Shown: positions 1 through 64,000 of the stretch, piece by piece | Position numbering within the stretch: the stretch's first letter is position 1 | Layout: each line of letters starts with the position of its first letter | IMG/VR virus record: IMGVR_UViG_3300028591_000078 | Location: 174,366 to 238,365 of that record | Strand: one strand, 5' to 3' | From: a virus | Lineage: Duplodnaviria > Caudoviricetes | DNA length: 64,000 nt | Notes under the pieces: model-generated | The model's input: only the letters and a program-made list of their open reading frames with translations | The model's database searches: none | Told to the model about the DNA's origin: nothing | Position numbers and translations under genes: made by a program

Positions 1-551
1 GTAGTTGCACTACCCTGAGCAACGCCAGGTTCAATAGCATTAGTATGCTTGATCTTATTGGTATTATCCATAGTAATGCCATCGCCCAGAGTTACAGCTT
101 CTACTTCATGTACATGACCATGTGAAGATGTAGACATCTTATACAGATTCATAGGCATAGCAGTATGAATCTGATCAGGGTCATCAGTATGACTATCAGA
201 ATCTCCAGAAGATGATACTAAGATCTTACCAGTAGCATCAGAAGTTACAGTTACATTACCAGCACCAACAATAGGTACTTCAGTAATAGGATTATCAAAT
301 ACAGTTTCTAATCTAAGACCAGCTTCACCATTAGTAGCGTTAGCTTTCTTAGATACAAGGTTATACAGATCCATTGTAGTGAGACGTTCTGCAACAGAAG
401 TATCTACTCCATAGTCTTCCCCATCAGGATCCGGTACTATCTTATAATTGGTAGCATTCAGCGGAGTAATTTCTCCAGCTTCGATTTTTCTCTTCCATTC
501 ACTAATGGTTATAGTAACCCTAGTGGACTCAGAGAGGTTCTCGCCAGCCAT
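1..551 (-). CDS. Tail fibre-like protein, truncated at window edge
   Basis: ATG at 551 with AGGAGG RBS; open frame MAGENLSESTRVTITISEWKRKIEAGEI... runs off the window; N-terminal I..SEW..KI..GEI motif is shared with fibre 30777-31811. Confidence 0.65.
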   Translation of the reverse strand, partial: MAGENLSESTRVTITISEWKRKIEAGEITPLNATNYKIVPDPDGEDYGVDTSVAERLTTMDLYNLVSKKANATNGEAGLRLETVFDNPITEVPIVGAGNVTVTSDATGKILVSSSGDSDSHTDDPDQIHTAMPMNLYKMSTSSHGHVHEVEAVTLGDGITMDNTNKIKHTNAIEPGVAQGSAT

Positions 552-633
552 ATAATATTCCTCCTTAAAATTTTTTATTAATTATATGTGGAAAAGCCAC
601 GGCATGCATTTTGCACGCCGTGGTTTGTATATA

Positions 634-1419
634 TTAAGCCGATTTAAGGTCTTTAAGTAATACCCAGCTATACAGCTCTTTAATGAGCGCTTTTTCTCCA
701 CTAACTTTAGTAATTGTATAAGTAATCTTATCACCCTTATATGCTGTAGGTATTCTAGTAGATATACCAGCATATGTAGTAGCAGTAGATAAAATCTTAA
801 CCCTATCATTAGCTTTGAACTTAGCTTTTGGTGTAACACTAGGTACTGTAGGTACAGTTTTAGGTGTGGTGTCTATGAGACCTCTAACTCCCGCTATGAT
901 CTTATCATAAGGGAATTGTTTTCCAGGACACGCTGCTCTGGTTATAGGATCTATTTCACAATGTCCGATGAAATGATCCCTATCATATTTTGGAGTAACT
1001 CCATGCATCTTCATATTGGGTATAATGACTTCTTTGATCAGCTCAACTGCAGCATGAATCTGAGCATCATTAATATTTCCCCACTGACAATGCACGAACT
1101 CCATTGAGTAGGTGAAATAGTTAGCATTTGTTTTTCTTGCTTTGACAAGCCTACTTGTAGCCAAACCATAGTAAAGTTTCTGACCAGGTGTCGTTCGAGT
1201 GCCGTTGCAGTAAGCGGCATTGTTTGGATTAACAAGCTGATATATAGTGCCGTCTACATCTATTACCCAGTTAGGACTGCACTGTGCATTAGGATTAAGG
1301 TACCATTTTAATGCACCTTCTAAACTGGTAGTGCCAGTCTGATGAAAGACAATTACATCAGCCTTCCATCCATTTCGCCCATTATAGTGATTTGGGCTAT
1401 TGAGATATTTTATTTTCAT
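634..1419 (-). CDS. Endolysin, N-acetylmuramoyl-L-alanine amidase (Amidase_2) with C-terminal SH3-like wall-binding domain
   Basis: VIVFHQT, FIGHCEI and ACPG Zn-amidase motifs; P/T linker; lies downstream of holin-like genes. Confidence 0.9.
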   Translation of the reverse strand: MKIKYLNSPNHYNGRNGWKADVIVFHQTGTTSLEGALKWYLNPNAQCSPNWVIDVDGTIYQLVNPNNAAYCNGTRTTPGQKLYYGLATSRLVKARKTNANYFTYSMEFVHCQWGNINDAQIHAAVELIKEVIIPNMKMHGVTPKYDRDHFIGHCEIDPITRAACPGKQFPYDKIIAGVRGLIDTTPKTVPTVPSVTPKAKFKANDRVKILSTATTYAGISTRIPTAYKGDKITYTITKVSGEKALIKELYSWVLLKDLKSA

Positions 1420-1744
1420 CTTTTTTAGTTCCTCCTTCTAAGTATGCCGCAACCTTGGAGTTACTATCTTTTATAGCATTCATTTGTTTAAGTGCATGGT
1501 TAACCCACATAGAGAATATAAAGAACGGAAAAATAGAGGCGATGACGGGGAACTTTTTGATAAATAAGTCGTATACCATACGAAGCTTAATTTTACCAGT
1601 TCCCCCACCCATCTCTTTTTCCGATACTGTACATGCATAGATTAACCATTGATGTATTTTGGAGCCATTAGTTATAGATAAGTACCCAAGGAGGACAGCT
1701 AATATATATGGCCAGTTCTCCTGAAGAAACTCACCTATAGTCAT
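1397..1744 (-). CDS. Holin-like protein (LL-H-like)
   Basis: Start MTIGEF at 1744 after GGAGG; N-terminal TM; GTGKIKLRMVYD motif; adjacent to endolysin. Confidence 0.7.
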   Translation of the reverse strand: MTIGEFLQENWPYILAVLLGYLSITNGSKIHQWLIYACTVSEKEMGGGTGKIKLRMVYDLFIKKFPVIASIFPFFIFSMWVNHALKQMNAIKDSNSKVAAYLEGGTKKDENKISQ

Positions 1745-2117
1745 AGTCGTCTCCTCCATCATTATTATAAAGATTATTCTGATCAAATTCAGAATTCTCA
1801 TTATTCATTTCATTCTGAAGTTTCTGCTCTTCGAGTTCTATCCCCAGAATTTTTGTAGAAGTATATGCTCTAACACTATTTTGTACTGCATAGCTAACGA
1901 ACGATACACCACTTGTACCCCAGAGGGTTTGAATAATTGCAACAGCAATCTCTGATACAGGATTCTTATCAAAAAATGCAAGTACATAAGATGCTATTGT
2001 AAATATACAAGATATTGCAATCACAGATATGAGCCACTTTTTAGAGAACTCCATCTTGTTCTTGTTAGTCCTGAAATCAGTGTTCGAATCTGCTGGTCTT
2101 TTACTATAATCAGCCAT
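1731..2117 (-). CDS. Two-TM membrane protein, holin-like
   Basis: Start MADYSK at 2117 after AGAGGT; MEFSKKW followed by two hydrophobic segments. Confidence 0.6.
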   Translation of the reverse strand: MADYSKRPADSNTDFRTNKNKMEFSKKWLISVIAISCIFTIASYVLAFFDKNPVSEIAVAIIQTLWGTSGVSFVSYAVQNSVRAYTSTKILGIELEEQKLQNEMNNENSEFDQNNLYNNDGGDDYDYR

Positions 2118-2361
2118 GATCGTGATACCTCTTATCCAGGTCCGAAAACTTTTCCTTGAGGGTTCTAAGTTCAAGATCGTAGAGTTTGTTTTCCTCTTCC
2201 ACCTTGTACATTCTCTCAACAAGATTATTATGCTTGTCAACTTTCTTTTCTAGCTGCTCAATACGATAATTACTTAACTTAGAGCTCACCATAATTCCTA
2301 CAAAGGTCGAAACAAGTGAGCAACTTCCAGCAATCAATGCAGAAATAACTACAGGATCCAT
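2110..2361 (-). CDS. Single-TM lysis-cassette protein (XhlA/holin-like)
   Basis: N-terminal TM, then YRIEQLEKKVDKHNNLVERMY typical of Firmicutes phage lysis modules. Confidence 0.7.
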   Translation of the reverse strand: MDPVVISALIAGSCSLVSTFVGIMVSSKLSNYRIEQLEKKVDKHNNLVERMYKVEEENKLYDLELRTLKEKFSDLDKRYHDHG

Positions 2362-2394
2362 TGGATGTCACCACCTTTAATTATTTTATATGAC

Positions 2395-2520
2395 TTAGGC
2401 TTCTTCCTTAAAGCCTATAAGTCTCTTGTGTTCTTTAACGCGCTTGTTTATATGCGCTACTGAGATCAGAGTCCCTAGAACAGCTCCGAATCCAGAGCAA
2501 ATAGAAATAATAGCCATCAT
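2395..2520 (-). CDS. Small single-TM protein, 41 aa (below ORF-track cutoff)
   Basis: MMAIISICSGFGAVLGTLISVAHINKRVKEHKRLIGFKEEA; AAGGGTGGTG RBS. Confidence 0.55.
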   Translation of the reverse strand: MMAIISICSGFGAVLGTLISVAHINKRVKEHKRLIGFKEEA

Positions 2521-2555
2521 ATTTTCACCACCCTTCGTCATATATTTGATGTATA

Positions 2556-3929
2556 TTACAAATAATACTTCTCAACTGTATCTACTTCAAATACGAAGAG
2601 GTCTCCGTCATTCGTAGTGTAGTCTAACAGTCTGATAGTATTATCATAGACAACGTAATTAATATCATCAAATAGGCGAAGGTTGTTCTGATATACTCTT
2701 AAAGTTGTAATACCAGGCAGATACTGAGGAATATAAAAAGGTATAACTCCTAAGTTAGCATCTACTCTAGTAGCATAAGAATGAGTTGTAATCTTATAAT
2801 CACAATACAGCTTGACATTATAGGCATTCTGCTCAGCAGAATATACAAGACAGATATAATCACCCTTCTTATATAATCCTGTTGCTCTTGTGCCGTTTAC
2901 ATATACAATAGTTTCAGCTAATGTATTAAGTCTTACTACAGCATTGTTATTAAGATTTCTTGTAAGTTTTACATTAATCTCAGTACCATCCTGAAGATTA
3001 ATATCTGGTATGGTAAGTACTATAGTATCACCTGTACCACTAGAAACAGTCTTATAAACCCCACGATAATTAGTAGCTATATCATCTATCTTATCATTGA
3101 GTTTATTATATACACCATTTACTGCAGCTGCTGTAGCAACTGTACTAGCATCATCTATAAGATAACTAGAAGTTGTTGAAGCAAGTCTGTTAGTAGGTAT
3201 AGAATATTTGGTAATATATCCACCCTCTATAACTGTCTGATATCTTTCAGAACCAGATATATTGGTAGAATTGAAAGTAAAATCAAATGTGACTACATCA
3301 TTTACTCTAATATTGCTGGGATCTAAGAATACCAACATTCCATCAGCAGAAATAGTATAGTCAGATTGTCTATTAAGTCTAATACCATTCAGATATACAT
3401 CCATGATATTTCCACCAGCGAAATATTCATCAAATGGGAATGGTATTAATACAGAACTAGTACCATCATAACCAATTTTGGTCAGAGCTACATAGTTTCC
3501 TAAACGATATGTATTTGCTATAAGAGCTTCTACACTCTCACCAGAAGATGTATATACACAACTAGCAAGAGTTCTAGGAGCAAGCTTCATACCAGTGATC
3601 TGATTCTCCATAGTAAAAGGCACCATGGAATAAGATCCATATAAAGCATCTGCTTCTTCATTAGTAAAGATTCTTCTGAAGCCAGTAGCTTCATATACAT
3701 AGAATCTCTGAACTGGTTCAAGATAATAAACCTTTCCCAATACACGATCAGTTATATAATCGGGTACTAACTGAGCTTCTATTGAAAAGTTTACTTCTAT
3801 ACGTACACCATCAGCAATATCATAGAATGCTCTGGTGCTATCTGTACATGCTATATACTGACCAGGAACTATATTAGTTTCTGGTACAAGTCGCAAAAGA
3901 GTTTTGACAAGCGATAACTCAGACGCCAT
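2556..3929 (-). CDS. Tail/baseplate-associated structural protein
   Basis: Start MASELSL after AGGAGG; IPFPFDEYF...VYLNG beta-rich repeats; paralogous to 4038-4868. Confidence 0.6.
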   Translation of the reverse strand: MASELSLVKTLLRLVPETNIVPGQYIACTDSTRAFYDIADGVRIEVNFSIEAQLVPDYITDRVLGKVYYLEPVQRFYVYEATGFRRIFTNEEADALYGSYSMVPFTMENQITGMKLAPRTLASCVYTSSGESVEALIANTYRLGNYVALTKIGYDGTSSVLIPFPFDEYFAGGNIMDVYLNGIRLNRQSDYTISADGMLVFLDPSNIRVNDVVTFDFTFNSTNISGSERYQTVIEGGYITKYSIPTNRLASTTSSYLIDDASTVATAAAVNGVYNKLNDKIDDIATNYRGVYKTVSSGTGDTIVLTIPDINLQDGTEINVKLTRNLNNNAVVRLNTLAETIVYVNGTRATGLYKKGDYICLVYSAEQNAYNVKLYCDYKITTHSYATRVDANLGVIPFYIPQYLPGITTLRVYQNNLRLFDDINYVVYDNTIRLLDYTTNDGDLFVFEVDTVEKYYL

Positions 3930-4037
3930 TGTTATTCCTCCTCTACATAATTCAAAGATATTAATATAATGTTTTCCCAAATCAAGCCAGTTGACGTTAG
4001 ATAAGAAATCTGGATGGCATTATAGCCATCCAGACTT

Positions 4038-4868
4038 TTATTCTGTACCGCTTTCAGAGTCATTAGACTCTTCAGTAGAATCAGATTTTGTAAGATCAAC
4101 AACGTTCTGAGCAATACTCTTATGAGTAGAAACTTCATCCATAAGAACCATTACTGCCTGCTGAATTGTCATACCGTTCGCTAAGTAAACATTCGATGCA
4201 GGTAATGTAACAGAGTCAGGATTATATGCTGATCCAGAGTAATCATTATACCAGAATATAAAACGAACTACTTCATTTGTATTCAGAGCTAAACTCTGAT
4301 CTACAGTAAGTGTGTCACCGCTTATACTATAAAGAGTCTCATCAATTAACTTGGAATCAATAAGAACTTCTACATAGTTTCCAGCAGCAAGGTAGTTCTG
4401 AAAAGGGAAAGGAATTGTAAACTGGGTCTGACCATCACTAGTAGCAACAGTTCTACCAGTTCTTCTTCCAATCTTTGAGATACCTGCTAATTTATCTTCT
4501 ACTGTATGTCCATCAGCTGTATATACACTAGAAGCTTTAGTGTGCAGAGGAACCCACTCGTCGTCTAAATACAACCAGCCAGTACCAGTATCTCTAGTTA
4601 TATATAGCTTATCATTCAGTGGTGATATAAGATCTGTGCGATCCTCCTCACTGTCTACAAAAATAACGTCCGAAACTTTGTTTCGGACGCCATTCTTTGT
4701 ATCGACATAGTAATCTTTGGTATCCGCACAGAAAATCCATTGTCCTGGAGTTATATCCACATCATTGAGAGCACTCTTGTTACACTGAACAAAGTGCGTA
4801 ACTACGGGAGCATTAGCTTTGGCAGTCTTTATACTCCGCATAAATTCTTCCAATGGACTCATATGCAA
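4038..4868 (-). CDS. Tail/baseplate-associated structural protein
   Basis: PGQWIFCADT, KASSVYTADG and IPFPFQNY segments shared with 2556-3929. Confidence 0.6.
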   Translation of the reverse strand: MHMSPLEEFMRSIKTAKANAPVVTHFVQCNKSALNDVDITPGQWIFCADTKDYYVDTKNGVRNKVSDVIFVDSEEDRTDLISPLNDKLYITRDTGTGWLYLDDEWVPLHTKASSVYTADGHTVEDKLAGISKIGRRTGRTVATSDGQTQFTIPFPFQNYLAAGNYVEVLIDSKLIDETLYSISGDTLTVDQSLALNTNEVVRFIFWYNDYSGSAYNPDSVTLPASNVYLANGMTIQQAVMVLMDEVSTHKSIAQNVVDLTKSDSTEESNDSESGTE

Positions 4869-4892
4869 GAACCTCCAGATTTAAAGATTAGG

Positions 4893-6182
4893 TCAATCTT
4901 CTACGATCTCCCATGACAGGAGGTCTACAACAGCTGCTGCAGAAGCAACCTGCGTATCTGTAGGTGTGCCTGTTGTGAGATCTGTATTGATAGAAGTCTT
5001 GGCTACATACTTGTCATCAGCAGCTGTAGCAACACCATCAGCATATGCCTTAACAGCAGCCTCTGTAGCAAGGGTATTAGCAGTAGGTGTAGCAGCGATT
5101 GTAGCTCCGCCTATTGTCTTACCAGAATCAGCAAGACCACCATCAGCACCTACAGTAGCGATATCGCCAGCTGTGAATGTTGTAAGTCTTGCAGCCTTGG
5201 TATCAGCATAAGCCTGAACAGCAGCCTCTGTAGCAAGAGTATTAGCATCAGTTGTAGCAGCAAGTGTAGCGCCACCAACAGCCTTGCCAGAATCCTGGAT
5301 GTTGCCACCAGCAACGAAAGTAGCAATGTTACCAGCAACAGCAGCTGTAACCTTGTCTACCTTACCAGAAATGTCTACATAGAGACCTTCCTCACCCTCA
5401 TTTGAGAGAGTCTGGATAGCATTACCAGTCTTAGCGGAGATACGTACATTAACCTGAATCTGAGTCTGACCGCTAACGTCTGTAACTGTTGTAACAGCTG
5501 TAGCAGTTGTCGAACCATAGTAGATATCGATAAGAGCAGATACAGGAATAGATACTGTAGTACCATTCTGCATTTCAAGTACGAGGTTCTGAGTAGCAGA
5601 ATCATAGTGACCATCCTTAACGAAGTTGTCAAGCGGAATGTTAACTGTCTTCAGTACATTACCCTTAACGTCCTTAAGAGAGATCACACCTGTAGAACCA
5701 TCATAAGCGATGTCTGTAGCGATCTTGTCAAGCTCAACCTGGAATGCTACCGTCTGGGCATCATCCTTGTATACCTTGAGCTTTCTAGCCTCGTTATCCC
5801 ACTCTACGTTTGTTACATAGTCAGAGAAGTCGATGCCACCAACAGCATTATCGATAGCAGTATATACTGCACCAGATGTTACGAGGTTTGTAGAATTCTC
5901 TGTAACAGTAGTATCGATAGCAGGGATTACAACTCTCCATGCGGAGCCTGTCCAGGTCTTAGCTTCAGAAGTAGAAGCCTTGATGTAGATAACACCCTGA
6001 GCCTGGTTAGTTGCAGGGAAGTCTTCAACTACACGAACTGCTTCAGTGTAGTCCTGTGCACCACGATAGATCTTACCTGTGTTCTTGATGAAGTAAAGCG
6101 TCATCGGGTCCTTAGTCTCAAGACCAGCATACTTAGCCGCCGAGATATAGACCATCTTTAAAAGCTTAGATACATCAGCCAT
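4893..6182 (-). CDS. Tail fibre/collar-like virion protein
   Basis: Start MADVSK; Ala/Thr-rich; two repeats of GxIAT..DSGK..GGAT.A....ANTLATEAAV. Confidence 0.6.
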   Translation of the reverse strand: MADVSKLLKMVYISAAKYAGLETKDPMTLYFIKNTGKIYRGAQDYTEAVRVVEDFPATNQAQGVIYIKASTSEAKTWTGSAWRVVIPAIDTTVTENSTNLVTSGAVYTAIDNAVGGIDFSDYVTNVEWDNEARKLKVYKDDAQTVAFQVELDKIATDIAYDGSTGVISLKDVKGNVLKTVNIPLDNFVKDGHYDSATQNLVLEMQNGTTVSIPVSALIDIYYGSTTATAVTTVTDVSGQTQIQVNVRISAKTGNAIQTLSNEGEEGLYVDISGKVDKVTAAVAGNIATFVAGGNIQDSGKAVGGATLAATTDANTLATEAAVQAYADTKAARLTTFTAGDIATVGADGGLADSGKTIGGATIAATPTANTLATEAAVKAYADGVATAADDKYVAKTSINTDLTTGTPTDTQVASAAAVVDLLSWEIVED

Positions 6183-6227
6183 AATATTTTTCATCCTTTC
6201 TGTAAAATTGGTTTAAAATTTATTATC

Positions 6228-7133
6228 TCAAGACTCACTGGAATCAAGGGAATCCTCAGGGGTGAGCCAAGAAATCAAAGTATTAACCTCGTCTTTAGTA
6301 TATACCTTAGGAGATATAGCATCAACGAGGGCATTGGTATAAGAATCCTGATTATACTTAGTTTTCTTAACCAACCAGGACTGACCATAATTATATGTTT
6401 CGAATTCAAATACATAAGTGCTACCAGAATCAACACTAGCATCACTCTTGTATTCAAATACTACGTTAGGCTGGAACTCTAATACTAAAGGATATGCACT
6501 AGTATCAAGTCTCCATTTAAAAGCAAAATACTGGCTACCACATACAGGGGGATATACCTGAACAGTCATGCTACTAGCAAGACCAGAGGTTCTCTGTATC
6601 TGTTTTCCAAGTAACTGTAATATTCCCATATCTGGAGAAACATCATAAACAACTAGATCTTCTCCACCACCGCCTCCTCCACCAGAAGAGTAGGTTTTCC
6701 ATGTAATAGTATCTCCAAGCTTTACAGGAACTGTATTGTCTGCAGCATTAGAGAATCCTACTAACTGAATCTTCTTATCCTTGTTAGTTATAGACATAAA
6801 GTCTACATTATAACCAGTAACAAGTTCACCAGGTTCAGTTCCTAAATCTGTTATATTTATAAGGCTATGCATTATATGCTCTAATGCATCACCAATAAGA
6901 ATAGTACCAAGATCTTGAACAAATACAGTACATTTGTCTATTGACATTCCTTCTTTTGTAATTGCTTCTTTGATCTTGGAAGTAATATCATAAACATTTT
7001 CGCCGTTCTTTATATAGATACGACCATTGTTATAATCGCACAATAATTCTCGTTCTTTTGCCAGCTGAATTCGCTCATAAGGTAATGGCGAGACCGCTAT
7101 TCTGACATTAGAATTCGTAACATCATTGTTCAC
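6228..7133 (-). CDS. Tail-associated structural protein
   Basis: GTG start after AGGAGG; poly-Gly linker; C-terminal YVFEFETYNYGQSW; late promoter upstream. Confidence 0.5.
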   Translation of the reverse strand: MNNDVTNSNVRIAVSPLPYERIQLAKERELLCDYNNGRIYIKNGENVYDITSKIKEAITKEGMSIDKCTVFVQDLGTILIGDALEHIMHSLINITDLGTEPGELVTGYNVDFMSITNKDKKIQLVGFSNAADNTVPVKLGDTITWKTYSSGGGGGGGEDLVVYDVSPDMGILQLLGKQIQRTSGLASSMTVQVYPPVCGSQYFAFKWRLDTSAYPLVLEFQPNVVFEYKSDASVDSGSTYVFEFETYNYGQSWLVKKTKYNQDSYTNALVDAISPKVYTKDEVNTLISWLTPEDSLDSSES

Positions 7134-7219
7134 GAAACATCCTCCTTCCAATAGAGTAAGTTCATTATATTAATGTTGCAAGACTGAACCGATGGGTTTT
7201 ACACCCATCGGTAAGCCTT

Positions 7220-10200
7220 TTAGTTATTCATCAAACCATTATCATCAGGAATATTAGCTCTTCTATCATTGTCAAGAACTGTAGAGATATATACTCCATC
7301 CTTATCAAAGTAATCCTTATCTTCATACTTATACAAGAACGGATCTGCATCTACAGACTCCTGATCCATATAGAAGTCAAGAATAACTCCATTATAGATC
7401 ATTTCAGGTTCAATGTCATAGATCATCTCTTCTTCTGTATCACTAATACCATTATAAGTACCATGCATAGCATTGATATGATCTAAGTCTGCTCCTAAAG
7501 TACTGATCATGAAGAGATCATGCTCAGATTTATACTGACTAACATCAATCGGCCAGTCTTCAGGATTAGCAATTCTTACTACATTAAGATTCTGGAGAGA
7601 CTGTACATCTTTGGTTACTTTCATAAGAGAAGAAGATATTCTCATCAGATCACTCTGAAGAACCTTCTTACCATTAATCCATACCAATACAGTCTGAGGA
7701 GATATTCCTATAGGAGCTTCATGTCTTCTGATACGAATATATCCATTACCGAATACTCCTAAATCATTTCCTCTATATCTGAAATAGAATACTATTACAT
7801 AGGGGAGTATGTTAAACATACTACTCAGCTTAAATCTAAGCGAGAGTCTAAGGTTAGAAGGCTTTCTAAAGGACTCTTCTACCATTCTATGGAATAGATC
7901 TATAATATACTTAGGTTCTTCACCGAACCATTCATCTACAGAATCATGAAGCTGCTTCTTTATAAGAGGAGATCTCTCATAAAGTACAACGTCATCAAGT
8001 TCAGCATTATATCTAGATCTAGTAATCTGATAAATATGCTCGATCCAGTCATCAATTCTGTTATTGACAGCTATATATATAAACATCTCTGGCAGATGTT
8101 CTCTAAGAGACCACTCTGTAAGATTAGGTTCCATATAAGCATCATCTACCATCTTATGAAGTATATCAAGTATTCTTGTAGGTTGGCCTTCAAAGTCCTC
8201 TTCTACCCACTGATGAGCCTTTTCTATAAGACCAGGATCAGTTGTATAGTAGATCTTATCAATACCACGCTCAGAATCATCCCAACGCTCAAATACTTGC
8301 TCTTCATATACAAAGTATCTATCAACCCTACCGATAAACATATTAAGTTTATCTATAAGATCTCTATATACTACTTGGTCTTCCATAGGATCCAGGAACA
8401 TTTCAGGCAATCCTTTTCTCAAAGACCATTCGATCTGAGAAGGAGTCTCAAATGCATTATCTACCATCTTATGGAAGAGTGTTAATATAGAATCAGATTC
8501 GTATTCAAAGCACTCATTTACTAAAGCATGAGCTCTAGCCAGTACTTCAGGATCTGTTGTATAGTAAATATCATCTACTCCAAGCTCTGTATCATCCCAA
8601 GACTTATATGCACAGTGCTCGAAGTCCATGATTTCATCGATAGCTTCCATAAATATAGGAAGTTTATCTGATACTCTTATATAATCAAACTGGTCTGCAA
8701 GATTCTTTCTAAGAGCCCACTCTATTAAAGCAGGACCATTGTAAGCATCATCAACCATTCTATGGAATAGTCTAAGTATACCAGCTCTTTCATTACCGAA
8801 GAACTCATTTACGAGATTATGAGCACTCTCTATTACATCTATATCATCAGTATAATAGAACTCATCTGCTGCTACAATCTCATTAGAGTCTATATTTCTG
8901 AATGCATCTGTTGTAGCACTCATCATATTCTTTATTCTAGACATAAACTCATCAAACTTGAACTGGAATGCAAGCTCGATTCTAGAATATCCAAGGAAAG
9001 TAACGGTTTTATTTGTGTAGTCTACTTCCATATTCTTGATCGGAGCACCATATTCATTAGTTATATCAACAGAGTTCTTGTCTTTAAAAAAGTCATCATA
9101 GGGCACAGGTATCTTATACTGCATTACATTAGGATATGTATATACTCTTCTTACAAGGTTGTATGTAGGTTTGAGCATATCCATCTTAATGCCTTCAGGC
9201 AGATAGAATACATCTACATAATCCCCAGCTTCATATTCAAGCTCAAGATATATAGTAGTACCATGTACAGGAGAATCAGGTGTAGGTCTTACTATGCCAA
9301 AGCCAGGATTCATTTTCCTACCATTTACAAATACCATATAATTAGCATGCTCATAGTAATACTTAAAAGTACCACCAAGATAGATTCTATTACTGGTATT
9401 GCTCATGGTATATCTAGCATATTCGAAGTGATTCTTAGTTACAATGGTTACAGTCTTACCATGGTAATATTCATCCTCAACTTTAAGCTTATCACCTTCT
9501 ACTGTAAAGGGTATTGAATAGTATGCATATCCAGAATCCTTAACAGTATATCTATTATTATCATGATCATCTGAGAGTATGGTGATATTAGCAGCAGGTA
9601 AAGTAGACTCTACATAAGGTATATATCCATTCTCATCAATCGGAATATTCTCAAGAACTGTATTCAAGATATTCTTATAGAATATAAACTCGAATACATC
9701 ATCATCTTCAATGAATTGAGGATATGCCTTAAAGTAGAACTGATGAAGTTTATATCTTACTGTATCAGATCTATTATAAAGAAGACCATTCTTGAAGATC
9801 ATTACACTATTATCCATAGGTCTAGCAGTATATCTAACCATATGTACATAGTGCTGATCATCAATCATATCTTTAATCTCTTTACCAGACTTTACTACTA
9901 TATCAGCAATAGTCTCAGGATCCTGCTCTAAGAGCTGGGAATTATATCTAGAGATATAATCAGTAGACTCTACCATATTAGTATAGTCAGACTTCTCAGG
10001 ATCTCTATCAAAGTCAAACTCTTTGTTGAATACTTCAGGAAGTCTTCTAGCCTTATTGAGCTCTTTAGTAGCATAGTCCTGAAGATATTCTGTATTATCT
10101 CCAAGATGATATACATTATCATGCTTCCATTCTACACAATTAGCATAGAATATCTTGTAAGTAGCTACATACTGTATAACTCCAAAGCCCATAGTAATGA

Positions 10201-10894
10201 TATTCAGAGGATTTACATGGAGAGTATAATCATGATAGAGTAATCCATCTTTGAATATGAGGAAGTTTTCAGGCTTAAGCTTATGCTCAATCGGAACAGG
10301 CATAGTCTGATTAATAAGATCTTCATTAGTATCTACAGAGAGAAACTGTATATCGCTATACGGATTCATATATACTACGATATCACCAGAGATATCAAGG
10401 TTTCCAAGCTCATTGAATCTAAATATCTCTACATACTTAGAGTCAACTGTCTCATTAGTCTCTGTATACTTTACATTGAAAGGTAACTGGAGTATATCAG
10501 GATAATATACTACATCTCTGATGTAATCTCTACCAGTTATACACATAAAAGTAGCTCTTCCATCAAACTTGATCTTGATGTCAGACCACTTTACCATTCT
10601 ACCATTCAGCCATAAGATAAAAGGCTGAATAACTTTAAGCCTGACGAGGGTAGGAACACTACCCTCGACAGGTCTATTCATATACTTAGGAGTGAGTAAG
10701 AATCTGATTCTATCAGTCTCGAAGACAAGTTCATGGAACTTATTCTTCATTCTCTTACCATTGAAATGATAATCGAATACTCTAGTTATATTCTCAGTAG
10801 AGAAATAGGGGATAGAACCATCCTGAACATCTCTATTTCTAGAGGCAGTCTCTGATTCCAACCATCCTATTCTCTGACTAGGATTTAAACTCAT
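7220..10894 (-). CDS. Large virion structural protein (baseplate-like) with four internal helical repeats
   Basis: 1224 aa; repeated VFxNG beta motifs; four ~60-aa repeats; late operon. Confidence 0.6.
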   Translation of the reverse strand: MSLNPSQRIGWLESETASRNRDVQDGSIPYFSTENITRVFDYHFNGKRMKNKFHELVFETDRIRFLLTPKYMNRPVEGSVPTLVRLKVIQPFILWLNGRMVKWSDIKIKFDGRATFMCITGRDYIRDVVYYPDILQLPFNVKYTETNETVDSKYVEIFRFNELGNLDISGDIVVYMNPYSDIQFLSVDTNEDLINQTMPVPIEHKLKPENFLIFKDGLLYHDYTLHVNPLNIITMGFGVIQYVATYKIFYANCVEWKHDNVYHLGDNTEYLQDYATKELNKARRLPEVFNKEFDFDRDPEKSDYTNMVESTDYISRYNSQLLEQDPETIADIVVKSGKEIKDMIDDQHYVHMVRYTARPMDNSVMIFKNGLLYNRSDTVRYKLHQFYFKAYPQFIEDDDVFEFIFYKNILNTVLENIPIDENGYIPYVESTLPAANITILSDDHDNNRYTVKDSGYAYYSIPFTVEGDKLKVEDEYYHGKTVTIVTKNHFEYARYTMSNTSNRIYLGGTFKYYYEHANYMVFVNGRKMNPGFGIVRPTPDSPVHGTTIYLELEYEAGDYVDVFYLPEGIKMDMLKPTYNLVRRVYTYPNVMQYKIPVPYDDFFKDKNSVDITNEYGAPIKNMEVDYTNKTVTFLGYSRIELAFQFKFDEFMSRIKNMMSATTDAFRNIDSNEIVAADEFYYTDDIDVIESAHNLVNEFFGNERAGILRLFHRMVDDAYNGPALIEWALRKNLADQFDYIRVSDKLPIFMEAIDEIMDFEHCAYKSWDDTELGVDDIYYTTDPEVLARAHALVNECFEYESDSILTLFHKMVDNAFETPSQIEWSLRKGLPEMFLDPMEDQVVYRDLIDKLNMFIGRVDRYFVYEEQVFERWDDSERGIDKIYYTTDPGLIEKAHQWVEEDFEGQPTRILDILHKMVDDAYMEPNLTEWSLREHLPEMFIYIAVNNRIDDWIEHIYQITRSRYNAELDDVVLYERSPLIKKQLHDSVDEWFGEEPKYIIDLFHRMVEESFRKPSNLRLSLRFKLSSMFNILPYVIVFYFRYRGNDLGVFGNGYIRIRRHEAPIGISPQTVLVWINGKKVLQSDLMRISSSLMKVTKDVQSLQNLNVVRIANPEDWPIDVSQYKSEHDLFMISTLGADLDHINAMHGTYNGISDTEEEMIYDIEPEMIYNGVILDFYMDQESVDADPFLYKYEDKDYFDKDGVYISTVLDNDRRANIPDDNGLMNN

Positions 10895-11820
10895 ACTGAG
10901 CGACCCCCTATTTCGAGAATTGCCTTGGTAAATGCAACCATTTCACCTCCGCAAACCTTCTCGATAGTCTTCTGATTGTTGAGATAAGATCCTACATATG
11001 CATCAGTAAGCATCTGAGCAAATGAGGGGAAGAGTTCAAGAGCAAATACTGTAGAAACTCCGAAGAGATACATCCACTTTTCAAGTATCATATCTATAGT
11101 AAGAGTTCCTACCTTAAGTACATCTGAAAGGCTCTCTACGAAGAACTTGATATTTGTGTAAGTATTTTCATTACACATCATATTTATAATCTCTTCTTCT
11201 CTTTCAGATATACCAGCTATCTTTCTAGCAACCTGACAAGTTCTTTCAGACTTAGCATCCTTTTCGAGTATGCATACCATATAATACATAGCACACATAT
11301 ACATAGCTCTAGCCTTAAGTCCAGGTATCGTAGATATCTTATGGATATATTCTAATACATGGCAGAAGAGCTTTCCGAAAGCCATAGCACCGGTATCACT
11401 GATAGTATAATTATTAGTGATTCTAGTAGGATCAAGATAGTATATAGTAGAAGTCATAGCAGAAACAATATATGATATCAGTACATCAGGATGATCACAT
11501 ACCCATACACCATTAGAATCATATACTACTCCTGATACATCTATAAAAGTTCTGATCTTCTTATCAGTTTTTATATCCTTACAAGTTACTACTTTGAACT
11601 GCTGGGATATAGACTGACCTGTACAGAGTACTACATTCTTAGACTTCAGAACCTGTACAAGAGAAGATGAAATCTGTCTCTTCTTTACGTCTATAAAGAC
11701 GTCTTCAAACTCCTTAGAGTTTACATCTATTCTTTCAGACCTCATAATGAAGTCCATAAGCTGCTTTTCATACTTAGGATATTTATTGTATAAAAAGGTA
11801 TTGGCAAATGATTTAGCCAC
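10891..11820 (-). CDS. Hypothetical late/virion protein
   Basis: GTG start with AGGAGG; late promoter at 11848-11859. Confidence 0.55.
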   Translation of the reverse strand: MAKSFANTFLYNKYPKYEKQLMDFIMRSERIDVNSKEFEDVFIDVKKRQISSSLVQVLKSKNVVLCTGQSISQQFKVVTCKDIKTDKKIRTFIDVSGVVYDSNGVWVCDHPDVLISYIVSAMTSTIYYLDPTRITNNYTISDTGAMAFGKLFCHVLEYIHKISTIPGLKARAMYMCAMYYMVCILEKDAKSERTCQVARKIAGISEREEEIINMMCNENTYTNIKFFVESLSDVLKVGTLTIDMILEKWMYLFGVSTVFALELFPSFAQMLTDAYVGSYLNNQKTIEKVCGGEMVAFTKAILEIGGRSV

Positions 11821-11847
11821 GATATTTCCCTCCTTTAGGAATTAGAT

Positions 11848-11859
11848 TACTTATATGTT
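11848..11859 (-). promoter_or_regulatory. Middle/late promoter AAC(A/T)-N6-TA (representative of about 17 sites)
   Basis: Also at 7166-7177(-), 16807(+), 19081(+), 21724(+), 21734-21745(-), 23745(+), 25176(+), 30719-30730(-), 31842-31853(-), 38629(+), 42340(+), 43466(+), 48539(+), 52723(+), 56285-56296(-), 56306(+), 58745(+), 62337(+); each intergenic and facing a gene or the candidate ncRNA. Confidence 0.8.
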
Positions 11860-11888
11860 TCGAGATGTAAAAGTAACCATTTTGACTG

Positions 11889-11898
11889 ATATATTATA
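11889..11898 (+). promoter_or_regulatory. Early promoter ATATA(T/C)TATA (representative)
   Basis: Also at 18621-18632(-), 38588-38601(-), 39075(+), 42355(+), 46689(+), 49125(+), 58642-58653(-), 58704(+), 63663(+); 18616-18640 and 58637-58661 are an identical 25-mer. Confidence 0.7.
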
Positions 11899-11949
11899 GT
11901 ATTGAATAGAGGTCAAACGGATCTCTAAAGTGTAAAGGAGGATCATATT

Positions 11950-13023
11950 ATGATTTACATGTGCAAAAAATGTGGGAACCTCATATTCGATAATGAGATT
12001 CCTGAACAGAAAGGTTTTCATGAGGTGAAAGAGGTATCATCCTGCTGCTCTGTCTATTCATGTAACTCTAATGAAATGATAGAGTTTGATGGCATCGAAA
12101 ATGTCCCGCAGGCTCTTCCTATGTTGCTCGCGATAGGGAAATCTAAACAGTTTCATCAGATGGCAATCTATGCGATGAAGACAATCCTCAAAACAAAGTG
12201 CATCTCATTACATGTTGAGATGAACTATAATGAGGATAAGGCTTCATATATTTATAAATATATGAAGTTAGCCATCGAAAAATTAAAAGCTATGCCTCAT
12301 ATATCTATCAAAGATTTCGGCTTTGAGAAAGATACAACGTATGATAGCAAGGGTAATGTACGTTGTATAACATCGTTTGATGCTTGTGTAAATGAGTCAT
12401 ATCAGAGCACAGCTGAAACATGGGCCGTGATAAACTCTCTTGTAGAAAAGAGTTTGGAATTTCTTACCATTGTTATCCTTAGCTGCATAGAGATAGATAA
12501 TAGCGATGACGTAGAAAAGGAATATGAAAAGCAGGAGAAAGACCTGCTTATATTGTTCCATGAGGAAACTCCTGAGAAGGAAAAGGCCAAGGAAGAAGTC
12601 GAAGAAAAGGTAGAAGAACCTGAACCTGAGTCTACTGTAGAGTCATGGAATCCTTTCGATGATCCTACTCCTAAGAAGGAAGAAGCTAAGGAAGAAGAGG
12701 CTGAACCTGAATCTGCTGAAGAGGAATGGAATCCTTTCATCGATAAAGAAGTCAAAGAACCGGAGCCTGCTCCTAAAAAGAAAAGAGCTAGCAGAGATGA
12801 GATATATGCTGCTCTTGATAAAGGATATACGAAGGAGCAGATAATGGAGGAGTTCAAGGTCAGCACAAAAACCTATAACAGGAGGAAAGAGGAATGGCTG
12901 GCCAAGAAGAAGGACAATATAAATGATGTGCCTGAAGCCAAAACATCTAAGGTTATACCTGAAATGGTTAAACCTAAAACTTCAGGCTACGAATGGAAGA
13001 AATTCAAACGGGAGGAAGACTAA
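11950..13023 (+). CDS. Early protein: N-terminal Zn ribbon, acidic linker, C-terminal HTH
   Basis: CKKC...CCSVYSC; RDEIYAALDKGYTKEQIMEEFKVSTKTYNRR; early motif at 11889. Confidence 0.55.
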   Translation: MIYMCKKCGNLIFDNEIPEQKGFHEVKEVSSCCSVYSCNSNEMIEFDGIENVPQALPMLLAIGKSKQFHQMAIYAMKTILKTKCISLHVEMNYNEDKASYIYKYMKLAIEKLKAMPHISIKDFGFEKDTTYDSKGNVRCITSFDACVNESYQSTAETWAVINSLVEKSLEFLTIVILSCIEIDNSDDVEKEYEKQEKDLLILFHEETPEKEKAKEEVEEKVEEPEPESTVESWNPFDDPTPKKEEAKEEEAEPESAEEEWNPFIDKEVKEPEPAPKKKRASRDEIYAALDKGYTKEQIMEEFKVSTKTYNRRKEEWLAKKKDNINDVPEAKTSKVIPEMVKPKTSGYEWKKFKREED

Positions 13024-13025
13024 GG

Positions 13026-13751
13026 ATGATTAAAATCAATATCGATGTATCAGAAGATATGGTCTTGAGAAAGATAATAGGAGAATCGATTCACAAATCC
13101 CTGGTAGGGTCTCCGGCTTACATTAATAATGAAATACTTCTTAATGTAGATGCCAGCCCAAATAATATCATTCTCATCGTTGGTAAAGATAATGAGAATG
13201 ATACTGAACTTAACGTTAAGTTCAGATCAATATCTAAGATAACTGAGGTAAACGAGGATACGTCAAAAGACTACAAGTTCAGCAATTTTAGTAATAAAAA
13301 TGAGGTTTTGCTGAATTCTATCTTTTCATCTATCACTGATGGCTTGCTCTCAGCACAAAATAAACGTGTGTTATCGACTTCTGATAAACCTCTGTGTTCT
13401 GGATGCTTTGAAGACAAGAATTCAGTGTGGGTTCAGAAATTCGTAATAGTATTCGATAAAGATCTTGAAGCAGCTATAGATAGACTGCTGATTGAATTCG
13501 GTACCAAAAATATATTATCTGAAAAATCTACAAGTGCATTTGAGTATGCACAGATGTCTGTAGATACGGGATATGCAAAGATAAAAGATGATGGTAACAC
13601 TATCTATATCTTCGTTGTTTCTAAACCTAAGAAGATGATTGGTGGGGATTTAGAGTTTTTGCAGAAAATACTCTACTCAACGATACATCGAATAATATCA
13701 TCGTTACCTGATAAGTTCTTCAATGATCATTACTCAGACTATTATGAGTAA
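13026..13751 (+). CDS. Hypothetical protein
   Basis: Start MIKINID after GGAGG; co-oriented with upstream gene. Confidence 0.55.
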   Translation: MIKINIDVSEDMVLRKIIGESIHKSLVGSPAYINNEILLNVDASPNNIILIVGKDNENDTELNVKFRSISKITEVNEDTSKDYKFSNFSNKNEVLLNSIFSSITDGLLSAQNKRVLSTSDKPLCSGCFEDKNSVWVQKFVIVFDKDLEAAIDRLLIEFGTKNILSEKSTSAFEYAQMSVDTGYAKIKDDGNTIYIFVVSKPKKMIGGDLEFLQKILYSTIHRIISSLPDKFFNDHYSDYYE

Positions 13752-13793
13752 TAAAAAATTAAAGGGTGGCTTAGCGCCGCCCTTATTTTTTTA

Positions 13794-14495
13794 TTAGAAT
13801 AGCTTGTTGAATCCTCTCTTGACTGTGTATATATTATAGTATAAGTATACAAGAGAGAAGAATGCCCTAGTACAAGCTTCAATGAATTGATATTCTTCCT
13901 GATTCTCAAAGTCAAGAAGATATTCATTGTATTCAGGTTTAACTTTACTGAGCTGTAATACTAAGCATCCATTTATAGATATACCTTTATTTACATAAAG
14001 CATATATCTATATGCTGCTAACTGTAAGAAGTACTTATATCCTACATGGTTAGAAGTCTTAAAGTCAATAAGATATACTTTATCATCTATAGATACAAGC
14101 ATATCATAAGTACCACCGAAATATGGACATACAAGTTTCTCTTCTTGTCCTAATATACTCACTTTATGATTCATATTGAGTTTATTCCACCATACCATGA
14201 ATGCTTGGAATGATATATTATCCTTGTCAACTTTATCTTTCTGATCTTCAGAGAAGAATTTCTCTATGTTACTATGAGCTGCTGTGCCTATATTAGAAGC
14301 TTCGGTCATTATATCTGCATATCTTTTATGCTTGACCAAACCCATATAGTTAGCCCATCCAAGAAGATCAGCCATATCTATAAAACTTAATATTTCTGTA
14401 ACTCTCGGTACTGGAATTCCATCAAAAGTATAATGTGGGTCTCTAATCTCCATAGGATTAGAGTCTATCATCTTAAGTATATCCTCATTTTTCAT
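13794..14495 (-). CDS. PD-(D/E)XK exonuclease (Cas4/RecB-like)
   Basis: PRVTEIL, GTAAH, GTYD...LIDFKTS, LQLAAY motifs. Confidence 0.85.
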   Translation of the reverse strand: MKNEDILKMIDSNPMEIRDPHYTFDGIPVPRVTEILSFIDMADLLGWANYMGLVKHKRYADIMTEASNIGTAAHSNIEKFFSEDQKDKVDKDNISFQAFMVWWNKLNMNHKVSILGQEEKLVCPYFGGTYDMLVSIDDKVYLIDFKTSNHVGYKYFLQLAAYRYMLYVNKGISINGCLVLQLSKVKPEYNEYLLDFENQEEYQFIEACTRAFFSLVYLYYNIYTVKRGFNKLF

Positions 14496-14587
14496 CCATA
14501 TTACCTCCGAATTTATTACTAAAAGTTGATGGACATGCAAAAAATAAACATGGCATGAAAGCCATGTTTATTTATATTCCTCCTCTC

Positions 14588-15607
14588 TTACGGCATCTGA
14601 ATACCATATGTATTGAGAAGCTCTACAGCTGCATCATAACGTTTCTTGGCTTTTTCGGCAGACTGATATTTCTTGCAGAAATCTGAATCATAGTTCCACT
14701 GGTATACAAATAAGTATTCTGCTTTTGCTTCTCTCTGAAGTTTCTTTGGCAGCTTAAGCAGATTTGGATATCTAAGCGGAGGCTTATTAATATGATAGCC
14801 ACCTCTATAGTCAGCGTTTATCTGCATAAAGTCAGTACCCGCAAATTCACCTGTTTTCCAGGACATATATGTCACCTTATCTTCCTCTTTTTTAGGAGTC
14901 GACTCTGTATGTGAAGATGAAGTCTGAGCAGCCCTAAATTCAGACTCCCTACGCATAAGTGTGGTATTAGAAATACCATACTTAGTACATATCTCCTTAC
15001 GAGGAGTACCCTTGCGAAGTTCTTCATAGATTAGCCCTTTGTCTACAAGAGTGTGCTTCTTCTTAGGAGGGGTAGATACTTCTGTAGGAGTTACATCTAT
15101 AACAGGTGCTATAGATGTAGTCTCTATAGTGACAGGAGCAATCTCTTCTACTACTTCAGGTTTAGTAATATCTTTGAGGATATTACGCTTGTTGGAAATT
15201 ACAGGATCTCCATTAAGCTCTGATAGAGCCTGATCGAGCTGATCTTTAAGCAACTTTATAGCTTTCATTGTCGGAGCTTTGAGAGCTTCCTGATGAGGTG
15301 ATACAGTTACATCTCCCACTTCTACTGTAATCATCTGCATTACCAGGAGTTCTCTGAGTGTATCACTCTCATCAGCATACCACACTCTATTCTTCACGTT
15401 AAATGATGAGAGTGACTTCTGTGGGACAATCCAAATTACTCCAAGGAATTTGGACACCCAACTGGGAGACAGAACCACATAAGGTCTACCAGCTTTCTTT
15501 GCCAGGATTGTGGTGTTATCCTGGCTGCGAATATCGAGCTCTTTCTTAAACAGAGAGCCTTCTTTAGGGAACACTAAAGTTCCCGGGTAAATAGTTGTAT
15601 TTGTCAT
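14588..15607 (-). CDS. PemK/MazF-like fold fused to HTH
   Basis: GRPYVVLSPSWVSKFLGVIWIVPQKS...LVMQMITV; HTH IYEELRKGTPRKEICTKYGISNTTL. Confidence 0.5.
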   Translation of the reverse strand: MTNTTIYPGTLVFPKEGSLFKKELDIRSQDNTTILAKKAGRPYVVLSPSWVSKFLGVIWIVPQKSLSSFNVKNRVWYADESDTLRELLVMQMITVEVGDVTVSPHQEALKAPTMKAIKLLKDQLDQALSELNGDPVISNKRNILKDITKPEVVEEIAPVTIETTSIAPVIDVTPTEVSTPPKKKHTLVDKGLIYEELRKGTPRKEICTKYGISNTTLMRRESEFRAAQTSSSHTESTPKKEEDKVTYMSWKTGEFAGTDFMQINADYRGGYHINKPPLRYPNLLKLPKKLQREAKAEYLFVYQWNYDSDFCKKYQSAEKAKKRYDAAVELLNTYGIQMP

Positions 15608-15621
15608 TTTGAAATCCTCCC

Positions 15622-16707
15622 TTATCCTTGAGATTTATATTTGTCATCTATATACTCTTTTGCCGAATTGTATATATCTGTAAAAGAGTACTGGTGCATA
15701 TAATAACTATAGCTTACTCCATCATTCATTATGGATTCTCTCGAACAGCCTCTAAGTGATGTCATTCGATGTTTTGATTGTTGTTTAGACAACCTCTTGA
15801 TTTCATCCCTGATGCTCTCAGCTTCGCACCTATGAAGCCATAAATATTGATCAAGAGCTTCTTGCTTTGCTTTCTGGGCTTTGTACTTTTCTTCCTGCTC
15901 TTTTTCAAAGAGCTCTCTTTCAGCCTTCTCAGAAAGCTTCTTGGTCGCTAAAGCATCTTTTAAAGATGCAAAGTTTTCTTCAGTAATACAATTACCAAAG
16001 AATTTATATATCTCTTCACATTCCTTTCTTTTAGCTTTCCAACCATCAGGGATTGGAAATGCAAAGTCCCAGAAACTTAAAGAGTAGACATACTTTTGTT
16101 TCATCTTCTTATACTCTTCACCATTATTAGCAAAGAGATATTCTAGATGTATTATGTCATTCCTACTCAGCATGCTGGTATCTTGTGGCATCTCTCCACG
16201 ATCTAAACAATCACGGATTGCATTATTTTCCCGAACTACTTTATCTTCGATGTAATTTAAATAATCTTTGTTAGAGTATTTCAGGGTAAATTTGAAATTA
16301 TATGGAACTGTTATTGCTCCGATTCCGATAAGAGCAGTAATATACTCCAGAGTATTCAACTCCTCATCGATCGAGTTGAAATTATACGGAGTTTTATTAT
16401 TATTGAAGTGATCAAGAACCTTCAATGTTTTTGGGAGTTCTTCGTTGCAGAATTCCTTTAGAGTGCCGCTATATCTAGCGGCCAACGGGAGTAGAAATGT
16501 GGCCTGGAGTATTTTCTTCTTAATACTATTTACATCATTAGTATTAGACATATCTTGATCGCCTGTACGATATCTTCTCCACATTATATCGTAAAACTTA
16601 TTGATCATGTATGTCAAATTTACATTTAGATCCATGCAAGCTTCTATTAGTGTTATATCTCCCAATTTGGCTATGCATTTTTTTAGGTCTATACTTACAG
16701 TTTCCAT
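15622..16707 (-). CDS. Hypothetical early protein
   Basis: 361-aa ORF with AAGGAG RBS. Confidence 0.6.
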   Translation of the reverse strand: METVSIDLKKCIAKLGDITLIEACMDLNVNLTYMINKFYDIMWRRYRTGDQDMSNTNDVNSIKKKILQATFLLPLAARYSGTLKEFCNEELPKTLKVLDHFNNNKTPYNFNSIDEELNTLEYITALIGIGAITVPYNFKFTLKYSNKDYLNYIEDKVVRENNAIRDCLDRGEMPQDTSMLSRNDIIHLEYLFANNGEEYKKMKQKYVYSLSFWDFAFPIPDGWKAKRKECEEIYKFFGNCITEENFASLKDALATKKLSEKAERELFEKEQEEKYKAQKAKQEALDQYLWLHRCEAESIRDEIKRLSKQQSKHRMTSLRGCSRESIMNDGVSYSYYMHQYSFTDIYNSAKEYIDDKYKSQG

Positions 16708-16843
16708 AGTATGACTTTACTCCTTTCGGTTTTGTAATATGAGTTGACAATCTCATATCCACCTATATATTATATAAATGAAAATATCGAGTTTAACTAA
16801 TCTTAAAACTTACCAGTAATAATGGAAAGGGAGTCTTATACTT

Positions 16844-18007
16844 ATGAATTTTGGTATGAATCCGTTCATTCATATTGATGCAGAACCAGTAAAGAGAGGA
16901 ACCTTAACAGAGGTTCATATTTCAGATATTCACTTTGGTGTATTTGATCCCAAGGTTCAATTTGATATATTATCAGAGCAATTCTTAGCAAAGATTGCTC
17001 CATTACATTTCGATGTAGTATCTGTAGATGGAGATCTATTTGACCACAAGTTTTTATCAAATTCAGATGCAGTAATGTATGCAACTAAGTTTGTTGAAGC
17101 ATTGGTGTGGTTATGTAGAGGCAATGGTGCTACTTTAGTATTACTCCATGGGACAGAGTCTCATGATGCTAGACAGTTAAAATTATTCTATCACTATCTT
17201 GGAACTCCAGGATTAGATATAAGAATAGTAGAAACTGCAAGGTTTGAAGATATAAAAGGTATGAGAGTATTATGCTTACCCGAAGAATATGGAAAAGGTA
17301 AAGCATATTATCAGAGATTCTTATATGGGTCAGGACTCTATGATACTGTGTTTATGCATGGTAATCTTAAAGGTGGATTATTTGGAGCAAATGAAGAAGA
17401 TCTTGATGCAGTTAAGAATCCTACATTTGATATTAATAGCTTTGGATTATGTACAGGTCCTATAATTGCAGGGCATGTACACATAGCAGGATGTTTTGAT
17501 AAGTATATGTATTATAATGGATCTCCATATAGATGGAACTTTGGTGAAGAACAGCCTAAGGGATTCATGATAATACTTCATAATCTAGATACTGGTGAGC
17601 ATTATGCTCACTTTGAAGAGATTACATCATTTAGATATGATACAATCAATCTAGATAATATGGTGAACTCTGATCCTAAACAAGTAGTAGAATATATCAG
17701 ACAATTACAAGCTTCTGGTATTGATAATATTCGTGTAGAGTTCACTATGGGTGAAGCTGAGTGGTTAGAGATAATCCAAAATTATTATAAAAATAACCCT
17801 ACAATAAAGATCAAGGCAGACACTGCCTCAGTACGTGAACAAGCTAAACAGGAAATTGAGTTCGAGGAAAAATATAAACAGTATGAATATATACTTGATA
17901 CAAGTTTATCTCCACAAGAGATACTCTGTAGGTATATAAATCAGAATAAGGGATATGTTTATATCACTGCCGAAGAACTTATTAAGATCTTGGAAGACGA
18001 GACCTGA
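16844..18007 (+). CDS. sbcD: SbcD/Mre11-like metallophosphoesterase nuclease
   Basis: ISDIHFG, GDLFD, GTESHD, GHVH motifs. Confidence 0.85.
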   Translation: MNFGMNPFIHIDAEPVKRGTLTEVHISDIHFGVFDPKVQFDILSEQFLAKIAPLHFDVVSVDGDLFDHKFLSNSDAVMYATKFVEALVWLCRGNGATLVLLHGTESHDARQLKLFYHYLGTPGLDIRIVETARFEDIKGMRVLCLPEEYGKGKAYYQRFLYGSGLYDTVFMHGNLKGGLFGANEEDLDAVKNPTFDINSFGLCTGPIIAGHVHIAGCFDKYMYYNGSPYRWNFGEEQPKGFMIILHNLDTGEHYAHFEEITSFRYDTINLDNMVNSDPKQVVEYIRQLQASGIDNIRVEFTMGEAEWLEIIQNYYKNNPTIKIKADTASVREQAKQEIEFEEKYKQYEYILDTSLSPQEILCRYINQNKGYVYITAEELIKILEDET

Positions 18008-18023
18008 AATCTTCCAAGATCTT
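17984..18023 (+). terminator. Hairpin overlapping the sbcD stop
   Basis: 14-bp stem aagatcttggaaga/tcttccaagatctt followed by TT. Confidence 0.5.
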
Positions 18024-18054
18024 TTGTGTGTGTTGATAGCCTGATAAGCAGTTT

Positions 18055-18140
18055 CATTTTCATTAACCCATAAAGACAGCAGTCAAGCCTCCTGATCTTT
18101 TCAAGTTTCCTATATATTTTGCTAAGTTTAAAAGTTTAAC
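18055..18140 (-). pseudogene. Orphan relic of an adhesin-family 5' end (leader plus first codons)
   Basis: 24-nt exact match to the start of 24420/32873 but CTG replaces ATG; AGGAGG RBS; degenerate class-A leader and half palindrome. Confidence 0.65.
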
Positions 18141-18236
18141 ACTTTACGCTTCTGATTTCTAAAGCGTATTGTGCTAGGGATTTTCATTCAGTTTTGCCCT
18201 GGCGGGCAATACGTTGGGGTCTTTAGCGTAAAAAAT

Positions 18237-18260
18237 AACCGTGGGAGAGATCCCACGGTT
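18237..18260. terminator. Bidirectional intrinsic terminator
   Basis: aaccgtggga-gaga-tcccacggtt flanked by A and T tracts. Confidence 0.75.
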
Positions 18261-18267
18261 TTCTTTT

Positions 18268-18594
18268 TTATGCTGGATATGTACCAGCATAAACATTTTG
18301 CATCATCTTGGTATTTTCGATCCTTATCAGATCGAGTAAGAATGCAAGCTGCTGTCTGAACCTGTATCCTCTGATTGTAAGAGGACTCGATAATTTCCAG
18401 AGCTCTCTATAATATCTAGAGTTCTGGATAGATGCTTTGTCTCGCATCCACTTTGTAAGCATATCAATATTCTCTATATTGATATACTTACAGAGTACAG
18501 GAAGAGTGTAATTTATGTAATCTTCCTGATTAGACTTGGTGCCGATTCTCACCAAGTCATCAAATGCGTCAGCTAAGGCTTTTTCTTTAGTCAT
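18268..18594 (-). CDS. Hypothetical early protein
   Basis: Start MTKEKAL after AAGGAG; early motif at 18621-18632. Confidence 0.6.
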   Translation of the reverse strand: MTKEKALADAFDDLVRIGTKSNQEDYINYTLPVLCKYINIENIDMLTKWMRDKASIQNSRYYRELWKLSSPLTIRGYRFRQQLAFLLDLIRIENTKMMQNVYAGTYPA

Positions 18595-18700
18595 TTTATC
18601 AACTCCTTTCATGACCACTATTATAATATATAATTGAAATCTTCTAGAGTTGCAAAAGACGTCCATGGCTATATTAGCCATGGACAATATATTGTATGTC

Positions 18701-18964
18701 TTAATTAACTACGTCAAAATACTCTGAAATCAGATCGAAGTTAAAATACTCCAGATCAGCATTCAGAATAACTTCACATATATCTCCTTTTCGGAGAACT
18801 AAAGAAAGAAGTCCTAAGAGACTTTTGGCATTGCAAGTTCTAGACTCGCCCTGTTTTTTGAGATATATTGCAGATCCATTCGGCACTTTGTTGAATGCAC
18901 TGCATACTTCAGAAGCACATCGACGTGTTATATCTACTTTGCAAATAAGTGTCTTTGTTATCAA
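18701..18964 (-). CDS. HPr/Crh-like protein lacking His15
   Basis: NAKSLLGLLSL Ser46 signature and RKGDI; 87 aa; ITRRCA replaces LHARPA; TTG start. Confidence 0.7.
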   Translation of the reverse strand: MITKTLICKVDITRRCASEVCSAFNKVPNGSAIYLKKQGESRTCNAKSLLGLLSLVLRKGDICEVILNADLEYFNFDLISEYFDVVN

Positions 18965-19114
18965 ATCTTATCTCTCCTTTCTTATTGTTATGTTATGTTA
19001 TTACGTGTTATCTATTATTCATAATTCTACCAATTTAGATCGAATTATGAATGGAAAGTATTGAAAATAATCATTATATAAACAGTATAGTACAGGAAAA
19101 TCTAAGTGTAAAGG

Positions 19115-20908
19115 ATGGTACTGTTTGATATGGAAATATCAGTGAGGGAGAAATATAAAAGTAATAAAACTCCGACTAAAAATAAGCCAAAGTCGGATGT
19201 AGATTTCTCATTGTTTATGCTTCAAACTATCTGTGATTATACAGTTAGTGAGAATAGAAATATAAGAAAAAGTCAATTGATGTCTCTGAGAAAGCTTATG
19301 GGTATATTAGATATACCTGGAAAATATATGCAAGATGCTCAGAGAATGGATAAGATAGATTTCATCAATAAAGCTTTAACAGCTAGAATTGATTTAAATC
19401 TTAAAGATAGAAATATGATATTAACGTATGTATTGGGTTCTAGTGTAGATCCTAATACATATGGGCCAGATAAACTGGATAATGACTCATTGAATTGGGT
19501 TAATGACACAGTTACCGAGGCACTTAAAGATAGTTTCATATGTGAGGACATAGATGTCCTTGCAGGAATATTAGACGAGTTCAAATCGACCGAATATAAA
19601 GATAGAGGTCCGGTTGTAAAGAGACTTGAAGCTGCGATTGTAGATATGAACAATAAGTTCAGAAATGCAAGAGTAGAAAGAACAAGTGAGTCTATATTCA
19701 GTTTACGAGAAGGAGTCTTTGAAGATTGTGTAAAAGACTTCCATGATCAATTAATGAATCCTGCCAATAAGTTAATGACTGGAATGGTAGGATTGAATGA
19801 GATGCTTGCAGGTGGATTTGAGTCAGGAAGAACTTATATGCTATTCGGCCTTCCTGGTGAGGGTAAGTCTACAAGTATGCTTGATATAGCATATCAGATT
19901 AAGAAATATAACAGAAACTTCAAGACAAAGGATCCGACTAAGATACCTTGTGTAGTATTATTAACAATGGAAAACTCTCCAAGAGAGAGTTTTGAAAGAT
20001 TGTTTAATATGGCAGGTAGTACTGATGATATAATCAACTACTCTGCAGATGAAGTAATACAGTTATTGAGAACGAATGGTGAATTATATCTGTCAGATGA
20101 TAACCCGATAGATATAATAATCAAATATGTTCCAGGTAATAGTGTAGATACAAGTTATCTGTATACATTAACTGAAGATCTCGAAGATGAGGGATATGAA
20201 GTTATATGTATGATACAAGATTATGTAAAGAAGATTAACTCAACTAACTTTCATTCATCTCAGGAAGTTAGACTTGAGTTAGGAGCAGTGGTAAATGAGT
20301 TTAAGTCATTTGCAATTGCAAAAGATATTCCGATCATATCTGCATCTCAGTTGAATAGAGATGCCACTAAGCATATAGATGAGGGTAGAAAATCTACTAA
20401 AGCTGATCTTGTTAGACTTCTTGGAAGGTCTAATATAGGTGAGTCAATGTTAATGCTTGAAAATATAGATGCGGCATTTATGATAGCGCCAGAATGGACT
20501 GAGAATAATACTCATAAATATCTTGGTATTCAGAGTATTAAAGCTCGTTATAAGACATCTGGTAGACAGTATATCTATCAGCCATATGTACCTGGTAATT
20601 CAATCAAGTTGGTTGAAGATCTTTATATGGCAGAGCCTGCATTCAAGGATTCTCTTGCTGTAGCAGCAAAGATGAATGTTGGAACAGTTGCAGGTATAGC
20701 AAGTAAGAGTGGATATATGATCAATGATATTACTGATCTTGGAACTCAGAAGCTTGGTAAGACTACTAATATATTTGAGTCTAGCAATGCAATTACTATT
20801 GCAGACTTTGATGATGAAGAAGATGATGAGATTGAGATGAGAGTAAGGCCTTATTATAATCCTTATATGGAAAGAGAAATTATCAATCCATTCATCCATG
20901 TAGCATAA
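19115..20908 (+). CDS. dnaB: DnaB-like replicative helicase
   Basis: GLNEMLAGG, Walker A GLPGEGKS, QDYV, SASQLNR. Confidence 0.9.
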   Translation: MVLFDMEISVREKYKSNKTPTKNKPKSDVDFSLFMLQTICDYTVSENRNIRKSQLMSLRKLMGILDIPGKYMQDAQRMDKIDFINKALTARIDLNLKDRNMILTYVLGSSVDPNTYGPDKLDNDSLNWVNDTVTEALKDSFICEDIDVLAGILDEFKSTEYKDRGPVVKRLEAAIVDMNNKFRNARVERTSESIFSLREGVFEDCVKDFHDQLMNPANKLMTGMVGLNEMLAGGFESGRTYMLFGLPGEGKSTSMLDIAYQIKKYNRNFKTKDPTKIPCVVLLTMENSPRESFERLFNMAGSTDDIINYSADEVIQLLRTNGELYLSDDNPIDIIIKYVPGNSVDTSYLYTLTEDLEDEGYEVICMIQDYVKKINSTNFHSSQEVRLELGAVVNEFKSFAIAKDIPIISASQLNRDATKHIDEGRKSTKADLVRLLGRSNIGESMLMLENIDAAFMIAPEWTENNTHKYLGIQSIKARYKTSGRQYIYQPYVPGNSIKLVEDLYMAEPAFKDSLAVAAKMNVGTVAGIASKSGYMINDITDLGTQKLGKTTNIFESSNAITIADFDDEEDDEIEMRVRPYYNPYMEREIINPFIHVA

Positions 20909-20932
20909 AAAGTAACCTCTAGGCATTATAGC

Positions 20933-21355
20933 CTAGAGGTTATTCTCTGTTTTGTCGTTATATTGTGCTAAGAAGTCCATCTCACTACTGTAGATAAGGC
21001 CTAAGAGATCACTCATATCTTTTTTAGAAAGCATTTTGATTCTCTTTATATCAAACTCTTTCACAGAACACATATTATTTAGCATAAGTATAACGAAATA
21101 TAATTCAGCATTACCGTATATATCTACAGCAAGGAGTTTAGGCTTATACTTATACTTCCAGAACTCCTGATCATTAAGCACCACTGTAGTAGATTTGCCT
21201 AATAATTCAAATAGGTAATCACTGACTACATTATATATCGGAATCTTTATATCACCAGTTTCATCCAGCATACTTAAATTAGCATAAGATATAGTAACAG
21301 CACTACCAGCTTCGATAAACTGTTCCAAAGTAGAAGTACTTTTAAGACTTGCCAT
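20933..21355 (-). CDS. Baseplate wedge protein (T4 gp53/LysM-like)
   Basis: KPKLLAVDIYGNAELYFVILMLN motif. Confidence 0.6.
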   Translation of the reverse strand: MASLKSTSTLEQFIEAGSAVTISYANLSMLDETGDIKIPIYNVVSDYLFELLGKSTTVVLNDQEFWKYKYKPKLLAVDIYGNAELYFVILMLNNMCSVKEFDIKRIKMLSKKDMSDLLGLIYSSEMDFLAQYNDKTENNL

Positions 21356-21704
21356 GATTCTGATACCTCCCCACTATAATAGGCTTGGTGACATCTCCAC
21401 CAATAAACTCTACTATCCAGAGTGTTCCAGCAGGAATATATTTCTCTGGATAAGTAAGTGCTACATATTTAGGAAATGGTATAAAGAGTAGTCCATTATC
21501 ACCATAGGAGTTTACCACAACTTCAGAAGGCTTCTGATTCTTAAGAGGTGTTTTAGAGATAGCAGGATCTCTAGATACATCAGGAGCATCAGACTGATAA
21601 GGAGATAAATTTGGTACATAGAATGGATGTATATATGAATGATACTTGTTTACCATTACAACAAGTTCAGCAACTTCAACAAATTCGTGTCTACCTTGAG
21701 ACAT
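21342..21704 (-). CDS. Baseplate hub OB-fold protein (gp5 N-terminal-like)
   Basis: PAGTLWIVEFIGGDVTKPIIVG motif. Confidence 0.55.
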   Translation of the reverse strand: MSQGRHEFVEVAELVVMVNKYHSYIHPFYVPNLSPYQSDAPDVSRDPAISKTPLKNQKPSEVVVNSYGDNGLLFIPFPKYVALTYPEKYIPAGTLWIVEFIGGDVTKPIIVGRYQNHGKS

Positions 21705-21786
21705 TAATAATCACATCCTTGGAAACATAAATTTAATAAATAGTTAAACCTATCTAAAATGATAGGTTGGAAAGGGTGTGCTTTTT

Positions 21787-22059
21787 ATGGTAGAAATAAA
21801 TACAGCGCCGACATTTGATCAAGCGTGCGAAATTATAAAAAATTGCAATGAGGAAAGTTTAAAAGATATCAAGAAAGATATTATAAAGGTAGAAATGGAT
21901 AGAATGCTGACATTTGATCAAGCATGCAGTAAAGCACGTTGTACAGAAGAAGAATTAAAGAATCTTATAGAATCTGGAAGAATAAGACCGTTCTTAACAG
22001 ATGGATATTATTTAATATCAGAATGGGGTTTAGAGCAGTGTTGTGATAAACTCTTTTAG
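21787..22059 (+). CDS. Excisionase/MerR-like HTH DNA-binding protein
   Basis: MLTFDQACSKARCTEEELKNLIESGRI...YLISE; TFDQAC occurs twice. Confidence 0.55.
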   Translation: MVEINTAPTFDQACEIIKNCNEESLKDIKKDIIKVEMDRMLTFDQACSKARCTEEELKNLIESGRIRPFLTDGYYLISEWGLEQCCDKLF

Positions 22060-22074
22060 GAGATTGGAGAGTTA

Positions 22075-22542
22075 ATGATGAGTAATAGTACAGATTTTGC
22101 AATCAAGATGATGCAAGAAATCGGACTTGAATTAGGTCCGAATAATTATGTAGTAGATCAGGATACTGGAGATGCTCTTATGTTTAAGGGCAAGAGAACC
22201 AGATTTATAACAGATCCTACAGATATGCAGTATAGACGGGATGATGTACCATTCGACCCATTAAATAATAATAATATGATGAGTAATCTCTTCCAATACT
22301 ATGCAACTAAACTCGAAGAGCAAGATGATAGATATATCTCTGTAGTATATCAGTCTTCTCAAGAGAGGTTTGAGAAAGGTACTGTAAGTTGTAGAGAGGG
22401 TAATGATACTATACAGTCAGATGAATACTATAAAGACTCTCTTAAGTATGGTAGTCTGATCTGTAAGCTTAATGGTGGAAATGAAAGATTTGATGAGTTT
22501 GATGCTCCACCGATAGTTAAAAAACGAGGAAAGAAGAAATAA
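22075..22542 (+). CDS. Hypothetical protein
   Basis: ORF with RBS and basic C-terminal tail. Confidence 0.6.
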   Translation: MMSNSTDFAIKMMQEIGLELGPNNYVVDQDTGDALMFKGKRTRFITDPTDMQYRRDDVPFDPLNNNNMMSNLFQYYATKLEEQDDRYISVVYQSSQERFEKGTVSCREGNDTIQSDEYYKDSLKYGSLICKLNGGNERFDEFDAPPIVKKRGKKK

Positions 22543-22543
22543 T

Positions 22544-23746
22544 ATGGGTATCATATTAAACCCTGGACAAAAATATATAGTACAAGAAGCTAAGAAATGG
22601 TATCGTAGTGCTAATGAACAAGTCTTTCAGATACAAGGACCACCTGGAACTGGAAAGAGTGTTACATTAAATGCTATCATTGATGAGCTTAAATTAAATA
22701 GAGATCGTGTAGCCCCAATGTCATTCATTGGGGCTGCAGCAATTAATATGAGAGTAAAAGGTTTCTATAATGCTAAGACTATTCATTCATGGTTATATTG
22801 GCCTGTAGAAGAAGTCATGTTAGACGAAAATGGTAAACCTATAATAGATTCATACTTTAATAAGCCTAAGAAACATTTAGTCTTTGAACCTAAGCCTTTA
22901 GGAGATATAGATCTAATGGTTATAGATGAGGCTTATGCTACTCCATTATCTCTTAAAAAAGATATAGAATGTAGGAATAAGCTTATATTAGCTGCAGGTG
23001 ATAAAGATCAGTTATCCCCAGTGAAAGATGCTCCAGCATATCTTGTAGATGGTAGAATATACTATCTAGATGAGATAATGAGACAAGAAGAAGGATCTGC
23101 TATCATATATCTATCTCAGAGGATTAAACAAGGATTACCAATACATTCCGGATACTATGGTAATGTATTAGTAATAGAGAATGAAGAGTTGAATGATGAT
23201 ATAATCTCACGAGCAGAAGTAATAATCTGTGGTAGAAATGAAACTAGGGATATGATGAATCATCATATACGACAAGATATTCTAAGAAAGACTTCTAGAG
23301 TACCAGAGTATGGTGAACGAATGGTATGTAGAAAGAATAATTTCCATCTAGAAGTAGATGGAATATCTTTGGCAAATGGATTAATGGGTAAAGTAACTTC
23401 CCATGTAGATCCAAGTACTTTCAATGGTAAGACTTACACAATAGATTTCCAGCCAGATTTAATGGGTAGACCATTTCAAAGAGTACAATGTGATTATAAT
23501 TATCTCTTAGCAAATAATGATCAACGACAAAAATTAAAGTTAGATAGGTTTTCACGAGGAGAGAAGTTTGAGTATGCTTATGCTATTACATCTCATATCT
23601 CTCAAGGAAGTGAATGGGATAAAGGTGTATATCTTGAAGAGCATTTAAATCCTAGCATGGATGCAAGGTTAGCATATGTAGGACTGACTCGTTTCAGAAA
23701 GTCTTGTATCTTTGTCAAGGCTAAACGTAGAAAATACTATATCTAA
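22544..23746 (+). CDS. SF1B helicase (Dda/RecD2-like)
   Basis: GPPGTGKS, IDEA, GDKDQL, IMRQ, YAITSHISQGSEW, YVGLTR. Confidence 0.9.
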   Translation: MGIILNPGQKYIVQEAKKWYRSANEQVFQIQGPPGTGKSVTLNAIIDELKLNRDRVAPMSFIGAAAINMRVKGFYNAKTIHSWLYWPVEEVMLDENGKPIIDSYFNKPKKHLVFEPKPLGDIDLMVIDEAYATPLSLKKDIECRNKLILAAGDKDQLSPVKDAPAYLVDGRIYYLDEIMRQEEGSAIIYLSQRIKQGLPIHSGYYGNVLVIENEELNDDIISRAEVIICGRNETRDMMNHHIRQDILRKTSRVPEYGERMVCRKNNFHLEVDGISLANGLMGKVTSHVDPSTFNGKTYTIDFQPDLMGRPFQRVQCDYNYLLANNDQRQKLKLDRFSRGEKFEYAYAITSHISQGSEWDKGVYLEEHLNPSMDARLAYVGLTRFRKSCIFVKAKRRKYYI

Positions 23747-23785
23747 CTTTATAGTAAAATAATTCTATAAGGAGGAATTTTTATC

Positions 23786-24241
23786 ATGGCCGAGGAAACA
23801 AAACCCGTGGTTGATATTAAGTCTTTTATACAGTTTGTAGATGGGACTGTTCTCAGAACACTTGCTGTATACAGTTATAAAGAATGGTTCAGCGGAGCAA
23901 ATAGAGACGTATTTGAGATCCGTATGCCTGAAGAGGAAACCTCTTTTGAACAGATAAGGCAGATCGTCGACAAGGAGAACAATACTCAGCTTCTCATACT
24001 TATTGAAAGACATTATGATGAAGATGTAACTATCGTCAAGGAAAATAAGTTCCAGCATGGCTTCTATACACTGGTAATTGATAGTGGTATCAAATATATA
24101 GAAGACTTCGGTGAGTGCTTTGTTCTCAAGCTTGCTCAGATGACAAAGGAAGAACAGCAGGAATGGCTTACAGCTCTTGATATCGATGAACAGGGCGCTG
24201 CTATAGTAGAACTTGCTGACATCATTGCTAATATGCAGTAA
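23786..24241 (+). CDS. Late protein, possible fibre-associated chaperone
   Basis: AGGAGG RBS; late promoter at 23745-23756; C-terminal AIVELADII helix. Confidence 0.5.
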   Translation: MAEETKPVVDIKSFIQFVDGTVLRTLAVYSYKEWFSGANRDVFEIRMPEEETSFEQIRQIVDKENNTQLLILIERHYDEDVTIVKENKFQHGFYTLVIDSGIKYIEDFGECFVLKLAQMTKEEQQEWLTALDIDEQGAAIVELADIIANMQ

Positions 24242-24350
24242 AACAATAGTCCTAGGGAATTATCCCTAGGACTATATTTTATATACCTATATTAAGGCAA
24301 TATATGACTGTGCTCGAAAATGAGCACAGTCTTTTAAATTATTTTCTACA

Positions 24351-24391
24351 ACCTATATAACTTAAGTGTTTTACACTTAAGTTATATAGGT
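24351..24391. promoter_or_regulatory. Palindromic switch promoter 1 (18-bp arms, loop TTTTA), pointing away from 24420
   Basis: acctatataacttaagtg-tttta-cacttaagttatataggt; minus strand AACT-TAAGTG-TA, plus strand AACT-TAAGTG-TT. Confidence 0.7.
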
Positions 24392-24419
24392 GTAAAATTT
24401 TCGAAAGAAGGTTTGATAT

Positions 24420-25148
24420 ATGTCTTTATGGGTTAATGAAAATGGAGTAATGAAAGAGATTACTGATGTAAATAAAAGCAATGCTATAAATATAGTAAAA
24501 CTTGGAATAGATGATCTTGATGTAACTGCTGATCAGGTAAAAAACTATATTATAAATTGGACTGGTTGGAATAAGGCAGCTTTTAATGATGAATATAAAG
24601 GTGAATTACTAATTCCTATAAAAACGGTTAATATTGGATGTGCCCCTGAGCTTATAGGAATTAATTATACAAGAGAATATTTTTATCAAGATGATATAGA
24701 TGATAGTAATGATTATTCAAGTTATGACCTTTTTATATTATCTAATACAACAACTACGGTAACAAAAACAACTATAGAAAGAATCGGATATAGCTATGTA
24801 GAAAGAGGAGATTTTGGAATCTCTGTAGATCTTAATATATTACGTCAAGGAAAGTATGCTAATCTTAAAGCAGAATATTCTTATAGCATGCCTTTTACAA
24901 CAGAAACTAATCAGGTTTCTACAACACGCAATGGTCGAACTATTACATATAGACCGGTAATGACACCTATGAAGTGCGTTGTAATGCATTTATCTGGATC
25001 AAATCTTATATTCTATCAGTCAGCAAATATTTATTCATATGGCGGAGAACATGAAACTACTTCTGCACTTAGAAATAATCTTAGAGTTCAAGCTAGTTCG
25101 ACTGGTGGTAAAGGTATAGCAATGTACACTATACCTATATTACATTAA
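24420..25148 (+). CDS. Tail-tip/adhesin paralog 1
   Basis: MSLWVNENGVMKEIT; IPIKT...GC.P shared with 31918-32607. Confidence 0.65.
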   Translation: MSLWVNENGVMKEITDVNKSNAINIVKLGIDDLDVTADQVKNYIINWTGWNKAAFNDEYKGELLIPIKTVNIGCAPELIGINYTREYFYQDDIDDSNDYSSYDLFILSNTTTTVTKTTIERIGYSYVERGDFGISVDLNILRQGKYANLKAEYSYSMPFTTETNQVSTTRNGRTITYRPVMTPMKCVVMHLSGSNLIFYQSANIYSYGGEHETTSALRNNLRVQASSTGGKGIAMYTIPILH

Positions 25149-25237
25149 GTAAATATTTCCAATTAATCTATGTATAACTTTATAATACTCTTGTACATAT
25201 AGTCTTAGATGACTATATGTATAGGAGGTTATTATAT

Positions 25238-25510
25238 ATGTCTAATAATAAGCAACCATTTTTATTTGACATAGATTCTGGAAATATTGGGGTAGGAGAA
25301 GATACTCCAATTATACAATTTAAGCATCCACCAAAGATTGTAGTATTATATCTATATGATACAAGAAGTATTTATAATCCTATGAAAGTTATAACTCTTC
25401 ATCAAGATACTTCTAAACACATCTTTGGTACTAACTATGTAGAACTACAAGGAAAATATCTAATATTTAATATGAGTACCGATGGTTTCTCATGGCTAGC
25501 ATTTTTCTAA
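25238..25510 (+). CDS. Small tip-domain-like protein lacking the family N-terminal motif
   Basis: Start MSNNKQ after AGGAGG; FKHPPKIVVL resembles family F.PK motif; ordinary late promoter at 25176-25187. Confidence 0.5.
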   Translation: MSNNKQPFLFDIDSGNIGVGEDTPIIQFKHPPKIVVLYLYDTRSIYNPMKVITLHQDTSKHIFGTNYVELQGKYLIFNMSTDGFSWLAFF

Positions 25511-25514
25511 AACT

Positions 25515-25544
25515 AATCCCTAGGGTATTAATACCCTAGGGATT
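25515..25544. terminator. Bidirectional terminator between convergent genes
   Basis: Perfect palindrome aatccctagggtatt/aataccctagggatt; related CCTAGGG hairpins at 24246-24275 and 26531-26557. Confidence 0.7.
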
Positions 25545-25551
25545 TATTGTT

Positions 25552-25980
25552 TTAATAGAAGATGATTAGTTCACCATCTTCATATTTATAACTACTGCTA
25601 CCATACGTTGTAGAATCGGATCCATTTGAAATTTCAATAGATAATTTTTTAGTTGAATCATTATAGGAATATTTATAATGATATCGTCCAGTACTACCAT
25701 TATTATTATTTATTCCTACAAAGCTACCACTAGACCCTGAACTAGTATCTATGTTTAATCTGTCAACTCCATCACTATTAATACCAGAAGAACTTGGTTC
25801 TGTATATCTATAAAAACACATACAAAATTTTGGAGCGCTAGGAAGATCAACAGTTTTATTTAATGAACCAGTACTGGTTGATGCTTTAAAAGATTTTATT
25901 CCTGTTAATCCAGAACCAGCAGCAAGATATTCATCAGTTAAACTAGTTACAGTACCATCTTCATTAGCATATATTGCCAT
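25552..25980 (-). CDS. Tail-tip/adhesin paralog 2
   Basis: MAIYANEDGTVTSLT; close paralog of 26565-26972. Confidence 0.65.
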   Translation of the reverse strand: MAIYANEDGTVTSLTDEYLAAGSGLTGIKSFKASTSTGSLNKTVDLPSAPKFCMCFYRYTEPSSSGINSDGVDRLNIDTSSGSSGSFVGINNNNGSTGRYHYKYSYNDSTKKLSIEISNGSDSTTYGSSSYKYEDGELIIFY

Positions 25981-26028
25981 AATAAGCCTCCTTATGAATG
26001 TAAATAAATTTTATTCCTATTTATTTTG

Positions 26029-26058
26029 CTAAACTTAAAAGTAAACTTTTAAGTTTAG
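26029..26058. promoter_or_regulatory. Palindromic switch promoter 2 (13-bp arms), pointing away from 25980
   Basis: ctaaacttaaaag-taaa-cttttaagtttag; plus strand AACT-TAAAAG-TA. Confidence 0.7.
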
Positions 26059-26140
26059 TCGAAAATTAAAAATTACATACTCACATGCTGCCTAAGTATA
26101 TGAGTGGTAAAAATTTTTGATCAAATTAATTTTTAAATGA

Positions 26141-26169
26141 CTAAACTTTCAGTTTTACTGAAAGTTTAG
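26141..26169. promoter_or_regulatory. Palindromic switch promoter 3 (12-bp arms), pointing away from 26193
   Basis: ctaaactttcag-tttta-ctgaaagtttag; minus strand AACT-N5-TA (one short of consensus). Confidence 0.55.
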
Positions 26170-26192
26170 GAAAGAAAGAGAAATGCATTTTT

Positions 26193-26525
26193 ATGGCTGT
26201 ATATGCTAATGAAGATGGTACTATTAAAAATCTGACTGATATAACTAATACTGGTTTTACAAAAATTACAATGGGAATTATAGGTTCTAAGGGTACTATA
26301 TCAAAAAATGTTGGTTTTACTATAAAACATTGTTTATTTATTGGAATTAGAGAAAGTGGCGGAGACAGTTATCCTGAAATACAGTCTAATACATTTGCGG
26401 TTGATAGTGGATCTATATATGTAGGAGGATATGATTACGCAAATGTATCATTTTCTGGAACTACTATTTCCTATAGTAATAATGGTAGTAGCAACAGAAA
26501 TGTTGTTTATATAGCATTTGGATAA
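26193..26525 (+). CDS. Tail-tip/adhesin paralog 3
   Basis: MAVYANEDGTIKNLT; VGFTIKHCLF; ends YIAFG. Confidence 0.65.
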   Translation: MAVYANEDGTIKNLTDITNTGFTKITMGIIGSKGTISKNVGFTIKHCLFIGIRESGGDSYPEIQSNTFAVDSGSIYVGGYDYANVSFSGTTISYSNNGSSNRNVVYIAFG

Positions 26526-26564
26526 ATAAAATCCCTAGGGTAAAATACCCTAGGGATATTTATT

Positions 26565-26972
26565 TTAATAAAAGACTATCATTAGACAATCCTCATATTT
26601 TCTATCTTCTGAAGTTTGATTGGTACCAGCGTGTCCATTATTTATACTAATTACTAGCTGTTTTGTTGATTCTATATAATTATAGGTATATAAATAACTG
26701 TTTGGTATACTTCCATTTGAATCAAATTTACCAACCCAATGGCCACTTAGATTAACAGAATATCCTAGATATGAGTGATATTCAAGGCCACCAGCAGTAC
26801 CACTTATAAGTTTATTATATGTATAAAAACATAAAACAAATTTTGGCTTGCTATCAAGCGTTATAGTAGTCGATTTAGTAAAAGCTTTTATTCCTGTTAG
26901 CCCAGAATCAACAGCAAGATATTCACCAGTTAAATCAGATATAGTACCATCTTCATTAGCGTATATAGCCAT
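26565..26972 (-). CDS. Tail-tip/adhesin paralog 4
   Basis: MAIYANEDGTISDLT; paralog of 25552-25980. Confidence 0.65.
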   Translation of the reverse strand: MAIYANEDGTISDLTGEYLAVDSGLTGIKAFTKSTTITLDSKPKFVLCFYTYNKLISGTAGGLEYHSYLGYSVNLSGHWVGKFDSNGSIPNSYLYTYNYIESTKQLVISINNGHAGTNQTSEDRKYEDCLMIVFY

Positions 26973-27020
26973 AGTAAACCTCCTTATGAATGTATTTTAT
27001 TTTTATTCCTATTTATTTTG

Positions 27021-27050
27021 CTAAACTTAAAAGTAAACTTTTAAGTTTAG
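27021..27050. promoter_or_regulatory. Palindromic switch promoter 4, pointing away from 26972
   Basis: Identical to 26029-26058; no gene is served in the direction it currently reads. Confidence 0.7.
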
Positions 27051-27157
27051 TTGCTTGTAAAATTTTACATATGGCCATACTGCCTAAGTATAAGAATGAT
27101 TAAAATTCTATATTTGATTAAATAATAAAGCCGTAGGGAAATTCCCTACGGCTAATT

Positions 27158-27742
27158 TTATTCATCATCGTATACACTAGAAAGTTCTTTTCCAATATCT
27201 GTAACTCCAGCTTCATCATTAGATATCTGCTCTGTTGCTTCCTCATCTTCATTAAATGATTTTGCTGCCCATTCAGATATACCAATATCTTTAGTATCTT
27301 GGACGAATTCATCTTTACGAGTATATACTTTTATAGCATCAAGTACATATTGATCGAGCTTCATAGCATCTATGAGTTTTAATATATTAGGACTCAATCC
27401 ATACTCTGACCCACATTCAAATAAACGCTCTTTAGCAACTCCAAGTATTGCCAGATAATACTCATCTTCAGTATTGAAATCACGTCTATTTAAAGATGCT
27501 ATCTTGATTGCATCCTGTGCTACCTGATCAATCTGTTCGAGAATAAGTGTAAGATAGTCATCTACATCCATAGTGACTTCAGATTTTGCAGACTTCTTTC
27601 TACGAATCTCTAAGATCAACATAGCAAGATTTACCATTACAAGTACTACTACTGCTACTATAAGTAAAACACTAGTAGCCTCATTCTCAGGTGTCATTAC
27701 CTCGGGATGAGATTCTGCACTAAGTAAAATAGTATTCATCAT
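27158..27742 (-). CDS. Single-TM membrane protein
   Basis: Start MMNTILL after AGGAGG; hydrophobic VLLIVAVVVLVMVNLAMLIL then RRKK. Confidence 0.6.
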   Translation of the reverse strand: MMNTILLSAESHPEVMTPENEATSVLLIVAVVVLVMVNLAMLILEIRRKKSAKSEVTMDVDDYLTLILEQIDQVAQDAIKIASLNRRDFNTEDEYYLAILGVAKERLFECGSEYGLSPNILKLIDAMKLDQYVLDAIKVYTRKDEFVQDTKDIGISEWAAKSFNEDEEATEQISNDEAGVTDIGKELSSVYDDE

Positions 27743-27759
27743 CTTAAACCCTCCTCTTA

Positions 27760-29412
27760 TTAGCATACATAGTTATTATTCGTATTATTATTAGCAACAA
27801 TTCCAGACAGTCCTTTACCTCTTAAGAGGTTATTGCTGAAAATGTTGTTCTGGCCATTTACATATATTGTATACTCATCATCTTTGTAGTCTTTAGGATC
27901 ACCATTTCCACGGACTATAGTATTATATGCAAAAATATTGTATTTCGGTACTACATCTGTAGAACCCTGAGCAGCATTCAGCAGAGCGATACCAATCTTG
28001 CAATTAATAAGATGATTATTCTCTATCTTATTATACTGAGTATTAGAGTAGAAAGATGCTACATAGATACCAAGATTACAATCTATGGCTTTAGAGAATA
28101 CTATAGAGTTTGTATAGCAAGGAGTATTGACATCAGATATTATCCAGAAGCCATACTTACAATTCTTAGCAGTACAGTTCTCTATAATATTATTATCTCC
28201 AGTAATCTTGATACCATGTCTACACTCTACAGTAACATTCTCGATTCTATTATTGTTACCATGTACACATATATTACCCCAAGGACGTTCAATAGGACCA
28301 ATAAGTCCCATAGAAGATATACTGAGATTTCTAAGAGTTATTCCAGAACCCTTGATATCAAATACATACTGCTCAGTCTTCTTATCAAACATATCCATAT
28401 GTATAGAGTTGGTAATCTTAACACCAGATTCACCTACTATTTCAACATCGTTTCTATTGATAATAATAGGCTTTCTGGTAGTATATGAATTATATGCTTT
28501 AAGAAGAACTATCTTTCTAGCATTCACATTATTGAGCAGCTTGGCAAATACTTCATGAAGAGAATCATCCTGTCCAACAACGAAGTCTGCACCTGTATAT
28601 TCAGGACCTATAGTATATACCTTAGGTTCGAGTCTTACTATCGGAACTTTAGTATCTCTATATACTAACTGATTACCCTCAAACTGAATAGCTTCGAGTT
28701 TCATCAGCATTTCAGGAGACATAAGTCCAGACTTATAATAGGTTACAAGGTTATTATCAGCCTTACTATCCCAAGATGAAATCTGCTCATCAGATACATG
28801 ACGGATATTCTCATTAGAAGGATGGATATAATTATTAGCATTATAGTCTATAGACTTAAGCTTATCATAGTCCTTTGCTGTAATAAGACCATCGATCTCA
28901 CTAGTAGCAAGAGGATAAGTGAACATCTTTAAAGCTACCCACTTACCAGCAGTGTAACGATATCCTATGCCTTCATCATTTACTGGCACAAACCAGCCCT
29001 CTTCTATATTACTAAGACCAGAATACTTCTGTTTAAATTCTTCAGTATTCTTTACTGCTGGCTGCCATTTCATACCCATAGTAGCAGCTGCAATTTTATT
29101 ATCAGTTTCACTACGAGTATACTTATCAAAGATCTTAGATCTTTCTTCTTTAGTAATATGAATAATAGCGTTATTAGTATGGGATCTAAGCTCAGATCTT
29201 ACAAGGTCTGCTTTAGCCTTAGAGCCCTTAACAGACTCTTTATTATTCCATTCATCAGTCTTCTCTTTAGTAAGATGAATATTCTGATTAGTTATATGAG
29301 CGAGCATTCTCTCATATATTATAGGATCAACAGAGACATTCTCCTGAGTAATATTAGTAGTAGTTTCTTCTGCCTTAGAAGAATTGTCTGATATAATTCC
29401 AATCGGTTTCAA
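27760..29412 (-). CDS. Tail spike/fibre with right-handed beta-helix (pectate-lyase-like) domain
   Basis: TTG start after GGGAGG; HxxNxxIH repeats; GNNNRIENV/GDNNIIENC beta-helix repeats. Confidence 0.7.
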   Translation of the reverse strand: MKPIGIISDNSSKAEETTTNITQENVSVDPIIYERMLAHITNQNIHLTKEKTDEWNNKESVKGSKAKADLVRSELRSHTNNAIIHITKEERSKIFDKYTRSETDNKIAAATMGMKWQPAVKNTEEFKQKYSGLSNIEEGWFVPVNDEGIGYRYTAGKWVALKMFTYPLATSEIDGLITAKDYDKLKSIDYNANNYIHPSNENIRHVSDEQISSWDSKADNNLVTYYKSGLMSPEMLMKLEAIQFEGNQLVYRDTKVPIVRLEPKVYTIGPEYTGADFVVGQDDSLHEVFAKLLNNVNARKIVLLKAYNSYTTRKPIIINRNDVEIVGESGVKITNSIHMDMFDKKTEQYVFDIKGSGITLRNLSISSMGLIGPIERPWGNICVHGNNNRIENVTVECRHGIKITGDNNIIENCTAKNCKYGFWIISDVNTPCYTNSIVFSKAIDCNLGIYVASFYSNTQYNKIENNHLINCKIGIALLNAAQGSTDVVPKYNIFAYNTIVRGNGDPKDYKDDEYTIYVNGQNNIFSNNLLRGKGLSGIVANNNTNNNYVC

Positions 29413-29471
29413 TTGAAGTCCTCCCTTCAAAATTTGGTGGTCGGGATAGATATCTATCCCGACCGATTTAT

Positions 29472-30689
29472 TTAAAGATCTTCAGGATGGATCTCAGCAT
29501 CATAAGAGTATCCATGAGGATGCATTGCAGTTGTAGGAACATGACGCATTGCAGGTCTAAGATCATGATGGTCAAGATCCCATCTGTCCTTAGATATCTG
29601 GTAATATCTCATACACTTAAGAGATTCCAAGCAAGGATCAGGTACAGTAAACAGCGATGCAGATGTACCAGCTTCAAGCTTGATATATTCTATAGTAGCA
29701 TCTGCTTCAGAAGAAGCCATAAGTCCTACATAGTAATTATCTACAGGCTCAGCGATATTGAATGTATACATATTCAGACCACTAGCACCACAGAGCTTAG
29801 TACCATTGGTAGCAGTAAGCAGATAGATATTAGCACTACCAGTAAGCTTAGCAGAAAGTGTATAGTTTCCAGCAGGAAGATGCTCTATGTACTGTACTAT
29901 ATTACCACCAGTAGCAAATCTTACTCTGATAGGATTGGACAGATAGAGTCCAGTATCATCAGCAAATATCTTACAACCATTAGTATACCATCTATCAACA
30001 GTATAACCAGTGATATCATAAGATACTTCTTCTCTCTGATTTATATAGAAAGAAGGATTGATAAGTATATTAGGTTTAGATGTAGACTGATCATAGGTAG
30101 CAGAACCACCTTCAGATTCTGTATTACATCTTACAAGTTCGAGTGCAGGATCAGGATCTACATACATAGTACCATTTTCACCATGCTCGATCTTTACATA
30201 CTGAAGAATTATATCTTCACCAGAGTACACTCTGATAACGAACTCATTGGTTACAGTATTATATACTATTCTAGGACCAATCTGAGTTACCTGTTCCTGA
30301 TAGAAATAGCTATTATTGGTAGCATCTCTAATAAATGCATCCCATGTAGCTTCATATCCAACAGTCTTACAAGAGATAGAAAAGAGACTTCCTACCTCTA
30401 TATTTCTAGTAAGCTTCTGAGATATATTAATATAAGCATCAGAAGTACCACTTACTCTTACTCTGAGACCCTGTTCTACAGGATTTATCTCAAAAGATAC
30501 ATCAGGAGACTGAGAGCTTGTAACAGTCCAGTTATTTACACATGATTTATTGAATTCTGTATAAGAATCTTTACCCGAAGTATTGATCTTAAAGTTTGAA
30601 TTGATCAAAAGATTGGGGTTGCATATAGTATTAGGCGAGACGATTCTGGCATTTCCAGCAATCATGTTGCTTCCAATTGCAAGAGACAT
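29472..30689 (-). CDS. Tail fibre-associated protein with tandem carbohydrate-binding-like domains
   Basis: Two NLLIN.xF.IN(Q) domains; YTVDRW; CMRYYQ. Confidence 0.65.
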   Translation of the reverse strand: MSLAIGSNMIAGNARIVSPNTICNPNLLINSNFKINTSGKDSYTEFNKSCVNNWTVTSSQSPDVSFEINPVEQGLRVRVSGTSDAYINISQKLTRNIEVGSLFSISCKTVGYEATWDAFIRDATNNSYFYQEQVTQIGPRIVYNTVTNEFVIRVYSGEDIILQYVKIEHGENGTMYVDPDPALELVRCNTESEGGSATYDQSTSKPNILINPSFYINQREEVSYDITGYTVDRWYTNGCKIFADDTGLYLSNPIRVRFATGGNIVQYIEHLPAGNYTLSAKLTGSANIYLLTATNGTKLCGASGLNMYTFNIAEPVDNYYVGLMASSEADATIEYIKLEAGTSASLFTVPDPCLESLKCMRYYQISKDRWDLDHHDLRPAMRHVPTTAMHPHGYSYDAEIHPEDL

Positions 30690-30776
30690 ATAGGATTTCC
30701 TCCTTTTGAATTGATATTTAATATAAAGTTAAGAGAAGCAATATTAAACCCTACCCATATGGGTAGGGTTAATGTA

Positions 30777-31811
30777 TTAGGTATGAGTTCCATACAGGTA
30801 TCCAGCAGGACAAGTTGTAGTATCTGCAGCTCTAGTACCAAATCCTATATTTCTTAAACAGCTAAGATAATAGTAGCTATCACCAGTAGAAGTCTTATGA
30901 TTCTCAGTTGTTTCAGCAAGACTACTTGCATAGTTTGCATTTATTGCATTTAATGCAGAGCCACCAGCAGAATCTGATCCGGCATAATTATGTGTATGGG
31001 ACTTAGGAGCATAAGCAGTGTCATGGTTATGAGTAGCAATAGCAAAGTATGAATCAGGTCTATATGCCGCGCTATCTATAGCATGAACCTTTATATTCTG
31101 AACAGAACCATTTATAGTAAACTGTATATTACCATTTATAGAGCTTTCAGCAGCACTTGTAACACCAGTATTAGTGATTGTAGATCCAGTTACATTTATA
31201 CCAGTACCACCAGTATATGCAGTACCAGCAGGCAGAGGTGCAGTTGCAGTATGATCATCACCATATGTATATACAATATTACCGTTTTCGACATTGATAG
31301 ACTTTACATATGTACCCTTGATATTATTACCGCTCTGATCAGCAATAGCCTTATCAGCAGTACCATGAATATTACCAGTAAATCCATACTGCGATCCAAT
31401 GCTACCATCATCACATACATAGAGATGTCCTATAACAGCGCCATCGTGAAAGTATATATGCTTAGCGATATGAGTTTCACCCTGATCATTTATAAGGGCA
31501 ATACCAGTTTCACCAGTATCAGAGATCTTATATCCATTGATTGAATCTGCATTCAGATCAGGCATAGAATCTACAGTAGTTTTCAACCATTCTTTATCTA
31601 CAGATATAGTACCAGTAGATGCGATATAGATTATACCTTCACCGGCCTTAATAGATGATCCACTACCAGGATCTACATAGTCATCATATATATAATATAC
31701 TGTCTTGGTGTTATGATTAATCTCACCAGTACTAATCTTCAAAAGCCATTCGGATTTCTTTATTGGAACAGGCTCATTATTACGATTTTTAAGTCCGTTT
31801 ATTACAGGCAT
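30777..31811 (-). CDS. Tail fibre protein ending without a large receptor domain
   Basis: HNHD/HTH metal motifs, YTGGTGI, C-terminus CPAGYLYGTHT; late promoter at 31842-31853. Confidence 0.7.
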   Translation of the reverse strand: MPVINGLKNRNNEPVPIKKSEWLLKISTGEINHNTKTVYYIYDDYVDPGSGSSIKAGEGIIYIASTGTISVDKEWLKTTVDSMPDLNADSINGYKISDTGETGIALINDQGETHIAKHIYFHDGAVIGHLYVCDDGSIGSQYGFTGNIHGTADKAIADQSGNNIKGTYVKSINVENGNIVYTYGDDHTATAPLPAGTAYTGGTGINVTGSTITNTGVTSAAESSINGNIQFTINGSVQNIKVHAIDSAAYRPDSYFAIATHNHDTAYAPKSHTHNYAGSDSAGGSALNAINANYASSLAETTENHKTSTGDSYYYLSCLRNIGFGTRAADTTTCPAGYLYGTHT

Positions 31812-31885
31812 TGAATACTCCTCCTTTTATAAAGTGTATTTTAATATAAAGTTAATACTCTCCAAATAGCTAGTGATAGAAGAAT

Positions 31886-31913
31886 TACCCATGTACCAAT
31901 TGGTACATGGGTA
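31886..31913. terminator. Terminator after paralog 5
   Basis: Perfect palindrome tacccatgtaccaa/ttggtacatgggta; near copy at 33632-33656. Confidence 0.65.
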
Positions 31914-31917
31914 TATA

Positions 31918-32607
31918 TTAATCATCAAAAGTAAGAATATTGAATACTCTAACTTTATCATTACCTGGATATACAGATATATTTGATTTGGCTTGAGATT
32001 TTGTAACACTACTATTTAACTGAAAAGCTTGTGATATAATAAAATTATTACCACTAAGAGTATATAGCATTACATTACTGTCAACTCCTCTAAATCCTGG
32101 TTTATATGGATATATAATGTATTGTGATTGCCCAGAACCTATTTGAATCGGAGCTCCACTTAATTCGAGCATAGCCCACGAATAACCAGTATTATTGGAA
32201 TAATAACTTTGACCTTGTTTTAACTTATACCATGACTGGGAACTAATAAGTTCATTTTGAAAACTATAAATAGTATTAGTACTTGTGGCTGTCAAACTTG
32301 TATATACTTCATCTGTATAAGTAGTTGCATCAGCATCTGGATCATCACTTCGAAAATTTAAAGCAATATAAGAAGGTGTACATCCAAGATCTATAGTCTT
32401 TATTGGAATTACAAAATTTTCCATATTTGCATATGTTGATGTAGGAGTTTTAGTTCCCCATCTAGGATAATTATTAATTATAGTGCTTCTAAATTCAGCA
32501 GGACTCATATCACAAGTATCGCTAGTAATTTTAAAAGTTTGAAAGAACTTGGCACTTGCTTTACTAAGATCTTTAATACTACCATTCTCATTAACATATA
32601 CTGCCAT
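31918..32607 (-). CDS. Tail-tip/adhesin paralog 5
   Basis: Start MAVYVNENGSIKDL at 32607 after GAGGTG. Confidence 0.65.
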   Translation of the reverse strand: MAVYVNENGSIKDLSKASAKFFQTFKITSDTCDMSPAEFRSTIINNYPRWGTKTPTSTYANMENFVIPIKTIDLGCTPSYIALNFRSDDPDADATTYTDEVYTSLTATSTNTIYSFQNELISSQSWYKLKQGQSYYSNNTGYSWAMLELSGAPIQIGSGQSQYIIYPYKPGFRGVDSNVMLYTLSGNNFIISQAFQLNSSVTKSQAKSNISVYPGNDKVRVFNILTFDD

Positions 32608-32653
32608 ACTAAGGCACCTCACGTTCATTAAATTTTTATTCCTATTTATTTTG

Positions 32654-32683
32654 CTAAACTTAAAAGTAAACTTTTAAGTTTAG
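32654..32683. promoter_or_regulatory. Palindromic switch promoter 5, pointing away from 32607
   Basis: Identical to 26029-26058. Confidence 0.7.
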
Positions 32684-32770
32684 TCGAAAATTAAAAATTA
32701 CATACGGCCATAGCGAGGCAATATATGATCATACCCATTTTAGGGTATGATCTTTGAAATATTTTTCTAT

Positions 32771-32845
32771 AACCTATATAACTTATTGGTTTTACCAATA
32801 AGTTATATAGGTTTAAATCGTGTAAAACACTTAAGTTATATAGGT
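32771..32845. promoter_or_regulatory. Palindromic switch promoter 6 (19-bp arms) plus half-site with flipped loop
   Basis: aacctatataacttattgg-tttta-ccaataagttatataggtt (minus strand AACT-TATTGG-TA), then gtg-taaaa-cacttaagttatataggt. Confidence 0.7.
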
Positions 32846-32872
32846 GTAAAATTTTGAAGGAAGGTTTGATAT

Positions 32873-33625
32873 ATGTCTTTATGGGTTAATGAAAATGGTA
32901 CTATGAAAGAAATTGCTACAGATAAGGATAGTACTGGTGCATATAAATGTACTAGAGATCTTGTATACTGTAAATGGTCATATAACAATGTAGCACGAGA
33001 AGGATATCAAGGATATCAGGGTATTACTGCTGCTACATTAGGATTAACAAAAACTATATTAGTTGATAAAAAGACTGGTTCTGGTCAGAGTGGATCTTAT
33101 TCATATCCATCTCGTGATATAAGTATAAAAGATCTTGATGAAAGTTATAAAAAGACTATTTATACTGGAACATTTCCTCGTAATATGTGTCCAAATGCAG
33201 CAATGGTATCACAAATCAGAACTGATACACTAATCAGTTCTGATACTGGTTTGGTTTTAAAACAATATTTTATTAGTAATACTGCTGAATTTGATAAGTT
33301 TTTAGAAGTTGGTGATTCTTTTAGTAGTATTGTTGGATGCGGATACCCAATTGCAGATGATTATAGTAATAATGCCTCTAAATCTAGTGACCCTAGAAAT
33401 TGGTCGTCAAAAGTTGAACTGAGAGCTATGGGAGAATGCTTAGATGGTATTAATTATAGATTCTATGTAGTACTAGCTAGAACTTCTGACATTACAGAAC
33501 AGGCAGCTTTAACTACAAAACTGTATTCTTATCATAGATTAAATTCTCCAGGATTTGATTATAAATGGATTGGTACTTATTTAATTCAACATATACCATC
33601 ATACACTGAATATACTATAGAATAA
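32873..33625 (+). CDS. Tail-tip/adhesin paralog 6
   Basis: MSLWVNENGTMKEIAT; leader nearly identical to that of 24420. Confidence 0.65.
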   Translation: MSLWVNENGTMKEIATDKDSTGAYKCTRDLVYCKWSYNNVAREGYQGYQGITAATLGLTKTILVDKKTGSGQSGSYSYPSRDISIKDLDESYKKTIYTGTFPRNMCPNAAMVSQIRTDTLISSDTGLVLKQYFISNTAEFDKFLEVGDSFSSIVGCGYPIADDYSNNASKSSDPRNWSSKVELRAMGECLDGINYRFYVVLARTSDITEQAALTTKLYSYHRLNSPGFDYKWIGTYLIQHIPSYTEYTIE

Positions 33626-33688
33626 TATAAAACCCGTGTACCATTGGTACACGGGTATATTATTTTATTGAAAGCTCATTACGTTACC

Positions 33689-34006
33689 TTAATTGTATGC
33701 CTTTGTCTGTAAGTATATGATCTCATAGCCATATTCTTTTGCACAGATGTGTTCTATATTACATCCACGTGCAGTATTATATCCATCTACAAATGCAACG
33801 ACATCTGCATTAGACATAAGCTTGAGACTGTCTGCAAGATACCATAATGGCTTAGCATCTACAGGAGCATCCTTGAAGAAACTATCGATGATTTCTATCT
33901 CTTCTTCTCTATATCTTTCCTTTATTTCCTTGATTGCCTCTTCTCGTGTAGCAAGAATCTGCTCATCTGAGAGACTTCTCATCGGCTGAGAGATAAATAC
34001 CTTCAT
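33689..34006 (-). CDS. DUF4406 / nucleoside deoxyribosyltransferase-fold protein
   Basis: MKVFISQPM...ADVVAFVDGYNTARGCNIEH. Confidence 0.75.
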   Translation of the reverse strand: MKVFISQPMRSLSDEQILATREEAIKEIKERYREEEIEIIDSFFKDAPVDAKPLWYLADSLKLMSNADVVAFVDGYNTARGCNIEHICAKEYGYEIIYLQTKAYN

Positions 34007-34060
34007 AACTATATCATCCTTTCTTTTGAATATATTATATAGTTATTGAGGATTTGCCTT

Positions 34061-34465
34061 TTAATACACTACAAATACACCATACTTTATTGAACTGTCA
34101 CTTTTTACAATTAGTGTTGTTGCATTATTTGTATCTTTTGCTAAGTTAATATATGCTCCACCTCTACCAGCATTAACACTATAGTTCCAACCTATATTTC
34201 TACTAGTAATTTCCTCACCATTATAAGTAGTAAATACCATATCTTCAACTTTTATTATTACTGGAACTCTTACTGTAGTTTCTGTCTCCACATGGAGAGG
34301 TATAAGTACTATATATTTATAATTAGTATAATTAGGTATACTAACAGAATCATCCGTTGTTCTAGTACCAAAATATTTGATACCATTTATTACAAATCCA
34401 TTACTATAATCTGTTTTTTCAGTTAAGTTTTTTAAAGTTCCATTTTCATTTGCATAAATAGCCAT
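34061..34465 (-). CDS. Tail-tip/adhesin paralog 7
   Basis: MAIYANENGTLKNLT...NGFVINGIKYFG. Confidence 0.65.
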   Translation of the reverse strand: MAIYANENGTLKNLTEKTDYSNGFVINGIKYFGTRTTDDSVSIPNYTNYKYIVLIPLHVETETTVRVPVIIKVEDMVFTTYNGEEITSRNIGWNYSVNAGRGGAYINLAKDTNNATTLIVKSDSSIKYGVFVVY

Positions 34466-34480
34466 AAAATCAAAATCCTC

Positions 34481-34512
34481 CTAAACTTTTCAAGTAAACT
34501 TGAAAAGTTTAG
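34481..34512. promoter_or_regulatory. Palindromic switch promoter 7 (14-bp arms), pointing away from 34465
   Basis: ctaaacttttcaag-taaa-cttgaaaagtttag; plus strand AACT-N7-TA (one longer than consensus). Confidence 0.55.
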
Positions 34513-34594
34513 TCATTTAAAAATTAATTTGATCAAAAATTTTGGCTATTCATATACGGCCACAATGTGGTCGTATGTAATTTTTAATTTTTGA

Positions 34595-34624
34595 CTAAAC
34601 TTAAAAGTTTACTTTTAAGTTTAG
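34595..34624. promoter_or_regulatory. Palindromic switch promoter 8, pointing away from 34673
   Basis: ctaaacttaaaag-ttta-cttttaagtttag; minus strand AACT-TAAAAG-TA. Confidence 0.7.
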
Positions 34625-34672
34625 CAAAATAAATAGGAATAAAAATTATTTACGATCATAAGGAGGCTTACT

Positions 34673-35128
34673 ATGGCCGTATATGTTAATGAGAATGGTA
34701 CAGTGCAAACGTTAGCTACAGATGGCGAACCATTAAACATGTCAGTTCAACATTATACAGCAAAATTTATTTATGCATATGCTCAGAGTAATCCATGGCG
34801 TGGATCTGGCTTTGAAGACCAAAGTTTTACTTTACCATTTACTCCAAAAGCTTTTGTTGTAGCTTATGATAATGCAAAAATGCCAGTAGAACACGCTGAC
34901 AGTACAAACAGTCATCGTATTATAACATCAAGAGATATTGCAATAGGTGATAACTCAATAGATATAACTGCCTCTTTTACCACTAACCATAAAAGCGTTT
35001 ATTATCATTATTTTAAAATTAATGGTAATACAGTCACTATACCAAAGACTACATATACTAGTTTTGCTCTTCCTTCGGTAGCATCTCACACTTTCATAAT
35101 AAATTTTGATGTAATCTTTTTCTATTAA
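34673..35128 (+). CDS. Tail-tip/adhesin paralog 8
   Basis: MAVYVNENGTVQTLAT; LPFTPKAFVV. Confidence 0.65.
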   Translation: MAVYVNENGTVQTLATDGEPLNMSVQHYTAKFIYAYAQSNPWRGSGFEDQSFTLPFTPKAFVVAYDNAKMPVEHADSTNSHRIITSRDIAIGDNSIDITASFTTNHKSVYYHYFKINGNTVTIPKTTYTSFALPSVASHTFIINFDVIFFY

Positions 35129-35166
35129 ACAAAATTTACCCACAGGGAAAACCCTGTGGGTATTTA

Positions 35167-35601
35167 TTATGTAAGTCCGAATACAAGATACTTAGGATAA
35201 TAGTTTGCACCATTGTCATGAAACTTAATATTTAATCCAGTAGAATTTATTAGAGTTGCTTTTATTATTAATCCACCTCTACCAGCAGAACCACTATAGG
35301 CCCATCCAACAGATCTAGTAGTTGCTCCATTAAGGCCTCCAGAAGTTTGAAAAGTTAAAGGTGTTTCTAATATAAACATTCCACAAGAAAGTCGCATGCT
35401 TGCGGTAGGATCATCAGGCTGTATAGGAAGTCCTATGATATATTTATATCCTGTATAATTAGCAATATCAATTCCGACTTCAGTACTAGCATGCTCTACA
35501 GTACCAAGATACTTGATACCATTGATTACAAAACCATCACCATAGTCAGTCTTGTTGGTCAGTTCTTTCATTACACTGTTTTCATTAGCATAAATCGCCA
35601 T
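35167..35601 (-). CDS. Tail-tip/adhesin paralog 9
   Basis: Start MAIYANENSVMKELT at 35601; DGFVINGIKYLG. Confidence 0.65.
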   Translation of the reverse strand: MAIYANENSVMKELTNKTDYGDGFVINGIKYLGTVEHASTEVGIDIANYTGYKYIIGLPIQPDDPTASMRLSCGMFILETPLTFQTSGGLNGATTRSVGWAYSGSAGRGGLIIKATLINSTGLNIKFHDNGANYYPKYLVFGLT

Positions 35602-35642
35602 AACTCTTAAATCTCCCATATATAAAATTTTCAGTTTTATGG

Positions 35643-35685
35643 CTTAAGAATTATTACTAAGAACTTCTTAGTAATAATTCTTAAG
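35643..35685 (+). promoter_or_regulatory. Palindromic switch promoter 9 (21-bp arms, 1-nt centre), ON for 35732 and OFF for 35601
   Basis: cttaagaattattactaagaa-C-ttcttagtaataattcttaag; plus AACT-TCTTAG-TA, minus AAGT-TCTTAG-TA. Confidence 0.75.
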
Positions 35686-35731
35686 GTGAATTATGATAAA
35701 ACTGAAAATAAAATCATAGAAGGTTTTATTT

Positions 35732-36166
35732 ATGGCAGTATATGCAAATGAAAATGGCAATATTAAGGAATTAACTAGTAAGGTAGACCTTGGTAATGGC
35801 TTTGTTATAAACGGTATAGAATACTTAGGAGAATATCTTCCTTCTCAAAGAGATGGAACTTTTACTTTACCAAAACCATATACAAGCTATAAGTATTTAG
35901 TTGTGTATGATTTCTATGGTAAGAAAAATAATGGAGAAGCTAGCTGGACTAATGTAAAACAGCATTCATGCCTAGAATTTATAGATACATCACTGATTAA
36001 TCCAAGTGATAGATACACATATGATGGATATATGGTTGGAGGGGATGATCCAACTACAAGTAACAAATTATGCTGTATTATTGAATTTGGTAATACTACG
36101 ACATTAAGTATAGACTGTGGAAATTATTATAGTTATAATAGTATAAAATTTTTCGGTATATACTAA
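35732..36166 (+). CDS. Tail-tip/adhesin paralog 10
   Basis: MAVYANENGNIKELT...NGFVINGIEYLG. Confidence 0.65.
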   Translation: MAVYANENGNIKELTSKVDLGNGFVINGIEYLGEYLPSQRDGTFTLPKPYTSYKYLVVYDFYGKKNNGEASWTNVKQHSCLEFIDTSLINPSDRYTYDGYMVGGDDPTTSNKLCCIIEFGNTTTLSIDCGNYYSYNSIKFFGIY

Positions 36167-36171
36167 AAAAT

Positions 36172-36196
36172 AAACGGGTGGAAGTTCCACCCGTTT
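36172..36196. terminator. Bidirectional terminator ending the array
   Basis: aaacgggtggaa-g-ttccacccgttt with flanking A/T tracts. Confidence 0.75.
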
Positions 36197-36207
36197 TATT
36201 TTATGTC

Positions 36208-38304
36208 TTAGTCAATTACTAAAGCCTTGAAGTTCTCTTTATCCTCATCAGTCTTAAGCTCACCTATTCTTATAAGCTCCTTATATTCATAAGGAGTTAT
36301 ATAATAGATATACTTATAATACATCTTAATATCCTTGATAGGCCTAATTCTGTTGAATGGTAAGATCTTTCCAGCTGATAAGCGTAAGCGATGTAATATA
36401 AACAGATTTTTAATAGCACTACTTGGAAGATCAGTGCTATTGTTTATATCACCTAAGATACATTGTACTGTATCATTGCGAAGCGATATTATCTGATCTA
36501 TATACGGAAATGCATCATTTACACTTGCCGTGTAAACATAGTCAGAAAATAAATCATAAAACGTCGCTCTATTGGGAGCAAATCTACCAAAATAGTTCAT
36601 TGGTTCTACCGCATTCATATATGTCGAAAGATCTATCTTCTTGTTTATAAAGAGTCTAGGATTCTTTATAATTATCTCACGGCCATTATCTTCAGAGAAG
36701 TGATCGCATAAGATATTTACAAAGCTTACAGGAATATTAGGGTTATTAGCCCATTTTAATCCTCTAAAGTGAAGGACATCATTCCAGTATCCTAAACAAG
36801 ACAATATGATATTGTACCCAGCATGGCTATAGTATGCTCTATAGAAACTTATAGCATCATCTGTCATATAAGTCTCATTTGTATTAGCGAACGCATTTCG
36901 ATAATCAACAGTTTCAGGATGCTTCTCCCACTGATATTGAGTGATTACGAATGAGGATGCTGCACCCCAATCTATATACTTATCGAATGTAGCTGCAAAC
37001 AGCTCAGTTATAGCTACAGATCTTGATACAGTCTGAACAGCCTTGTGCTTATAAGGTTCTTCAAGCAATTCCAATATTGGAATTATAAGATTTATATCGA
37101 TCTGTGCTAATTTATAAATCAAGCTATTTATATAGGAAGGATACAACTTGACTGCATCTTTGAGCATCTCTGCTACATTAGCATACTTATAAGATTCATC
37201 AAGTATCCGATTAATTATGAATTCATTTGCATTTATTACTATATCAGATACCATGTTGTCTAAGTTCTTATCTTTCCACTTAGACTCTTCTTTAGATTCC
37301 TGATACAGATTGAATTCTTTATAGCAATACTTCAGCAGATCATCTAATACTGTAGTAGTAATATGAGGATCTCCAAGGAAGATACACATATCAGTGTGAC
37401 ACATACCAAGCCCAGTATCGAAACAAGAAATGAATCCGATCTCACTGTCGATTACTCTTTTAAAGATAGCTTTATACTCATTAGTAGTAAACTTTCTCAT
37501 TCCTTTTACCACCATAGTTGCAGCTATATGAGTAGGAATTTCAGATATGTCCTTATCTACCATAGTTCTGGCCATATCAATATCGCTCTCAGTGATACCA
37601 CTTCTACGAATATACCAGTCTACACCTGTGCCGAGCTTGTATTTGCTTATATTTATATTCCTATCATCAGAGTTAGACTTGCCATCCATTATACCTTTGA
37701 CAATCTTAGAAGTAAGCTTATTAGAATACTTGTCAAAGAAGCTACGCTCTATAAAGAATGGCGTATAAGTTGCTAATGCATTCCAGAAGATTCCTTTTTT
37801 CTGACTTTCCATATCCTCAAGTATCATATTGACACTAGTCTCATGATCATAGATCTTGACTATATCAATATTCTGAGCACTGAGAAGCCGGAAATGATGT
37901 GCTATATTAGTATATTCTGGTGCATATATAGCTTCTTGTTTTATCAAGCCGTAAGCTTTTACTTTAACAAGCCGATAAGTATTTGAAGCTAGTAACAGAG
38001 GAAAAGCTTTATCCCTATAAGCTATAGCCGCTTCTTTAGGGGTAGTACCTATATTGATAGAATACTCACCATAGTTAATATTATTGTAGCTGAAATGCCT
38101 ATTGCTATTAGTATTAAAGTACTCATTTGCAATCATGGTGATTCCAACTTCATCAATATGGGAGTTGTCAATGTCACCGAATTTGTCTAACAAGACATAT
38201 GCATCAAGTGCATCTTCTTTCTGAAGATAGAACGGAAAGTCAATGTGATAGTCTCTTACCAGCGGGCTTTCAATATTAAGATTCTGAATCTCTATAGGTT
38301 TCAT
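36208..38304 (-). CDS. Hypothetical protein
   Basis: 698-aa ORF; AGGAGG RBS; overlaps upstream stop. Confidence 0.65.
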   Translation of the reverse strand: MKPIEIQNLNIESPLVRDYHIDFPFYLQKEDALDAYVLLDKFGDIDNSHIDEVGITMIANEYFNTNSNRHFSYNNINYGEYSINIGTTPKEAAIAYRDKAFPLLLASNTYRLVKVKAYGLIKQEAIYAPEYTNIAHHFRLLSAQNIDIVKIYDHETSVNMILEDMESQKKGIFWNALATYTPFFIERSFFDKYSNKLTSKIVKGIMDGKSNSDDRNINISKYKLGTGVDWYIRRSGITESDIDMARTMVDKDISEIPTHIAATMVVKGMRKFTTNEYKAIFKRVIDSEIGFISCFDTGLGMCHTDMCIFLGDPHITTTVLDDLLKYCYKEFNLYQESKEESKWKDKNLDNMVSDIVINANEFIINRILDESYKYANVAEMLKDAVKLYPSYINSLIYKLAQIDINLIIPILELLEEPYKHKAVQTVSRSVAITELFAATFDKYIDWGAASSFVITQYQWEKHPETVDYRNAFANTNETYMTDDAISFYRAYYSHAGYNIILSCLGYWNDVLHFRGLKWANNPNIPVSFVNILCDHFSEDNGREIIIKNPRLFINKKIDLSTYMNAVEPMNYFGRFAPNRATFYDLFSDYVYTASVNDAFPYIDQIISLRNDTVQCILGDINNSTDLPSSAIKNLFILHRLRLSAGKILPFNRIRPIKDIKMYYKYIYYITPYEYKELIRIGELKTDEDKENFKALVID

Positions 38305-38561
38305 GCTTTTATTCCTCCTCTTCTTTCAATCACATCAGTTGAGATAGCTAATGCATCAGAAAGCATCTGAATAGCAGTAGCTTTTTCCTCTGCCGAAATA
38401 TTAGGATTTGCAAGCATTGCTGATGCTTGCTGCGTCATCATACTAGCTTGTACTAAGTTAGGATCTACAGGCGATGAGTACTGGTGTATTCCAGTACACT
38501 TTGGGTCTCCGCAACTACAGATATTGCCTCTTGTTGCGCATGTCATCATTTCAGGAATCAT
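38301..38561 (-). CDS. Small early protein with Cys/His cluster
   Basis: Start MIPEMM after AGGAGG; CSCGDPKCTGIH. Confidence 0.55.
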   Translation of the reverse strand: MIPEMMTCATRGNICSCGDPKCTGIHQYSSPVDPNLVQASMMTQQASAMLANPNISAEEKATAIQMLSDALAISTDVIERRGGIKA

Positions 38562-38638
38562 ATATGAATTCCTCCTTTCTATTACACTATAATAGTATAT
38601 ATCTGAATTTATTTTAAATATCATAATAAACACTTGAA

Positions 38639-39020
38639 TAATGAGTCTAAAAGATTTATTTGGAAGTGATTCCAAATCCATAAAACGGTTGTTGTCTTAT
38701 AAAACAATAAGCAGTAAGAACGATTAAGGAAAAGGTTGACTGCTGTAATCTGTATAAAAGTTTCTACGATATGGATAGTTTAAATTCTGCAACATTTTGA
38801 AGACCAAAGAGAGATTTTATCTTACATATCTAAATTCACGTTGTACAGGCAACTTCTTAATCAAGACCAAAACAACTATCACTTGGGTTGTGGTCCATAA
38901 AAACAAAGCGACAATATTCAATAACCGATAACTCAATCAAATCAATATATTGTATTTCGGTAATCTTTTAAACTCATTACGTTATCTAAGAGTCTCCAGT
39001 AGCATCATAGCTACTGGAGA
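38639..39020 (+). ncRNA. Candidate structured non-coding RNA (~340 nt plus terminator)
   Basis: Late promoter 38629-38640; 38639-38656 pairs 17/18 with 38962-38979; inner helices; terminator 38993-39020; no long ORF. Confidence 0.55.
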
Positions 39021-39139
39021 TTTCTTCTATGATACCAAGGTTATATTTGACAAATGGTTAAACTTTATAATGAGTATATATTATTGAGATGAAGAGAAGC
39101 AGTGCTTCTCTATCTTAAATATTCAAAGGAGGATTTACT

Positions 39140-39535
39140 ATGAGTAAATCACCATATAAGATGTCAGTGCTCTTATTAGAGCACGTACTTGAGGCTGTTA
39201 AGTCTGATTTACTGATTGTGTGTGGATCATACAAAGCAGTTGTAGACGTTTTCATTCCTGAAAACGACAGAGAAGAAATATTTCTGATAGTAGATGACAT
39301 CGATAGTGAAGATGTAATGACTACTGGAGAAATGGTCAATAAACTTAAGACCATTAAATCTGACTACAGTGTATCACTCGCAAAAGAGAACCCTGATGAT
39401 AAGGGCGAACTCTATAAACTCTGTGACCTTGCTCAGACCATTATGCTTCTTGAGGGAACAGATAAAGATGATAAACCTGTAATACGTGTAGGCCTTATGG
39501 CAATGCCGAATCATAATGGAGGATTAAAGATATGA
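39140..39535 (+). CDS. Hypothetical early protein
   Basis: AGGAGG RBS; early motif at 39075. Confidence 0.6.
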   Translation: MSKSPYKMSVLLLEHVLEAVKSDLLIVCGSYKAVVDVFIPENDREEIFLIVDDIDSEDVMTTGEMVNKLKTIKSDYSVSLAKENPDDKGELYKLCDLAQTIMLLEGTDKDDKPVIRVGLMAMPNHNGGLKI

Positions 39536-39933
39536 ATAGAATGATAAGAATGACAAACCAGAACCTGATTGATGAACTTGAAAAGGTTTCAGATAAAACT
39601 AAGAAGGTTCTTGTAAGAGACTATGATGACGATAAAGCTGCTATTAGAGGTGTAAGACCTGAAACTGATGAACATGAAGATATTAATATGGTACTTCAGA
39701 TCACAAAGTTTATTCCATATATAAACTTTGAGAAAGACTTTGATAGGGATGCATATACCTTATCTTGCGAACAGCTTATTCAGCATCTTAAGCAGTTTGA
39801 TAGAGAGCTTTTCACCATAATTGGTATAGATGTTGGTGGATACTATATTCAGTCTGTTACAGAAGATGATAAGCATGTAATTATCTCTTCTAAGATAGAA
39901 GAAAATAATGAAGAAGGAGAATCTAATGGTTGA
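39532..39933 (+). CDS. Hypothetical protein
   Basis: GGAGG RBS; ATGA overlap with upstream stop. Confidence 0.6.
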   Translation: MNRMIRMTNQNLIDELEKVSDKTKKVLVRDYDDDKAAIRGVRPETDEHEDINMVLQITKFIPYINFEKDFDRDAYTLSCEQLIQHLKQFDRELFTIIGIDVGGYYIQSVTEDDKHVIISSKIEENNEEGESNG

Positions 39934-40546
39934 TGAAGGTAAAAGAAGTCTACAAGCTGCTGTAGTTCAGCAGCCTGTAGCAACAAAGGCAGAATCTATT
40001 AATCCCTTTGTACACATGACCGAAGAAGAGGTCGAGGAAAGAAACAAGGTCATGATTCCTGCACAGGATCAGCTGATCGAAGAAGTAAAGTCTAGACCTG
40101 CAATGGTGACAGATGCAGGTACAGAAACGGAGAAAAAGAAAGATGCAGAGGAAAAATACTACATCATTCTCTTCGTGTTCGCAGACAATGAAGGCGATGC
40201 AAACTGGTGGCAGAAAGTTCTTGGTAGAAAAGCTGCCTATGAACGCATCAAAGACAATATAGATGGATGTGATATATATTCATCATTTGTCTTAGTAGAA
40301 GGTATAGCTATAGAAAAAGCTGTAACTGTCTATGAGTTTATGAAGTATTGTCAGGATAATGATTTCTTTGAAAAAGACTCTAGCTTCGATATCGAAGACT
40401 ATAATGTCGGTTACGAAGAAAGTTCTAACAAGACTGAAGATGGTATTCTGCCGACTCTTATTGAGCAGACAGAAGACTCCACTAATGAAAGACCAAAAGT
40501 AGTCAATCCATTTACCCATATAGGTATGGAAGAAAAAGATGTTTAA
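39926..40546 (+). CDS. Acidic hypothetical protein with two NPFxH motifs
   Basis: Start MVDEG after AAGGAG. Confidence 0.6.
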   Translation: MVDEGKRSLQAAVVQQPVATKAESINPFVHMTEEEVEERNKVMIPAQDQLIEEVKSRPAMVTDAGTETEKKKDAEEKYYIILFVFADNEGDANWWQKVLGRKAAYERIKDNIDGCDIYSSFVLVEGIAIEKAVTVYEFMKYCQDNDFFEKDSSFDIEDYNVGYEESSNKTEDGILPTLIEQTEDSTNERPKVVNPFTHIGMEEKDV

Positions 40547-40562
40547 GAAAGGATGATACACC

Positions 40563-41012
40563 ATGGGACAGAAAAATGGTGGCAAGAAGAGAAAGAATTG
40601 GTTTGAACAGCAGATCGAAAGATATGGTTCAGACTTCATTCATTCTATCAGAGCTGATGAAGCTCAGAAAGGCGCTGTTAAGGTATTCGGAGATCTCGCC
40701 AGAGGTAATATAAATATATCTACTGAAGGTGGATACTTCCTTGATCCTCAGTTCCTTGATAATTGTATTATAGCAGCTAATTCTAAACAGGTGTTTTATA
40801 AGTATCTCTACGAAGGTCTTAATGCCTCTGTAAGAGAGAATCCTAACACTGCTAACGATCAGAGCTTCCAGGCTGTATATAGAAATATATCTAACAGTCT
40901 GAGCGCATTCTCTTATATCTATCAGGCATTACACGGGATTAAAGATACTGGAAATCTTCAGTACCTCTATACTCTTGTAAGTCAGCTTGCTCCCTATAAG
41001 TACGTAATCTGA
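40563..41012 (+). CDS. Hypothetical protein
   Basis: ORF with RBS within operon. Confidence 0.6.
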   Translation: MGQKNGGKKRKNWFEQQIERYGSDFIHSIRADEAQKGAVKVFGDLARGNINISTEGGYFLDPQFLDNCIIAANSKQVFYKYLYEGLNASVRENPNTANDQSFQAVYRNISNSLSAFSYIYQALHGIKDTGNLQYLYTLVSQLAPYKYVI

Positions 41013-41016
41013 GCAA

Positions 41017-41403
41017 ATGCAAAAAATGAAGCTAAAAGTGACTTCACATCTTAATAAGAGGCGGAAGCGCTTAGGCTTTAATAAGCAAGGATTTAAATCT
41101 TTCCTGGAGAAGGCCTGGTATAAAGGCCTTCGACTGAAAGATTTGAAAAGTAAACCCGACCTCTATAAGTATATGAAGAGATTAATCAGACCTGGGTATT
41201 ATCCAATACTTTATGACAAGTTTTGTATTGTAGTATCGGAGCATACACACTACGGTATAACTGTTTTAAAGCTTAATCCCAAGTACTGTATTATGCTACA
41301 ACAAATCTTAGGAGGAAAGCCTGATGGAAAAAGACATAGTAATCGCTCTCAGGAAGAAGCTGAAGATGGGGAAGAATCGCCCCCTTATTATACGAAGCGA
41401 TGA
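41017..41403 (+). CDS. Basic hypothetical protein
   Basis: K/R-rich ORF within operon. Confidence 0.5.
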   Translation: MQKMKLKVTSHLNKRRKRLGFNKQGFKSFLEKAWYKGLRLKDLKSKPDLYKYMKRLIRPGYYPILYDKFCIVVSEHTHYGITVLKLNPKYCIMLQQILGGKPDGKRHSNRSQEEAEDGEESPPYYTKR

Positions 41404-42244
41404 AAACTACATGATAGATGAGAGAACTAATCTTGTCATGTGGGATGATGCTAATTCTATATTATACTCTGCTGGTGCAAATCAGAACAGAGAAACTAAT
41501 GTATCAGAACCTGCTACAATGATTGCCATCTCTTATGATAATATCGTAAAGATGGAAAGCACTTATGGTTCTGAGGACTTTAAAACACTGCTTGATAGTT
41601 TTGTATCTGATGGTAAGACCAATGCAGAGTCAGTAGAAAGAATGATGGACATGCTCTTCAACCTTACAGATATGAATACTTATGTAGCAGCTAAGGATAG
41701 AAATCCTGACATCCTTAAGAAGGTGGACGTGGCTACTGGTCATTACTCTAATGAGAAGGCTACACCATATATACCGCCTGAGGAAAATACTTTGGAGGTG
41801 AATCCGGTGATAACAGATATGTCATCTCTTACCAATCTTGATGAACTGTATAGCGAAAAGCTTGCTGCTCATCAGGCACAGGTTAAGAACACACTGAAAG
41901 ATCCTGTACATCCTGTAGAGCCTGAAAAGACTTATGAGGATAGAAGAACTCCTAAAACAGAACCTACTACAACAGAAGATACTGGTGCAGGTGCTGGAAC
42001 TGTAAGTGGTGGAGGTACAGACCTTGATGATACTACATCCGATACTGGTGCTGGAACAGGTACAGTAGATGGTGGTGGTACAGATCTTGATGACCTTGAT
42101 GATACTACATCTGATGCTGGTGCAGGTACTGGAACTGTAAGTGGTGATGGAGCAGATCTTGATGATCTGGATGATACCACTGAAGGTAGTACTACAATAT
42201 CAGGTACTGGTGATGGAGTTATCGACTCTGATGAAGATAACTAA
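41324..42244 (+). CDS. Hypothetical protein with acidic Gly/Thr/Asp repeat tail
   Basis: AGGAGG RBS; DTGAGTGTV.GGGTDLDD repeats. Confidence 0.65.
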   Translation: MEKDIVIALRKKLKMGKNRPLIIRSDENYMIDERTNLVMWDDANSILYSAGANQNRETNVSEPATMIAISYDNIVKMESTYGSEDFKTLLDSFVSDGKTNAESVERMMDMLFNLTDMNTYVAAKDRNPDILKKVDVATGHYSNEKATPYIPPEENTLEVNPVITDMSSLTNLDELYSEKLAAHQAQVKNTLKDPVHPVEPEKTYEDRRTPKTEPTTTEDTGAGAGTVSGGGTDLDDTTSDTGAGTGTVDGGGTDLDDLDDTTSDAGAGTGTVSGDGADLDDLDDTTEGSTTISGTGDGVIDSDEDN

Positions 42245-42413
42245 TTCACTTACCTAAACACATTAAAACTCATGCGATTATGCATGAGTTTTAATACCCC
42301 GATTTGCAATTAAAAATAATTGCAAAATATTATAAGTTAAACATACTTATAATCATATACTATAAGTATGGTTAAAAGACCAATAATATTAATCCAATAG
42401 GAGGAAACGAACC

Positions 42414-43355
42414 ATGTATAACAACAACTTTTATCAGCAGCCCTTTGGTGGCAACCAGTATTACAGTATGCAGCCTACTCAGCAGCAGCCTGTAACTCTG
42501 AGCAATCCGCTTACTAAGGAGCAGCTGGAACTTCTCAAGAAGAGAACTGATAAGCTTTCGCTTGTAGTAACTCCTCTTGAGGTAGCAAAAGCAATTTGCA
42601 CCCACAAGCAGGGTAACTCGATCTGCCTCTACAACGAAGATCCTGCTAACCCTGAAAGGGTAACTTGCTCGATCTGCGGTGAAACCTTTGATCTTACCAA
42701 TGGTGATCAGGCAGCCGTAGAAGGTGCAGTAGAACTCATCACAAACATAATCCAGACCATCAAGACATATTGGCTCGATGTTCCGGACGATGTAGCAAGA
42801 GAACTCTTCACCATACTTCCCCTTATACAGAGACTTCCGAAAGTCTATGCACTGGCTACAAAGAACTTCAACTCTGTACAGGATATGCACAGAATGTCTG
42901 AAGTTAATCAGCCCTATGGATTTGGTATGCTCGGCAATATCATGAATCCTATGGTAGGTATGGGATATGGTGCTTATGGATATCCTCAGCAGGGTATGGT
43001 ACAGCAGAATCCTTATTATGGACAGCCTGCTTTCCCGAACCCGATAGGTTATCCTCAGCAGGGGTTTGTTCCTCAGCCTAATGGCTATGCGATGAATCCT
43101 GTTATGATGCCTCAGCAGCCTGTTCAGGCTCCTATGTATGATCCTGCAGCTGCAGGTGTAAATCCGTTTGGATATAATGTGCCTACAGCTCCTCAGCAGA
43201 CTCCGTACAATGTACAGCCTCAGCAGCCTGTAGCACCTGTAGCTCAGCCGGCTCCGGCTCCTCAGGCAGCTCCTACAGCTCATCCGCCTCTGAATGCTCA
43301 GGGTGTTCCTGCACCTGCAGCTGATGCGGTAAATGAGAAGATGTTCAACGTATAA
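42414..43355 (+). CDS. Zn-finger protein with Q/P/Y/G-rich low-complexity tail
   Basis: CTHK...TCSICG; PQQG/YGY repeats; AGGAGG RBS. Confidence 0.7.
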   Translation: MYNNNFYQQPFGGNQYYSMQPTQQQPVTLSNPLTKEQLELLKKRTDKLSLVVTPLEVAKAICTHKQGNSICLYNEDPANPERVTCSICGETFDLTNGDQAAVEGAVELITNIIQTIKTYWLDVPDDVARELFTILPLIQRLPKVYALATKNFNSVQDMHRMSEVNQPYGFGMLGNIMNPMVGMGYGAYGYPQQGMVQQNPYYGQPAFPNPIGYPQQGFVPQPNGYAMNPVMMPQQPVQAPMYDPAAAGVNPFGYNVPTAPQQTPYNVQPQQPVAPVAQPAPAPQAAPTAHPPLNAQGVPAPAADAVNEKMFNV

Positions 43356-43497
43356 TCGCATAGATAAGAATAAAGAGATGGGTTCGCCCATCTCTTTATC
43401 TTTTATCAAATACAACTAAATTTTATCTCACCAGATAACTGAAAATGAATAGCCACAGGAATGGCAACTTTACAGTAATCGAAAGGAGTGGATATGC

Positions 43498-45039
43498 GTG
43501 TCTAGGAAGACAGACATAACAAATACAACACTAGAGGAAGAGATAAAAAATTATGGAAACTCTATAGTTTCTATAGATGACCCTGTCCAAGCAGTGCGTC
43601 AAATAGCAGATGTCTATATTGGGGCACTTGGAAACCCCGCCTTTTTGACTATGACTAGAGAGATCATTCAGAACTCATTTGATGAAGATATGAAAGGTTT
43701 TTCTAGTAGTAGAAACGTTTATGTATGGTTTGATGAACGTGATCTGAGAGTTACTGTCCAAGATTCTGGTCGAGGAATTCCTGAAGGAATGATCGATACA
43801 TTATTTGGAAAACTTCACTCGTCCTCAAATTATAATAAAAAGCCAGGTGAGTATTCTGCAGGTAAGAATGGTCAAGGTGGTAGCTTAGTTAATATGCTGT
43901 CACATACATTTACTGTAGATACATTTGTTCTTGGGAAAGGAAGACATGCTGAGTTTATTGAAGGACATATGTGGAAGAAGGGAGAAGTTCCTATTCCTAA
44001 TTCTGAAGGTAAACAAGGTACAATTATAAGCTTCGTACCTAACCAGGATGTTATAGGTCAGTTGACTATAACTTGGTTAGATGTATATAAACTTATAGAA
44101 GTCATTATGCCTGCAACCAGAATAGGTCTGAATATATTTATGGAGTTCATTGATAAGAATGGTAAACTTCATAAAGAATCTTTGACTAATACTGATGGTA
44201 TAATGCATCACTTGTATAATATGACTCAGTCTCCTCTCATTAAGCCAATCTTAATGAGCGCTGATACTGGATATTTCAAGGCAGATATAGCATTGACTTA
44301 TGATAGTACAATGACTTTTACAGATGAAGAAATTATAGGATTATGTAATACATGTCCTACTGTAGGAGGATCTCATATAGAAGGTCTTCTTAATGGTGTA
44401 TGTAACTTCTTCCGTAAGTATATGAATAATATATTCCTTGCTGGACAGAAGTCTAAGAAACCTCTCACTGTAATGAATTCTGATATAAAGGCTGGACTCA
44501 AAGCAAGTATATCAGCATTCTGTCTTAAAGCGTCTTATACAGGTCAGTCAAAAGAAGTTCTCTATGTTCCTGAAATGGTGCCTTTCGTATCAGGATTGGT
44601 TACTAAAGAACTTGATAACTGGGCTAAGACTAATCCGAACGACTTAAAGAAACTCTGTCAGTATTTCAAAGATATTGCAGAGGTTAGAAGTAAGTCTGAA
44701 GAAGGTAGAGTAAAACTCTCTACTAAGTATGCTACTAGTGTAATTGGTGGATTACCTAAGAAGTATGTAAAACCGAATGGTAAAAAGAATCTTGAACTCT
44801 TTATAGTTGAGGGAGATTCAGCTCTTGGTCCTGCCAGATTAGGTAGAGATCCTGAGAGGCAAGGTATATTCCCTATAAGAGGAAAAATATCTAATGCTAT
44901 AACAACTCCAAGAGATAAGTTCTTACAGAATGAAGAAGTAAGTGCTATTCTTAATATCTTGGATGCTGGATATGGTAGATCTTTTGATATCAATAAATGT
45001 AAGTTTGAAAAGGTAGTAATGATGTGTGATGCAGACCCT
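43498..45039 (+). CDS. gyrB: DNA gyrase/topoisomerase II subunit B, exon 1
   Basis: REIIQNSFDE, DSGRGIP, EGDSA, PIRGK; ends MCDADP. Confidence 0.9.
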
Positions 45040-45340
45040 AGACCGTTGGGGCTTCGGGGAGCGATCCTCGTTGAAAAATCTCTTTAACTGCTGGAAGTGT
45101 CTAATGCTTGATTGACTACAACATAGCTTGAAAAGGCAAGTGTGAATGTGACGAAAGTCGGAAAGAACTAATCAAGATAGTATATGAGGATAGTAACTCT
45201 AAGTACTTTATAATGTACTGATCAGCAGCCAAGATCCGCTAAGGATAAGGTTCAACGACTAGTTGAAAAACGTAGGGCCGAAAGGTTCGAAATGGGAGAC
45301 ATCTCTATGAGATGATGATATAGTCTAACCAACAATGTTG
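45040..45340 (+). ncRNA. Group I self-splicing intron, no homing endonuclease
   Basis: P aactgctggaa, Q atcagcagccaag, R gttcaacgactag, S gatatagtct; 5' exon ends in U; omega-G at 45340; splicing restores DADP-DGNHIR. Confidence 0.9.
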
Positions 45341-46141
45341 GACGGCAATCACATTAGATCATTACTTCTCCGCTTATTCTTGCTTTATTGTGAACCATTA
45401 GTAGCCTCTGGAAGATTATATGGAGCAGTTCCGCCTCTGTATAATATGACTAAGAATGGTAAGAATGTATACTTCACTGATATGAAGGACTACATCGATT
45501 ATGTACAGAAAGAGTTCATGAAGAACAATGTAATCTGTGATGTAAATGGAAAGCAGTTACCTTATGCACAGCTTTCTAGAGTACTCAGAGATAATATGTA
45601 TTATGTAGAAACTCTGGAGAATACTGCAACAACCTTTGCAATAGATCCTGTTCTCTTAGAGATCGTCCTTATTAATAAGGATATGCCTTTCAATAAGTTT
45701 AAAGCTTATATTGAAAAGCTCTATAGATTTGTAACTGTATCTAAGAATGGTAATACAGTTATCATATCTGGTATAGTAAATGGTCTTATGGATAATATCT
45801 TCCTTGATGATCGTTTACTTAGTTTCTGTGGATCTATACTGCAGGCTATCAAACATTCGCCAAACTACTTTATTATGAATGGGCAGATGGTTTCTTTGTA
45901 TGGATTGCTTAAAGCATTTGATACTACAAAGCCTCCTCATATAGAACGTAATAAAGGTCTTGGTGAGATGGACCCTGACCAGTTATCAGAATCAACCCTG
46001 TACCCTGGATCTAATAGAACTCTGATTAGATATACTGTAGAGAATATCAAGAAAGAGATCGAACAGATTAGATTCATTGATGGTAACAGATCCGAACTTC
46101 TGAAGGACGTAAAAGTTACTAAGGAAGATGTGCTTGGATAA
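45341..46141 (+). CDS. gyrB: DNA gyrase/topoisomerase II subunit B, exon 2
   Basis: DGNHIRSLL, PPLY, RNKGLGEM. Confidence 0.9.
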   Translation, partial: DGNHIRSLLLRLFLLYCEPLVASGRLYGAVPPLYNMTKNGKNVYFTDMKDYIDYVQKEFMKNNVICDVNGKQLPYAQLSRVLRDNMYYVETLENTATTFAIDPVLLEIVLINKDMPFNKFKAYIEKLYRFVTVSKNGNTVIISGIVNGLMDNIFLDDRLLSFCGSILQAIKHSPNYFIMNGQMVSLYGLLKAFDTTKPPHIERNKGLGEMDPDQLSESTLYPGSNRTLIRYTVENIKKEIEQIRFIDGNRSELLKDVKVTKEDVLG

Positions 46142-46153
46142 AGGAGAACAACT

Positions 46154-46624
46154 ATGGATGAACAGCAAACAACTGGCTTTTATATTGAATCAAATCCTGT
46201 AACACTTGTAGGTACTGGAGTAGAGGCTACTGATTTCATAGAACAGATTAAAAAGCAGGATGCTACAAATCAGAAGATCTATAATAAGATCAATAAGGTT
46301 AATACTAATCTTACAAAGACTCAGAAACAGCTCAGTGAGACTATTAAACTTATGGAGTCTGCTGGAAATGTCATTCACGATCAGGGTGAGAATATAGAAT
46401 CACTTCTGAATGTGGTTGAAAAGCAGCAGGATAGTTTGACTGAGATCGTTAATCAGATGGCATATATGAAAGAATGTGATAATACACAGCTTCAGGCTAT
46501 CAATGCTATAGATAAAAAGACAGGTAAAGAGTTAGTAAAGCTTTATGGTTTCTCTATCTTTGTAGTAGCATTAAATATTGTTGAATTCTTTCTGGTAGCA
46601 TTTCATATAGGACTGATTAAGTGA
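46154..46624 (+). CDS. Coiled-coil protein with C-terminal TM anchor
   Basis: Heptad-like segment followed by a hydrophobic tail. Confidence 0.6.
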   Translation: MDEQQTTGFYIESNPVTLVGTGVEATDFIEQIKKQDATNQKIYNKINKVNTNLTKTQKQLSETIKLMESAGNVIHDQGENIESLLNVVEKQQDSLTEIVNQMAYMKECDNTQLQAINAIDKKTGKELVKLYGFSIFVVALNIVEFFLVAFHIGLIK

Positions 46625-46742
46625 TAGATATAAACAGGTGGTTTCTACCACCTGTTTTCTTTTTTGTAAATCTTATTATTTTGAGTTGCATATTATAATG
46701 ATGTATTAGGTTAAAGACATTAAATTAAAAGGAGGAATACTT

Positions 46743-47297
46743 ATGGCTTATCCTAATTTAAAAAATGTATACTCATTGATGGCTAAGTTCGATGATTCGC
46801 TCGAAGTTCTTGGTTATCATGATAGAACCGAAAAAGAGAGAATCATGGATTATCTCTACAAAGAAAGTAATTATGATCTCTATACGAATGACACAGAAGA
46901 AGAAATCTGGACTGCTATCGAAGGCTTGTCTGATAATATTAAAAATCAGGCAGAATATGCAAGTAAAATAAGGAATCTTATCGATACCTCAGGACTGCCC
47001 AAATCATCCTGCGAGCATGTAAGGGATAATTTTGAAAAGGCAATCAAATTAGATTGTCCTTATGTAGTAGTAGCATACCTCTGTGGTGAAATAATAGGGG
47101 TGATGGCTCATACTCCCACAAAAGACAAAAGCAGCACTTCTCAGAAGAAAGCAAGGCAGGACGGTATAGGGGCTATATATGATTATATGGAACTTGTACT
47201 TCCTGTAAGCGTATTTGACGAGCTCTTCATGGATAAGAAGGAAGCTCCCTATAAGGTCGAGGATACTAATACTACTGTATCCGAGGAAGAAGAATAA
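46743..47297 (+). CDS. Hypothetical early protein
   Basis: AGGAGG RBS; early motif at 46689. Confidence 0.6.
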   Translation: MAYPNLKNVYSLMAKFDDSLEVLGYHDRTEKERIMDYLYKESNYDLYTNDTEEEIWTAIEGLSDNIKNQAEYASKIRNLIDTSGLPKSSCEHVRDNFEKAIKLDCPYVVVAYLCGEIIGVMAHTPTKDKSSTSQKKARQDGIGAIYDYMELVLPVSVFDELFMDKKEAPYKVEDTNTTVSEEEE

Positions 47298-47354
47298 GCA
47301 ACAATTCAGCATCAGGATAACTCCTGATGCTGATAAATTTTCAGGAGGTAAAAA

Positions 47355-47558
47355 ATGGCTGTTAAAAAATGGAAGATCTACGGACAACTCAACCACGATG
47401 CTCAGAAAGTAGTTACCATAGAGGTAAAGGCAAATGGACGTCGTAAGGCTGAGGAAAAGGGTGAGGATATGATGAAGAAGAAGTTCAAAGCATCCTTCAC
47501 ATCTGTCCTCAAAGTATGCCAGATCGATGATGATGGCAATGAGATAAAGGAGGTCTAA
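47355..47558 (+). CDS. Small basic protein
   Basis: AGGAGG RBS; 67 aa. Confidence 0.55.
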   Translation: MAVKKWKIYGQLNHDAQKVVTIEVKANGRRKAEEKGEDMMKKKFKASFTSVLKVCQIDDDGNEIKEV

Positions 47559-47559
47559 T

Positions 47560-48522
47560 ATGAATATAGCAGTCTTTCACCATACAGATTTCGATGGGTA
47601 TGGTTCAGCGGCTGTTATTTATAACAGCCACTTAATCAAGGAAGATGAATTCAAGTCGATATCATTTATTCCTGTCAACTATAATGATAAACTCGTTAAG
47701 TGCGATAGGATTGATGAATTCGATGAAGATGATGATACTAATATCATCTATATCGTTGATCTGTCACTGACAACTCTTGATAGCCTCAAGGAAGTTCAGA
47801 AGATGATCTCTAAATATAACTGCAAGGTTGTATATATTGATCATCATGTAACCTCTATCGAAGCCTGGAAAGATTATATCAACTATCCTGAACTCAGCGT
47901 TCTGAGAGAAGCAGAAGAGTCAGGACAACTTGAGAAGATACTCGATATAAACAGATCAGGCGCCTGGCTAGCTTATGATCATCTTATCGGTAATGATTAT
48001 CCTGATATAATTACCTATATAGATGACTATGATCGCTGGGTGCACAACTACCCTGAATCAAAGATGGCTAACACGGCATTCTATGCATCCACCAATCTTA
48101 CAGATCCTACTGATGGGGTATGGAGTGATATGCTTGCTGATGATACAGAAACTGAAGGCTTTGTTGAAAAAGGCAGAGCTATTATGGAATATGTAGCATC
48201 TAATAATAAGCGCTACAGAGACTCATATATGTATCAGAGTACTATAACAGATGAGAATGGGAAAACATACCCTTGTGCAGTACTCTCATATAAGACAAAT
48301 TCAGATGTCTTTGGTGCAGCATATGATGAGTATCCGATCGTAGTAGCCTGGGCATTCGATGGTGAAAGGTTCGTATATTCATTATACTCGAACCTCAAAG
48401 ATCCTAATATCAACTGTGCGGCTATAGCCAAAATGTATGGAGGTGGCGGTCATACAGGTGCTGCAGGATTCACATCTGATACTCTCTTATTCAAAGGAAG
48501 TCTGAAGCTTAAGGGGTTTTAA
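47560..48522 (+). CDS. DHH/DHHA1 phosphoesterase (NrnA-like)
   Basis: HHTDFDG, IVDLS, YIDHH, GGGGHTGAAGF. Confidence 0.85.
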   Translation: MNIAVFHHTDFDGYGSAAVIYNSHLIKEDEFKSISFIPVNYNDKLVKCDRIDEFDEDDDTNIIYIVDLSLTTLDSLKEVQKMISKYNCKVVYIDHHVTSIEAWKDYINYPELSVLREAEESGQLEKILDINRSGAWLAYDHLIGNDYPDIITYIDDYDRWVHNYPESKMANTAFYASTNLTDPTDGVWSDMLADDTETEGFVEKGRAIMEYVASNNKRYRDSYMYQSTITDENGKTYPCAVLSYKTNSDVFGAAYDEYPIVVAWAFDGERFVYSLYSNLKDPNINCAAIAKMYGGGGHTGAAGFTSDTLLFKGSLKLKGF

Positions 48523-48605
48523 TTATAACGATGCACATAACTATTCATTAGAACACGTTTGTACGTCGTTTAAATAAATTAATTATATTGTAGGAGGAAT
48601 CTGAG

Positions 48606-49076
48606 ATGGGATTTCAGAAAACAAACAACAATAACGGCAAAAAGTTCGTCAAAAAGGAAAAGCCTAAGACCTTTACAATAACATATCCGATGGATATGTC
48701 TGGGACGCAGGGAGATAGGCAGTATGATACAGAGACTCTTGTAGCACTTCTTAAGAGTGTGCCGTGGGAGAAAATCTCTTTCCCTATCAGCTGCGCTAAG
48801 GATCTGGTCTTTGAAGATCAGAATAAGACTGGCACTACAAATGTCGGCTATGTAAATTCAGTTGAGGCTAAAGAATCTAAAGAGGGTACAGAGGTATATC
48901 TGACTTGTACAATCTTCCCGAAGAATGTACCTTCAATCGAGAAACTTACATGCCCTTATGTATGGCCTAAAGTAAGGACCAATCGTTCTGGTGAAGTAGA
49001 AGTGATTATAAGCTTCGAGATCATGAATGATGATAGTTCTGCTACTTCTTCTACTGAAGAAACACAGAATAACTAA
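48606..49076 (+). CDS. Hypothetical protein
   Basis: AGGAGG RBS; late motif at 48539-48550. Confidence 0.6.
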   Translation: MGFQKTNNNNGKKFVKKEKPKTFTITYPMDMSGTQGDRQYDTETLVALLKSVPWEKISFPISCAKDLVFEDQNKTGTTNVGYVNSVEAKESKEGTEVYLTCTIFPKNVPSIEKLTCPYVWPKVRTNRSGEVEVIISFEIMNDDSSATSSTEETQNN

Positions 49077-49195
49077 CAACATACACCAGCAGGTTTCGGC
49101 CTGCTGGTTATTTTTTGTATTGATTATATACTATAGATGTGGAAATATAGTGATTCAAAAACTATATATTAATCATTTTAAAGGAGTATAGAATC

Positions 49196-49564
49196 ATGGC
49201 TAAATTTGAAAAGTTATCAAAGACAAACCGCATATATGATATGGTAGAAAATTTTAATATACAATATGCTGAAGTTACTCATCCTGATAAGCCATTTAGA
49301 GTGATTTCCGCATCTGATGATATGAAAAAGGCTAAAGGTAATAAGTATATGGTATGCATAACTTATACAGATACTCCTTGTTATATAACTATTATAGACA
49401 CTATTGCAGATAATGAGTATAATAAACCTCTTAAGAATGTCACTGCTAGTTTCTATCAGGATACATTAGTATTATCTGATTATCTAGACAATACAATTAT
49501 AGATAGTATAGCATTCATAAAAATAAATATGGAAAGTGAGGACAAAAACAATGCCAGCGATTGA
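49196..49564 (+). CDS. Hypothetical early protein
   Basis: AAGGAG RBS; early motif at 49125. Confidence 0.55.
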   Translation: MAKFEKLSKTNRIYDMVENFNIQYAEVTHPDKPFRVISASDDMKKAKGNKYMVCITYTDTPCYITIIDTIADNEYNKPLKNVTASFYQDTLVLSDYLDNTIIDSIAFIKINMESEDKNNASD

Positions 49565-49946
49565 TAAGAATCTTAATTTTCCTGCTGGAGCTCCACTGCT
49601 CGAATACTTTATAAATATGGTAAGAGGACAAGGTGGAGATCCTAATAAAGAGTTATGTCTTGATGGCATAACTGTAGAAGATCTTGATTATAGAAGATAT
49701 CCTGATAGATACTATGTGATCAATAATATCAATATGAATATCTTCATTATACTTGTATCGCAAGGCCAAGGTGAACCTTGTAAGTATATATGTATAAATG
49801 GTCAGAAGTTTGACTGGACTGATGAGACTAATGGTGTTATTATACATCGTAATGGTCGAGTAGTATGGTTTGAAAACTATGACAACAAAGAAGAAAGGTA
49901 TAGATTTGTCTGTGGTAATGGAGAAATTATAGACAGACAACTCTAA
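49551..49946 (+). CDS. Hypothetical protein
   Basis: Start MPAID after GAGG. Confidence 0.55.
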   Translation: MPAIDKNLNFPAGAPLLEYFINMVRGQGGDPNKELCLDGITVEDLDYRRYPDRYYVINNINMNIFIILVSQGQGEPCKYICINGQKFDWTDETNGVIIHRNGRVVWFENYDNKEERYRFVCGNGEIIDRQL

Positions 49947-49960
49947 TGGGAGGTAGCACA

Positions 49961-52327
49961 ATGGCAGAAAAGATAGTAGACCGCAATACGTTTGAACAGT
50001 TTAAGACAGACTATTCAATCTATGCAGTCTATATAAGTAGAAAGAGAGTTACTCCTGAATACAGGGATGGGTTAAAACCTGTTCAGAGAAGAATACTCTA
50101 TGGTGCATTTAAGTTCTCTAAAGCGGTAAGCTGGTCTACTAAAGTAAAAAGTATGGCAGTAGTAGGTGATGTGCTTAAGAGATTACATCCACATGGAGAT
50201 GTAGCAGTATATGATGCAATGAAGCCGATGATAAATTGGTTTGAATGTAAGATACCTTTGCTTAGAGGTAAAGGTGGATTTGGATCCGCATATGGTGATC
50301 CTGCATCAGCATCAAGATATACAGAGGTTTGTTTATCAGACTTTGCAATGGAGAATGTCATAGCAGAACTCAAAGAATGTGATGAAGCTGTTGACTGGGA
50401 TCCTAACTATGATAACAAGATTAAAGAACCTCAGTTCTTACCTTGTAGAGTACCGTTGTTACTTATAAACGGTAGCTTTGCAATTGGTTTAGGAATGAAG
50501 GTAGAGATACCTTCACATAATCCTAATGAAGTAATCGATGCTACAATAAAGCTTCTTCATAATCCGAATGCTCAGGTGGTATTGATTCCTGATCATTGCC
50601 AGCCTTGTGAGATAGTAAATACAGATTTCAAATCTATCTCTAATAAAGGATTTGGATATTATACGGTAAGAGGGGTTATAGATATAGGTACAAGAAGAGA
50701 TAAGCCTTGTCTTATAATAAGATCTGTACCTAATCTGATATTCCTCGGGTCTATCATAGATAAGATAGAAGAGCTTGTAAAAGCTAATAAGCTGGTTCAG
50801 ATAGAGTCTCTCGAAGACGCTTCTAATAAGGACCATCTTGAGTACTATATCGTATTAAAGAAAGGTACTGATCCTAACTTTGTACGAGAAGTAATCTATA
50901 AGAATACAGATATGCAACAGAACTGTAGAGTTAACTTCGAAGTTCTTGATGGAATTCAGCCGATGAGAATGTCTTATAAATCATATCTCCAGGCATTCAT
51001 CGAGTTCAGAAGAATAACTAAGTTTAGAATGTATTGCAACAGACTTCAGGCTGTACAGACTAGAATACATCAGATAGAGCCATTCATTAAACTGATGCAG
51101 TCTGGAGAGATCGATAATGTAATAGATATGATAAAGAAACAGACTAAGAACGAAGAGTATATTATGGAATATCTGATTAAGAAACTTAAGATCACAGATG
51201 TCCAGGCTAAATATATTCTTAGATCTAATCTTGCTTCATTATCTAAAGCTAGACTGCAAGCATATATTGATGAGCTTGCAGATCTTAAGCCTAAAGAAGA
51301 GTTCATGTTTAAGATGATCAATGATGATAAACTTATAGATCAGGAGATCGAAAGTGAACTCTTAGAGGTAAAGAATAAGTATGGTAGTCCTAGATGCTGT
51401 AAGATTATATCAGAATCTGAAGCTTCTGATATACCTAGCGGCGAGTTTAAGATTATCATTACTGATAATAACTTTATCAAGAAGGTTCCATTGAACGATC
51501 CTGTAGGATATTTCAGAGGTACAGCTCCTAAGTTAATGCTTAAGGTAGACAATGCTGAGAATATCCTGATCTTCGATGAGCTAGGTAAGGTGTTTAAGTT
51601 ACCTGTTCATAAGATACCTTTTACCGATAAGAACTCTAATGGTACTGATATAAGAATTCTGTCTAAGAATATTACATCTAATATCAGCACTGTAATGTAT
51701 GAGCCTATGGTAAAAGAATTATCTGAGCAGTTATGTAAGCATAGCTTAGTGGTACTGACTAGAATGGGATTCATTAAGAAGATGGATCTTGAAGATTTCC
51801 TTGCAGTACCGCTGAGTGGTTTAGCATATAGCAAGCTTGATCCTGGTGATTCTGTAATAGATACTATGATAATCCCTGATGGATTTGAAGTAGTAGTCTA
51901 TAGCAATCATAAAGCTCTTAGATTTAGTATGAATGATATTCCTAAGATGCTTAGACAGGCAAGAGGAGTAAAGAGTATAAGTAGTGATACATTAGTAGAT
52001 GGCTTGTCAGTTATAACCCCTGATATGACTGATATAATAGTAATAACTACTAATGGATTTGCTAACAGATTCTCACCTGCAGCTCTTCCTTATACTGGAA
52101 GATATAAAGCAGGAAGCTCTGTGATCAAACTTAAGAAGACAGATAGTATCAAGTATATCTGTGGGGTTAATGAGAAAGATATAATCAGAATCATAACTCC
52201 TGAAGAGAAGCTTGAGATACCTGTAACAGATATACCGATTGGATCTAGTATTAGTCCTGGTACTAAAATGATAAAAGGTACAACTGTTCTGAAGGCTAAT
52301 ATTCTTAGAGATCCTAAGAGCATTTAA
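49961..52327 (+). CDS. gyrA: DNA gyrase/topoisomerase II subunit A
   Basis: DGLKPVQRR, HPHGD, catalytic SRYTE, C-terminal beta-pinwheel repeats. Confidence 0.9.
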   Translation: MAEKIVDRNTFEQFKTDYSIYAVYISRKRVTPEYRDGLKPVQRRILYGAFKFSKAVSWSTKVKSMAVVGDVLKRLHPHGDVAVYDAMKPMINWFECKIPLLRGKGGFGSAYGDPASASRYTEVCLSDFAMENVIAELKECDEAVDWDPNYDNKIKEPQFLPCRVPLLLINGSFAIGLGMKVEIPSHNPNEVIDATIKLLHNPNAQVVLIPDHCQPCEIVNTDFKSISNKGFGYYTVRGVIDIGTRRDKPCLIIRSVPNLIFLGSIIDKIEELVKANKLVQIESLEDASNKDHLEYYIVLKKGTDPNFVREVIYKNTDMQQNCRVNFEVLDGIQPMRMSYKSYLQAFIEFRRITKFRMYCNRLQAVQTRIHQIEPFIKLMQSGEIDNVIDMIKKQTKNEEYIMEYLIKKLKITDVQAKYILRSNLASLSKARLQAYIDELADLKPKEEFMFKMINDDKLIDQEIESELLEVKNKYGSPRCCKIISESEASDIPSGEFKIIITDNNFIKKVPLNDPVGYFRGTAPKLMLKVDNAENILIFDELGKVFKLPVHKIPFTDKNSNGTDIRILSKNITSNISTVMYEPMVKELSEQLCKHSLVVLTRMGFIKKMDLEDFLAVPLSGLAYSKLDPGDSVIDTMIIPDGFEVVVYSNHKALRFSMNDIPKMLRQARGVKSISSDTLVDGLSVITPDMTDIIVITTNGFANRFSPAALPYTGRYKAGSSVIKLKKTDSIKYICGVNEKDIIRIITPEEKLEIPVTDIPIGSSISPGTKMIKGTTVLKANILRDPKSI

Positions 52328-52374
52328 GAAAGGGGGAGTTCATCTCCCCCTTTTATCTTTTTGGAGGTATTAGT

Positions 52375-52689
52375 ATGCCAGCAAAGAAAGATTGGTTAAA
52401 GAATAAGACTTTAGTGTTAGAGCAGAATACTTTTCATAAAGATCTTATAAAATGGATAGAGTCTAATTCAGACTATAGTATTATAGATAAAAGTGTAAAA
52501 GTTAATGGACTTACTAAGAAACTTGGAACTCTTGTAAATTTTAACTTTGACGTATCTCATATGTTTATAACAATCAAGCTCGGAAAGACAGCAGATGATC
52601 TTGGATATGACTTAAGTGAATATACTACAGTATCTATTTGTGAGAGTAAACAGAATCATAAGACCTTTCTAGTAGTGTATACTAGATAA
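52375..52689 (+). CDS. Hypothetical protein
   Basis: GGAGG RBS. Confidence 0.55.
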   Translation: MPAKKDWLKNKTLVLEQNTFHKDLIKWIESNSDYSIIDKSVKVNGLTKKLGTLVNFNFDVSHMFITIKLGKTADDLGYDLSEYTTVSICESKQNHKTFLVVYTR

Positions 52690-52771
52690 AATCAACGATA
52701 CTATCGACGTTTAATGTTGGTCAACATTAGAGTAAATGTAGTCCAAATTTAACGTAAAGGAGGATAGTATT

Positions 52772-53506
52772 ATGATTATTAAGATACCATATTGTAATTT
52801 CACAGACAAATTACAGTATCTCTGGAACACCTCTGGAGAAAATTTCCCACCCTCACTATTAACAGATGTAGTTCATTTCAATGGTAAGAAGGCTGGCACA
52901 ATGTCCGCCGAATTATCTACTAAAGATGAGATAGCAATCGAGACAGAGGATAAGAATCTTATAGACACTGTTTCCAATAAGAATTATCTAATTACTTATG
53001 GTACTTGGATGAAAGATGATATATTCTCTTATATAATAATACCAATAGATGAACATCTTCAGAAGCTTCATCTGGTAGATAAAATGGTTCCAAGAATGAA
53101 TCCTAAAGAGACTCTACCAAGACTTGGAATCTATGGACTTGATTATATCCTATCTGATATGACAAATGATTGTAAAGATATGGACGCATTCTATATTTAT
53201 AAGGTATCTAAATGGTCAGACCCTGTCGATCCTAAGAATAGAGTTGGTTATGTAATCTCTATTCATGATGACTTCGTAGAGTGCCTGATAGATTCTAGAT
53301 ACTTTAGTAAGATAAGAAAGATGAAGTCTCCATATATCAAATTTATTGTAACTGGTTCAGAGTTGCCAAAGAATAAGTATTCTATCAAATCTATAAGAGG
53401 ATTACAATTAATAAGAAGAACTAGACTTTGGAGATCTGAATGGGCTAAGCAAGTATTTGAGAATAATCTTGAAGACTTTGCCGGAAATAAAAAGTTTAGA
53501 GGATGA
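52772..53506 (+). CDS. Hypothetical protein (putative paralog cluster)
   Basis: Late motif at 52723-52734; RVGYVISI. Confidence 0.55.
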   Translation: MIIKIPYCNFTDKLQYLWNTSGENFPPSLLTDVVHFNGKKAGTMSAELSTKDEIAIETEDKNLIDTVSNKNYLITYGTWMKDDIFSYIIIPIDEHLQKLHLVDKMVPRMNPKETLPRLGIYGLDYILSDMTNDCKDMDAFYIYKVSKWSDPVDPKNRVGYVISIHDDFVECLIDSRYFSKIRKMKSPYIKFIVTGSELPKNKYSIKSIRGLQLIRRTRLWRSEWAKQVFENNLEDFAGNKKFRG

Positions 53507-53510
53507 TTAT

Positions 53511-53906
53511 ATGCTAATGACAATACCTAGACTATTTCCAGCTAAATCTACGGCTCCCCATGGGGAGCCGTATAATAATATGCATGAAATGTTATACAAA
53601 TACATTTATGGTAAAAATAGAGTACCATTATTTGTAAATTCTCATTTAATAGGACATGCAGCTGGTAAACGAGAAGTTATAGGAAAAGTATTAGATTTTG
53701 ATGTTACAAGTTTTCTTGTAGATGTAGAAAACAATGATGCCTGCAACTTTATATTAGAAAATATAGATACTGCAGTAATACGAGTAGTATCTATATGTAA
53801 AAATAGCGATATGGAATATGGTGTTAGAGTTGCTTCTATTAAAAGAATAGAATTAGATCTAAGACCAGAGCGAGGAAATGATGATGACACTATTATCAAT
53901 ACCTAG
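53511..53906 (+). CDS. Hypothetical protein (putative paralog cluster)
   Basis: Start MLMTIPRL; VIGKVLDF. Confidence 0.55.
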   Translation: MLMTIPRLFPAKSTAPHGEPYNNMHEMLYKYIYGKNRVPLFVNSHLIGHAAGKREVIGKVLDFDVTSFLVDVENNDACNFILENIDTAVIRVVSICKNSDMEYGVRVASIKRIELDLRPERGNDDDTIINT

Positions 53907-54276
53907 ACTTATCAAAGCTGGTGAAAAACCTAGCTTAACTAGTGATAAGAAATATCTAAACCTTGAGGAGAAGCTCAAGGAATATTTGGCATCCCATAGG
54001 ATGAATAAAACTGCATTCTTGTTTAAAGTATCTGCAAAGCGCGATGAAGACTCTGCAGACTTTTATATAAATAGAACGTCTGATATCATTGCTGAGATAG
54101 TTGCTATCAGACCATCAGATATCCTTGTCAATGTGATTGACAAGGGTTTCTTTGAAAAATACGGAGGAAATAATCTTAAAGCTAGAATCTGTACTCTAAC
54201 CAATGAGACTGAGGAAGGATATATGGTAGAGAAGATTATAAGAATTGAAGCAGTAAGAGTGGAGGTAAACAAATGA
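53878..54276 (+). CDS. Hypothetical protein (putative paralog cluster)
   Basis: LSIPRL; IIAEIVAI; IIRIE. Confidence 0.55.
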   Translation: MMMTLLSIPRLIKAGEKPSLTSDKKYLNLEEKLKEYLASHRMNKTAFLFKVSAKRDEDSADFYINRTSDIIAEIVAIRPSDILVNVIDKGFFEKYGGNNLKARICTLTNETEEGYMVEKIIRIEAVRVEVNK

Positions 54277-54905
54277 GGTTAGAATTATTAAGCGGAGACA
54301 CAATAGAAGTGATTAATGTTACAGTAGAGATTCCTATCAATCCTAATGTATTAACTGAGGATATGAGAAAACAGCTCAATGAGAATATAAAGATGGCTAT
54401 TCTCAAACCTGATACTAATATAACAATAAAGAATAATATAGTAGTAGCAGATCCTACTCATACAATTGGTTATATAGCCCATATAAATGAGAAGAGTGTA
54501 TTTGCCGAGATATATGATGCACATTACTTAAAGAATCTTTATGATCTTTTCATAGAACCAATCTTAATCAATGTATCCAAAGATGATGTATTTGTCATTT
54601 TTGAATGCTATATAAATAAAGATGACGATAAGAACTTGAAGAACGTTGAGATTCCTATAAATGACTTTTCTGCTGAATATAAAAGAGTTAAAGATTCTAA
54701 AGAAGCATTTAAAAATGCAGCAGCATATAACACTGTTAGTGGTGTACTTACTGCTCCACATGGTGGATGTGTATATACATCTTCTGAATTAAGTAATGAT
54801 CAGCTTTGGAATAAAGCTGGAACAGATAAACCTATTACTAAACAGGATGTAAATATTAAATCTGATGCAAGTACAAATGGGCTTGAAACCTTACTTGAAG
54901 TATAA
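54273..54905 (+). CDS. Hypothetical protein (putative paralog cluster)
   Basis: GGAGG RBS; TIGYIAHI. Confidence 0.55.
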   Translation: MRLELLSGDTIEVINVTVEIPINPNVLTEDMRKQLNENIKMAILKPDTNITIKNNIVVADPTHTIGYIAHINEKSVFAEIYDAHYLKNLYDLFIEPILINVSKDDVFVIFECYINKDDDKNLKNVEIPINDFSAEYKRVKDSKEAFKNAAAYNTVSGVLTAPHGGCVYTSSELSNDQLWNKAGTDKPITKQDVNIKSDASTNGLETLLEV

Positions 54906-55062
54906 AATATGGGTAGGCTTTACGCCTACCCTATTTATTTTTATCTGAATTTTATATCATTAACAGGAAGTTTTGCTTTATCTATTGCTCTGTCTGCAGA
55001 CCTATTTACATCAATCATATTCTTAATCCACTGCTTATTATCACTTCCAGTAGCATCATACA

Positions 55063-56256
55063 TTAAAGCTTGGAACCATTATATATGACTTTCTTCTGTT
55101 CAGGATTAAGAGAAGAAGCTTGCTTATAGAATTCATCAAATTCTTTCTTACACTTCTTTGCATCCTCTATGATTTTCTTTTTCATTTTAGGATCAAGATT
55201 CTCATTCTGTAACTCTTTTTCCAAAGAATCAACAGTATTTTTCACTCTTGCTAAGCTTGACGGATGCTCATCAAACATAGAAGCTGTGGCTAATATTGGA
55301 ACAAGATTGAATTGATATATAGCATTAAGCACTTTAGTTTTCTGAACAGCTTCATCTGCAAAACCAGTCGTTGCATTATTTATTTTTCTCTGAGCAGATG
55401 CAGTTTCAGGACCATATCCATACATTACAGCAAAAGAGTCTGCAAGATATTCTCCAGCTACATTAGATACATGTCTAGGAAGATTAAACACTGTATTTAT
55501 AATCCGTGTAGGTAAATCAATAAGAGATAACAATAGACCACTGAATGGAACTAATCCTATCAATACTTGGCCAACACTAAGAAAAGTGTCACTAAGTACA
55601 TTTTTAAATGTTGCAAAATAATTTATTATAGAAGAAGCTGCTCCTTTGTTTCTTGTAAACTTTGCACCAGCAGCTCTAATATTTTTAATATATCTTCCTA
55701 CCAGACTATCTCCTGTAAGTTTGACTAATTCATTAAAATCTCCTTTAAAGGCATTTATAATAGCAGTGATAAAAGAAAATACATAAGATAATATATTAAG
55801 ATCTTTAATATCTTTTACTAATGATTCCTGGAAATTATGCCCTATCTCATGTAAAATTATTGCAAATATTTCATCATCTGTATATTCATTATTTAGCAGT
55901 AATCCTGTATAAATACAAGTTAAGCAACAGAAACCATATTTTGTATCATATTTGATTCCATCTTTGGTTCTAATTAATGCTTTAGAGACCTTTTCAAAAC
56001 GAGTCTCTGTCATACCATGAGTATATGCATTAACCTGAGTTGAATTTATTATATATAATTCAAATACCTGAAAACCGAATGTATCCTCCATCATTCTATT
56101 GAACTTGATGAGGTCTTCATCAGTATTTATAGTTGGGCTGTATTTGAATATGCTTCCAGTTACATATTTTCTTCTAAACTTTGAAAATTGATCTGCTAAA
56201 GCTAATATTTCAGGCGTTTTGCCAAAATATGCTTCATGAATAGGATATAAGGCCAT
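55063..56256 (-). CDS. Zn metallopeptidase (M48/HtpX-like), possibly frameshifted near the 3' end
   Basis: NAY, ILHEIGH, EYLADSFA, EHPS..AR; late promoter at 56285-56296. Confidence 0.75.
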   Translation of the reverse strand: MALYPIHEAYFGKTPEILALADQFSKFRRKYVTGSIFKYSPTINTDEDLIKFNRMMEDTFGFQVFELYIINSTQVNAYTHGMTETRFEKVSKALIRTKDGIKYDTKYGFCCLTCIYTGLLLNNEYTDDEIFAIILHEIGHNFQESLVKDIKDLNILSYVFSFITAIINAFKGDFNELVKLTGDSLVGRYIKNIRAAGAKFTRNKGAASSIINYFATFKNVLSDTFLSVGQVLIGLVPFSGLLLSLIDLPTRIINTVFNLPRHVSNVAGEYLADSFAVMYGYGPETASAQRKINNATTGFADEAVQKTKVLNAIYQFNLVPILATASMFDEHPSSLARVKNTVDSLEKELQNENLDPKMKKKIIEDAKKCKKEFDEFYKQASSLNPEQKKVIYNGSKL

Positions 56257-56341
56257 TAATGTCACCACTTTCGAATTTAATTTTTACTATAATGTTTTGA
56301 ACCTCAACATCCTTGTAATACTAACTTTGTATGGAGGTATA

Positions 56342-57538
56342 ATGATGGCTAATGTTGCTGATACTTCTGCTATCGATAAAGAGTTATATCCTAAAGTATC
56401 AACTCTGATATCTAAGAATACCACTAAATATAAGAATATGCTGTCTAAGTTCTTTGAGAAGAGGAATAAAGATCTCTATTCTCCTATAGTTGGAGAAAGA
56501 ATAGCATATGGAAAAGAAGATGAAGATGAGCTCTTTAAAGCTGTAGGAATATCTGATAGAGAGATTATGGCTGCAATATCGCATACCTACTACTATAAGA
56601 TTCCTAACTTTAATCCTAGAGCTGCTAAGAATAGTGTTACAGTATTGATGATGTGTATTATCAAATACTTCTTCCAGAAGAAGATGAAGAAAGAGCTTGA
56701 ACTTTCTATGCTCTATTTATCATTCTCTGGAAACTACTATCCTTCTATTAATTTTGGTAGTTTTCCTACCACCACTCCTGCACCTCATGTAATGGAGTAT
56801 GTAATAAATACTCAGTTATCTGATAAGTATAATATAGCAAAAGAAGGTTCTGTAATTGGAGCTGTTAAAGCTATAACACTTACTTGGATAGAGACTTATG
56901 GTGACGATATGCTTAAAGGATCTACTACAGATGAAGATTATGTATATCTTATACAGCAGCTTCATGTAAGAATAAAATCCTTTATGAAGAATATCGCTAA
57001 TGCTTACTATAAAGCATATAATGATAATAATGCTAATTATATTACTTATGACTCTGATATGGCTGATGATGAGGGTAACTTCAGAATTGCAGATAATGAT
57101 TCTCTGAAGGCTGAAACAGTTACCAATAAAGCTATAGATTATATCACATCTAATGATGTAGATTATAAGTTCTGCAAGATGGCATCTAATACTGATGTCA
57201 AGACTGAAGAAATTAAGAGTATCATAGAAACTATCATCAAGAATACAGATAATGTAGATGAGATGATAGAGTTGATACGTATTATAGTAGCCTCTTACAT
57301 GGTACAGTCAAAAAATAAAGATGTAAGAGATATAGACTTCATTACCTTTACCCTTAGACCTAAGCCTAATAGTAAAGATAAAAATGAGATAAGAAAAAGA
57401 GATATCATTGAGCACTGGCTTGATGCAAACTCTCCTGCATATAGAAAACGTAAAAAGAGAACTGTAACTAAGATATCTTATAATAAAGCTATTCTTACTT
57501 ACTTTACTCTTGTAATACAGCAGGCTGCAAAGGGGTGA
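56342..57538 (+). CDS. Late hypothetical protein
   Basis: Start MMANV after GGAGG; late motif at 56306-56317. Confidence 0.6.
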   Translation: MMANVADTSAIDKELYPKVSTLISKNTTKYKNMLSKFFEKRNKDLYSPIVGERIAYGKEDEDELFKAVGISDREIMAAISHTYYYKIPNFNPRAAKNSVTVLMMCIIKYFFQKKMKKELELSMLYLSFSGNYYPSINFGSFPTTTPAPHVMEYVINTQLSDKYNIAKEGSVIGAVKAITLTWIETYGDDMLKGSTTDEDYVYLIQQLHVRIKSFMKNIANAYYKAYNDNNANYITYDSDMADDEGNFRIADNDSLKAETVTNKAIDYITSNDVDYKFCKMASNTDVKTEEIKSIIETIIKNTDNVDEMIELIRIIVASYMVQSKNKDVRDIDFITFTLRPKPNSKDKNEIRKRDIIEHWLDANSPAYRKRKKRTVTKISYNKAILTYFTLVIQQAAKG

Positions 57539-57543
57539 TATAG

Positions 57544-58278
57544 ATGGCTGAGAAGAAACTTAAAAGAAAAGAGTCAGAAGCTCTTGTATATGAAGTAATG
57601 GATGCTTTAGATCCTTCTGGAACTAACTCTGAATTCTATAAAAATCTTTTTGCTGGTATGTCTGACGAGGAGTGGTTAAAATTCATTTCACGTGATTTAC
57701 CATATAGATTCCAAACCAGACTCTTCAAAATAGAGCCGTCTATGACTGAGATTAAAAAAGCACTTAAGATATTAAACGTTCCGATGATTGAAAAACTTAA
57801 TCTTCCTTACTTATATAAAAACTCTGATGGAGTTGCTGTAGAAGCTAGAGAAGCTATGGTTATATATCTGAATGTAAAGAAGATGAAACAATTCGTTACA
57901 AAGAAGAACTCTATACATACAGATATGTCTAAGAGAGATATGAAGACTGGACGTCTTATATCTGAATCTAAGGGTGGTCAGACTTCTGATAGAGAGTTTG
58001 AAGCTCTTGCAGTACATGGTCTTGATGCTACAATGATGGAGCTTGCTAGGCCTAAAGCTGATGCAATCAGAGCCAAGAATATTATGTATAATGATATTAA
58101 TACTCTTGGTGATGTAGATGATGATGACATAGTCTTAGAGAAAGATGACTCTATGGCTAAGAATCTTATGAGTGTATATCTTATAGGATCTCAGCTTGGA
58201 TGTAATCTGGTCGATGAAGACTATATGGTTCCTCATACTTATAAAAATAAAACACGTCGAGTTGAACGTGAAGTATAA
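57544..58278 (+). CDS. Phage multisubunit RNA polymerase beta C-terminal fragment (probably virion RNAP)
   Basis: YLNVKKMKQFVTKK...KGGQTSDREFEAL resembles beta Y..KLxH..K...GGQRxGEME; late operon. Confidence 0.65.
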   Translation: MAEKKLKRKESEALVYEVMDALDPSGTNSEFYKNLFAGMSDEEWLKFISRDLPYRFQTRLFKIEPSMTEIKKALKILNVPMIEKLNLPYLYKNSDGVAVEAREAMVIYLNVKKMKQFVTKKNSIHTDMSKRDMKTGRLISESKGGQTSDREFEALAVHGLDATMMELARPKADAIRAKNIMYNDINTLGDVDDDDIVLEKDDSMAKNLMSVYLIGSQLGCNLVDEDYMVPHTYKNKTRRVEREV

Positions 58279-58323
58279 AAAACAAGGGGCCTCATAAGCC
58301 CCTTGTTTTTCTGATTCCTACAA

Positions 58324-58533
58324 TTATGAGTTGTAGGAATCGATCACAGCGTCAATGCGAGCACGAAGCTCGTTTTCAGGGATGTGTCTCTCACACGGAG
58401 TTAACACTAAGCTTGCCGGCAGGCAAGCCTTTATCTCCTTTGCACATTTGTGACAGTAATCTCTATGCCCATAAGACTGGAATACTGCATCACAGCAGAT
58501 GCAACGGTTTCTCGTTTTGGTATATGTATACAT
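58324..58533 (-). CDS. Small Zn-finger early protein
   Basis: CICC...CHKC; AGGAGG RBS; early motif at 58642-58653. Confidence 0.6.
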   Translation of the reverse strand: MYTYTKTRNRCICCDAVFQSYGHRDYCHKCAKEIKACLPASLVLTPCERHIPENELRARIDAVIDSYNS

Positions 58534-58774
58534 AGTTTTTGCGCCTCCTTAGCGCTTTAGCTTCTCCATTTTTGTGATAAATTTTGTGAATAGCATTATA
58601 GAGAATTATAGAAGCTATAGATTAATTCTCTCTATTCACTATTATAATATATAATTGAAATATTTGAGTTTTGCATATTCGTTATTTAACCTAGTTATGG
58701 TTGTATATTATAAGAATGCTACTGGTGAATAATATATACCAGTCAACATTATAATATGAAAGGAGTGATCCAAA

Positions 58775-58906
58775 ATGGATGACAAGAAGACTGTAGGTGT
58801 TATAACTGAGCAGGGCTATGTCGCTGGCTCTTTCGGTTTTTCACCCCTCAATGAAGCAGATGCTAAGAAGGTTGAGGAAGAAGATAATGATGAAGACGAC
58901 ACATAA
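58775..58906 (+). CDS. Small acidic late protein, 43 aa (below ORF-track cutoff)
   Basis: MDDKKTVGVITEQGYVAGSFGFSPLNEADAKKVEEEDNDEDDT; AAGGAG RBS; late motif at 58745-58756. Confidence 0.6.
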   Translation: MDDKKTVGVITEQGYVAGSFGFSPLNEADAKKVEEEDNDEDDT

Positions 58907-58958
58907 GTAGATGGGTGTGTCAGATGACACACCCAAGGTTTTTATTGTAGGAGGTATT

Positions 58959-59840
58959 ATGGGTAAGAAGTTTAAAATCGGAGACATACAGGTGCTGCTA
59001 TCTGCTTCATCAGTAATCATGTCTATAGCAGTTCTGGTTACTTATGGAAGGATGGCAGCTGTTTCAGCATATGTGGATCCGATAACTACTAAACAAGAGA
59101 GTGTAGAAGTTTTTGAAGAGATTACAATAGAATCAGAAGAAGATACTATATTCTCTCAAAGACATACTCTTGAACTTAAAGACGAAGAGGAGACTGAAGA
59201 TTTCTATGATCCAGATCCTCTGTCTTATACTATTGATGTAGAGGATGGTGGGATGTATTCCGAAGAAGTGGATACTACTTATACACCTTTACCAAATGGG
59301 TTAACTAGAGAGTACGTAACAATACATTCTGATGTCTGCGTAGAGACTTGTCCATCGATCGAAGTTCTTGATAAACTTATCGATTGGTGGGATCCCAGAA
59401 TAATGGAAAATAAGGGAACAACATTTAAAGGTCATGGAAAAGACTTTTATGCTGTCTGGGAAATGACTGGGATGGATCCCTTGATTATCTTAGGCATAGC
59501 TGCTTGGGAAGGCGGTTGGGGTAATTCTAAACTTGCTGTTGCTAAGCATAACTACTATGGTATAGGCGCATATGATTCAGATCCTATGTATTGGGCTTCT
59601 AGATTTGTTGATGAAGATTCAGAATTATCTGAGTTTGATCAAGTATCTAAAGGTATTATAGATGGGGCTGTCTGGATTTATGAAAATTATTATACTAAAG
59701 GAAATACAACTTTAGCATTAATAAATCAAAACGGTTACAATGGTTATAATGGTGGCACATACTGGGCTGAAACCATTACAGAACAGATGATCAATGTGCA
59801 CTATAGAGTTGTAGCCGATATCATCAAGGAGGCAAATTAA
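58959..59840 (+). CDS. Membrane-anchored glucosaminidase (GH73-like peptidoglycan hydrolase)
   Basis: N-terminal TM; IAAWEGGWGNS...HNYYGIGAYDSDP. Confidence 0.8.
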   Translation: MGKKFKIGDIQVLLSASSVIMSIAVLVTYGRMAAVSAYVDPITTKQESVEVFEEITIESEEDTIFSQRHTLELKDEEETEDFYDPDPLSYTIDVEDGGMYSEEVDTTYTPLPNGLTREYVTIHSDVCVETCPSIEVLDKLIDWWDPRIMENKGTTFKGHGKDFYAVWEMTGMDPLIILGIAAWEGGWGNSKLAVAKHNYYGIGAYDSDPMYWASRFVDEDSELSEFDQVSKGIIDGAVWIYENYYTKGNTTLALINQNGYNGYNGGTYWAETITEQMINVHYRVVADIIKEAN

Positions 59841-59842
59841 AC

Positions 59843-61009
59843 ATGAATACGACAGTTATAGGATGTGGCGCTGCTGGTACGAAAGCTCTGATCAATCTGA
59901 TCGAGACTGGAGTAATAGCAAAGAATCGCGCTCACATAATAAACTCTACTCTCAGAGATGTACCTGAGGAGTATAGAGATATATCCATCATAATCTGTGA
60001 TGATGAAAGATCTGGTGGATGCGGTAAAGAAAGAGAAGCTGGTAAGGCTCTCATGGAAGAGTATATTAAGAATACTAAGTTTGATGTATCCTCTCTGCTC
60101 TTCCCAGATGATGATAGTGTAACTATCATTGCTGCACCTGAGGGTGGTACAGGATCTGGTGCTTCTGTGGTTCTGGCTGAGAAGCTGAACGAATTCCTTC
60201 CTGTACATATCTTCATGCTGAATGGATTTGAAGATGACCCTAGAGGTATTAAGAATACAGTAAACTACTTTAAGGATCTTGATGAGTCTTATGTAGTTGA
60301 AGCTATTAGCAATAAGAAATTCTACAGAGATACAGGTTCTAGACTTAAGGCTGAGCTTAAGGCTAATGAAGAGCTTGCTAATCGTATGATGATCTACATG
60401 GCCAATCCGATAGTAGAGTCTAGCCAGAATATAGATTCTACAGACCATTATAAGGCTACAACAAGACCTGGTTTTATGGATATCGAAAATATCAATCTCG
60501 AAAAGATCAAGAACCAGGAACAGATGCTTAAGGTTCTGCAGGATGCTATCGATAATACTCATTCTGTAGATTTCACTCCTACTGCATCCATTATAGCAGT
60601 GTACATAAATGCTAAGCCTGAAACGGCTGATATTATTACTTCTTGCTTTGATAAGATCAAGGAGAATTTTGGTCAGCCTTTCGAAATCTTCCACCACATT
60701 CAGTGTGAAGGAGATAGAGAATGGGTAAGCATTATTGCTTCTGGTATGAAGCTTCCGATCGAAGAGGTTGAAGCTATCTATAAGAAGTATATAAATGAAT
60801 CTCAGAGAGTTGATAAGACCAAGGATACATTCTTCGGCTCTGTAAAGACTATGGAAGATCTTGATGAAGACTCTTCTTTCAATATTACAGATCGTAGAAG
60901 AGGCCCTGGCAAGAGGACTACTCCTACACCTACTCCTGAAGAGAAGAAAGGCTTTAAGTCTAAGGTAAAGCTGGTAGAAAGTGCTGGCAATACAATTGAC
61001 GAATATTAA
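59843..61009 (+). CDS. Tubulin/FtsZ-family GTPase (PhuZ/TubZ-like)
   Basis: VIGCGAAG, GGCGK, EGGTGSG signature, NIDSTD T7-like loop. Confidence 0.85.
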   Translation: MNTTVIGCGAAGTKALINLIETGVIAKNRAHIINSTLRDVPEEYRDISIIICDDERSGGCGKEREAGKALMEEYIKNTKFDVSSLLFPDDDSVTIIAAPEGGTGSGASVVLAEKLNEFLPVHIFMLNGFEDDPRGIKNTVNYFKDLDESYVVEAISNKKFYRDTGSRLKAELKANEELANRMMIYMANPIVESSQNIDSTDHYKATTRPGFMDIENINLEKIKNQEQMLKVLQDAIDNTHSVDFTPTASIIAVYINAKPETADIITSCFDKIKENFGQPFEIFHHIQCEGDREWVSIIASGMKLPIEEVEAIYKKYINESQRVDKTKDTFFGSVKTMEDLDEDSSFNITDRRRGPGKRTTPTPTPEEKKGFKSKVKLVESAGNTIDEY

Positions 61010-61078
61010 GCTCTTAACTATAAATAAGCGAAACACCATGGGTTTACGCCCATGGTGTTATATTTTTAGGAGGTTAGT

Positions 61079-61957
61079 ATGGAATTACGTGGTTTACAAC
61101 CAGTGATGGAAGATGAAGTTGTTCATCTTGATTTTGCAAACAATCCTGCTTTCAATAAAGATATATTAAAAGTTACACCGCTTGACCAAATAGATGATGC
61201 TAAGTTGTACGAGATCATTAAATCATCGTATTATAATATCTTAGAGGATCTCTTCAATAACGTAGGTGATATCTATAAGCAGCATTTTCAGGATAAGAGA
61301 TTTCTGAATACATTTATAAAAGTATTACAGTCTTGTGATACATTCCCTATAGAGTTAAGAACCTATTGCAACCATCTTGCATATGATTATCTTACCCTAC
61401 CAGGAGCTTCTAAGTTCATGAAGGAGTTATTCTTAATAATGTCTAAGACAGTTAATAGAGATATAATTCCTACTCTTCTTGCTATAGGCTTAGAAGAGTC
61501 ATTAGCAATCAAGCTATCTCTAGCCAGATATTCTTCATTCAATGAAAGAATCAATATTCAGAGAGTTAATGTAATCCTGGTCAACTATTTCAATGCTGAA
61601 ACAGAGGTAGAAGATATAGTAAAGATCTATGGAAAACTCTTTGATAGAATAGGTGTACTATTTACAACAGTAATGTTTTCACCTATTCAGACTGATACTG
61701 TAACAGATGAGTTATCTCATGAAGAGTATGATATGATTGAGGTCGATGGGTTATTAGGGCTTGCAGTTCTTGATATACTTGTTACTCAGCCAGTGGATGT
61801 TATAGTAGCTGTGCTTAAGATGTATTCTAATGAGTTTGTAACTCTTCATAACTCTGATCCTAAATCAGTCAGATTCTCTATGCATAAACTATCTACTGAC
61901 TTTGATAGATTAGAGTATGTAATGGACAATCTTATTCCTGAGTATCCTATACCATAA
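61079..61957 (+). CDS. Hypothetical helical protein
   Basis: AGGAGG RBS; 292 aa. Confidence 0.6.
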   Translation: MELRGLQPVMEDEVVHLDFANNPAFNKDILKVTPLDQIDDAKLYEIIKSSYYNILEDLFNNVGDIYKQHFQDKRFLNTFIKVLQSCDTFPIELRTYCNHLAYDYLTLPGASKFMKELFLIMSKTVNRDIIPTLLAIGLEESLAIKLSLARYSSFNERINIQRVNVILVNYFNAETEVEDIVKIYGKLFDRIGVLFTTVMFSPIQTDTVTDELSHEEYDMIEVDGLLGLAVLDILVTQPVDVIVAVLKMYSNEFVTLHNSDPKSVRFSMHKLSTDFDRLEYVMDNLIPEYPIP

Positions 61958-61969
61958 GGAGGTAATAAA

Positions 61970-62254
61970 ATGAAGGATTTTATCAAGATGCTGCGTGAGT
62001 ATATATCTGATTTTTTGCTTGACCACAGTATTGGAGTATTTTATGCATTCTTAGTTATTGGGATTGGAATCATATTAATAACTATAAATGCATCTAAGAA
62101 TGATGATATAAACAAGAAGGTTGTTACTGTCCAACAAACTAGTGATAAAGTAATAGTGTACAATCCGGCATATGAATATAATTCTTATGACGTAGATTAT
62201 ACAGAAGATTATGAGCTATGCCGAATCATTATCACCTATACTAAAGCAGAATAA
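61970..62254 (+). CDS. Single-TM membrane protein
   Basis: Hydrophobic segment; AGGAGG RBS. Confidence 0.6.
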   Translation: MKDFIKMLREYISDFLLDHSIGVFYAFLVIGIGIILITINASKNDDINKKVVTVQQTSDKVIVYNPAYEYNSYDVDYTEDYELCRIIITYTKAE

Positions 62255-62375
62255 AATAAAGGTTGGTCTTGTTACCAACCTTTATTTTTTGTCGATAATA
62301 GGTGAGTATAGGAATGTAGTATTTGAAAACATGACTAACTATTGAATACATTATATATCAGAGGAGGCTAATTAA

Positions 62376-63617
62376 ATGGCTGGATTATTAGCACAGAGGT
62401 TTAGAGAGTCAGTCTCTAAACTTAAAGACTTTCGAATGAAGTCAGAAACAGAATTTGATGTAGGATATTCTACTGGATTTCTTACATTTGATTTTGCCAA
62501 TGGAACGATGGTTCATGTTAGAAGTAATACAAAAGATATGAAGTATCATTCTGTAGGAATTACAGATGGTAGTATGGTTATGGTTATCGGTAGATCTGGA
62601 TGTGGTAAAACTACATTCTGTATTCAGTCTGCTTCTAATATAGTAAGGCCTTTCAAAACCTCATGTGTGTTTGAGGATAATATAGAAGGTGGTCTTACAG
62701 CAACAAGACGAGCTACTCTTTCAAGATTTAACTCAGAAGAGCTTAAAGATAGATTTATCTGCAGAAACTCAGGCATCACTGCAGAGAATTTCTATGAAAG
62801 AGTTAAGATGATACATGATCTTAAGATCAATAACAGAGCAGATTATGAGTATGATACAGGTTTATGTGATGATATGGGTAATAGAATCTATAAGCTTGAA
62901 CCTACAGTATATATACTTGACTCTATAGCTCTGCTTATGCCTGAGAAATATACTGAAGAAGATGAGTTATCTGGTCAGATGGCAGCAACAGCAGCTGCAA
63001 AAGCTAATACTGCTATCTTCAAGAGAATTATACCGATGCTCAAAGCAGCAAATATAATACTCTTCGTAATAAACCATATAACACAGAATGTAAGCCTTAA
63101 TGCTTATGCTCCGCCTAAATCTCAGGTTTCTTACCTGAAACAGGGTGAACGGCTTGCAGGTGGCGAAGCTATAGTATATCTGTCTAATCTGCTTCTTAGA
63201 TTTGAGGATAGATCTAAGCTTAAGGATGATGAAGGCCTTGGCATAAATGGCTCTATAGTAGATATACTCTTTGTAAAATCTAGAACTAATAGAGCTGGTA
63301 AGGTTGCTTCACTGGTATTCAACCAGGAGATGGGATATGATGAAGAGCTATCTGAATACTTACTATTAAAGAATAATGGTAAGATAGGAGGAGCTGGAGC
63401 ATATCTCTATATAACTGGTCATACTGATATGAAGTTTGCTCAGAAAAACTTTAAAGAGAAACTGCACACAGATCCTGAGTTCGCTAAAGTATTCTATGAA
63501 AATGTGATTGAAGTCTTGATGACTACAATCACTGATACTTCAGATGATTACATTACAGACACTGTAGATACAGCATCTATAATAATGTCTAAGATAAGAG
63601 AACAGGAAGCTGCATAA
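62376..63617 (+). CDS. uvsX: RecA/UvsX recombinase
   Basis: GRSGCGKTT, YILDSIA, FVINHI, VKSR. Confidence 0.85.
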   Translation: MAGLLAQRFRESVSKLKDFRMKSETEFDVGYSTGFLTFDFANGTMVHVRSNTKDMKYHSVGITDGSMVMVIGRSGCGKTTFCIQSASNIVRPFKTSCVFEDNIEGGLTATRRATLSRFNSEELKDRFICRNSGITAENFYERVKMIHDLKINNRADYEYDTGLCDDMGNRIYKLEPTVYILDSIALLMPEKYTEEDELSGQMAATAAAKANTAIFKRIIPMLKAANIILFVINHITQNVSLNAYAPPKSQVSYLKQGERLAGGEAIVYLSNLLLRFEDRSKLKDDEGLGINGSIVDILFVKSRTNRAGKVASLVFNQEMGYDEELSEYLLLKNNGKIGGAGAYLYITGHTDMKFAQKNFKEKLHTDPEFAKVFYENVIEVLMTTITDTSDDYITDTVDTASIIMSKIREQEAA

Positions 63618-63734
63618 GAGATTAGGGATCACTTCGGTGATCCCTTCAAACTCTTTAGTATTTATATATTATAAGAATGTGTCAAGGAGTTCGACACTAG
63701 CAAAGGAAATCGTTTTATTAAAGGAGGTACTTAT

Positions 63735-64000
63735 ATGGCTCTCTCAGATTTGAGTTTAAGTACTAGAATTAAAGAAGCAGAGGAACGAATACGAGTTCCA
63801 GAAGAGATGTTGGGCAATACTCTTATGATGCCCTTCACTCCAGCATGTAGTGCGCAAAGAAAGATAATGTTTGCGCAGCACTTGAATCAGCATTTGAATC
63901 TCATTCATGGTGAGGTTCCACTGGTATGTACAGGATATGAGGATGAGTTTGCTAAGTATTCATCTTCATATAAAGTAACAGATGCAGAGTATAGAGTTGT
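63735..64000 (+). CDS. Phage RNA polymerase beta-type subunit (nvRNAP beta-C), truncated at window edge
   Basis: LMMPFTPACSAQRKIMFAQHLNQ...PLVCTGYE aligns with RpoB LIPF..DDANRALMG.NMQRQ...PLVGTGME; early motif at 63663. Confidence 0.8.
   Translation, partial: MALSDLSLSTRIKEAEERIRVPEEMLGNTLMMPFTPACSAQRKIMFAQHLNQHLNLIHGEVPLVCTGYEDEFAKYSSSYKVTDAEYRV

Follow-up and report, generated by a model that had tools for sequence, protein, structure and literature searches.

DNA inversion systems driven by a recombinase include fimS, Hin and the Bacteroides invertons, and also the Gin/G segment of phage Mu and Cin of phage P1. Loop inversion by template switching is an established type of mutation (Monttinen & Loytynoja, 2022, PMC8794818; PMC8604942), and the cases in that literature lie in RNA genes or coding DNA. 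The T4-type phages carry promoter-early stem-loop (PeSL) cassettes (Arbiol 2010, PMC2839356; PMC4122927), in which the promoter is a host sigma70-type early promoter and the stem-loop is a terminator. Late promoters of the AR9 nvRNAP have the consensus AACA-N6-T[A/G] (Lavysh 2017, PMC5312081; Sokolova 2017, PMC5449584); positions −11 to −8 are essential, a change at −8 kills the promoters in vitro, a G at −9 abolishes melting and a purine is required at +1 (PMC5449584). Here we compare with these systems a group of nine palindromes in a 238-kb rumen jumbo phage genome, of which the window analysed is a stretch of 64 000 nt.

Palindromes and paralogous genes

Ten late ORFs with the common N-terminus M-[AS]-x-[YW]-x-N-E-[ND]-G are preceded, 16–60 nt upstream, by nine AT-rich palindromes (Table 1). 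All nine inverted repeats of the original prediction were recovered at their coordinates and are perfect, with arms of 13–21 nt and an asymmetric centre of 1–3 nt. Thirteen perfect repeats in the region have arms of 13 nt or longer, and 200 first-order Markov simulations of it gave none. Because the remaining perfect hairpins genome-wide, counted from an arm length of 12 nt, are GC-containing terminators and a few unrelated AT-rich sequences, this class of palindrome is confined to the paralog cluster. Type A is a module present in four identical copies, and the related B and C modules also precede paralogs. No U run follows the palindromes, and separate GC-rich hairpins end each gene; the hairpin that separates B' from A4, two predicted promoters that face each other, probably terminates transcription in one direction only. 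A half-palindrome before the 250-aa gene looks like the relic of a flipped copy.

Table 1. Features of the paralog cluster, with the predicted promoter of each palindrome (strands given for palindromes are those of the predicted promoter)
Feature	Coordinates	Strand	Structure or size	Remarks
Palindrome C1	24351..24391	−	Arms 19, loop TTT	Promoter-like AACT-N6-TA; start about 24372; leftward, away from 242-aa paralog; 10.2 bits
Paralog	24420..25148	+	242 aa	MSLWVNENG subtype
Paralog	25552..25980	−	142 aa	
Palindrome A1	26029..26058	+	Arms 14, loop AA	Start about 26043; rightward to 110-aa gene, away from 142-aa gene; 16.6 bits
Palindrome B	26141..26169	−	Arms 13, loop TTT	Weak site, N5, or N6 with A at −1; leftward
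Paralog	26193..26525	+	110 aa	
Paralog	26565..26972	−	135 aa	
Palindrome A2	27021..27050	+	Arms 14, loop AA	Start about 27035; into terminator 27129-27153; away from 135-aa gene; 16.6 bits
Three larger late genes	27760..31811	−	550, 405 and 344 aa	Within cluster
Paralog	31918..32607	−	229 aa	Alternative start 32628
Palindrome A3	32654..32683	+	Arms 14, loop AA	Start about 32668; into hairpin 32727-32752 and T run, then towards 250-aa gene; 16.6 bits
Palindrome C2	32771..32813	−	Arms 20, loop TTT	Start about 32793; leftward to 229-aa gene; 10.2 bits
Half-palindrome	32822..32845	+		Copy of C1 right half with inverted (AAA) centre
Paralog	32873..33625	+	250 aa	MSLWVNENG subtype
Paralog	34061..34465	−	134 aa	
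Palindrome B'	34481..34512	+	Arms 15, loop AA	N7 match only; 3′ arm abuts ribosome-binding site of 134-aa gene
GC-rich hairpin	34553..34578	+		B'–A4 spacer; T run on plus strand only; compensatory stem changes between lineages
Palindrome A4	34595..34624	−	Arms 14, loop TT	Start about 34610; leftward to 134-aa gene; 16.6 bits
Paralog	34673..35128	+	151 aa	
Paralog	35167..35601	−	144 aa	Left gene of type D pair; alternative start 35619
Palindrome D	35643..35685	+	Arms 21, centre C at 35664	35664 C is −9; start about 35673; faces 35732 gene; 12.2 bits
Paralog	35732..36166	+	144 aa	Right gene of type D pair

Among the three larger late genes, the 405-aa product matches a tail-fibre PHROG and the 550-aa product has a weak beta-helix (NosD) match; the 405-aa gene has an ordinary AACT-N6-TA promoter at 30730, and the 344-aa gene one at 31853. 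The ten paralogs gave no match to Pfam or PHROG, and only 12 relatives were found among 1.84 billion representative proteins. A fold model of a paralog is poor (pLDDT 58.6), and its best fold matches, to phage K gp144, a phi812 baseplate protein and T4 gp9, have E-values of 0.06 or worse. The paralogs are neighbours of the tail-fibre PHROG gene, and the assignment of the paralogs as tail-tip or receptor-binding proteins is unproven.

Transcription signals

As read from the genome sequence, the transcription signals of this phage are of the AR9 type. RNA polymerase beta and beta′ pieces are encoded (PF00562 match at C1:364-1236 and PF00623 match at C1:158909-159319, where C1 is a sequence label and not the palindrome), from split genes like those of AR9, and the early motif is the AR9 early consensus (PMC5312081). 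The late motif AAC(A/T)-N6-TA lies 20–45 nt upstream of about 65 genes genome-wide, and its AACA form was observed 49 times at this distance from start codons, where 8 would be expected, in line with the earlier observation that the motif precedes ordinary genes. Motif, spacing and predicted start base just upstream of late genes are as in AR9; unlike AR9, about a third of the sites have T at −8. Beyond the paralog cluster there are 46 AACA sites and about 22 AACT sites, and since the latter lie at the right distance, AACT promoters may be used in this phage. The motif with TT replacing TA showed no enrichment upstream of genes in the phage genome.

All of the palindromes carry AACT, not AACA, at −11 to −8. 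As predicted, eight have AACT in both arms and TA on a single strand only, with a spacer of N6 in six, N5 at 26141 and N7 at 34481. The four A palindromes, the two C palindromes and type D have N6-TA, ending in the predicted purine start, on one strand. The start base of types A–C, and the essential −9 C of type D, lie in the asymmetric centre, and therefore the full promoter is present on one strand only, in keeping with the earlier proposal that the centre sets which strand carries it. Three independent palindrome families place AACT so that −1/+1 is the arm–loop boundary, and the fourth has the −9 C at its centre, unlike AR9, for which no promoter has been described inside a perfect palindrome with the start or −9 base central. 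Type A scores above the median of 60 ordinary promoters (14.7 bits), and only 39 sites genome-wide score at least 14 bits.

Eight of the predicted promoters read away from the adjacent paralog, as originally described, and that of type D faces 35732, towards which it reads AACT-N6-TA, with AAGT on the opposite strand; with G at 35664 the identical promoter faces the 35601 gene instead. It had also been claimed that the promoters at 24351 and 27021 serve no gene, and indeed neither has a co-oriented gene within the next 2.6 kb. The ON/OFF switch of the original prediction survives in part: inversion of the centre does move the motif, but reading away is not the same as OFF, and in three divergent pairs the away promoter aims at the partner paralog, 145–205 nt distant. 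As the away promoters mostly aim at a partner gene, a toggle describes the arrangement better than ON/OFF. No promoter facing the 242-aa or 250-aa gene was seen in any genome compared, and these two genes are not decaying (pN/pS 0.3–0.8; 0.33–0.57 for the 242-aa gene); some purifying selection on genes that lack a facing promoter means that other routes of expression must exist.

Variation among related phages

The cluster was compared with its relatives in 13 other metagenome samples. Relative to record L005, none of 288 nt in the palindrome arms differ, and 98 of 1449 nt (6.8 %) differ in the 80-nt flanks. Loops inverted between invariant arms had been predicted for related genomes, and at four of the nine sites (35664, 34609-10, 26043-4 and 26154-6) the centre is exactly inverted, its length kept and the arms identical, as in template-switch mutations, where a loop becomes its exact reverse complement. 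The other five (24351, 27021, 32654, 32771 and 34481) were never seen flipped in consensus sequences; the state was unchanged in 7/7 samples for C1, 10/10 for A3, 6/6 for C2 and 13/13 for B'.

At the centre of D (35664), C is found in eight records and G in six, and each state is found with each of the flanking SNP haplotypes, although the lineage has only 0–2 differences in about 1480 nt; this four-gamete pattern could come from recombination instead of repeated flips. L022 and L023 have AA as the A4 loop, so that it faces the 151-aa gene, and are otherwise nearly identical over 1620 nt; the A1 loop is flipped to TT in L034, where the surrounding 300 nt are otherwise identical to those of five other records. 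The B loop, TTT in the window, is AAA and faces the 110-aa gene in seven samples of a related lineage. In other contexts, in L013 and L028-30, type A palindromes face their own gene. Flips within the near-identical lineage affect 3/9 promoter palindromes versus 0/24 other hairpins (Fisher p = 0.015). Between more distant lineages the centres of terminator hairpins are flipped as well (27141, 33644, 36184 and 35148-51), and inversion is therefore a general mutation in these phages. Type A hairpins are less stable than the terminators (−10 versus −12.5 kcal/mol), and we note that the bias of flips to promoter palindromes holds despite this.

Contigs from the Logan assembly of the source sample (X1) end at 35672, 35656 and 24380. 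A k=31 graph of a pure genome gives none of these ends, but graphs of mixed states do: the first two fit only a C/G mixture, and 24380 only a TTT/AAA mixture. From run ERR2027900, one assembly has C at D (L005) and another has G (L017). These are signs of mixtures within two samples, C/G and TTT/AAA in the source sample; fold-back library artefacts are a possible alternative origin of the contig ends.

Gene content at the cluster also varies. Joints 25866-26879 and 25514-26530 are present in runs X2 and X4, in L025 three paralogs are absent and the 134/105-aa segment is inverted, and in L028 a 90-aa gene region is joined directly to a type A module. As in PeSLs, repeated promoter and hairpin modules surround small, fast-changing, non-essential-looking ORFs, and deletions, an inversion and transfer to another context among relatives end at the modules. 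Unlike in PeSLs, a late phage-polymerase promoter would lie inside the palindrome itself, and the GC-rich terminators are separate.

Interpretation

We favour, at a probability of roughly 0.55, the interpretation that the palindromes are late-promoter modules in which inversion of the centre reroutes transcription, giving a toggle that needs no recombinase. Each would serve the multisubunit RNA polymerase that the phage encodes, and its only asymmetric bases would be those critical to the promoter (the start in types A–C, the −9 C in type D), such that inverting 1–3 nt would place a complete promoter on the opposite strand. The inversion would arise by template switching in replication, when the nascent strand folds back on the hairpin and copies itself. 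No recombinase gene was found within the paralog cluster, and one is implausible because the inverted segment is only 1–3 nt; the claim that no dedicated recombinase is involved is thus upheld, template-switch inversion being established (PMC8794818).

Like the invertons, such modules would provide a heritable, reversible choice of gene by turning a promoter, and both orientations occur in natural populations. Unlike the invertons, in which tens to hundreds of bp are turned, the repeats of the palindromes abut and the proposed mechanism is replication error rather than site-specific recombination. Template-switch arm homogenisation has its likeness here in paralogous palindromes with different inner arms, each perfectly compensated; the bases affected here would be those that give a promoter its strand, and, unlike in the literature cases, wild populations contain both states at high frequency. 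Overall, the promoter match and the exact centre inversions of the original interpretation stand, with a toggle in place of its ON/OFF reading. The T at −8, a change that kills AR9 promoters in vitro, the N5 and N7 spacers of B and B', the five palindromes never seen flipped, the non-decaying genes without a facing promoter and the flipping of terminators tell against the interpretation as promoter modules.

A possible but clearly less probable explanation is that the modules are PeSL-like cassettes whose centres invert, with neutral effect, through replication errors templated by the hairpin. The genes would then be expressed in either state, from weak starts on the TT side, by read-through or from the far promoter, and the palindrome would be a 5′-UTR RNA hairpin and a recombination site. 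Flipping of terminator loops between lineages, the five palindromes without any flip and the lack of decay in genes without a facing promoter all agree with this, as do the deletions and inversions that end at modules, as in PeSLs (PMC2839356), and the expectation that a transcript from a far promoter would include the near palindrome and form a perfect hairpin there. Neutrality leaves unaccounted for the placement of AACT relative to the centre in all four families, the restriction of flips in the near-identical lineage to promoter palindromes and the near 50:50 division of D states across samples.

That the palindromes are operators of a dimeric phage regulator, repressing or activating the paralog promoters, with the dyad reflecting protein binding rather than hairpin chemistry, seems unlikely. 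Perfect dyads are located at promoters, the arms stay unchanged beside diverging flanks, and types A and B have the outer half-site CTAAACTT in common, but the inner arms vary by type and remain perfectly complementary, type D lacks the half-site of types A–C, arms of 13–21 nt exceed the usual half-site length, a candidate regulator was not detected next to the cluster, and exact centre inversions would go unexplained. Assembly or sequencing artefacts are a very improbable source of the centre differences: de Bruijn graphs are indeed upset by palindromes, most of these sites coincide with breaks in Logan contigs and fold-back chimeras can create a complementary centre beside one flank, but both states appear with every assembler (megahit k87, k127 and k141; scaffolded; Logan) in 13 samples, k above 43 spans the centre plus unique flanks, the k=31 graph of a pure genome is unbranched at D, two other samples have Logan contigs (L025 and L026) that pass straight through D, and the flipped loops of A1, A4 and B sit in palindromes shorter than k.

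If the palindromes are late-promoter modules with invertible centres, a flip would reroute late transcription between the two genes that flank the palindrome, such as the two 144-aa genes at D or the 134-aa and 151-aa genes at A4. The modules may also act in a PeSL-like manner, as break points for the deletion, inversion and transfer of gene cassettes. The result would be a heritable and reversible toggle among small paralogous late genes beside the tail-fibre genes of this phage.

The promoter palindromes

All nine perfect inverted repeats of the original prediction were recovered at the same coordinates, 16-60 nt upstream of the ten small late-type paralogous ORFs that occupy 24420-36166, and their arms measure 13-21 nt and their centres 1-3 nt. 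Counting arms of 13 nt or longer, this 11.6-kb region contains 13 perfect repeats; 200 first-order Markov simulations produced none. When the whole genome was scanned, the AT-rich class of palindrome was found to be confined to this cluster, and the remaining perfect hairpins are nearly all terminators that contain GC. The nine palindromes form four families (A, B with B', C1 with C2, and D). The four type A copies are identical; elsewhere arms vary between copies and stay perfectly complementary, as had been claimed, with differences in the inner arms between B and B' and between C1 and C2. The palindromes are not themselves intrinsic terminators, since no U run follows them and a GC-rich terminator is present for each gene. 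We note that a half C1-type palindrome with an inverted (AAA) centre lies immediately upstream of the gene for the 250-aa paralogue and looks like the remnant of a flipped copy on which the new palindrome C2 was later superimposed.

Features of the cluster and of the window (scores from the late-promoter weight matrix; centre positions in parentheses)
Feature	Position	Score (bits)	Centre in window	Centre elsewhere
Palindrome C1	24351-24391	10.2		
Palindrome A1	26029-26058	16.6	AA (26043-4)	flipped in L034
Palindrome B	26141-26169		TTT (26154-6)	AAA, seven samples of related lineage
Palindrome A2	27021-27050	16.6		
Palindrome A3	32654-32683	16.6		
Palindrome C2	32771-32813	10.2		
Palindrome B'	34481-34512			
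Palindrome A4	34595-34624	16.6	TT (34609-10), 6 samples in all	AA in L022, L023
Palindrome D	35643-35685	12.2	C (35664), 8 records in all	G, 6 records
Half palindrome	32822-32845		AAA	
Ordinary promoters, median		14.7		
AACT-flavour late promoters, examples	23745, 30730, 31853, 34044			
AACA-flavour late promoters, examples	3973, 7177, 11859, 52723			
Early motif	18595-18690			
Spacer hairpins	32727-32752, 34553-34578			
Terminator	27141		A	T
Terminator	33644		T	A
Terminator	35148-35151		AAAA	CTTT
Terminator	36184		G	C
DUF4406 gene	33689-34006			

The top-enriched gapped motif upstream of genes is AACA-N6-TA (49 observed, 8 expected), 19-52 nt from the start codon, and AACT-N6-TA takes the same position before about 22 more genes, tail-fibre-like genes within the cluster included. 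No enrichment upstream of genes was seen with TT for TA, with other bases at position 4 or with N5 or N7 spacers. This late motif is the consensus AACA-N6-T(A/G) of phage AR9, which has known non-virion RNA polymerase late promoters that start at the last base, and the present genome encodes parts of the beta and beta' subunits of a multisubunit RNA polymerase. A second motif, TTCAATTATATATTATAATAGTG, precedes a separate gene set in the window and at about 15 other sites genome-wide, and is the AR9 virion-polymerase early consensus AAATATATATTAT-N6-G (PMC5312081). AR9 transcription is lost on changes at -11 to -8 and falls sharply on changes at +1, and the promoter does not melt with G at -9 (PMC5449584). 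Genome-wide, the late promoters come in two flavours, AACAT-N4-[AG]TAA and AACT[TA]TATA-N-TAA; since AACT at -8 is inactive in AR9, the specificity of the polymerase here may be relaxed or dual, or genes of two temporal classes may be distinguished by flavour. Promoters of the early type were rejected for the paralogues because the early motif is absent across the cluster, and the sigma70-like TTACAT...TATATG of the spacers because it is not enriched elsewhere.

A motif scan bore out the prediction that in eight of the palindromes AACT is carried in both arms and the full motif on one strand only, the strand being set by the centre. The predicted start base of types A and C is the first loop base, and the central C of type D is the -9 base. 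The weight matrix was built on 60 ordinary promoters with the cluster excluded, and only 39 sites genome-wide score at least 14 bits. All eight A-C sites point away from the adjacent paralogue, as predicted; in the three divergent pairs, however, 'away' is towards the partner paralogue, 145-205 nt off. Predicted transcripts from A2 and A3 soon run into a hairpin with a T run. The GC-rich spacer hairpins between face-to-face palindrome promoters have a T run on one strand only, and the stem of the one at 34553-34578 shows compensatory changes between lineages (CGGCCAC/GTGGTCG versus CTCCCAC/GTGGGAG). Both are probably one-way terminators deciding which far promoter reaches its gene.

Inversion of palindrome centres between samples

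Near-identical DNA is present in sheep, cattle and goat gut metagenomes, and the cluster was compared across 13 other samples, assembled with several programs. Relatives of the cluster were reached solely by looking up its proteins in ENA and Logan assemblies; a phage-database search with the cluster region gave no match, the exact type A pattern was found neither in IMG/VR nor in JGI metagenome contigs, and the tail-fibre protein as query found no relatives in IMG/VR.

Promoter-palindrome centres flip in nature on otherwise identical backgrounds, and the arms are frozen. Comparison with related genomes, proposed with the original prediction, revealed centres that differ each time as an exact inversion between invariant arms; none of 288 arm positions differs between the window and L005, a contig from another sample, and 98 of 1449 positions do in the adjoining 80-nt flanks. 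Both states of D occur on both flanking SNP haplotypes in a lineage with 0-2 differences over about 1480 nt. The A4 flip lies in 1620 nt that are otherwise nearly identical, and the A1 flip in 300 nt otherwise identical to five other records. No flips were found at C1, C2, A2, A3 or B' among the samples compared. Type A palindromes also precede paralogues in two further contexts (L013, L028-30), where the promoter faces the gene.

GC-rich terminator centres are likewise complementary between the window and more distant lineages (nearly so at 35148-35151), and each of the four hairpins with a single-base centre in this stretch, D among them, occurs with both complementary bases. Since terminator centres flip too, this phage undergoes centre inversion as a general type of mutation. 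In the near-identical lineage, 3 of 9 promoter palindromes were found flipped and none of 24 other hairpins (Fisher P = 0.015). Hairpin stability (-10 kcal/mol for type A, -12.5 for terminators, -17.5 for C1, -17.9 for C2 and -17.7 for D) was rejected as the cause of flip frequency, as the weak type A flips and C1, C2 and the terminators do not within the same lineage.

Heterogeneity within samples was assessed by comparing Logan k=31 contig ends with predicted k=31 graphs. The pure-genome graph of the source sample predicts all contig ends but three, namely the end at 24380, the end at 35672 and the start at 35656 that pairs with it, and these are exactly as predicted by graphs of mixed TTT/AAA at C1 and C/G at D. 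The contig ending at 35672 has a single mismatch, and a single C>G difference is recorded for the run. A palindrome alone does not break contigs, since Logan contigs of two other samples (L025, L026) cross D unbroken. For run ERR2027900, the megahit assembly (L005) has C at D versus G in the Logan assembly (L017). These contig ends and paired assemblies are no more than suggestive of mixed states inside single samples, and fold-back library chimeras could be the source of part of the pattern.

The paralogues and their genome context

The IMG/VR virus record is 238,365 bp long, with a completeness rating of 97%, and the window is its final 64 kb. The sole sequence common to the ten paralogues is an N-terminal peptide of about 15 residues. 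They have no match in Pfam or PHROGs, nothing significant was returned by an Atlas feature search or an exhaustive profile search, and 1.84 billion representative proteins yielded only 12 relatives. A fold model came out poor, with pLDDT 58.6, and its top look-alikes in a PDB fold search are phage tail or baseplate proteins, none significant (E 0.06 or worse). The genes lie around a tail-fibre PHROG gene and one for a beta-helix protein. Their promoters are of the late type, and they are evolving more rapidly than neighbouring genes (pN/pS 0.25-0.8 or more versus 0.1-0.25). These tail-like but weak fold matches, the tail-fibre context, the late promoters and the fast evolution make a putative identity as 'tail-tip' proteins plausible. 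A gene for a DUF4406 / nucleoside 2-deoxyribosyltransferase-like protein lies inside the cluster and accompanies the 134-aa paralogue in four contigs of other samples (L013, L014, L025, L026).

Each paralogue unit is monocistronic, running from palindrome through leader and ORF to a shared bidirectional terminator, and resembles the promoter-early stem-loop (PeSL) cassettes of T4-type phages (PMC2839356). Between relatives, units are lost, fused or inverted, with break points at palindrome modules. L025:8458-9871, about 7% diverged from 31925-35581 of the window, has the segment with the 134-aa and 105-aa genes inverted and lacks the 229-, 250- and 151-aa paralogues, and a different 145-aa paralogue stands in place of the left gene in the type D pair; here too the break points fall at palindrome modules. 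L013:3759-5491 (ENA, 25% GC) carries a terminator, a type A palindrome whose promoter faces the paralogue, the 134-aa paralogue and the DUF4406 gene, 75-87% identical to window 34512-33600. It adjoins temperate-phage genes (HTH repressor-like, Sipho_Gp157 and AAA_24) with sigma70-like promoters, and either the contig is chimeric or the cassette has moved into a temperate phage. On L045:2739-3320 and L049:876-1844 (ENA), 229/349-aa phage genes are joined to bacterial-looking VEG, SpoVG and ribosomal protein S17 genes, a join that either comes from chimeric assembly or hints at a host among the Bacillota.

A possible promoter switch

If the promoter follows AR9 rules, each flip should reverse its direction, and at D and A4 a flip would swap which of two divergent paralogues gets the strong promoter. 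We tentatively propose, at a probability of about 0.4, a recombinase-free third class of phase variation in which palindrome-centred promoter bases flip and toggle late transcription between divergent paralogues. A perfect palindrome would place the strand-defining base or bases of a minimal phage-polymerase promoter at its centre, where hairpin-templated replication would flip 1-3 nt at high frequency; late transcription would thereby be toggled between divergent, possibly receptor-binding, paralogues, and a clonal jumbo-phage population would gain combinatorial, heritable and reversible diversity. We infer the transcriptional effect, the flip rate, selection on the polymorphism and the roles of the proteins. 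A literature search found no description of such a promoter switch.

If flips do redirect transcription, this would be a promoter switch without an enzyme of its own, for which a palindrome and a normal error mode of replication suffice. Standard tools would therefore miss it: inverton finders seek longer segments, and variant callers would list flips as isolated transversions. Even if neutral, the flips provide a clean natural case of hairpin centres as mutation hot spots, roughly a hundredfold over the density of SNPs per site. If the proposed switch is real, it would assign a function to perfect palindromes that enclose minimal promoters, test directly how strict AR9-type polymerases are about the -9 and +1 bases, and show a way for a lytic jumbo phage to hedge its bets among alternative late proteins.

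What the first reader, a model, noticed from the sequence alone, without database searches (positions are those of the whole stretch)
24420..36166. Array of ten interchangeable tip/adhesin-like paralogs with a shared N-terminal docking peptide
Seen: ten 110-250 aa Ser/Thr/Gly/Asn/Tyr-rich ORFs start M[AS][IVL][YW][AV]NE[DN][GS]xxxx[LI] and then diverge into subfamilies (25552/26565; 34061/35167/35732; 24420/31918). They alternate in strand, mostly end at their own hairpin terminator, and flank three fibre/spike genes. Fibre 30777-31811 stops at CPAGYLYGTHT with no receptor domain. Established: T2/T6-type gp38 adhesins attach to the fibre tip through a conserved N-terminus and carry variable loops. 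Inference: the shared peptide plugs any paralog onto the same fibre, forming a host-range repertoire.
Basis: partly seen in the sequence, partly recalled or inferred. Interest (0 to 1): 0.8.

Follow-up and report, generated by a model that had tools for sequence, protein, structure and literature searches.

The report
Tagged tip-protein cassettes beside capped phage fibres
A 238-kb rumen-type jumbo phage carries ten self-contained small genes whose unrelated beta-rich proteins all begin with the same 16-residue peptide, next to two tail fibres that end in a shared short cap instead of a binding domain; this looks like a plug-in set of host-recognition tips, but attachment has not been shown.

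Summary
Exactly ten ORFs (110-250 aa) in the whole 238-kb phage genome start M[AS][ILV][YW][AV]NE[DN][GS]; shuffles give none. Codon third positions vary while the residues stay fixed, so selection acts on the peptide. Between the small and large classes only residues 1-18 align, so it is a tag on otherwise unalignable bodies. Each gene has its own perfect AT-rich palindrome (P9 and P10 share one) and an RBS, and nine have a hairpin just past the stop.

New here: the 344-aa fibre is a miniature of a 2,852-aa giant fibre just upstream. Only these two proteins share an N-terminal anchor motif and the C-terminal cap CP.G..YG.H[ST]. Distant fibres with the same shaft modules carry built-in 110-130-aa tips instead. 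The one good model (pLDDT 76) is a beta-sandwich whose best, weak structural neighbours are distal domains of phage receptor-binding proteins.

Docking of interchangeable tips is therefore the best reading (about 0.45), but it is untested; the fold evidence is weak and promoter timing is unresolved. The proteins are not gp38 homologues. The family is confined to one narrow phage lineage. The scan has noted analogous N-terminal-tag arrays, with other peptides, in other jumbo phages. Verdict: new variant of a known kind; interest 0.6.

The parts
24420..25148 (+). P1, tagged paralogue, large class (242 aa), tag MSLWVNENG
   Evidence: orthologues at 91% and 84%
25552..25980 (-). P2, tagged paralogue (142 aa)
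   Evidence: 47% identical to P4; orthologue P0011 at 76%
26193..26525 (+). P3, tagged paralogue (110 aa)
   Evidence: orthologue P0012 at 96%
26565..26972 (-). P4, tagged paralogue (135 aa)
31918..32607 (-). P5, tagged paralogue, large class (229 aa from the ATG at 32607)
   Evidence: 25.5% identical to P1 over 231 aa
32873..33625 (+). P6, tagged paralogue, large class (250 aa), tag MSLWVNENG
34061..34465 (-). P7, tagged paralogue (134 aa); the one with a usable AF2 model (beta-sandwich, pLDDT 76)
34673..35128 (+). P8, tagged paralogue (151 aa)
   Evidence: orthologue P0008 at 95%
35167..35601 (-). P9, tagged paralogue (144 aa from the ATG at 35601)
35732..36166 (+). P10, tagged paralogue (144 aa)
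30777..31811 (-). Mini-fibre (344 aa): N-terminal anchor motif SEW..KI..GEI, HxH block, C-terminal cap LRNIGFG..A..TTTCPAGYLYGTHT; candidate docking partner
3..551 (-). 5' end of the 2,852-aa giant fibre (genome 166358-174916). It has the same anchor motif, and its C-terminus (outside the window) carries the same cap
29472..30689 (-). 405-aa tail-fibre-like protein made of two tandem repeats of one domain
   Evidence: phrog_4492, E 2e-19; internal repeat seen in the sequence
27760..29412 (-). Putative beta-helix spike protein (start TTG at about 29412)
   Evidence: all matches weak or to unnamed families
24351..24391 (.). AT-rich perfect palindrome (19+3+19) 5' of P1
26029..26058 (.). AT-rich perfect palindrome (14+2+14) 5' of P2, followed by the box AGCAAAATAAATAGGAA
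26141..26169 (.). AT-rich perfect palindrome (13+3+13) 5' of P3
27021..27050 (.). AT-rich perfect palindrome 5' of P4, plus box
32654..32683 (.). AT-rich perfect palindrome 5' of P5, plus box
32771..32813 (.). AT-rich perfect palindrome (20+3+20) 5' of P6
34481..34512 (.). AT-rich perfect palindrome (15+2+15) 5' of P7
34595..34624 (.). AT-rich perfect palindrome 5' of P8, plus box
35643..35685 (.). AT-rich perfect palindrome (21+1+21) shared by the divergent genes P9 and P10
18056..18123 (-). Orphan cassette stub: promoter-like box, RBS, CTG, then the codons for SLWVNEN; it runs antisense into the SbcD-like gene

Best explanation
The ten genes are self-contained expression cassettes. Each has an AT-rich palindromic leader, an RBS, a 16-18-residue N-terminal tag, a variable beta-rich body and usually a terminator hairpin. 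They form an accessory host-recognition island of a jumbo phage.

The tag is predicted to be a small beta-hairpin (strand AIYA, turn NENG, strand TIKxLT). It is the only element all ten share, and it most likely docks each protein non-covalently on a common site of the tail-fibre apparatus.

The best candidate site is the conserved C-terminal cap (LRN.G.G..A..T.CP.G..YG.H) that ends both the 344-aa mini-fibre and the 2,852-aa giant fibre. Both fibres stop where related fibres of other phages continue into a built-in globular tip. The variable bodies would then serve as alternative or parallel receptor-binding tips.

Shown: the tag, selection on it at the peptide level, the cassette anatomy, the two capped fibres, and restriction to one phage lineage.
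Inferred: virion incorporation, docking, the cap as the socket, and receptor binding.
For: 1. The tag is unique to these ten genes in the genome.
2. In codons 1-9, 11 and 14 the second positions are invariant while third positions vary: Ala2 uses four codons, Gly9 three, Leu14 three. The upstream DNA is not conserved across all ten.
3. hhalign of the small class against the large class aligns residues 1-18 only (probability 92%, E 5.6e-7).
4. All 16 representatives found among 1.84 billion proteins keep the tag, although their bodies differ widely.
5. AF2 of P7 gives pLDDT 76: an all-beta core from about residue 29, with the tag as a low-confidence hairpin outside the core.
7. The composition is fibre-like and low in charge.
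8. The genes flank fibre genes inside a 16.8-kb island that is missing between the Dda and topoisomerase gene blocks of the relative G005.
9. Only the giant and mini fibres share the anchor motif and the cap. The cap is kept in homologues down to 39% identity while the stretch before it is variable or deleted.
10. Distant fibres with the same shaft modules carry built-in C-terminal domains of 110-130 aa instead of the cap.
11. Tag proteins and capped mini-fibres map to the same large contigs in a sister phage (236,709 bp) and in a more distant one (239,842 bp). G005 lacks the tag family, the cap and the giant fibre together.
12. There is a published precedent for the mechanism: N-terminal peptides of 7-29 aa attach secondary receptor-binding proteins (PMC6872550), shown experimentally in PMC13352976.
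Against: - There is no direct evidence of virion presence or of any tag-fibre contact.
- The large-class model failed (pLDDT 33).
- There is no sequence similarity between the paralogues and the built-in tips of distant fibres.
- No T4 gp10-like domain was found, though the search had no positive control.
- The cassettes do not carry the genome's late motif AACAT-N5-TAA in the sense orientation, and their leaders differ from the promoters of the fibre genes. Co-expression with virion genes is therefore unproven.
- Linkage of tag and cap in relatives rests on matching contig lengths, not on sequence in hand.
- The leader plus tag is also homogenised at the DNA level between some cassettes (92%), which explains part of the similarity without any function.
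Confidence: 0.45

Rival explanations
1. [quoted passage not shown] The ten proteins would be packed into the head, possibly after cleavage behind ..[AV]-N-E, and ejected into the host as diverse accessory or anti-defence proteins.
For: T4-type internal proteins are a diverse set that share only a short N-terminal targeting sequence (PMC3012670). Residues 5-7 are A/V/S-N-E in every family member; from memory this resembles the S/A/G-x-E protease sites of phiKZ-like phages, and I did not verify that here. Earlier notes of this scan describe N-terminal-tag arrays in other jumbo phages that were read this way (e1-1960559, e1-244043; unchecked here).
Against: The proteins are low in charge (K+R 6-10%), mildly acidic and rich in S/T/N/G/Y, like the fibres. 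They sit around fibre genes, not head genes. The weak structural neighbours are tail receptor-binding domains. Four of the ten have Val at the position where the recalled protease motif wants S/A/G. Conservation continues to residue 15, well past the putative cleavage site.
Confidence: 0.15
2. The proteins are not virion components. They act inside the infected cell or on its envelope, for example in superinfection exclusion, as decoys or lectins, or against host defences. The tag would then dock them on some other phage or host partner, or drive oligomerisation.
For: The cassettes have dedicated palindromic leaders unlike those of the fibre genes, and they lack the sense-oriented late motif; this suggests a separate regulatory class. 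They are independent, moron-like units with their own stops. A non-structural gene (DUF4406, nucleoside 2-deoxyribosyltransferase-like) sits inside the array. Unchecked earlier notes say this phage also uses a short peptide tag on its non-virion enzymes (e1-5496096).
Against: No signal peptide or membrane segment is visible in any of the ten. Their composition and weak fold matches point to exposed tail domains. They co-occur with capped fibres in three lineages.
Confidence: 0.2
3. The tag has no docking role. It is simply the conserved first hairpin of an old duplicated fold, kept alike by gene conversion of the 5' leader-plus-start module. The array is a diverged paralogue family of unknown, possibly redundant, role.
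For: The leader plus tag is 92% identical at the DNA level between P2 and P8 over 132 nt, and 90% over about 270 nt between two intergenic regions. This shows that the 5' module is exchanged between cassettes. AF2 draws the tag as a regular hairpin.
Against: Across the leader classes, synonymous sites vary while the residues stay fixed. The tag is kept in distant relatives whose bodies are under 30% identical. Only the tag aligns between the classes. In the model it lies outside the confident core.
Confidence: 0.15

Closest known systems
Branched receptor-binding-protein systems with a conserved N-terminal docking peptide (K1-5/K1E/SP6, G7C, Klebsiella KP32/KP34, PhiK64-1; PMC6872550, PMC13352976)
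   Same: Several different binding proteins of one phage begin with the same short peptide (7-29 aa), which attaches them to a common structural partner. The bodies are unrelated, and the peptide is private to a phage group.
   Different: Here the bodies are single small domains of 110-250 aa, not large trimeric depolymerase spikes. There are ten of them with one tag. No T4 gp10-like branching domain was detected (inconclusive); the candidate socket is a fibre C-terminal cap. Each gene is its own transcription unit with a palindromic leader.
gp38 tip adhesin on the gp37 long tail fibre of T2/T6/S16-type phages (PMC12032242)
   Same: A separately encoded small protein attaches by its N-terminus to the end of a fibre that has no binding domain of its own, and provides receptor specificity.
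   Different: There is no glycine-rich-motif polyglycine-II sandwich, no beta-helix domain and no Pfam match. The attachment element is a 16-18-aa tag, not a domain. There are ten copies instead of one, and diversity lies in whole bodies rather than in four hypervariable loops.
Capsid-targeting sequence of the T4 internal proteins IPI, IPII and IPIII (PMC3012670)
   Same: A short conserved N-terminal peptide is the only thing shared by a diverse, fast-evolving set of small phage proteins.
   Different: Internal proteins are packed in the head and the signal is removed by the prohead protease. The proteins here are fibre-like in composition and neighbourhood.

Membership tests
gp38 adhesin (T2/T6/S16 type) | C-terminal polyglycine-II sandwich built from five glycine-rich motifs separated by four hypervariable segments | tested here: not met
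   No paralogue has more than one glycine cluster, and glycine content is 4-14%. No Pfam match at E <= 1.
gp38 adhesin (T2/T6/S16 type) | Conserved N-terminal attachment domain that binds the tip of the fibre | tested here: inconclusive
   A conserved N-terminal element exists, but it is only 16-18 residues. Binding could not be tested.
gp38 adhesin (T2/T6/S16 type) | Monomeric protein on a trimeric fibre | not testable with these tools
   No multimer prediction was available.
Branched RBP system with conserved docking peptide | Short conserved N-terminal peptide shared by otherwise different binding proteins of one phage | tested here: met
   Ten proteins share the tag. Only residues 1-18 align between the classes.
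Branched RBP system with conserved docking peptide | T4 gp10-like branching domain in a primary RBP or adapter | tested here: inconclusive
   PF07880 gives no match in the genome, but no positive control rang, and only the N-terminal Pfam model was tried.
Branched RBP system with conserved docking peptide | Peptide required for incorporation of the protein into the virion | not testable with these tools
   Needs genetics or proteomics.
T4-type internal proteins with capsid-targeting sequence | N-terminal peptide ending in a prohead-protease site and removed on maturation | tested here: inconclusive
   [AVS]-N-E at residues 5-7 is invariant, but conservation runs on to residue 15. Cleavage cannot be tested in silico.
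T4-type internal proteins with capsid-targeting sequence | Small, highly charged, DNA-associated proteins (as I recall them; not checked in a paper here) | tested here: not met
   K+R is 6-10%, D+E 7-11%, pI 4.7-6.1, S/T/N/G/Y 38-54%.
Phage tail fibre (for the partner 30777-31811) | Homology to recognised fibre shaft modules | tested here: met
   It shares a 32-aa HxH block at 78% identity and two further segments with the 2,852-aa repeat fibre. More distant homologues carry the Pfam Phage_fiber_rpt domain.

The most novel reading that the evidence does not exclude
This is a split-fibre system. Both the giant and the mini tail fibre end in one universal socket, the conserved C-terminal cap. 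Ten separately transcribed single-domain tips plug into it through a 16-residue beta-hairpin tag. The perfect palindrome in front of each cassette would let the phage set which tips are made, so one genome could produce virions with different or mixed receptor specificities, without hypermutation or DNA inversion of coding sequence.
Probability: 0.2. Interest if true: 0.8.

Novelty: new variant of a known kind. Interest (0 to 1): 0.6.

Why it matters
If the tag does dock these proteins on the fibre caps, this would be a compact plug-in host-range system. It would have one socket, a 16-residue plug and single-domain tips small enough to swap freely, in a phage of rumen Bacillota, where receptor recognition is almost unstudied.

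It would extend the 'conserved docking peptide' principle from the large depolymerase spikes of Klebsiella and coliphages to small stand-alone tips in a jumbo phage with AR9-like promoter motifs. It would also give a defined peptide-socket pair for structural study.

The dedicated palindromic leaders, found almost nowhere else in the genome, point to a private regulatory circuit for the repertoire. That is a separate open question.

Tried and rejected
- **Family libraries:** Pfam and PHROGs on all ten paralogues gave nothing. A PDB profile search gave nothing.
- **Fold searches:** Foldseek against PDB and BFVD found nothing at E <= 1e-3.
- **Large class:** AF2 failed (pLDDT 33). The ESM Atlas hint of an aerolysin/ETX-like protein had a low shared-feature count, and no structure was available to test it, so I did not adopt it.
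- **Built-in tips:** there is no hhalign similarity between the paralogue profile and the built-in tips of distant fibres.
- **In-frame PSSM hit:** the best non-family hit (AINANYASSLAETTE, 11.9 bits) lies in frame in the mini-fibre. I dropped it because that stretch is variable or deleted in homologues.
- **Promoter motifs:** the AR9-type early and late motifs are absent upstream of the paralogues in the sense orientation. The ATAGG box is not a genome-wide signal.
- **Micro-inversion switch:** the asymmetric centre of the palindrome reads TT or TTT on the sense strand in 8 of 8 single-gene cases. This argues against free flipping, but reads or relatives' DNA would be needed to settle it.
- **DNA of relatives:** Scans of viral, metagenome and genome contigs and of GenBank phages found no relative of the paralogues, and none that shares more than shaft or HxH segments with the mini-fibre.
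- **Chance matches:** L009 and L010 (MAIYANENG in unrelated 71-75-aa ORFs) are at chance level for that scan.
- **Other features:** no tRNA or Rfam feature in the island.
- **Analogous array in a relative:** G005 has none, even with a different tag.

Full report
**Setting.** The window is the last 64 kb of a 238,365-bp virus record that CheckV rates 97% complete. Earlier notes of this scan call it a rumen or sheep-gut jumbo phage with two RNA polymerases. I took that as a lead only. The finding lies between replication genes. Upstream are an SbcD-like nuclease, DnaB and a Dda helicase. Downstream are topoisomerase II, a RecJ-like DHH protein and UvsX. In G005, the most complete fetched relative (229.5 kb; Dda about 45% identical), the helicase is followed within about 0.5 kb by homologues of window genes 40563 onwards. 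The stretch from 23.8 to 40.5 kb is therefore a lineage-specific island of about 16.8 kb.

A degenerate pattern for the first eight codons matches ten times in the window and never in 100 shuffles. It matches the same ten sites and no others in the whole genome. A PSSM of residues 2-16 scores the ten at 35-51 bits; the next best six-frame site scores 11.9, and three shuffled genomes reached at most about 7.9. Two starts must be moved to the ATG behind the RBS: 32607 and 35601. An eleventh, dead copy lies outside the island at 18056-18123. It keeps the promoter-like box, the RBS and the codons for SLWVNEN, but it starts with CTG and runs antisense into the SbcD-like gene.

**The shared peptide is a module under selection as a peptide.**
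- In codons 1-9, 11 and 14 the second positions never vary, while third positions do. Ala2 uses four codons, Gly9 three and Leu14 three. The 60 nt upstream are not conserved across all ten.
- A profile-profile comparison of the small class (A2) with the large class (A3) aligns residues 1-18 and nothing else.
- An exhaustive HMMER search of 1.84 billion representatives with the small-class profile found only 16 proteins. All begin MA[IV][YN][AVS]NE[DNGE]G..K.LT and end in a hydrophobic strand, and their middles differ widely.
- Eight of the ten paralogues have orthologues at 76-100% identity in sister phages. Residues 1-9 never change, and the other substitutions are spread evenly. The repertoire is inherited stably and is not hypermutated.
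- Part of the similarity is maintained at the DNA level. Leader plus tag is 92% identical over 132 nt between P2 and P8, whose bodies cannot be aligned. The whole P2-P3 intergenic region is an inverted copy, about 90% identical, of the P7-P8 region 8.4 kb away. The 5' module is therefore exchanged among cassettes as a unit.

**What the bodies are.**
- No Pfam, PHROG or PDB sequence match exists.
- AF2 of P7 with 11 sequences gave pLDDT 76 and pTM 0.67. The model has an all-beta core from about residue 29, with the tag drawn as a hairpin (strands 3-5 and 11-13) at pLDDT about 50, outside the core.
- Foldseek found nothing significant.
- The large-class model failed (pLDDT 33), so its fold is unknown. 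The Atlas hint of aerolysin-like features could not be tested.
- All ten are low in charge and mildly acidic, with a composition like that of the neighbouring fibre.

**The partners.**
- The gene just upstream of the window start (genome 166358-174916, minus strand; its 5' end is window 3-551) encodes a 2,852-aa fibre with about 17 copies of a 66-aa repeat and several HxH blocks.
- The 344-aa protein at 30777-31811 is a miniature of it. Only these two proteins in the genome have the N-terminal motif SEW..KI..GEI, and only these two end in ...TT.CP.G..YG.H[ST]. They also share a 32-aa HxH block at 78% identity.
- Homologues of the mini-fibre from 91% down to 39% identity keep the N-terminal 240 residues and the cap S.LRN[IF]G[FY]G..A....NCP.G..YG. 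The stretch between these is variable or deleted.
- More distant fibres that share the shaft modules do not have the cap. They continue into a built-in globular domain of 110-130 aa that ends in a hydrophobic strand. That is about the size of the small free paralogues, with the same style of ending, but no sequence similarity was detectable.
- In other words, this phage has two fibres that stop where related fibres carry a tip, and ten free tip-sized proteins that share one N-terminal tag.

**Co-occurrence.** The sister phage (longest contig 236,709 bp) holds orthologues of P1, P7 and the mini-fibre. A more distant phage (longest contig 239,842 bp) holds both a tag protein (P0018, MAINVNEEG...) and a capped mini-fibre (P0040). 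Another tag protein (P0019) and another mini-fibre homologue (P0039) have longest contigs of nearly the same length, about 11.6 kb. G005 lacks the tag family, the cap and the giant fibre together. These links rest on contig lengths, because no DNA of relatives could be fetched. One mini-fibre homologue is deposited in a Pseudobutyrivibrio MAG, which hints at the host.

**Regulation.**
- The genome holds 33 perfect palindromes with arms of at least 12 nt and a spacer of at most 4 nt, and 19 of them lie in the 12-kb array. The AT-rich class (GC <= 0.31, arms 13-21 nt) has nine members there. Between them they precede all ten paralogues, one being shared by the divergent P9 and P10. Only two others exist in the rest of the genome.
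- Four cassettes and the stub also carry the box AGCAAAATAAATAGGAA, which occurs nowhere else.
- The genome's main late-type motif is AACAT-N5-TAA. It has 45 sites 15-110 nt (mostly 30-55 nt) upstream of RBS-bearing gene starts, against 6.8 expected. The two fibre genes carry the variant TAACTTTATATTAAA at 41-42 nt.
- The palindromes contain AACTT-N5-TTT on the sense strand. In six of the eight single-gene palindromes the better-matching AACTT-N5-TAA lies on the antisense strand. The shared P9/P10 palindrome gives the good match towards P10 only.
- The centre reads TT or TTT on the sense strand in 8 of 8 single-gene cases. The arrangement is thus directional and fixed in this assembly.
- I cannot say when the cassettes are transcribed. 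That weakens the case for co-expression with virion genes.

**Comparison with what is known.** The mechanism proposed is the one described for branched receptor-binding systems. There, secondary binding proteins carry a conserved N-terminal peptide of 7-29 residues that docks on a T4 gp10-like domain of a primary protein (PMC6872550). For KP32, deleting the peptide abolished incorporation of the second protein (PMC13352976). It also resembles the gp38 adhesin on gp37 (PMC12032242). Membership in the gp38 family fails, because there are no glycine-rich motifs. The gp10-like socket was not found, although that test was inconclusive. The T4 internal-protein targeting sequence (PMC3012670) is the main alternative model for a shared N-terminal peptide; composition and neighbourhood speak against it here. 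Earlier reports of this scan describe arrays with other N-terminal tags in Salmonella and E. coli jumbo phages, and a fibre-plus-small-tip array in Bacteroidota. The general pattern has therefore been seen before on other DNA, but not this family, peptide or fibre cap.

**Verdict.** This is a real and striking feature. The most likely reading is a set of tag-docked, tip-like binding modules for two capped fibres (confidence about 0.45; the cap as the specific socket about 0.25). It is a new variant of a known principle rather than a new kind of system, and every functional step remains to be shown.

Noticed in passing
window 18056-18123 (-): Orphan stub of a cassette, 6 kb outside the island. 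It has the box AGCAAAATATATAGGAA, an RBS, then CTG in place of ATG and the codons for SLWVNEN, and it then runs antisense into the SbcD-like gene. It combines a P2-type leader with a P1-type tag, which shows that cassettes move and recombine at their 5' module.
   Followed up: partly
genome 166358-174916 (-); window 3-551 is its 5' end: Giant 2,852-aa tail fibre with about 17 copies of a 66-aa repeat and many HxH blocks. It shares its N-terminal anchor motif and C-terminal cap with the 344-aa mini-fibre.
   Followed up: partly
window 23786-40546: The whole stretch of about 16.8 kb (paralogues, fibres, spike, a 698-aa protein and small ORFs) is missing between the Dda helicase and the topoisomerase block in the related 229.5-kb phage G005. 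It is a lineage-specific island inside the replication module.
   Followed up: yes
window 25949-26080 and 34573-34704: Inverted repeats (92% over 132 nt; about 90% over ~270 nt) bracket an 8.4-kb segment that holds the fibre block. Recombination between them would invert the segment without changing which kind of leader serves which kind of gene.
   Followed up: partly
window 33689-34006 (-): A DUF4406 / nucleoside 2-deoxyribosyltransferase-like gene sits inside the array, with an early-type TATATAATAT motif 35 nt upstream. P7 has no terminator of its own before this gene.
   Followed up: no
whole genome: The motif AACAT-N5-TAA lies 15-110 nt upstream of 45 RBS-bearing gene starts, against 6.8 expected. 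A variant, AACTTTATA.TAA, precedes the two fibre genes, ORF 23786-24241 and a few others; a looser AACTT variant precedes topoisomerase II.
   Followed up: partly
window 29412: The spike gene most likely starts at the TTG at about 29412, behind a GGGAGGA RBS, and not at the TTG at 29430 that the ORF list gives.
   Followed up: yes
protein P0010 (another sample): A 124-aa variant of the P10 orthologue whose C-terminal third diverges abruptly, as after a frameshift. Cassettes seem to decay in some relatives.
   Followed up: no
protein P0044 (NCBI MBP5598495.1): A mini-fibre homologue with the cap is deposited in a MAG labelled Pseudobutyrivibrio sp., which hints at the host group of this phage lineage.
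   Followed up: no

Follow-up and report, generated by a model that had tools for sequence, protein, structure and literature searches.

The gene pair described here lies within the final 64 kb of a 238,365-bp phage genome (34.7% GC, assembly ends overlapping). This stretch of 64,000 nucleotides was analysed as a whole and is designated the window, and positions refer to it unless a contig is named. The source is a rumen jumbo phage. Its genes include those for gyrase/topoisomerase II subunits and for a DnaB-like helicase and, neighbouring the pair, those for a tail-fibre protein (phrog_4492) and for a beta-helix protein. The two genes are divergent paralogs, and the region between them contains a long perfect palindrome. 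The features of the locus are arranged as follows.

35137-35162, bidirectional terminator-like hairpin that ends the minus-strand gene unit
35167-35601, minus strand, paralog of the MA(I/V)Y(A/V)NE(N/D)G family, 144 aa, GFVINGI subgroup, with the RBS GGGAGA at 35617-35612
35627-35640, outer left arm attttcagttttat, within the leader of the minus-strand gene and mirroring 35696-35709
35643-35685, perfect palindrome of 43 bp, with 21-nt arms and a 1-nt centre
35655-35666, minus strand, mirror site that reads the non-consensus AAGTTCTTAGTA with the C allele and AACTTCTTAGTA with the G allele
35662-35673, plus strand, AR9-type late-promoter consensus AACTTCTTAGTA with the C allele, predicted start A at 35673
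35664, flipping centre base, C in the window
35696-35709, outer right arm ataaaactgaaaat, within the leader of the plus-strand gene
35732-36166, plus strand, paralog of the MA(I/V)Y(A/V)NE(N/D)G family, 144 aa, GFVINGI subgroup, with the RBS GAAGG at 35719-35723
36172-36196, bidirectional terminator-like hairpin that ends the plus-strand gene unit, with a 1-nt centre of G, C or T

Both flanking genes are members of a ten-protein family encoded in the window; these small proteins have the N-terminus M(A/S)(I/V/L)(Y/W)(A/V)NE(N/D)G in common and are divergent over the remainder. The first-pass annotation had assigned the pair to a single GFVINGI subfamily, and the motif is indeed present in both. 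The ORF of the minus-strand gene extends to 35619, and the family N-terminus MAIYANE begins at 35601. Each gene is monocistronic and is closed by its own terminator-like hairpin. Among contigs of related phages, the minus-strand gene is intact in all those that cover 35167-35601 (dN/dS 0.34-0.82), and the plus-strand gene is intact in the covering contigs except L008, which carries a different cassette body there (dN/dS 0.24-0.30). By these measures both genes appear to be functional and under purifying selection, and on the same grounds both must be expressed at some time. The products had also been called adhesins, an identity that the searches did not support. Pfam and PHROG gave no family match for the paralog products, and an AF2 model of a paralog, generated from a 13-row alignment, reached a pLDDT of 46 and was unusable for fold inference. 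Only 17 cluster representatives of the family were found in a set of 1.84 billion proteins, and a search of the ESM Atlas returned unnamed clusters only. Only the late-type promoters and the adjoining tail-fibre genes hint at a virion or tail role for the products.

The 43-bp palindrome is far beyond chance. Its inner arms (35643-35663 and 35665-35685, 21 nt each) are 100% complementary around a 1-nt spacer, the C at 35664, and the 14-nt outer arms (35627-35640 and 35696-35709) are also 100% complementary; both the palindrome with its lone central C and the outward extension of the repeat had been described beforehand and are correct. By our own estimate, perfect 21-nt arms are expected about 1e-6 times by chance in 64 kb of AT-rich sequence. 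The 238-kb genome contains 39 perfect palindromes with arms of at least 12 nt, of which 35643-35685 is the longest. As single-stranded DNA the region folds with -28.2 kcal/mol (z = -13.3), a value matched by 0 of 200 shuffled sequences. The leaders of the two flanking genes are homologous in inverted orientation, that is, they are mirror copies. Rfam returned only hairpin look-alikes below threshold at the palindrome (MIR781, 26 bits; gathering score 88). A telomere or packaging site was considered and rejected, because contigs of 94-239 kb traverse the palindrome and the assembly ends are located elsewhere.

With C at the centre, the plus strand reads AACTTCTTAGTA and the minus strand reads AAGTTCTTAGTA, as first reported. 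The predicted start at 35673 gives the plus-strand gene a 58-nt leader to its ATG at 35732. With the G allele, the predicted start lies at 35655 on the minus strand, with a 53-nt leader to the ATG at 35601. All promoter positions other than -9 are mirror-symmetric, reading AA-N-TT and then TCTTAG-TA on either strand, and therefore the central base pair alone sets which strand reads AAC.

The consensus AAC(A/T)-N6-TA, likewise proposed from the letters alone, proved to be real in the genome, with C needed at -9, and it matches the AR9 nvRNAP promoter. Across the 238-kb genome, AACA-N6-TA occurs at 2.54 per kb in intergenic sequence versus 0.45 per kb in coding sequence, a 5.6-fold difference, and 46 of the 58 intergenic occurrences lie upstream of a gene on the same strand; AACT-N6-TA behaves similarly. 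The usual position of these sites is 25-33 nt 5' of the ATG, with AGGAGG in between. When sites of the form AA?W-N6-TAA were sorted by the base at -9, those located 8-70 nt upstream of a start codon numbered 61/136 for C, 4/251 for G, 14/150 for A and 19/178 for T, and positions -11, -10, -1 and +1 had a base specificity similar to that at -9. The 60 well-placed sites favour T at -7, A at -3, G or A at -2 and A at +2, and the focal site agrees with all of these extended preferences, having G at -2. At -8 the focal site has T, where the AR9 consensus has A; T is likewise found at -8 in 20 of the 60 well-placed promoters of the genome. Promoter-like AAC(A/T)-N6-TA sites number roughly 75-105 genome-wide. 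A promoter-like AACACTTGAATA site is present at 38629. Between 35601 and 35732, neither the motif listing nor a sigma-70 scan revealed another promoter-like element; the sigma-70 scan placed no site within the intergenic region and gave fewer sites than were obtained in shuffled sequences. As a promoter-like signal of this phage, AAC(A/T)-N6-TA is statistically strong, as far as sequence statistics go.

The phage encodes a split multisubunit RNA polymerase (RNAP), the beta-like and beta'-like fragments of which are encoded by separate genes. PF00562 and PF00623 both scored above cut-off, in separate ORFs of 711 aa and 499 aa, and the loci cited for the split RNAP and the promoter-like sites of the genome (G000) are C1:364-1236 and C1:158909-159319. 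The beta' N-terminal fragment is nearest to those of phiR1-37, AR9, PBS1, Goe21 and BpSp, with 30-32% identity. The AR9 nvRNAP promoter has been determined experimentally as the template sequence 3'-UUGU-N6-AU(+1)-5', which corresponds to AACA-N6-TA on the non-template strand (PMC9209446). A homologue of AR9 gp226, the promoter-specificity subunit, was not found in the genome (best tblastn E-value 1.9); with a core enzyme about 30% identical, such a homologue may escape detection. We infer the focal promoter from the motif statistics and from a polymerase that is only 30% identical to that of AR9.

Relatives were gathered as homologues of the plus-strand gene from rumen and gut metagenome assemblies of cattle and sheep. 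INPHARED contained no DNA or protein match to the region, to a 1224-aa protein or to a paralog, and scans of IMG/VR with the palindrome pattern and with two proteins gave no relatives. A pattern scan of JGI metagenomes gave eight matches to the 21-nt core (centre A, T or G), which were rejected as unrelated sequences that match by chance or through coding motifs. Two of the relatives (L009 and L011) lack a group I intron of about 301 bp and carry a single 780-aa ORF; in the window this intron (45029-45341; Rfam RF00028, 62.2 bits, gathering score 50, E = 2.8e-15) splits a topoisomerase II/gyrB-like gene into 43498-45087 and 45335-46141.

The state of the centre base was counted in 24 distinct contigs, including the window, that represent at least five studies and four assemblers. 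They divide as follows.

C allele, 9 contigs: the window, L008, L009, L016-L018 and L023-L025
G allele, 15 contigs: L001, L010-L015, L019-L022, L026, L027, L040 and L044

The first-pass annotation had predicted that a G allele exists and that 35664 holds only C or G, and had made its reading depend on G occurring in some population or relative. Neither A nor T was found at the centre, and G is common and coexists with C in the same sample. The arms of the palindrome are invariant in the 20 contigs that cover it fully and in the window, as well as in L001 and L027 as far as these cover it. Ten contigs that are identical over the 580 bp of 35610-36190 include four with C and six with G; members of this haplotype show 0-4 differences elsewhere per 2-11 kb, whereas 24 of the 45 pairs are unlike at the centre. 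The centre base and the SNP at 34974 are present in all four combinations, and both centre states are present in at least three haplotype backgrounds. In L009 (MEGAHIT) and L011 (Logan), which were assembled from the same run, ERR2027900, the centre is the sole difference in an overlap of 11,545 bp. Similarly, the genome of the window was assembled independently as L026 (ENA, 238,895 bp), and over 3,435 bp the two are unlike at 35664 only.

In SRR8436538, the probable source run, G is linked to the left flank in the Logan contig L027, whose last position is 35672, and C is linked to the right flank in the neighbouring 19.5-kb Logan contig, whose first position is 35656. By our own reasoning for a k=31 graph, a break at the centre +/-8 means that both alleles are present, since a pure population would be unbroken: every k-mer that contains the centre also reaches a flank and is thus unique. 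Coexistence of both orientations in one population was seen between assemblies, not as read counts. A larger inversion between the outer arms was rejected, because the asymmetric stretch that separates each outer arm from its inner arm is the same in the G-allele contigs. We take the C/G heterogeneity to be real and recurrent, and the rate of flipping is presumably orders of magnitude above that of point substitution.

The focal palindrome is one of seven in the 238-kb genome that have the promoter consensus across the centre, all of which are located within an 11-kb paralog array; of the approximately 60 ordinary promoters elsewhere in the genome, none is palindromic. The six sister palindromes are listed here.

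34595-34624, centre 34609-34610, type-A palindromic promoter between 34061-34465 (minus strand) and 34673-35128 (plus strand)
24351-24391, 26029-26058, 27021-27050, 32654-32683 and 32771-32813, five further AT-rich palindromes with AAC(A/T)-N6-TA across the centre

In the type-A palindromes the centre gives the +1 A of TA, and in the focal palindrome it gives the C of AAC, in line with the earlier suggestion of a second design of the same logic. The window and most relatives have TT at 34609-34610, and the AA flip puts AACTTAAAAGTA on the plus strand. All four combinations of the states at 34609-34610 and 35664 occur, which indicates that the two centres flip independently. The consensus of the five further palindromes faces away from the nearest paralog in the window, and their targets are a far divergent gene (150-216-nt leaders) or a terminator about 100 nt off. 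Face-to-face promoters are present in the array at 32657 (plus strand) and 32793 (minus strand). Since most of the sister palindromes are aimed away from the paralog closest to them, simple ON/OFF control of each adjacent gene does not describe how the array works.

In L003 and L004 the same module lies between a different pair of paralogs, and a compensatory C>T / G>A change in the arms keeps both the palindrome and the motif (AACTTCTTAATA). The same palindromic leader is found with other gene bodies at L003:1118-1160 and L008:390-432. The pair behind the module in L003 encodes proteins of 220 aa and 128 aa, and the plus-strand gene of L008 is only 43% identical. In L023 the set of cassettes that lies between the fibre genes and the focal pair is a different one. 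The cassette array is modular and the palindromic leader portable.

Differences at the centres of other palindromes and hairpins were also identified between the window and its relatives.

34595-34624, palindrome flip, TT/AA, with AA in L002, L016, L017 and L020
26141-26169, palindrome flip, TTT/AAA
24246-24275, terminator-type hairpin flip, ATTA/TAAT
27129-27153, terminator-type hairpin flip, A/T
33632-33656, terminator-type hairpin flip, T/A
36172-36196, terminator-type hairpin with centre 36184, G/C and also T
35137-35162, terminator-type hairpin with a loop difference between haplotypes, AAAA/CTTT

The variants at the focal and sister palindromes are exact reverse complements of the spacer (C/G, TT/AA, TTT/AAA, ATTA/TAAT and A/T). 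The terminator-type hairpins that show loop differences are GC-richer. Inversion of the centre is a kind of mutation to which perfect palindromes of this lineage are generally prone, made use of at promoters at most and not the work of a dedicated machine, and since terminator-type hairpins flip too, flipping as such requires no selective explanation. Within the near-clonal haplotype, only the centres of the promoter palindromes at 35664 and 34609-34610 vary, and the terminator centres follow the haplotypes. Such promoter-only variation is compatible with flipping that becomes more frequent as the arms lengthen (here 21 and 14 bp, AT-rich), with selection, or with both.

No match to serine or tyrosine recombinases (PF00239 and PF00589) was found in the 238-kb genome, and a host enzyme is possible. 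Inversion of the spacer of an inverted repeat by template switching is a described class of mutation (PMC8604942), and 'small inversions' of hairpin loops are known in chloroplast DNA (PMC6824564). Because no recombinase was found, template switching is a likely source of the inversion. The most likely routes of the flip would be this type of inverted-repeat spacer inversion or short-patch recombination between the 21-bp arms.

We consider it fairly probable that the palindrome is a single late promoter of the AR9-like RNAP that two divergent paralogs have in common, aimed by its centre base and flipped in the absence of a recombinase. With C on the plus strand, the promoter would fire rightwards into 35732-36166 from near 35673, and with G it would fire leftwards into 35167-35601 from near 35655. 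Transcription would follow the consensus, and expression of the two genes would be mutually exclusive. As the centre would change between C and G at high frequency, the phage population would be a mixture of two expression states, and the biological role may be to vary a small, putatively tail-associated protein. Several observations argue for a switch rather than a mere mutational hotspot. All seven promoter-spanning palindromes are confined to the paralog array, and two different designs give the same result. Two monocistronic genes with mirror leaders have no promoter-like element other than the palindrome, and both genes are intact and under purifying selection. In addition, the module recurs beside other paralogs in L003, L004 and L008.

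An alternative that we regard as unlikely is that the flip is real but a neutral by-product of replication, and that both genes are expressed whatever the centre base. The palindrome might then serve as the operator of a dimeric regulator, or as a cruciform or hairpin that loads polymerase both ways, or it might be the relic of an inverted duplication, with which the mirror-copy leaders are consistent. The centre inversions at terminator hairpins and other palindromes of the relatives also speak for neutrality. A metatranscriptome library holds one 150-nt contig in each gene at depth 2, as expression of both would give, but DNA carry-over or a mixed population would look alike, and the contigs are uninformative on strand, start and allele; a further RNA run yielded no contig in the region. 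A neutral flip is harder to reconcile with the base preference at -9, where G is at background (4/251) and C is not (61/136), and with the failure to find a second promoter-like site between the genes. It also leaves aside the restriction of promoter-spanning palindromes to the paralog array, when none of the ordinary promoters is palindromic, and the fact that within a haplotype 35664 and 34609-34610 flip but the terminator centres do not.

It is quite improbable that C and G are two old, stable alleles of co-circulating strains that have been shuffled by homologous recombination with no ongoing flipping. The contigs do derive from pooled rumen communities with several strains, and recombination could generate the four centre/SNP combinations as well as recurrent mutation could. 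However, the same-sample pairs differ here alone over 3.4 and 11.5 kb, the ten contigs identical over 580 bp hold both states, and each state is found on at least three haplotype backgrounds. Moreover, the only variant is the exact reverse complement C/G, as is the case for TT/AA, TTT/AAA and ATTA/TAAT at other palindromes. An artefact, in which fold-back chimeras or ambiguity in the de Bruijn graph lead assemblers to call C or G at random, is hardly credible: contigs do break at the palindrome (L001, L027 and one further record) and fold-back molecules would yield k-mers that link the left flank to G, but by our own reasoning the centre is tied to a flank at k of at least 23, so that a pure-C population is an unbranched path, MEGAHIT k127 and k141 contigs (94 kb and 239 kb) traverse the left flank, G or C, and the right flank, the same flank on both sides expected of fold-back chimeras was not observed, and the 9:15 split is spread over at least five studies and four assemblers.

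The reading of the palindrome as a promoter aimed by its centre base can be extended, as a tentative proposal in which we have less than even confidence, to the array as a whole. The seven palindromes in the 11-kb array of ten paralogous small tail-region genes may represent minimal invertons, a new class of phase variation in which palindromic phage-RNAP promoters are re-aimed by recombinase-free inversion of a 1-3-bp centre; through independent flips, the outcome would be a combinatorial mixture of virions in each lysate and bet-hedging in host range, achieved by way of replication errors at designed palindromes. More speculatively, template positions -8 to -10 would be exposed in the 3-nt loop of an extruded cruciform; AR9-type enzymes read these bases single-stranded, and such exposure could account for the palindromic form of these promoters.

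All known switches of promoter direction depend, to our knowledge, on a dedicated recombinase and require hundreds of base pairs of invertible DNA. If the favoured reading is true, the entire switch consists of one base pair in a 43-bp palindrome and is powered by ordinary errors of replication or recombination, and it would be missed by inverton finders such as PhaseFinder, which seek larger segments. A literature search found no description of such a one-base promoter switch. If transcription follows the consensus, the palindrome would represent a very small programmable toggle, lytic phages would have a new way of becoming phenotypically heterogeneous, and AR9-type template-strand promoters would be shown to permit a switchable direction. 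As a caution, C/G 'SNPs' at the palindrome centres of metagenomic phages may be phase states and not strain markers.

Compared with the late promoters of AR9/PBS1-type nvRNAPs, the promoter-like sites described here have the same motif skeleton and spacing, the phage also encodes a split multisubunit RNAP, and the motif lies at a fixed short distance before the RBS and ATG genome-wide. They differ in having T or A at -8, and in that a gp226 homologue was not detected. AR9, PBS1 and phiR1-37, whose RNAPs are about 30% identical to that of this phage, are dU-DNA phages. We know of no report, from reading that was not a systematic search, of AR9 promoters that lie inside palindromes or switch direction. 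The virion RNAP of phage N4 is a single-subunit enzyme that recognises a stem of 5-7 bp with a 3-nt loop. There, as with the predicted promoter here, the promoter of a phage polymerase coincides with a hairpin-forming inverted repeat; the phage here encodes a split multisubunit enzyme.

In the G segment of Mu (Gin) and the C segment of P1 (Cin), a serine invertase inverts kilobase coding segments and swaps the C-termini of coding sequences. There, as may be the case here, inversion of DNA alternates paralogous tail-region genes and lysates are mixed; in the present locus only the direction of a promoter would change, and the tail role of the products is putative. Invertible promoters (invertons) include fimS of E. 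coli, hin of Salmonella and the capsule promoters of Bacteroides. The focal locus is like these in that a promoter is associated with inverted repeats, two orientations are present in one population, and alternative surface-related genes would be driven. In contrast, the invertible segment here measures 1 bp, not hundreds, a search of the phage genome gave no site-specific recombinase, the inverted repeats are the promoter itself, and two genes would be toggled rather than one turned ON or OFF.

Template-switch spacer inversions and the small inversions of chloroplasts share with the focal palindrome an exact reverse complement between perfect arms that is recurrent and homoplasious (PMC8604942; PMC6824564), and here the arms are kept perfect, including by a compensatory change. 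Those inversions were described without a regulatory read-out, whereas here the spacer is the critical base of a predicted promoter, and the flip rate is saturated among near-identical genomes. The palindrome lacks two defining features of invertons, the recombinase and the segment length, and the best description is promoter re-aiming through inversion of an inverted-repeat spacer.
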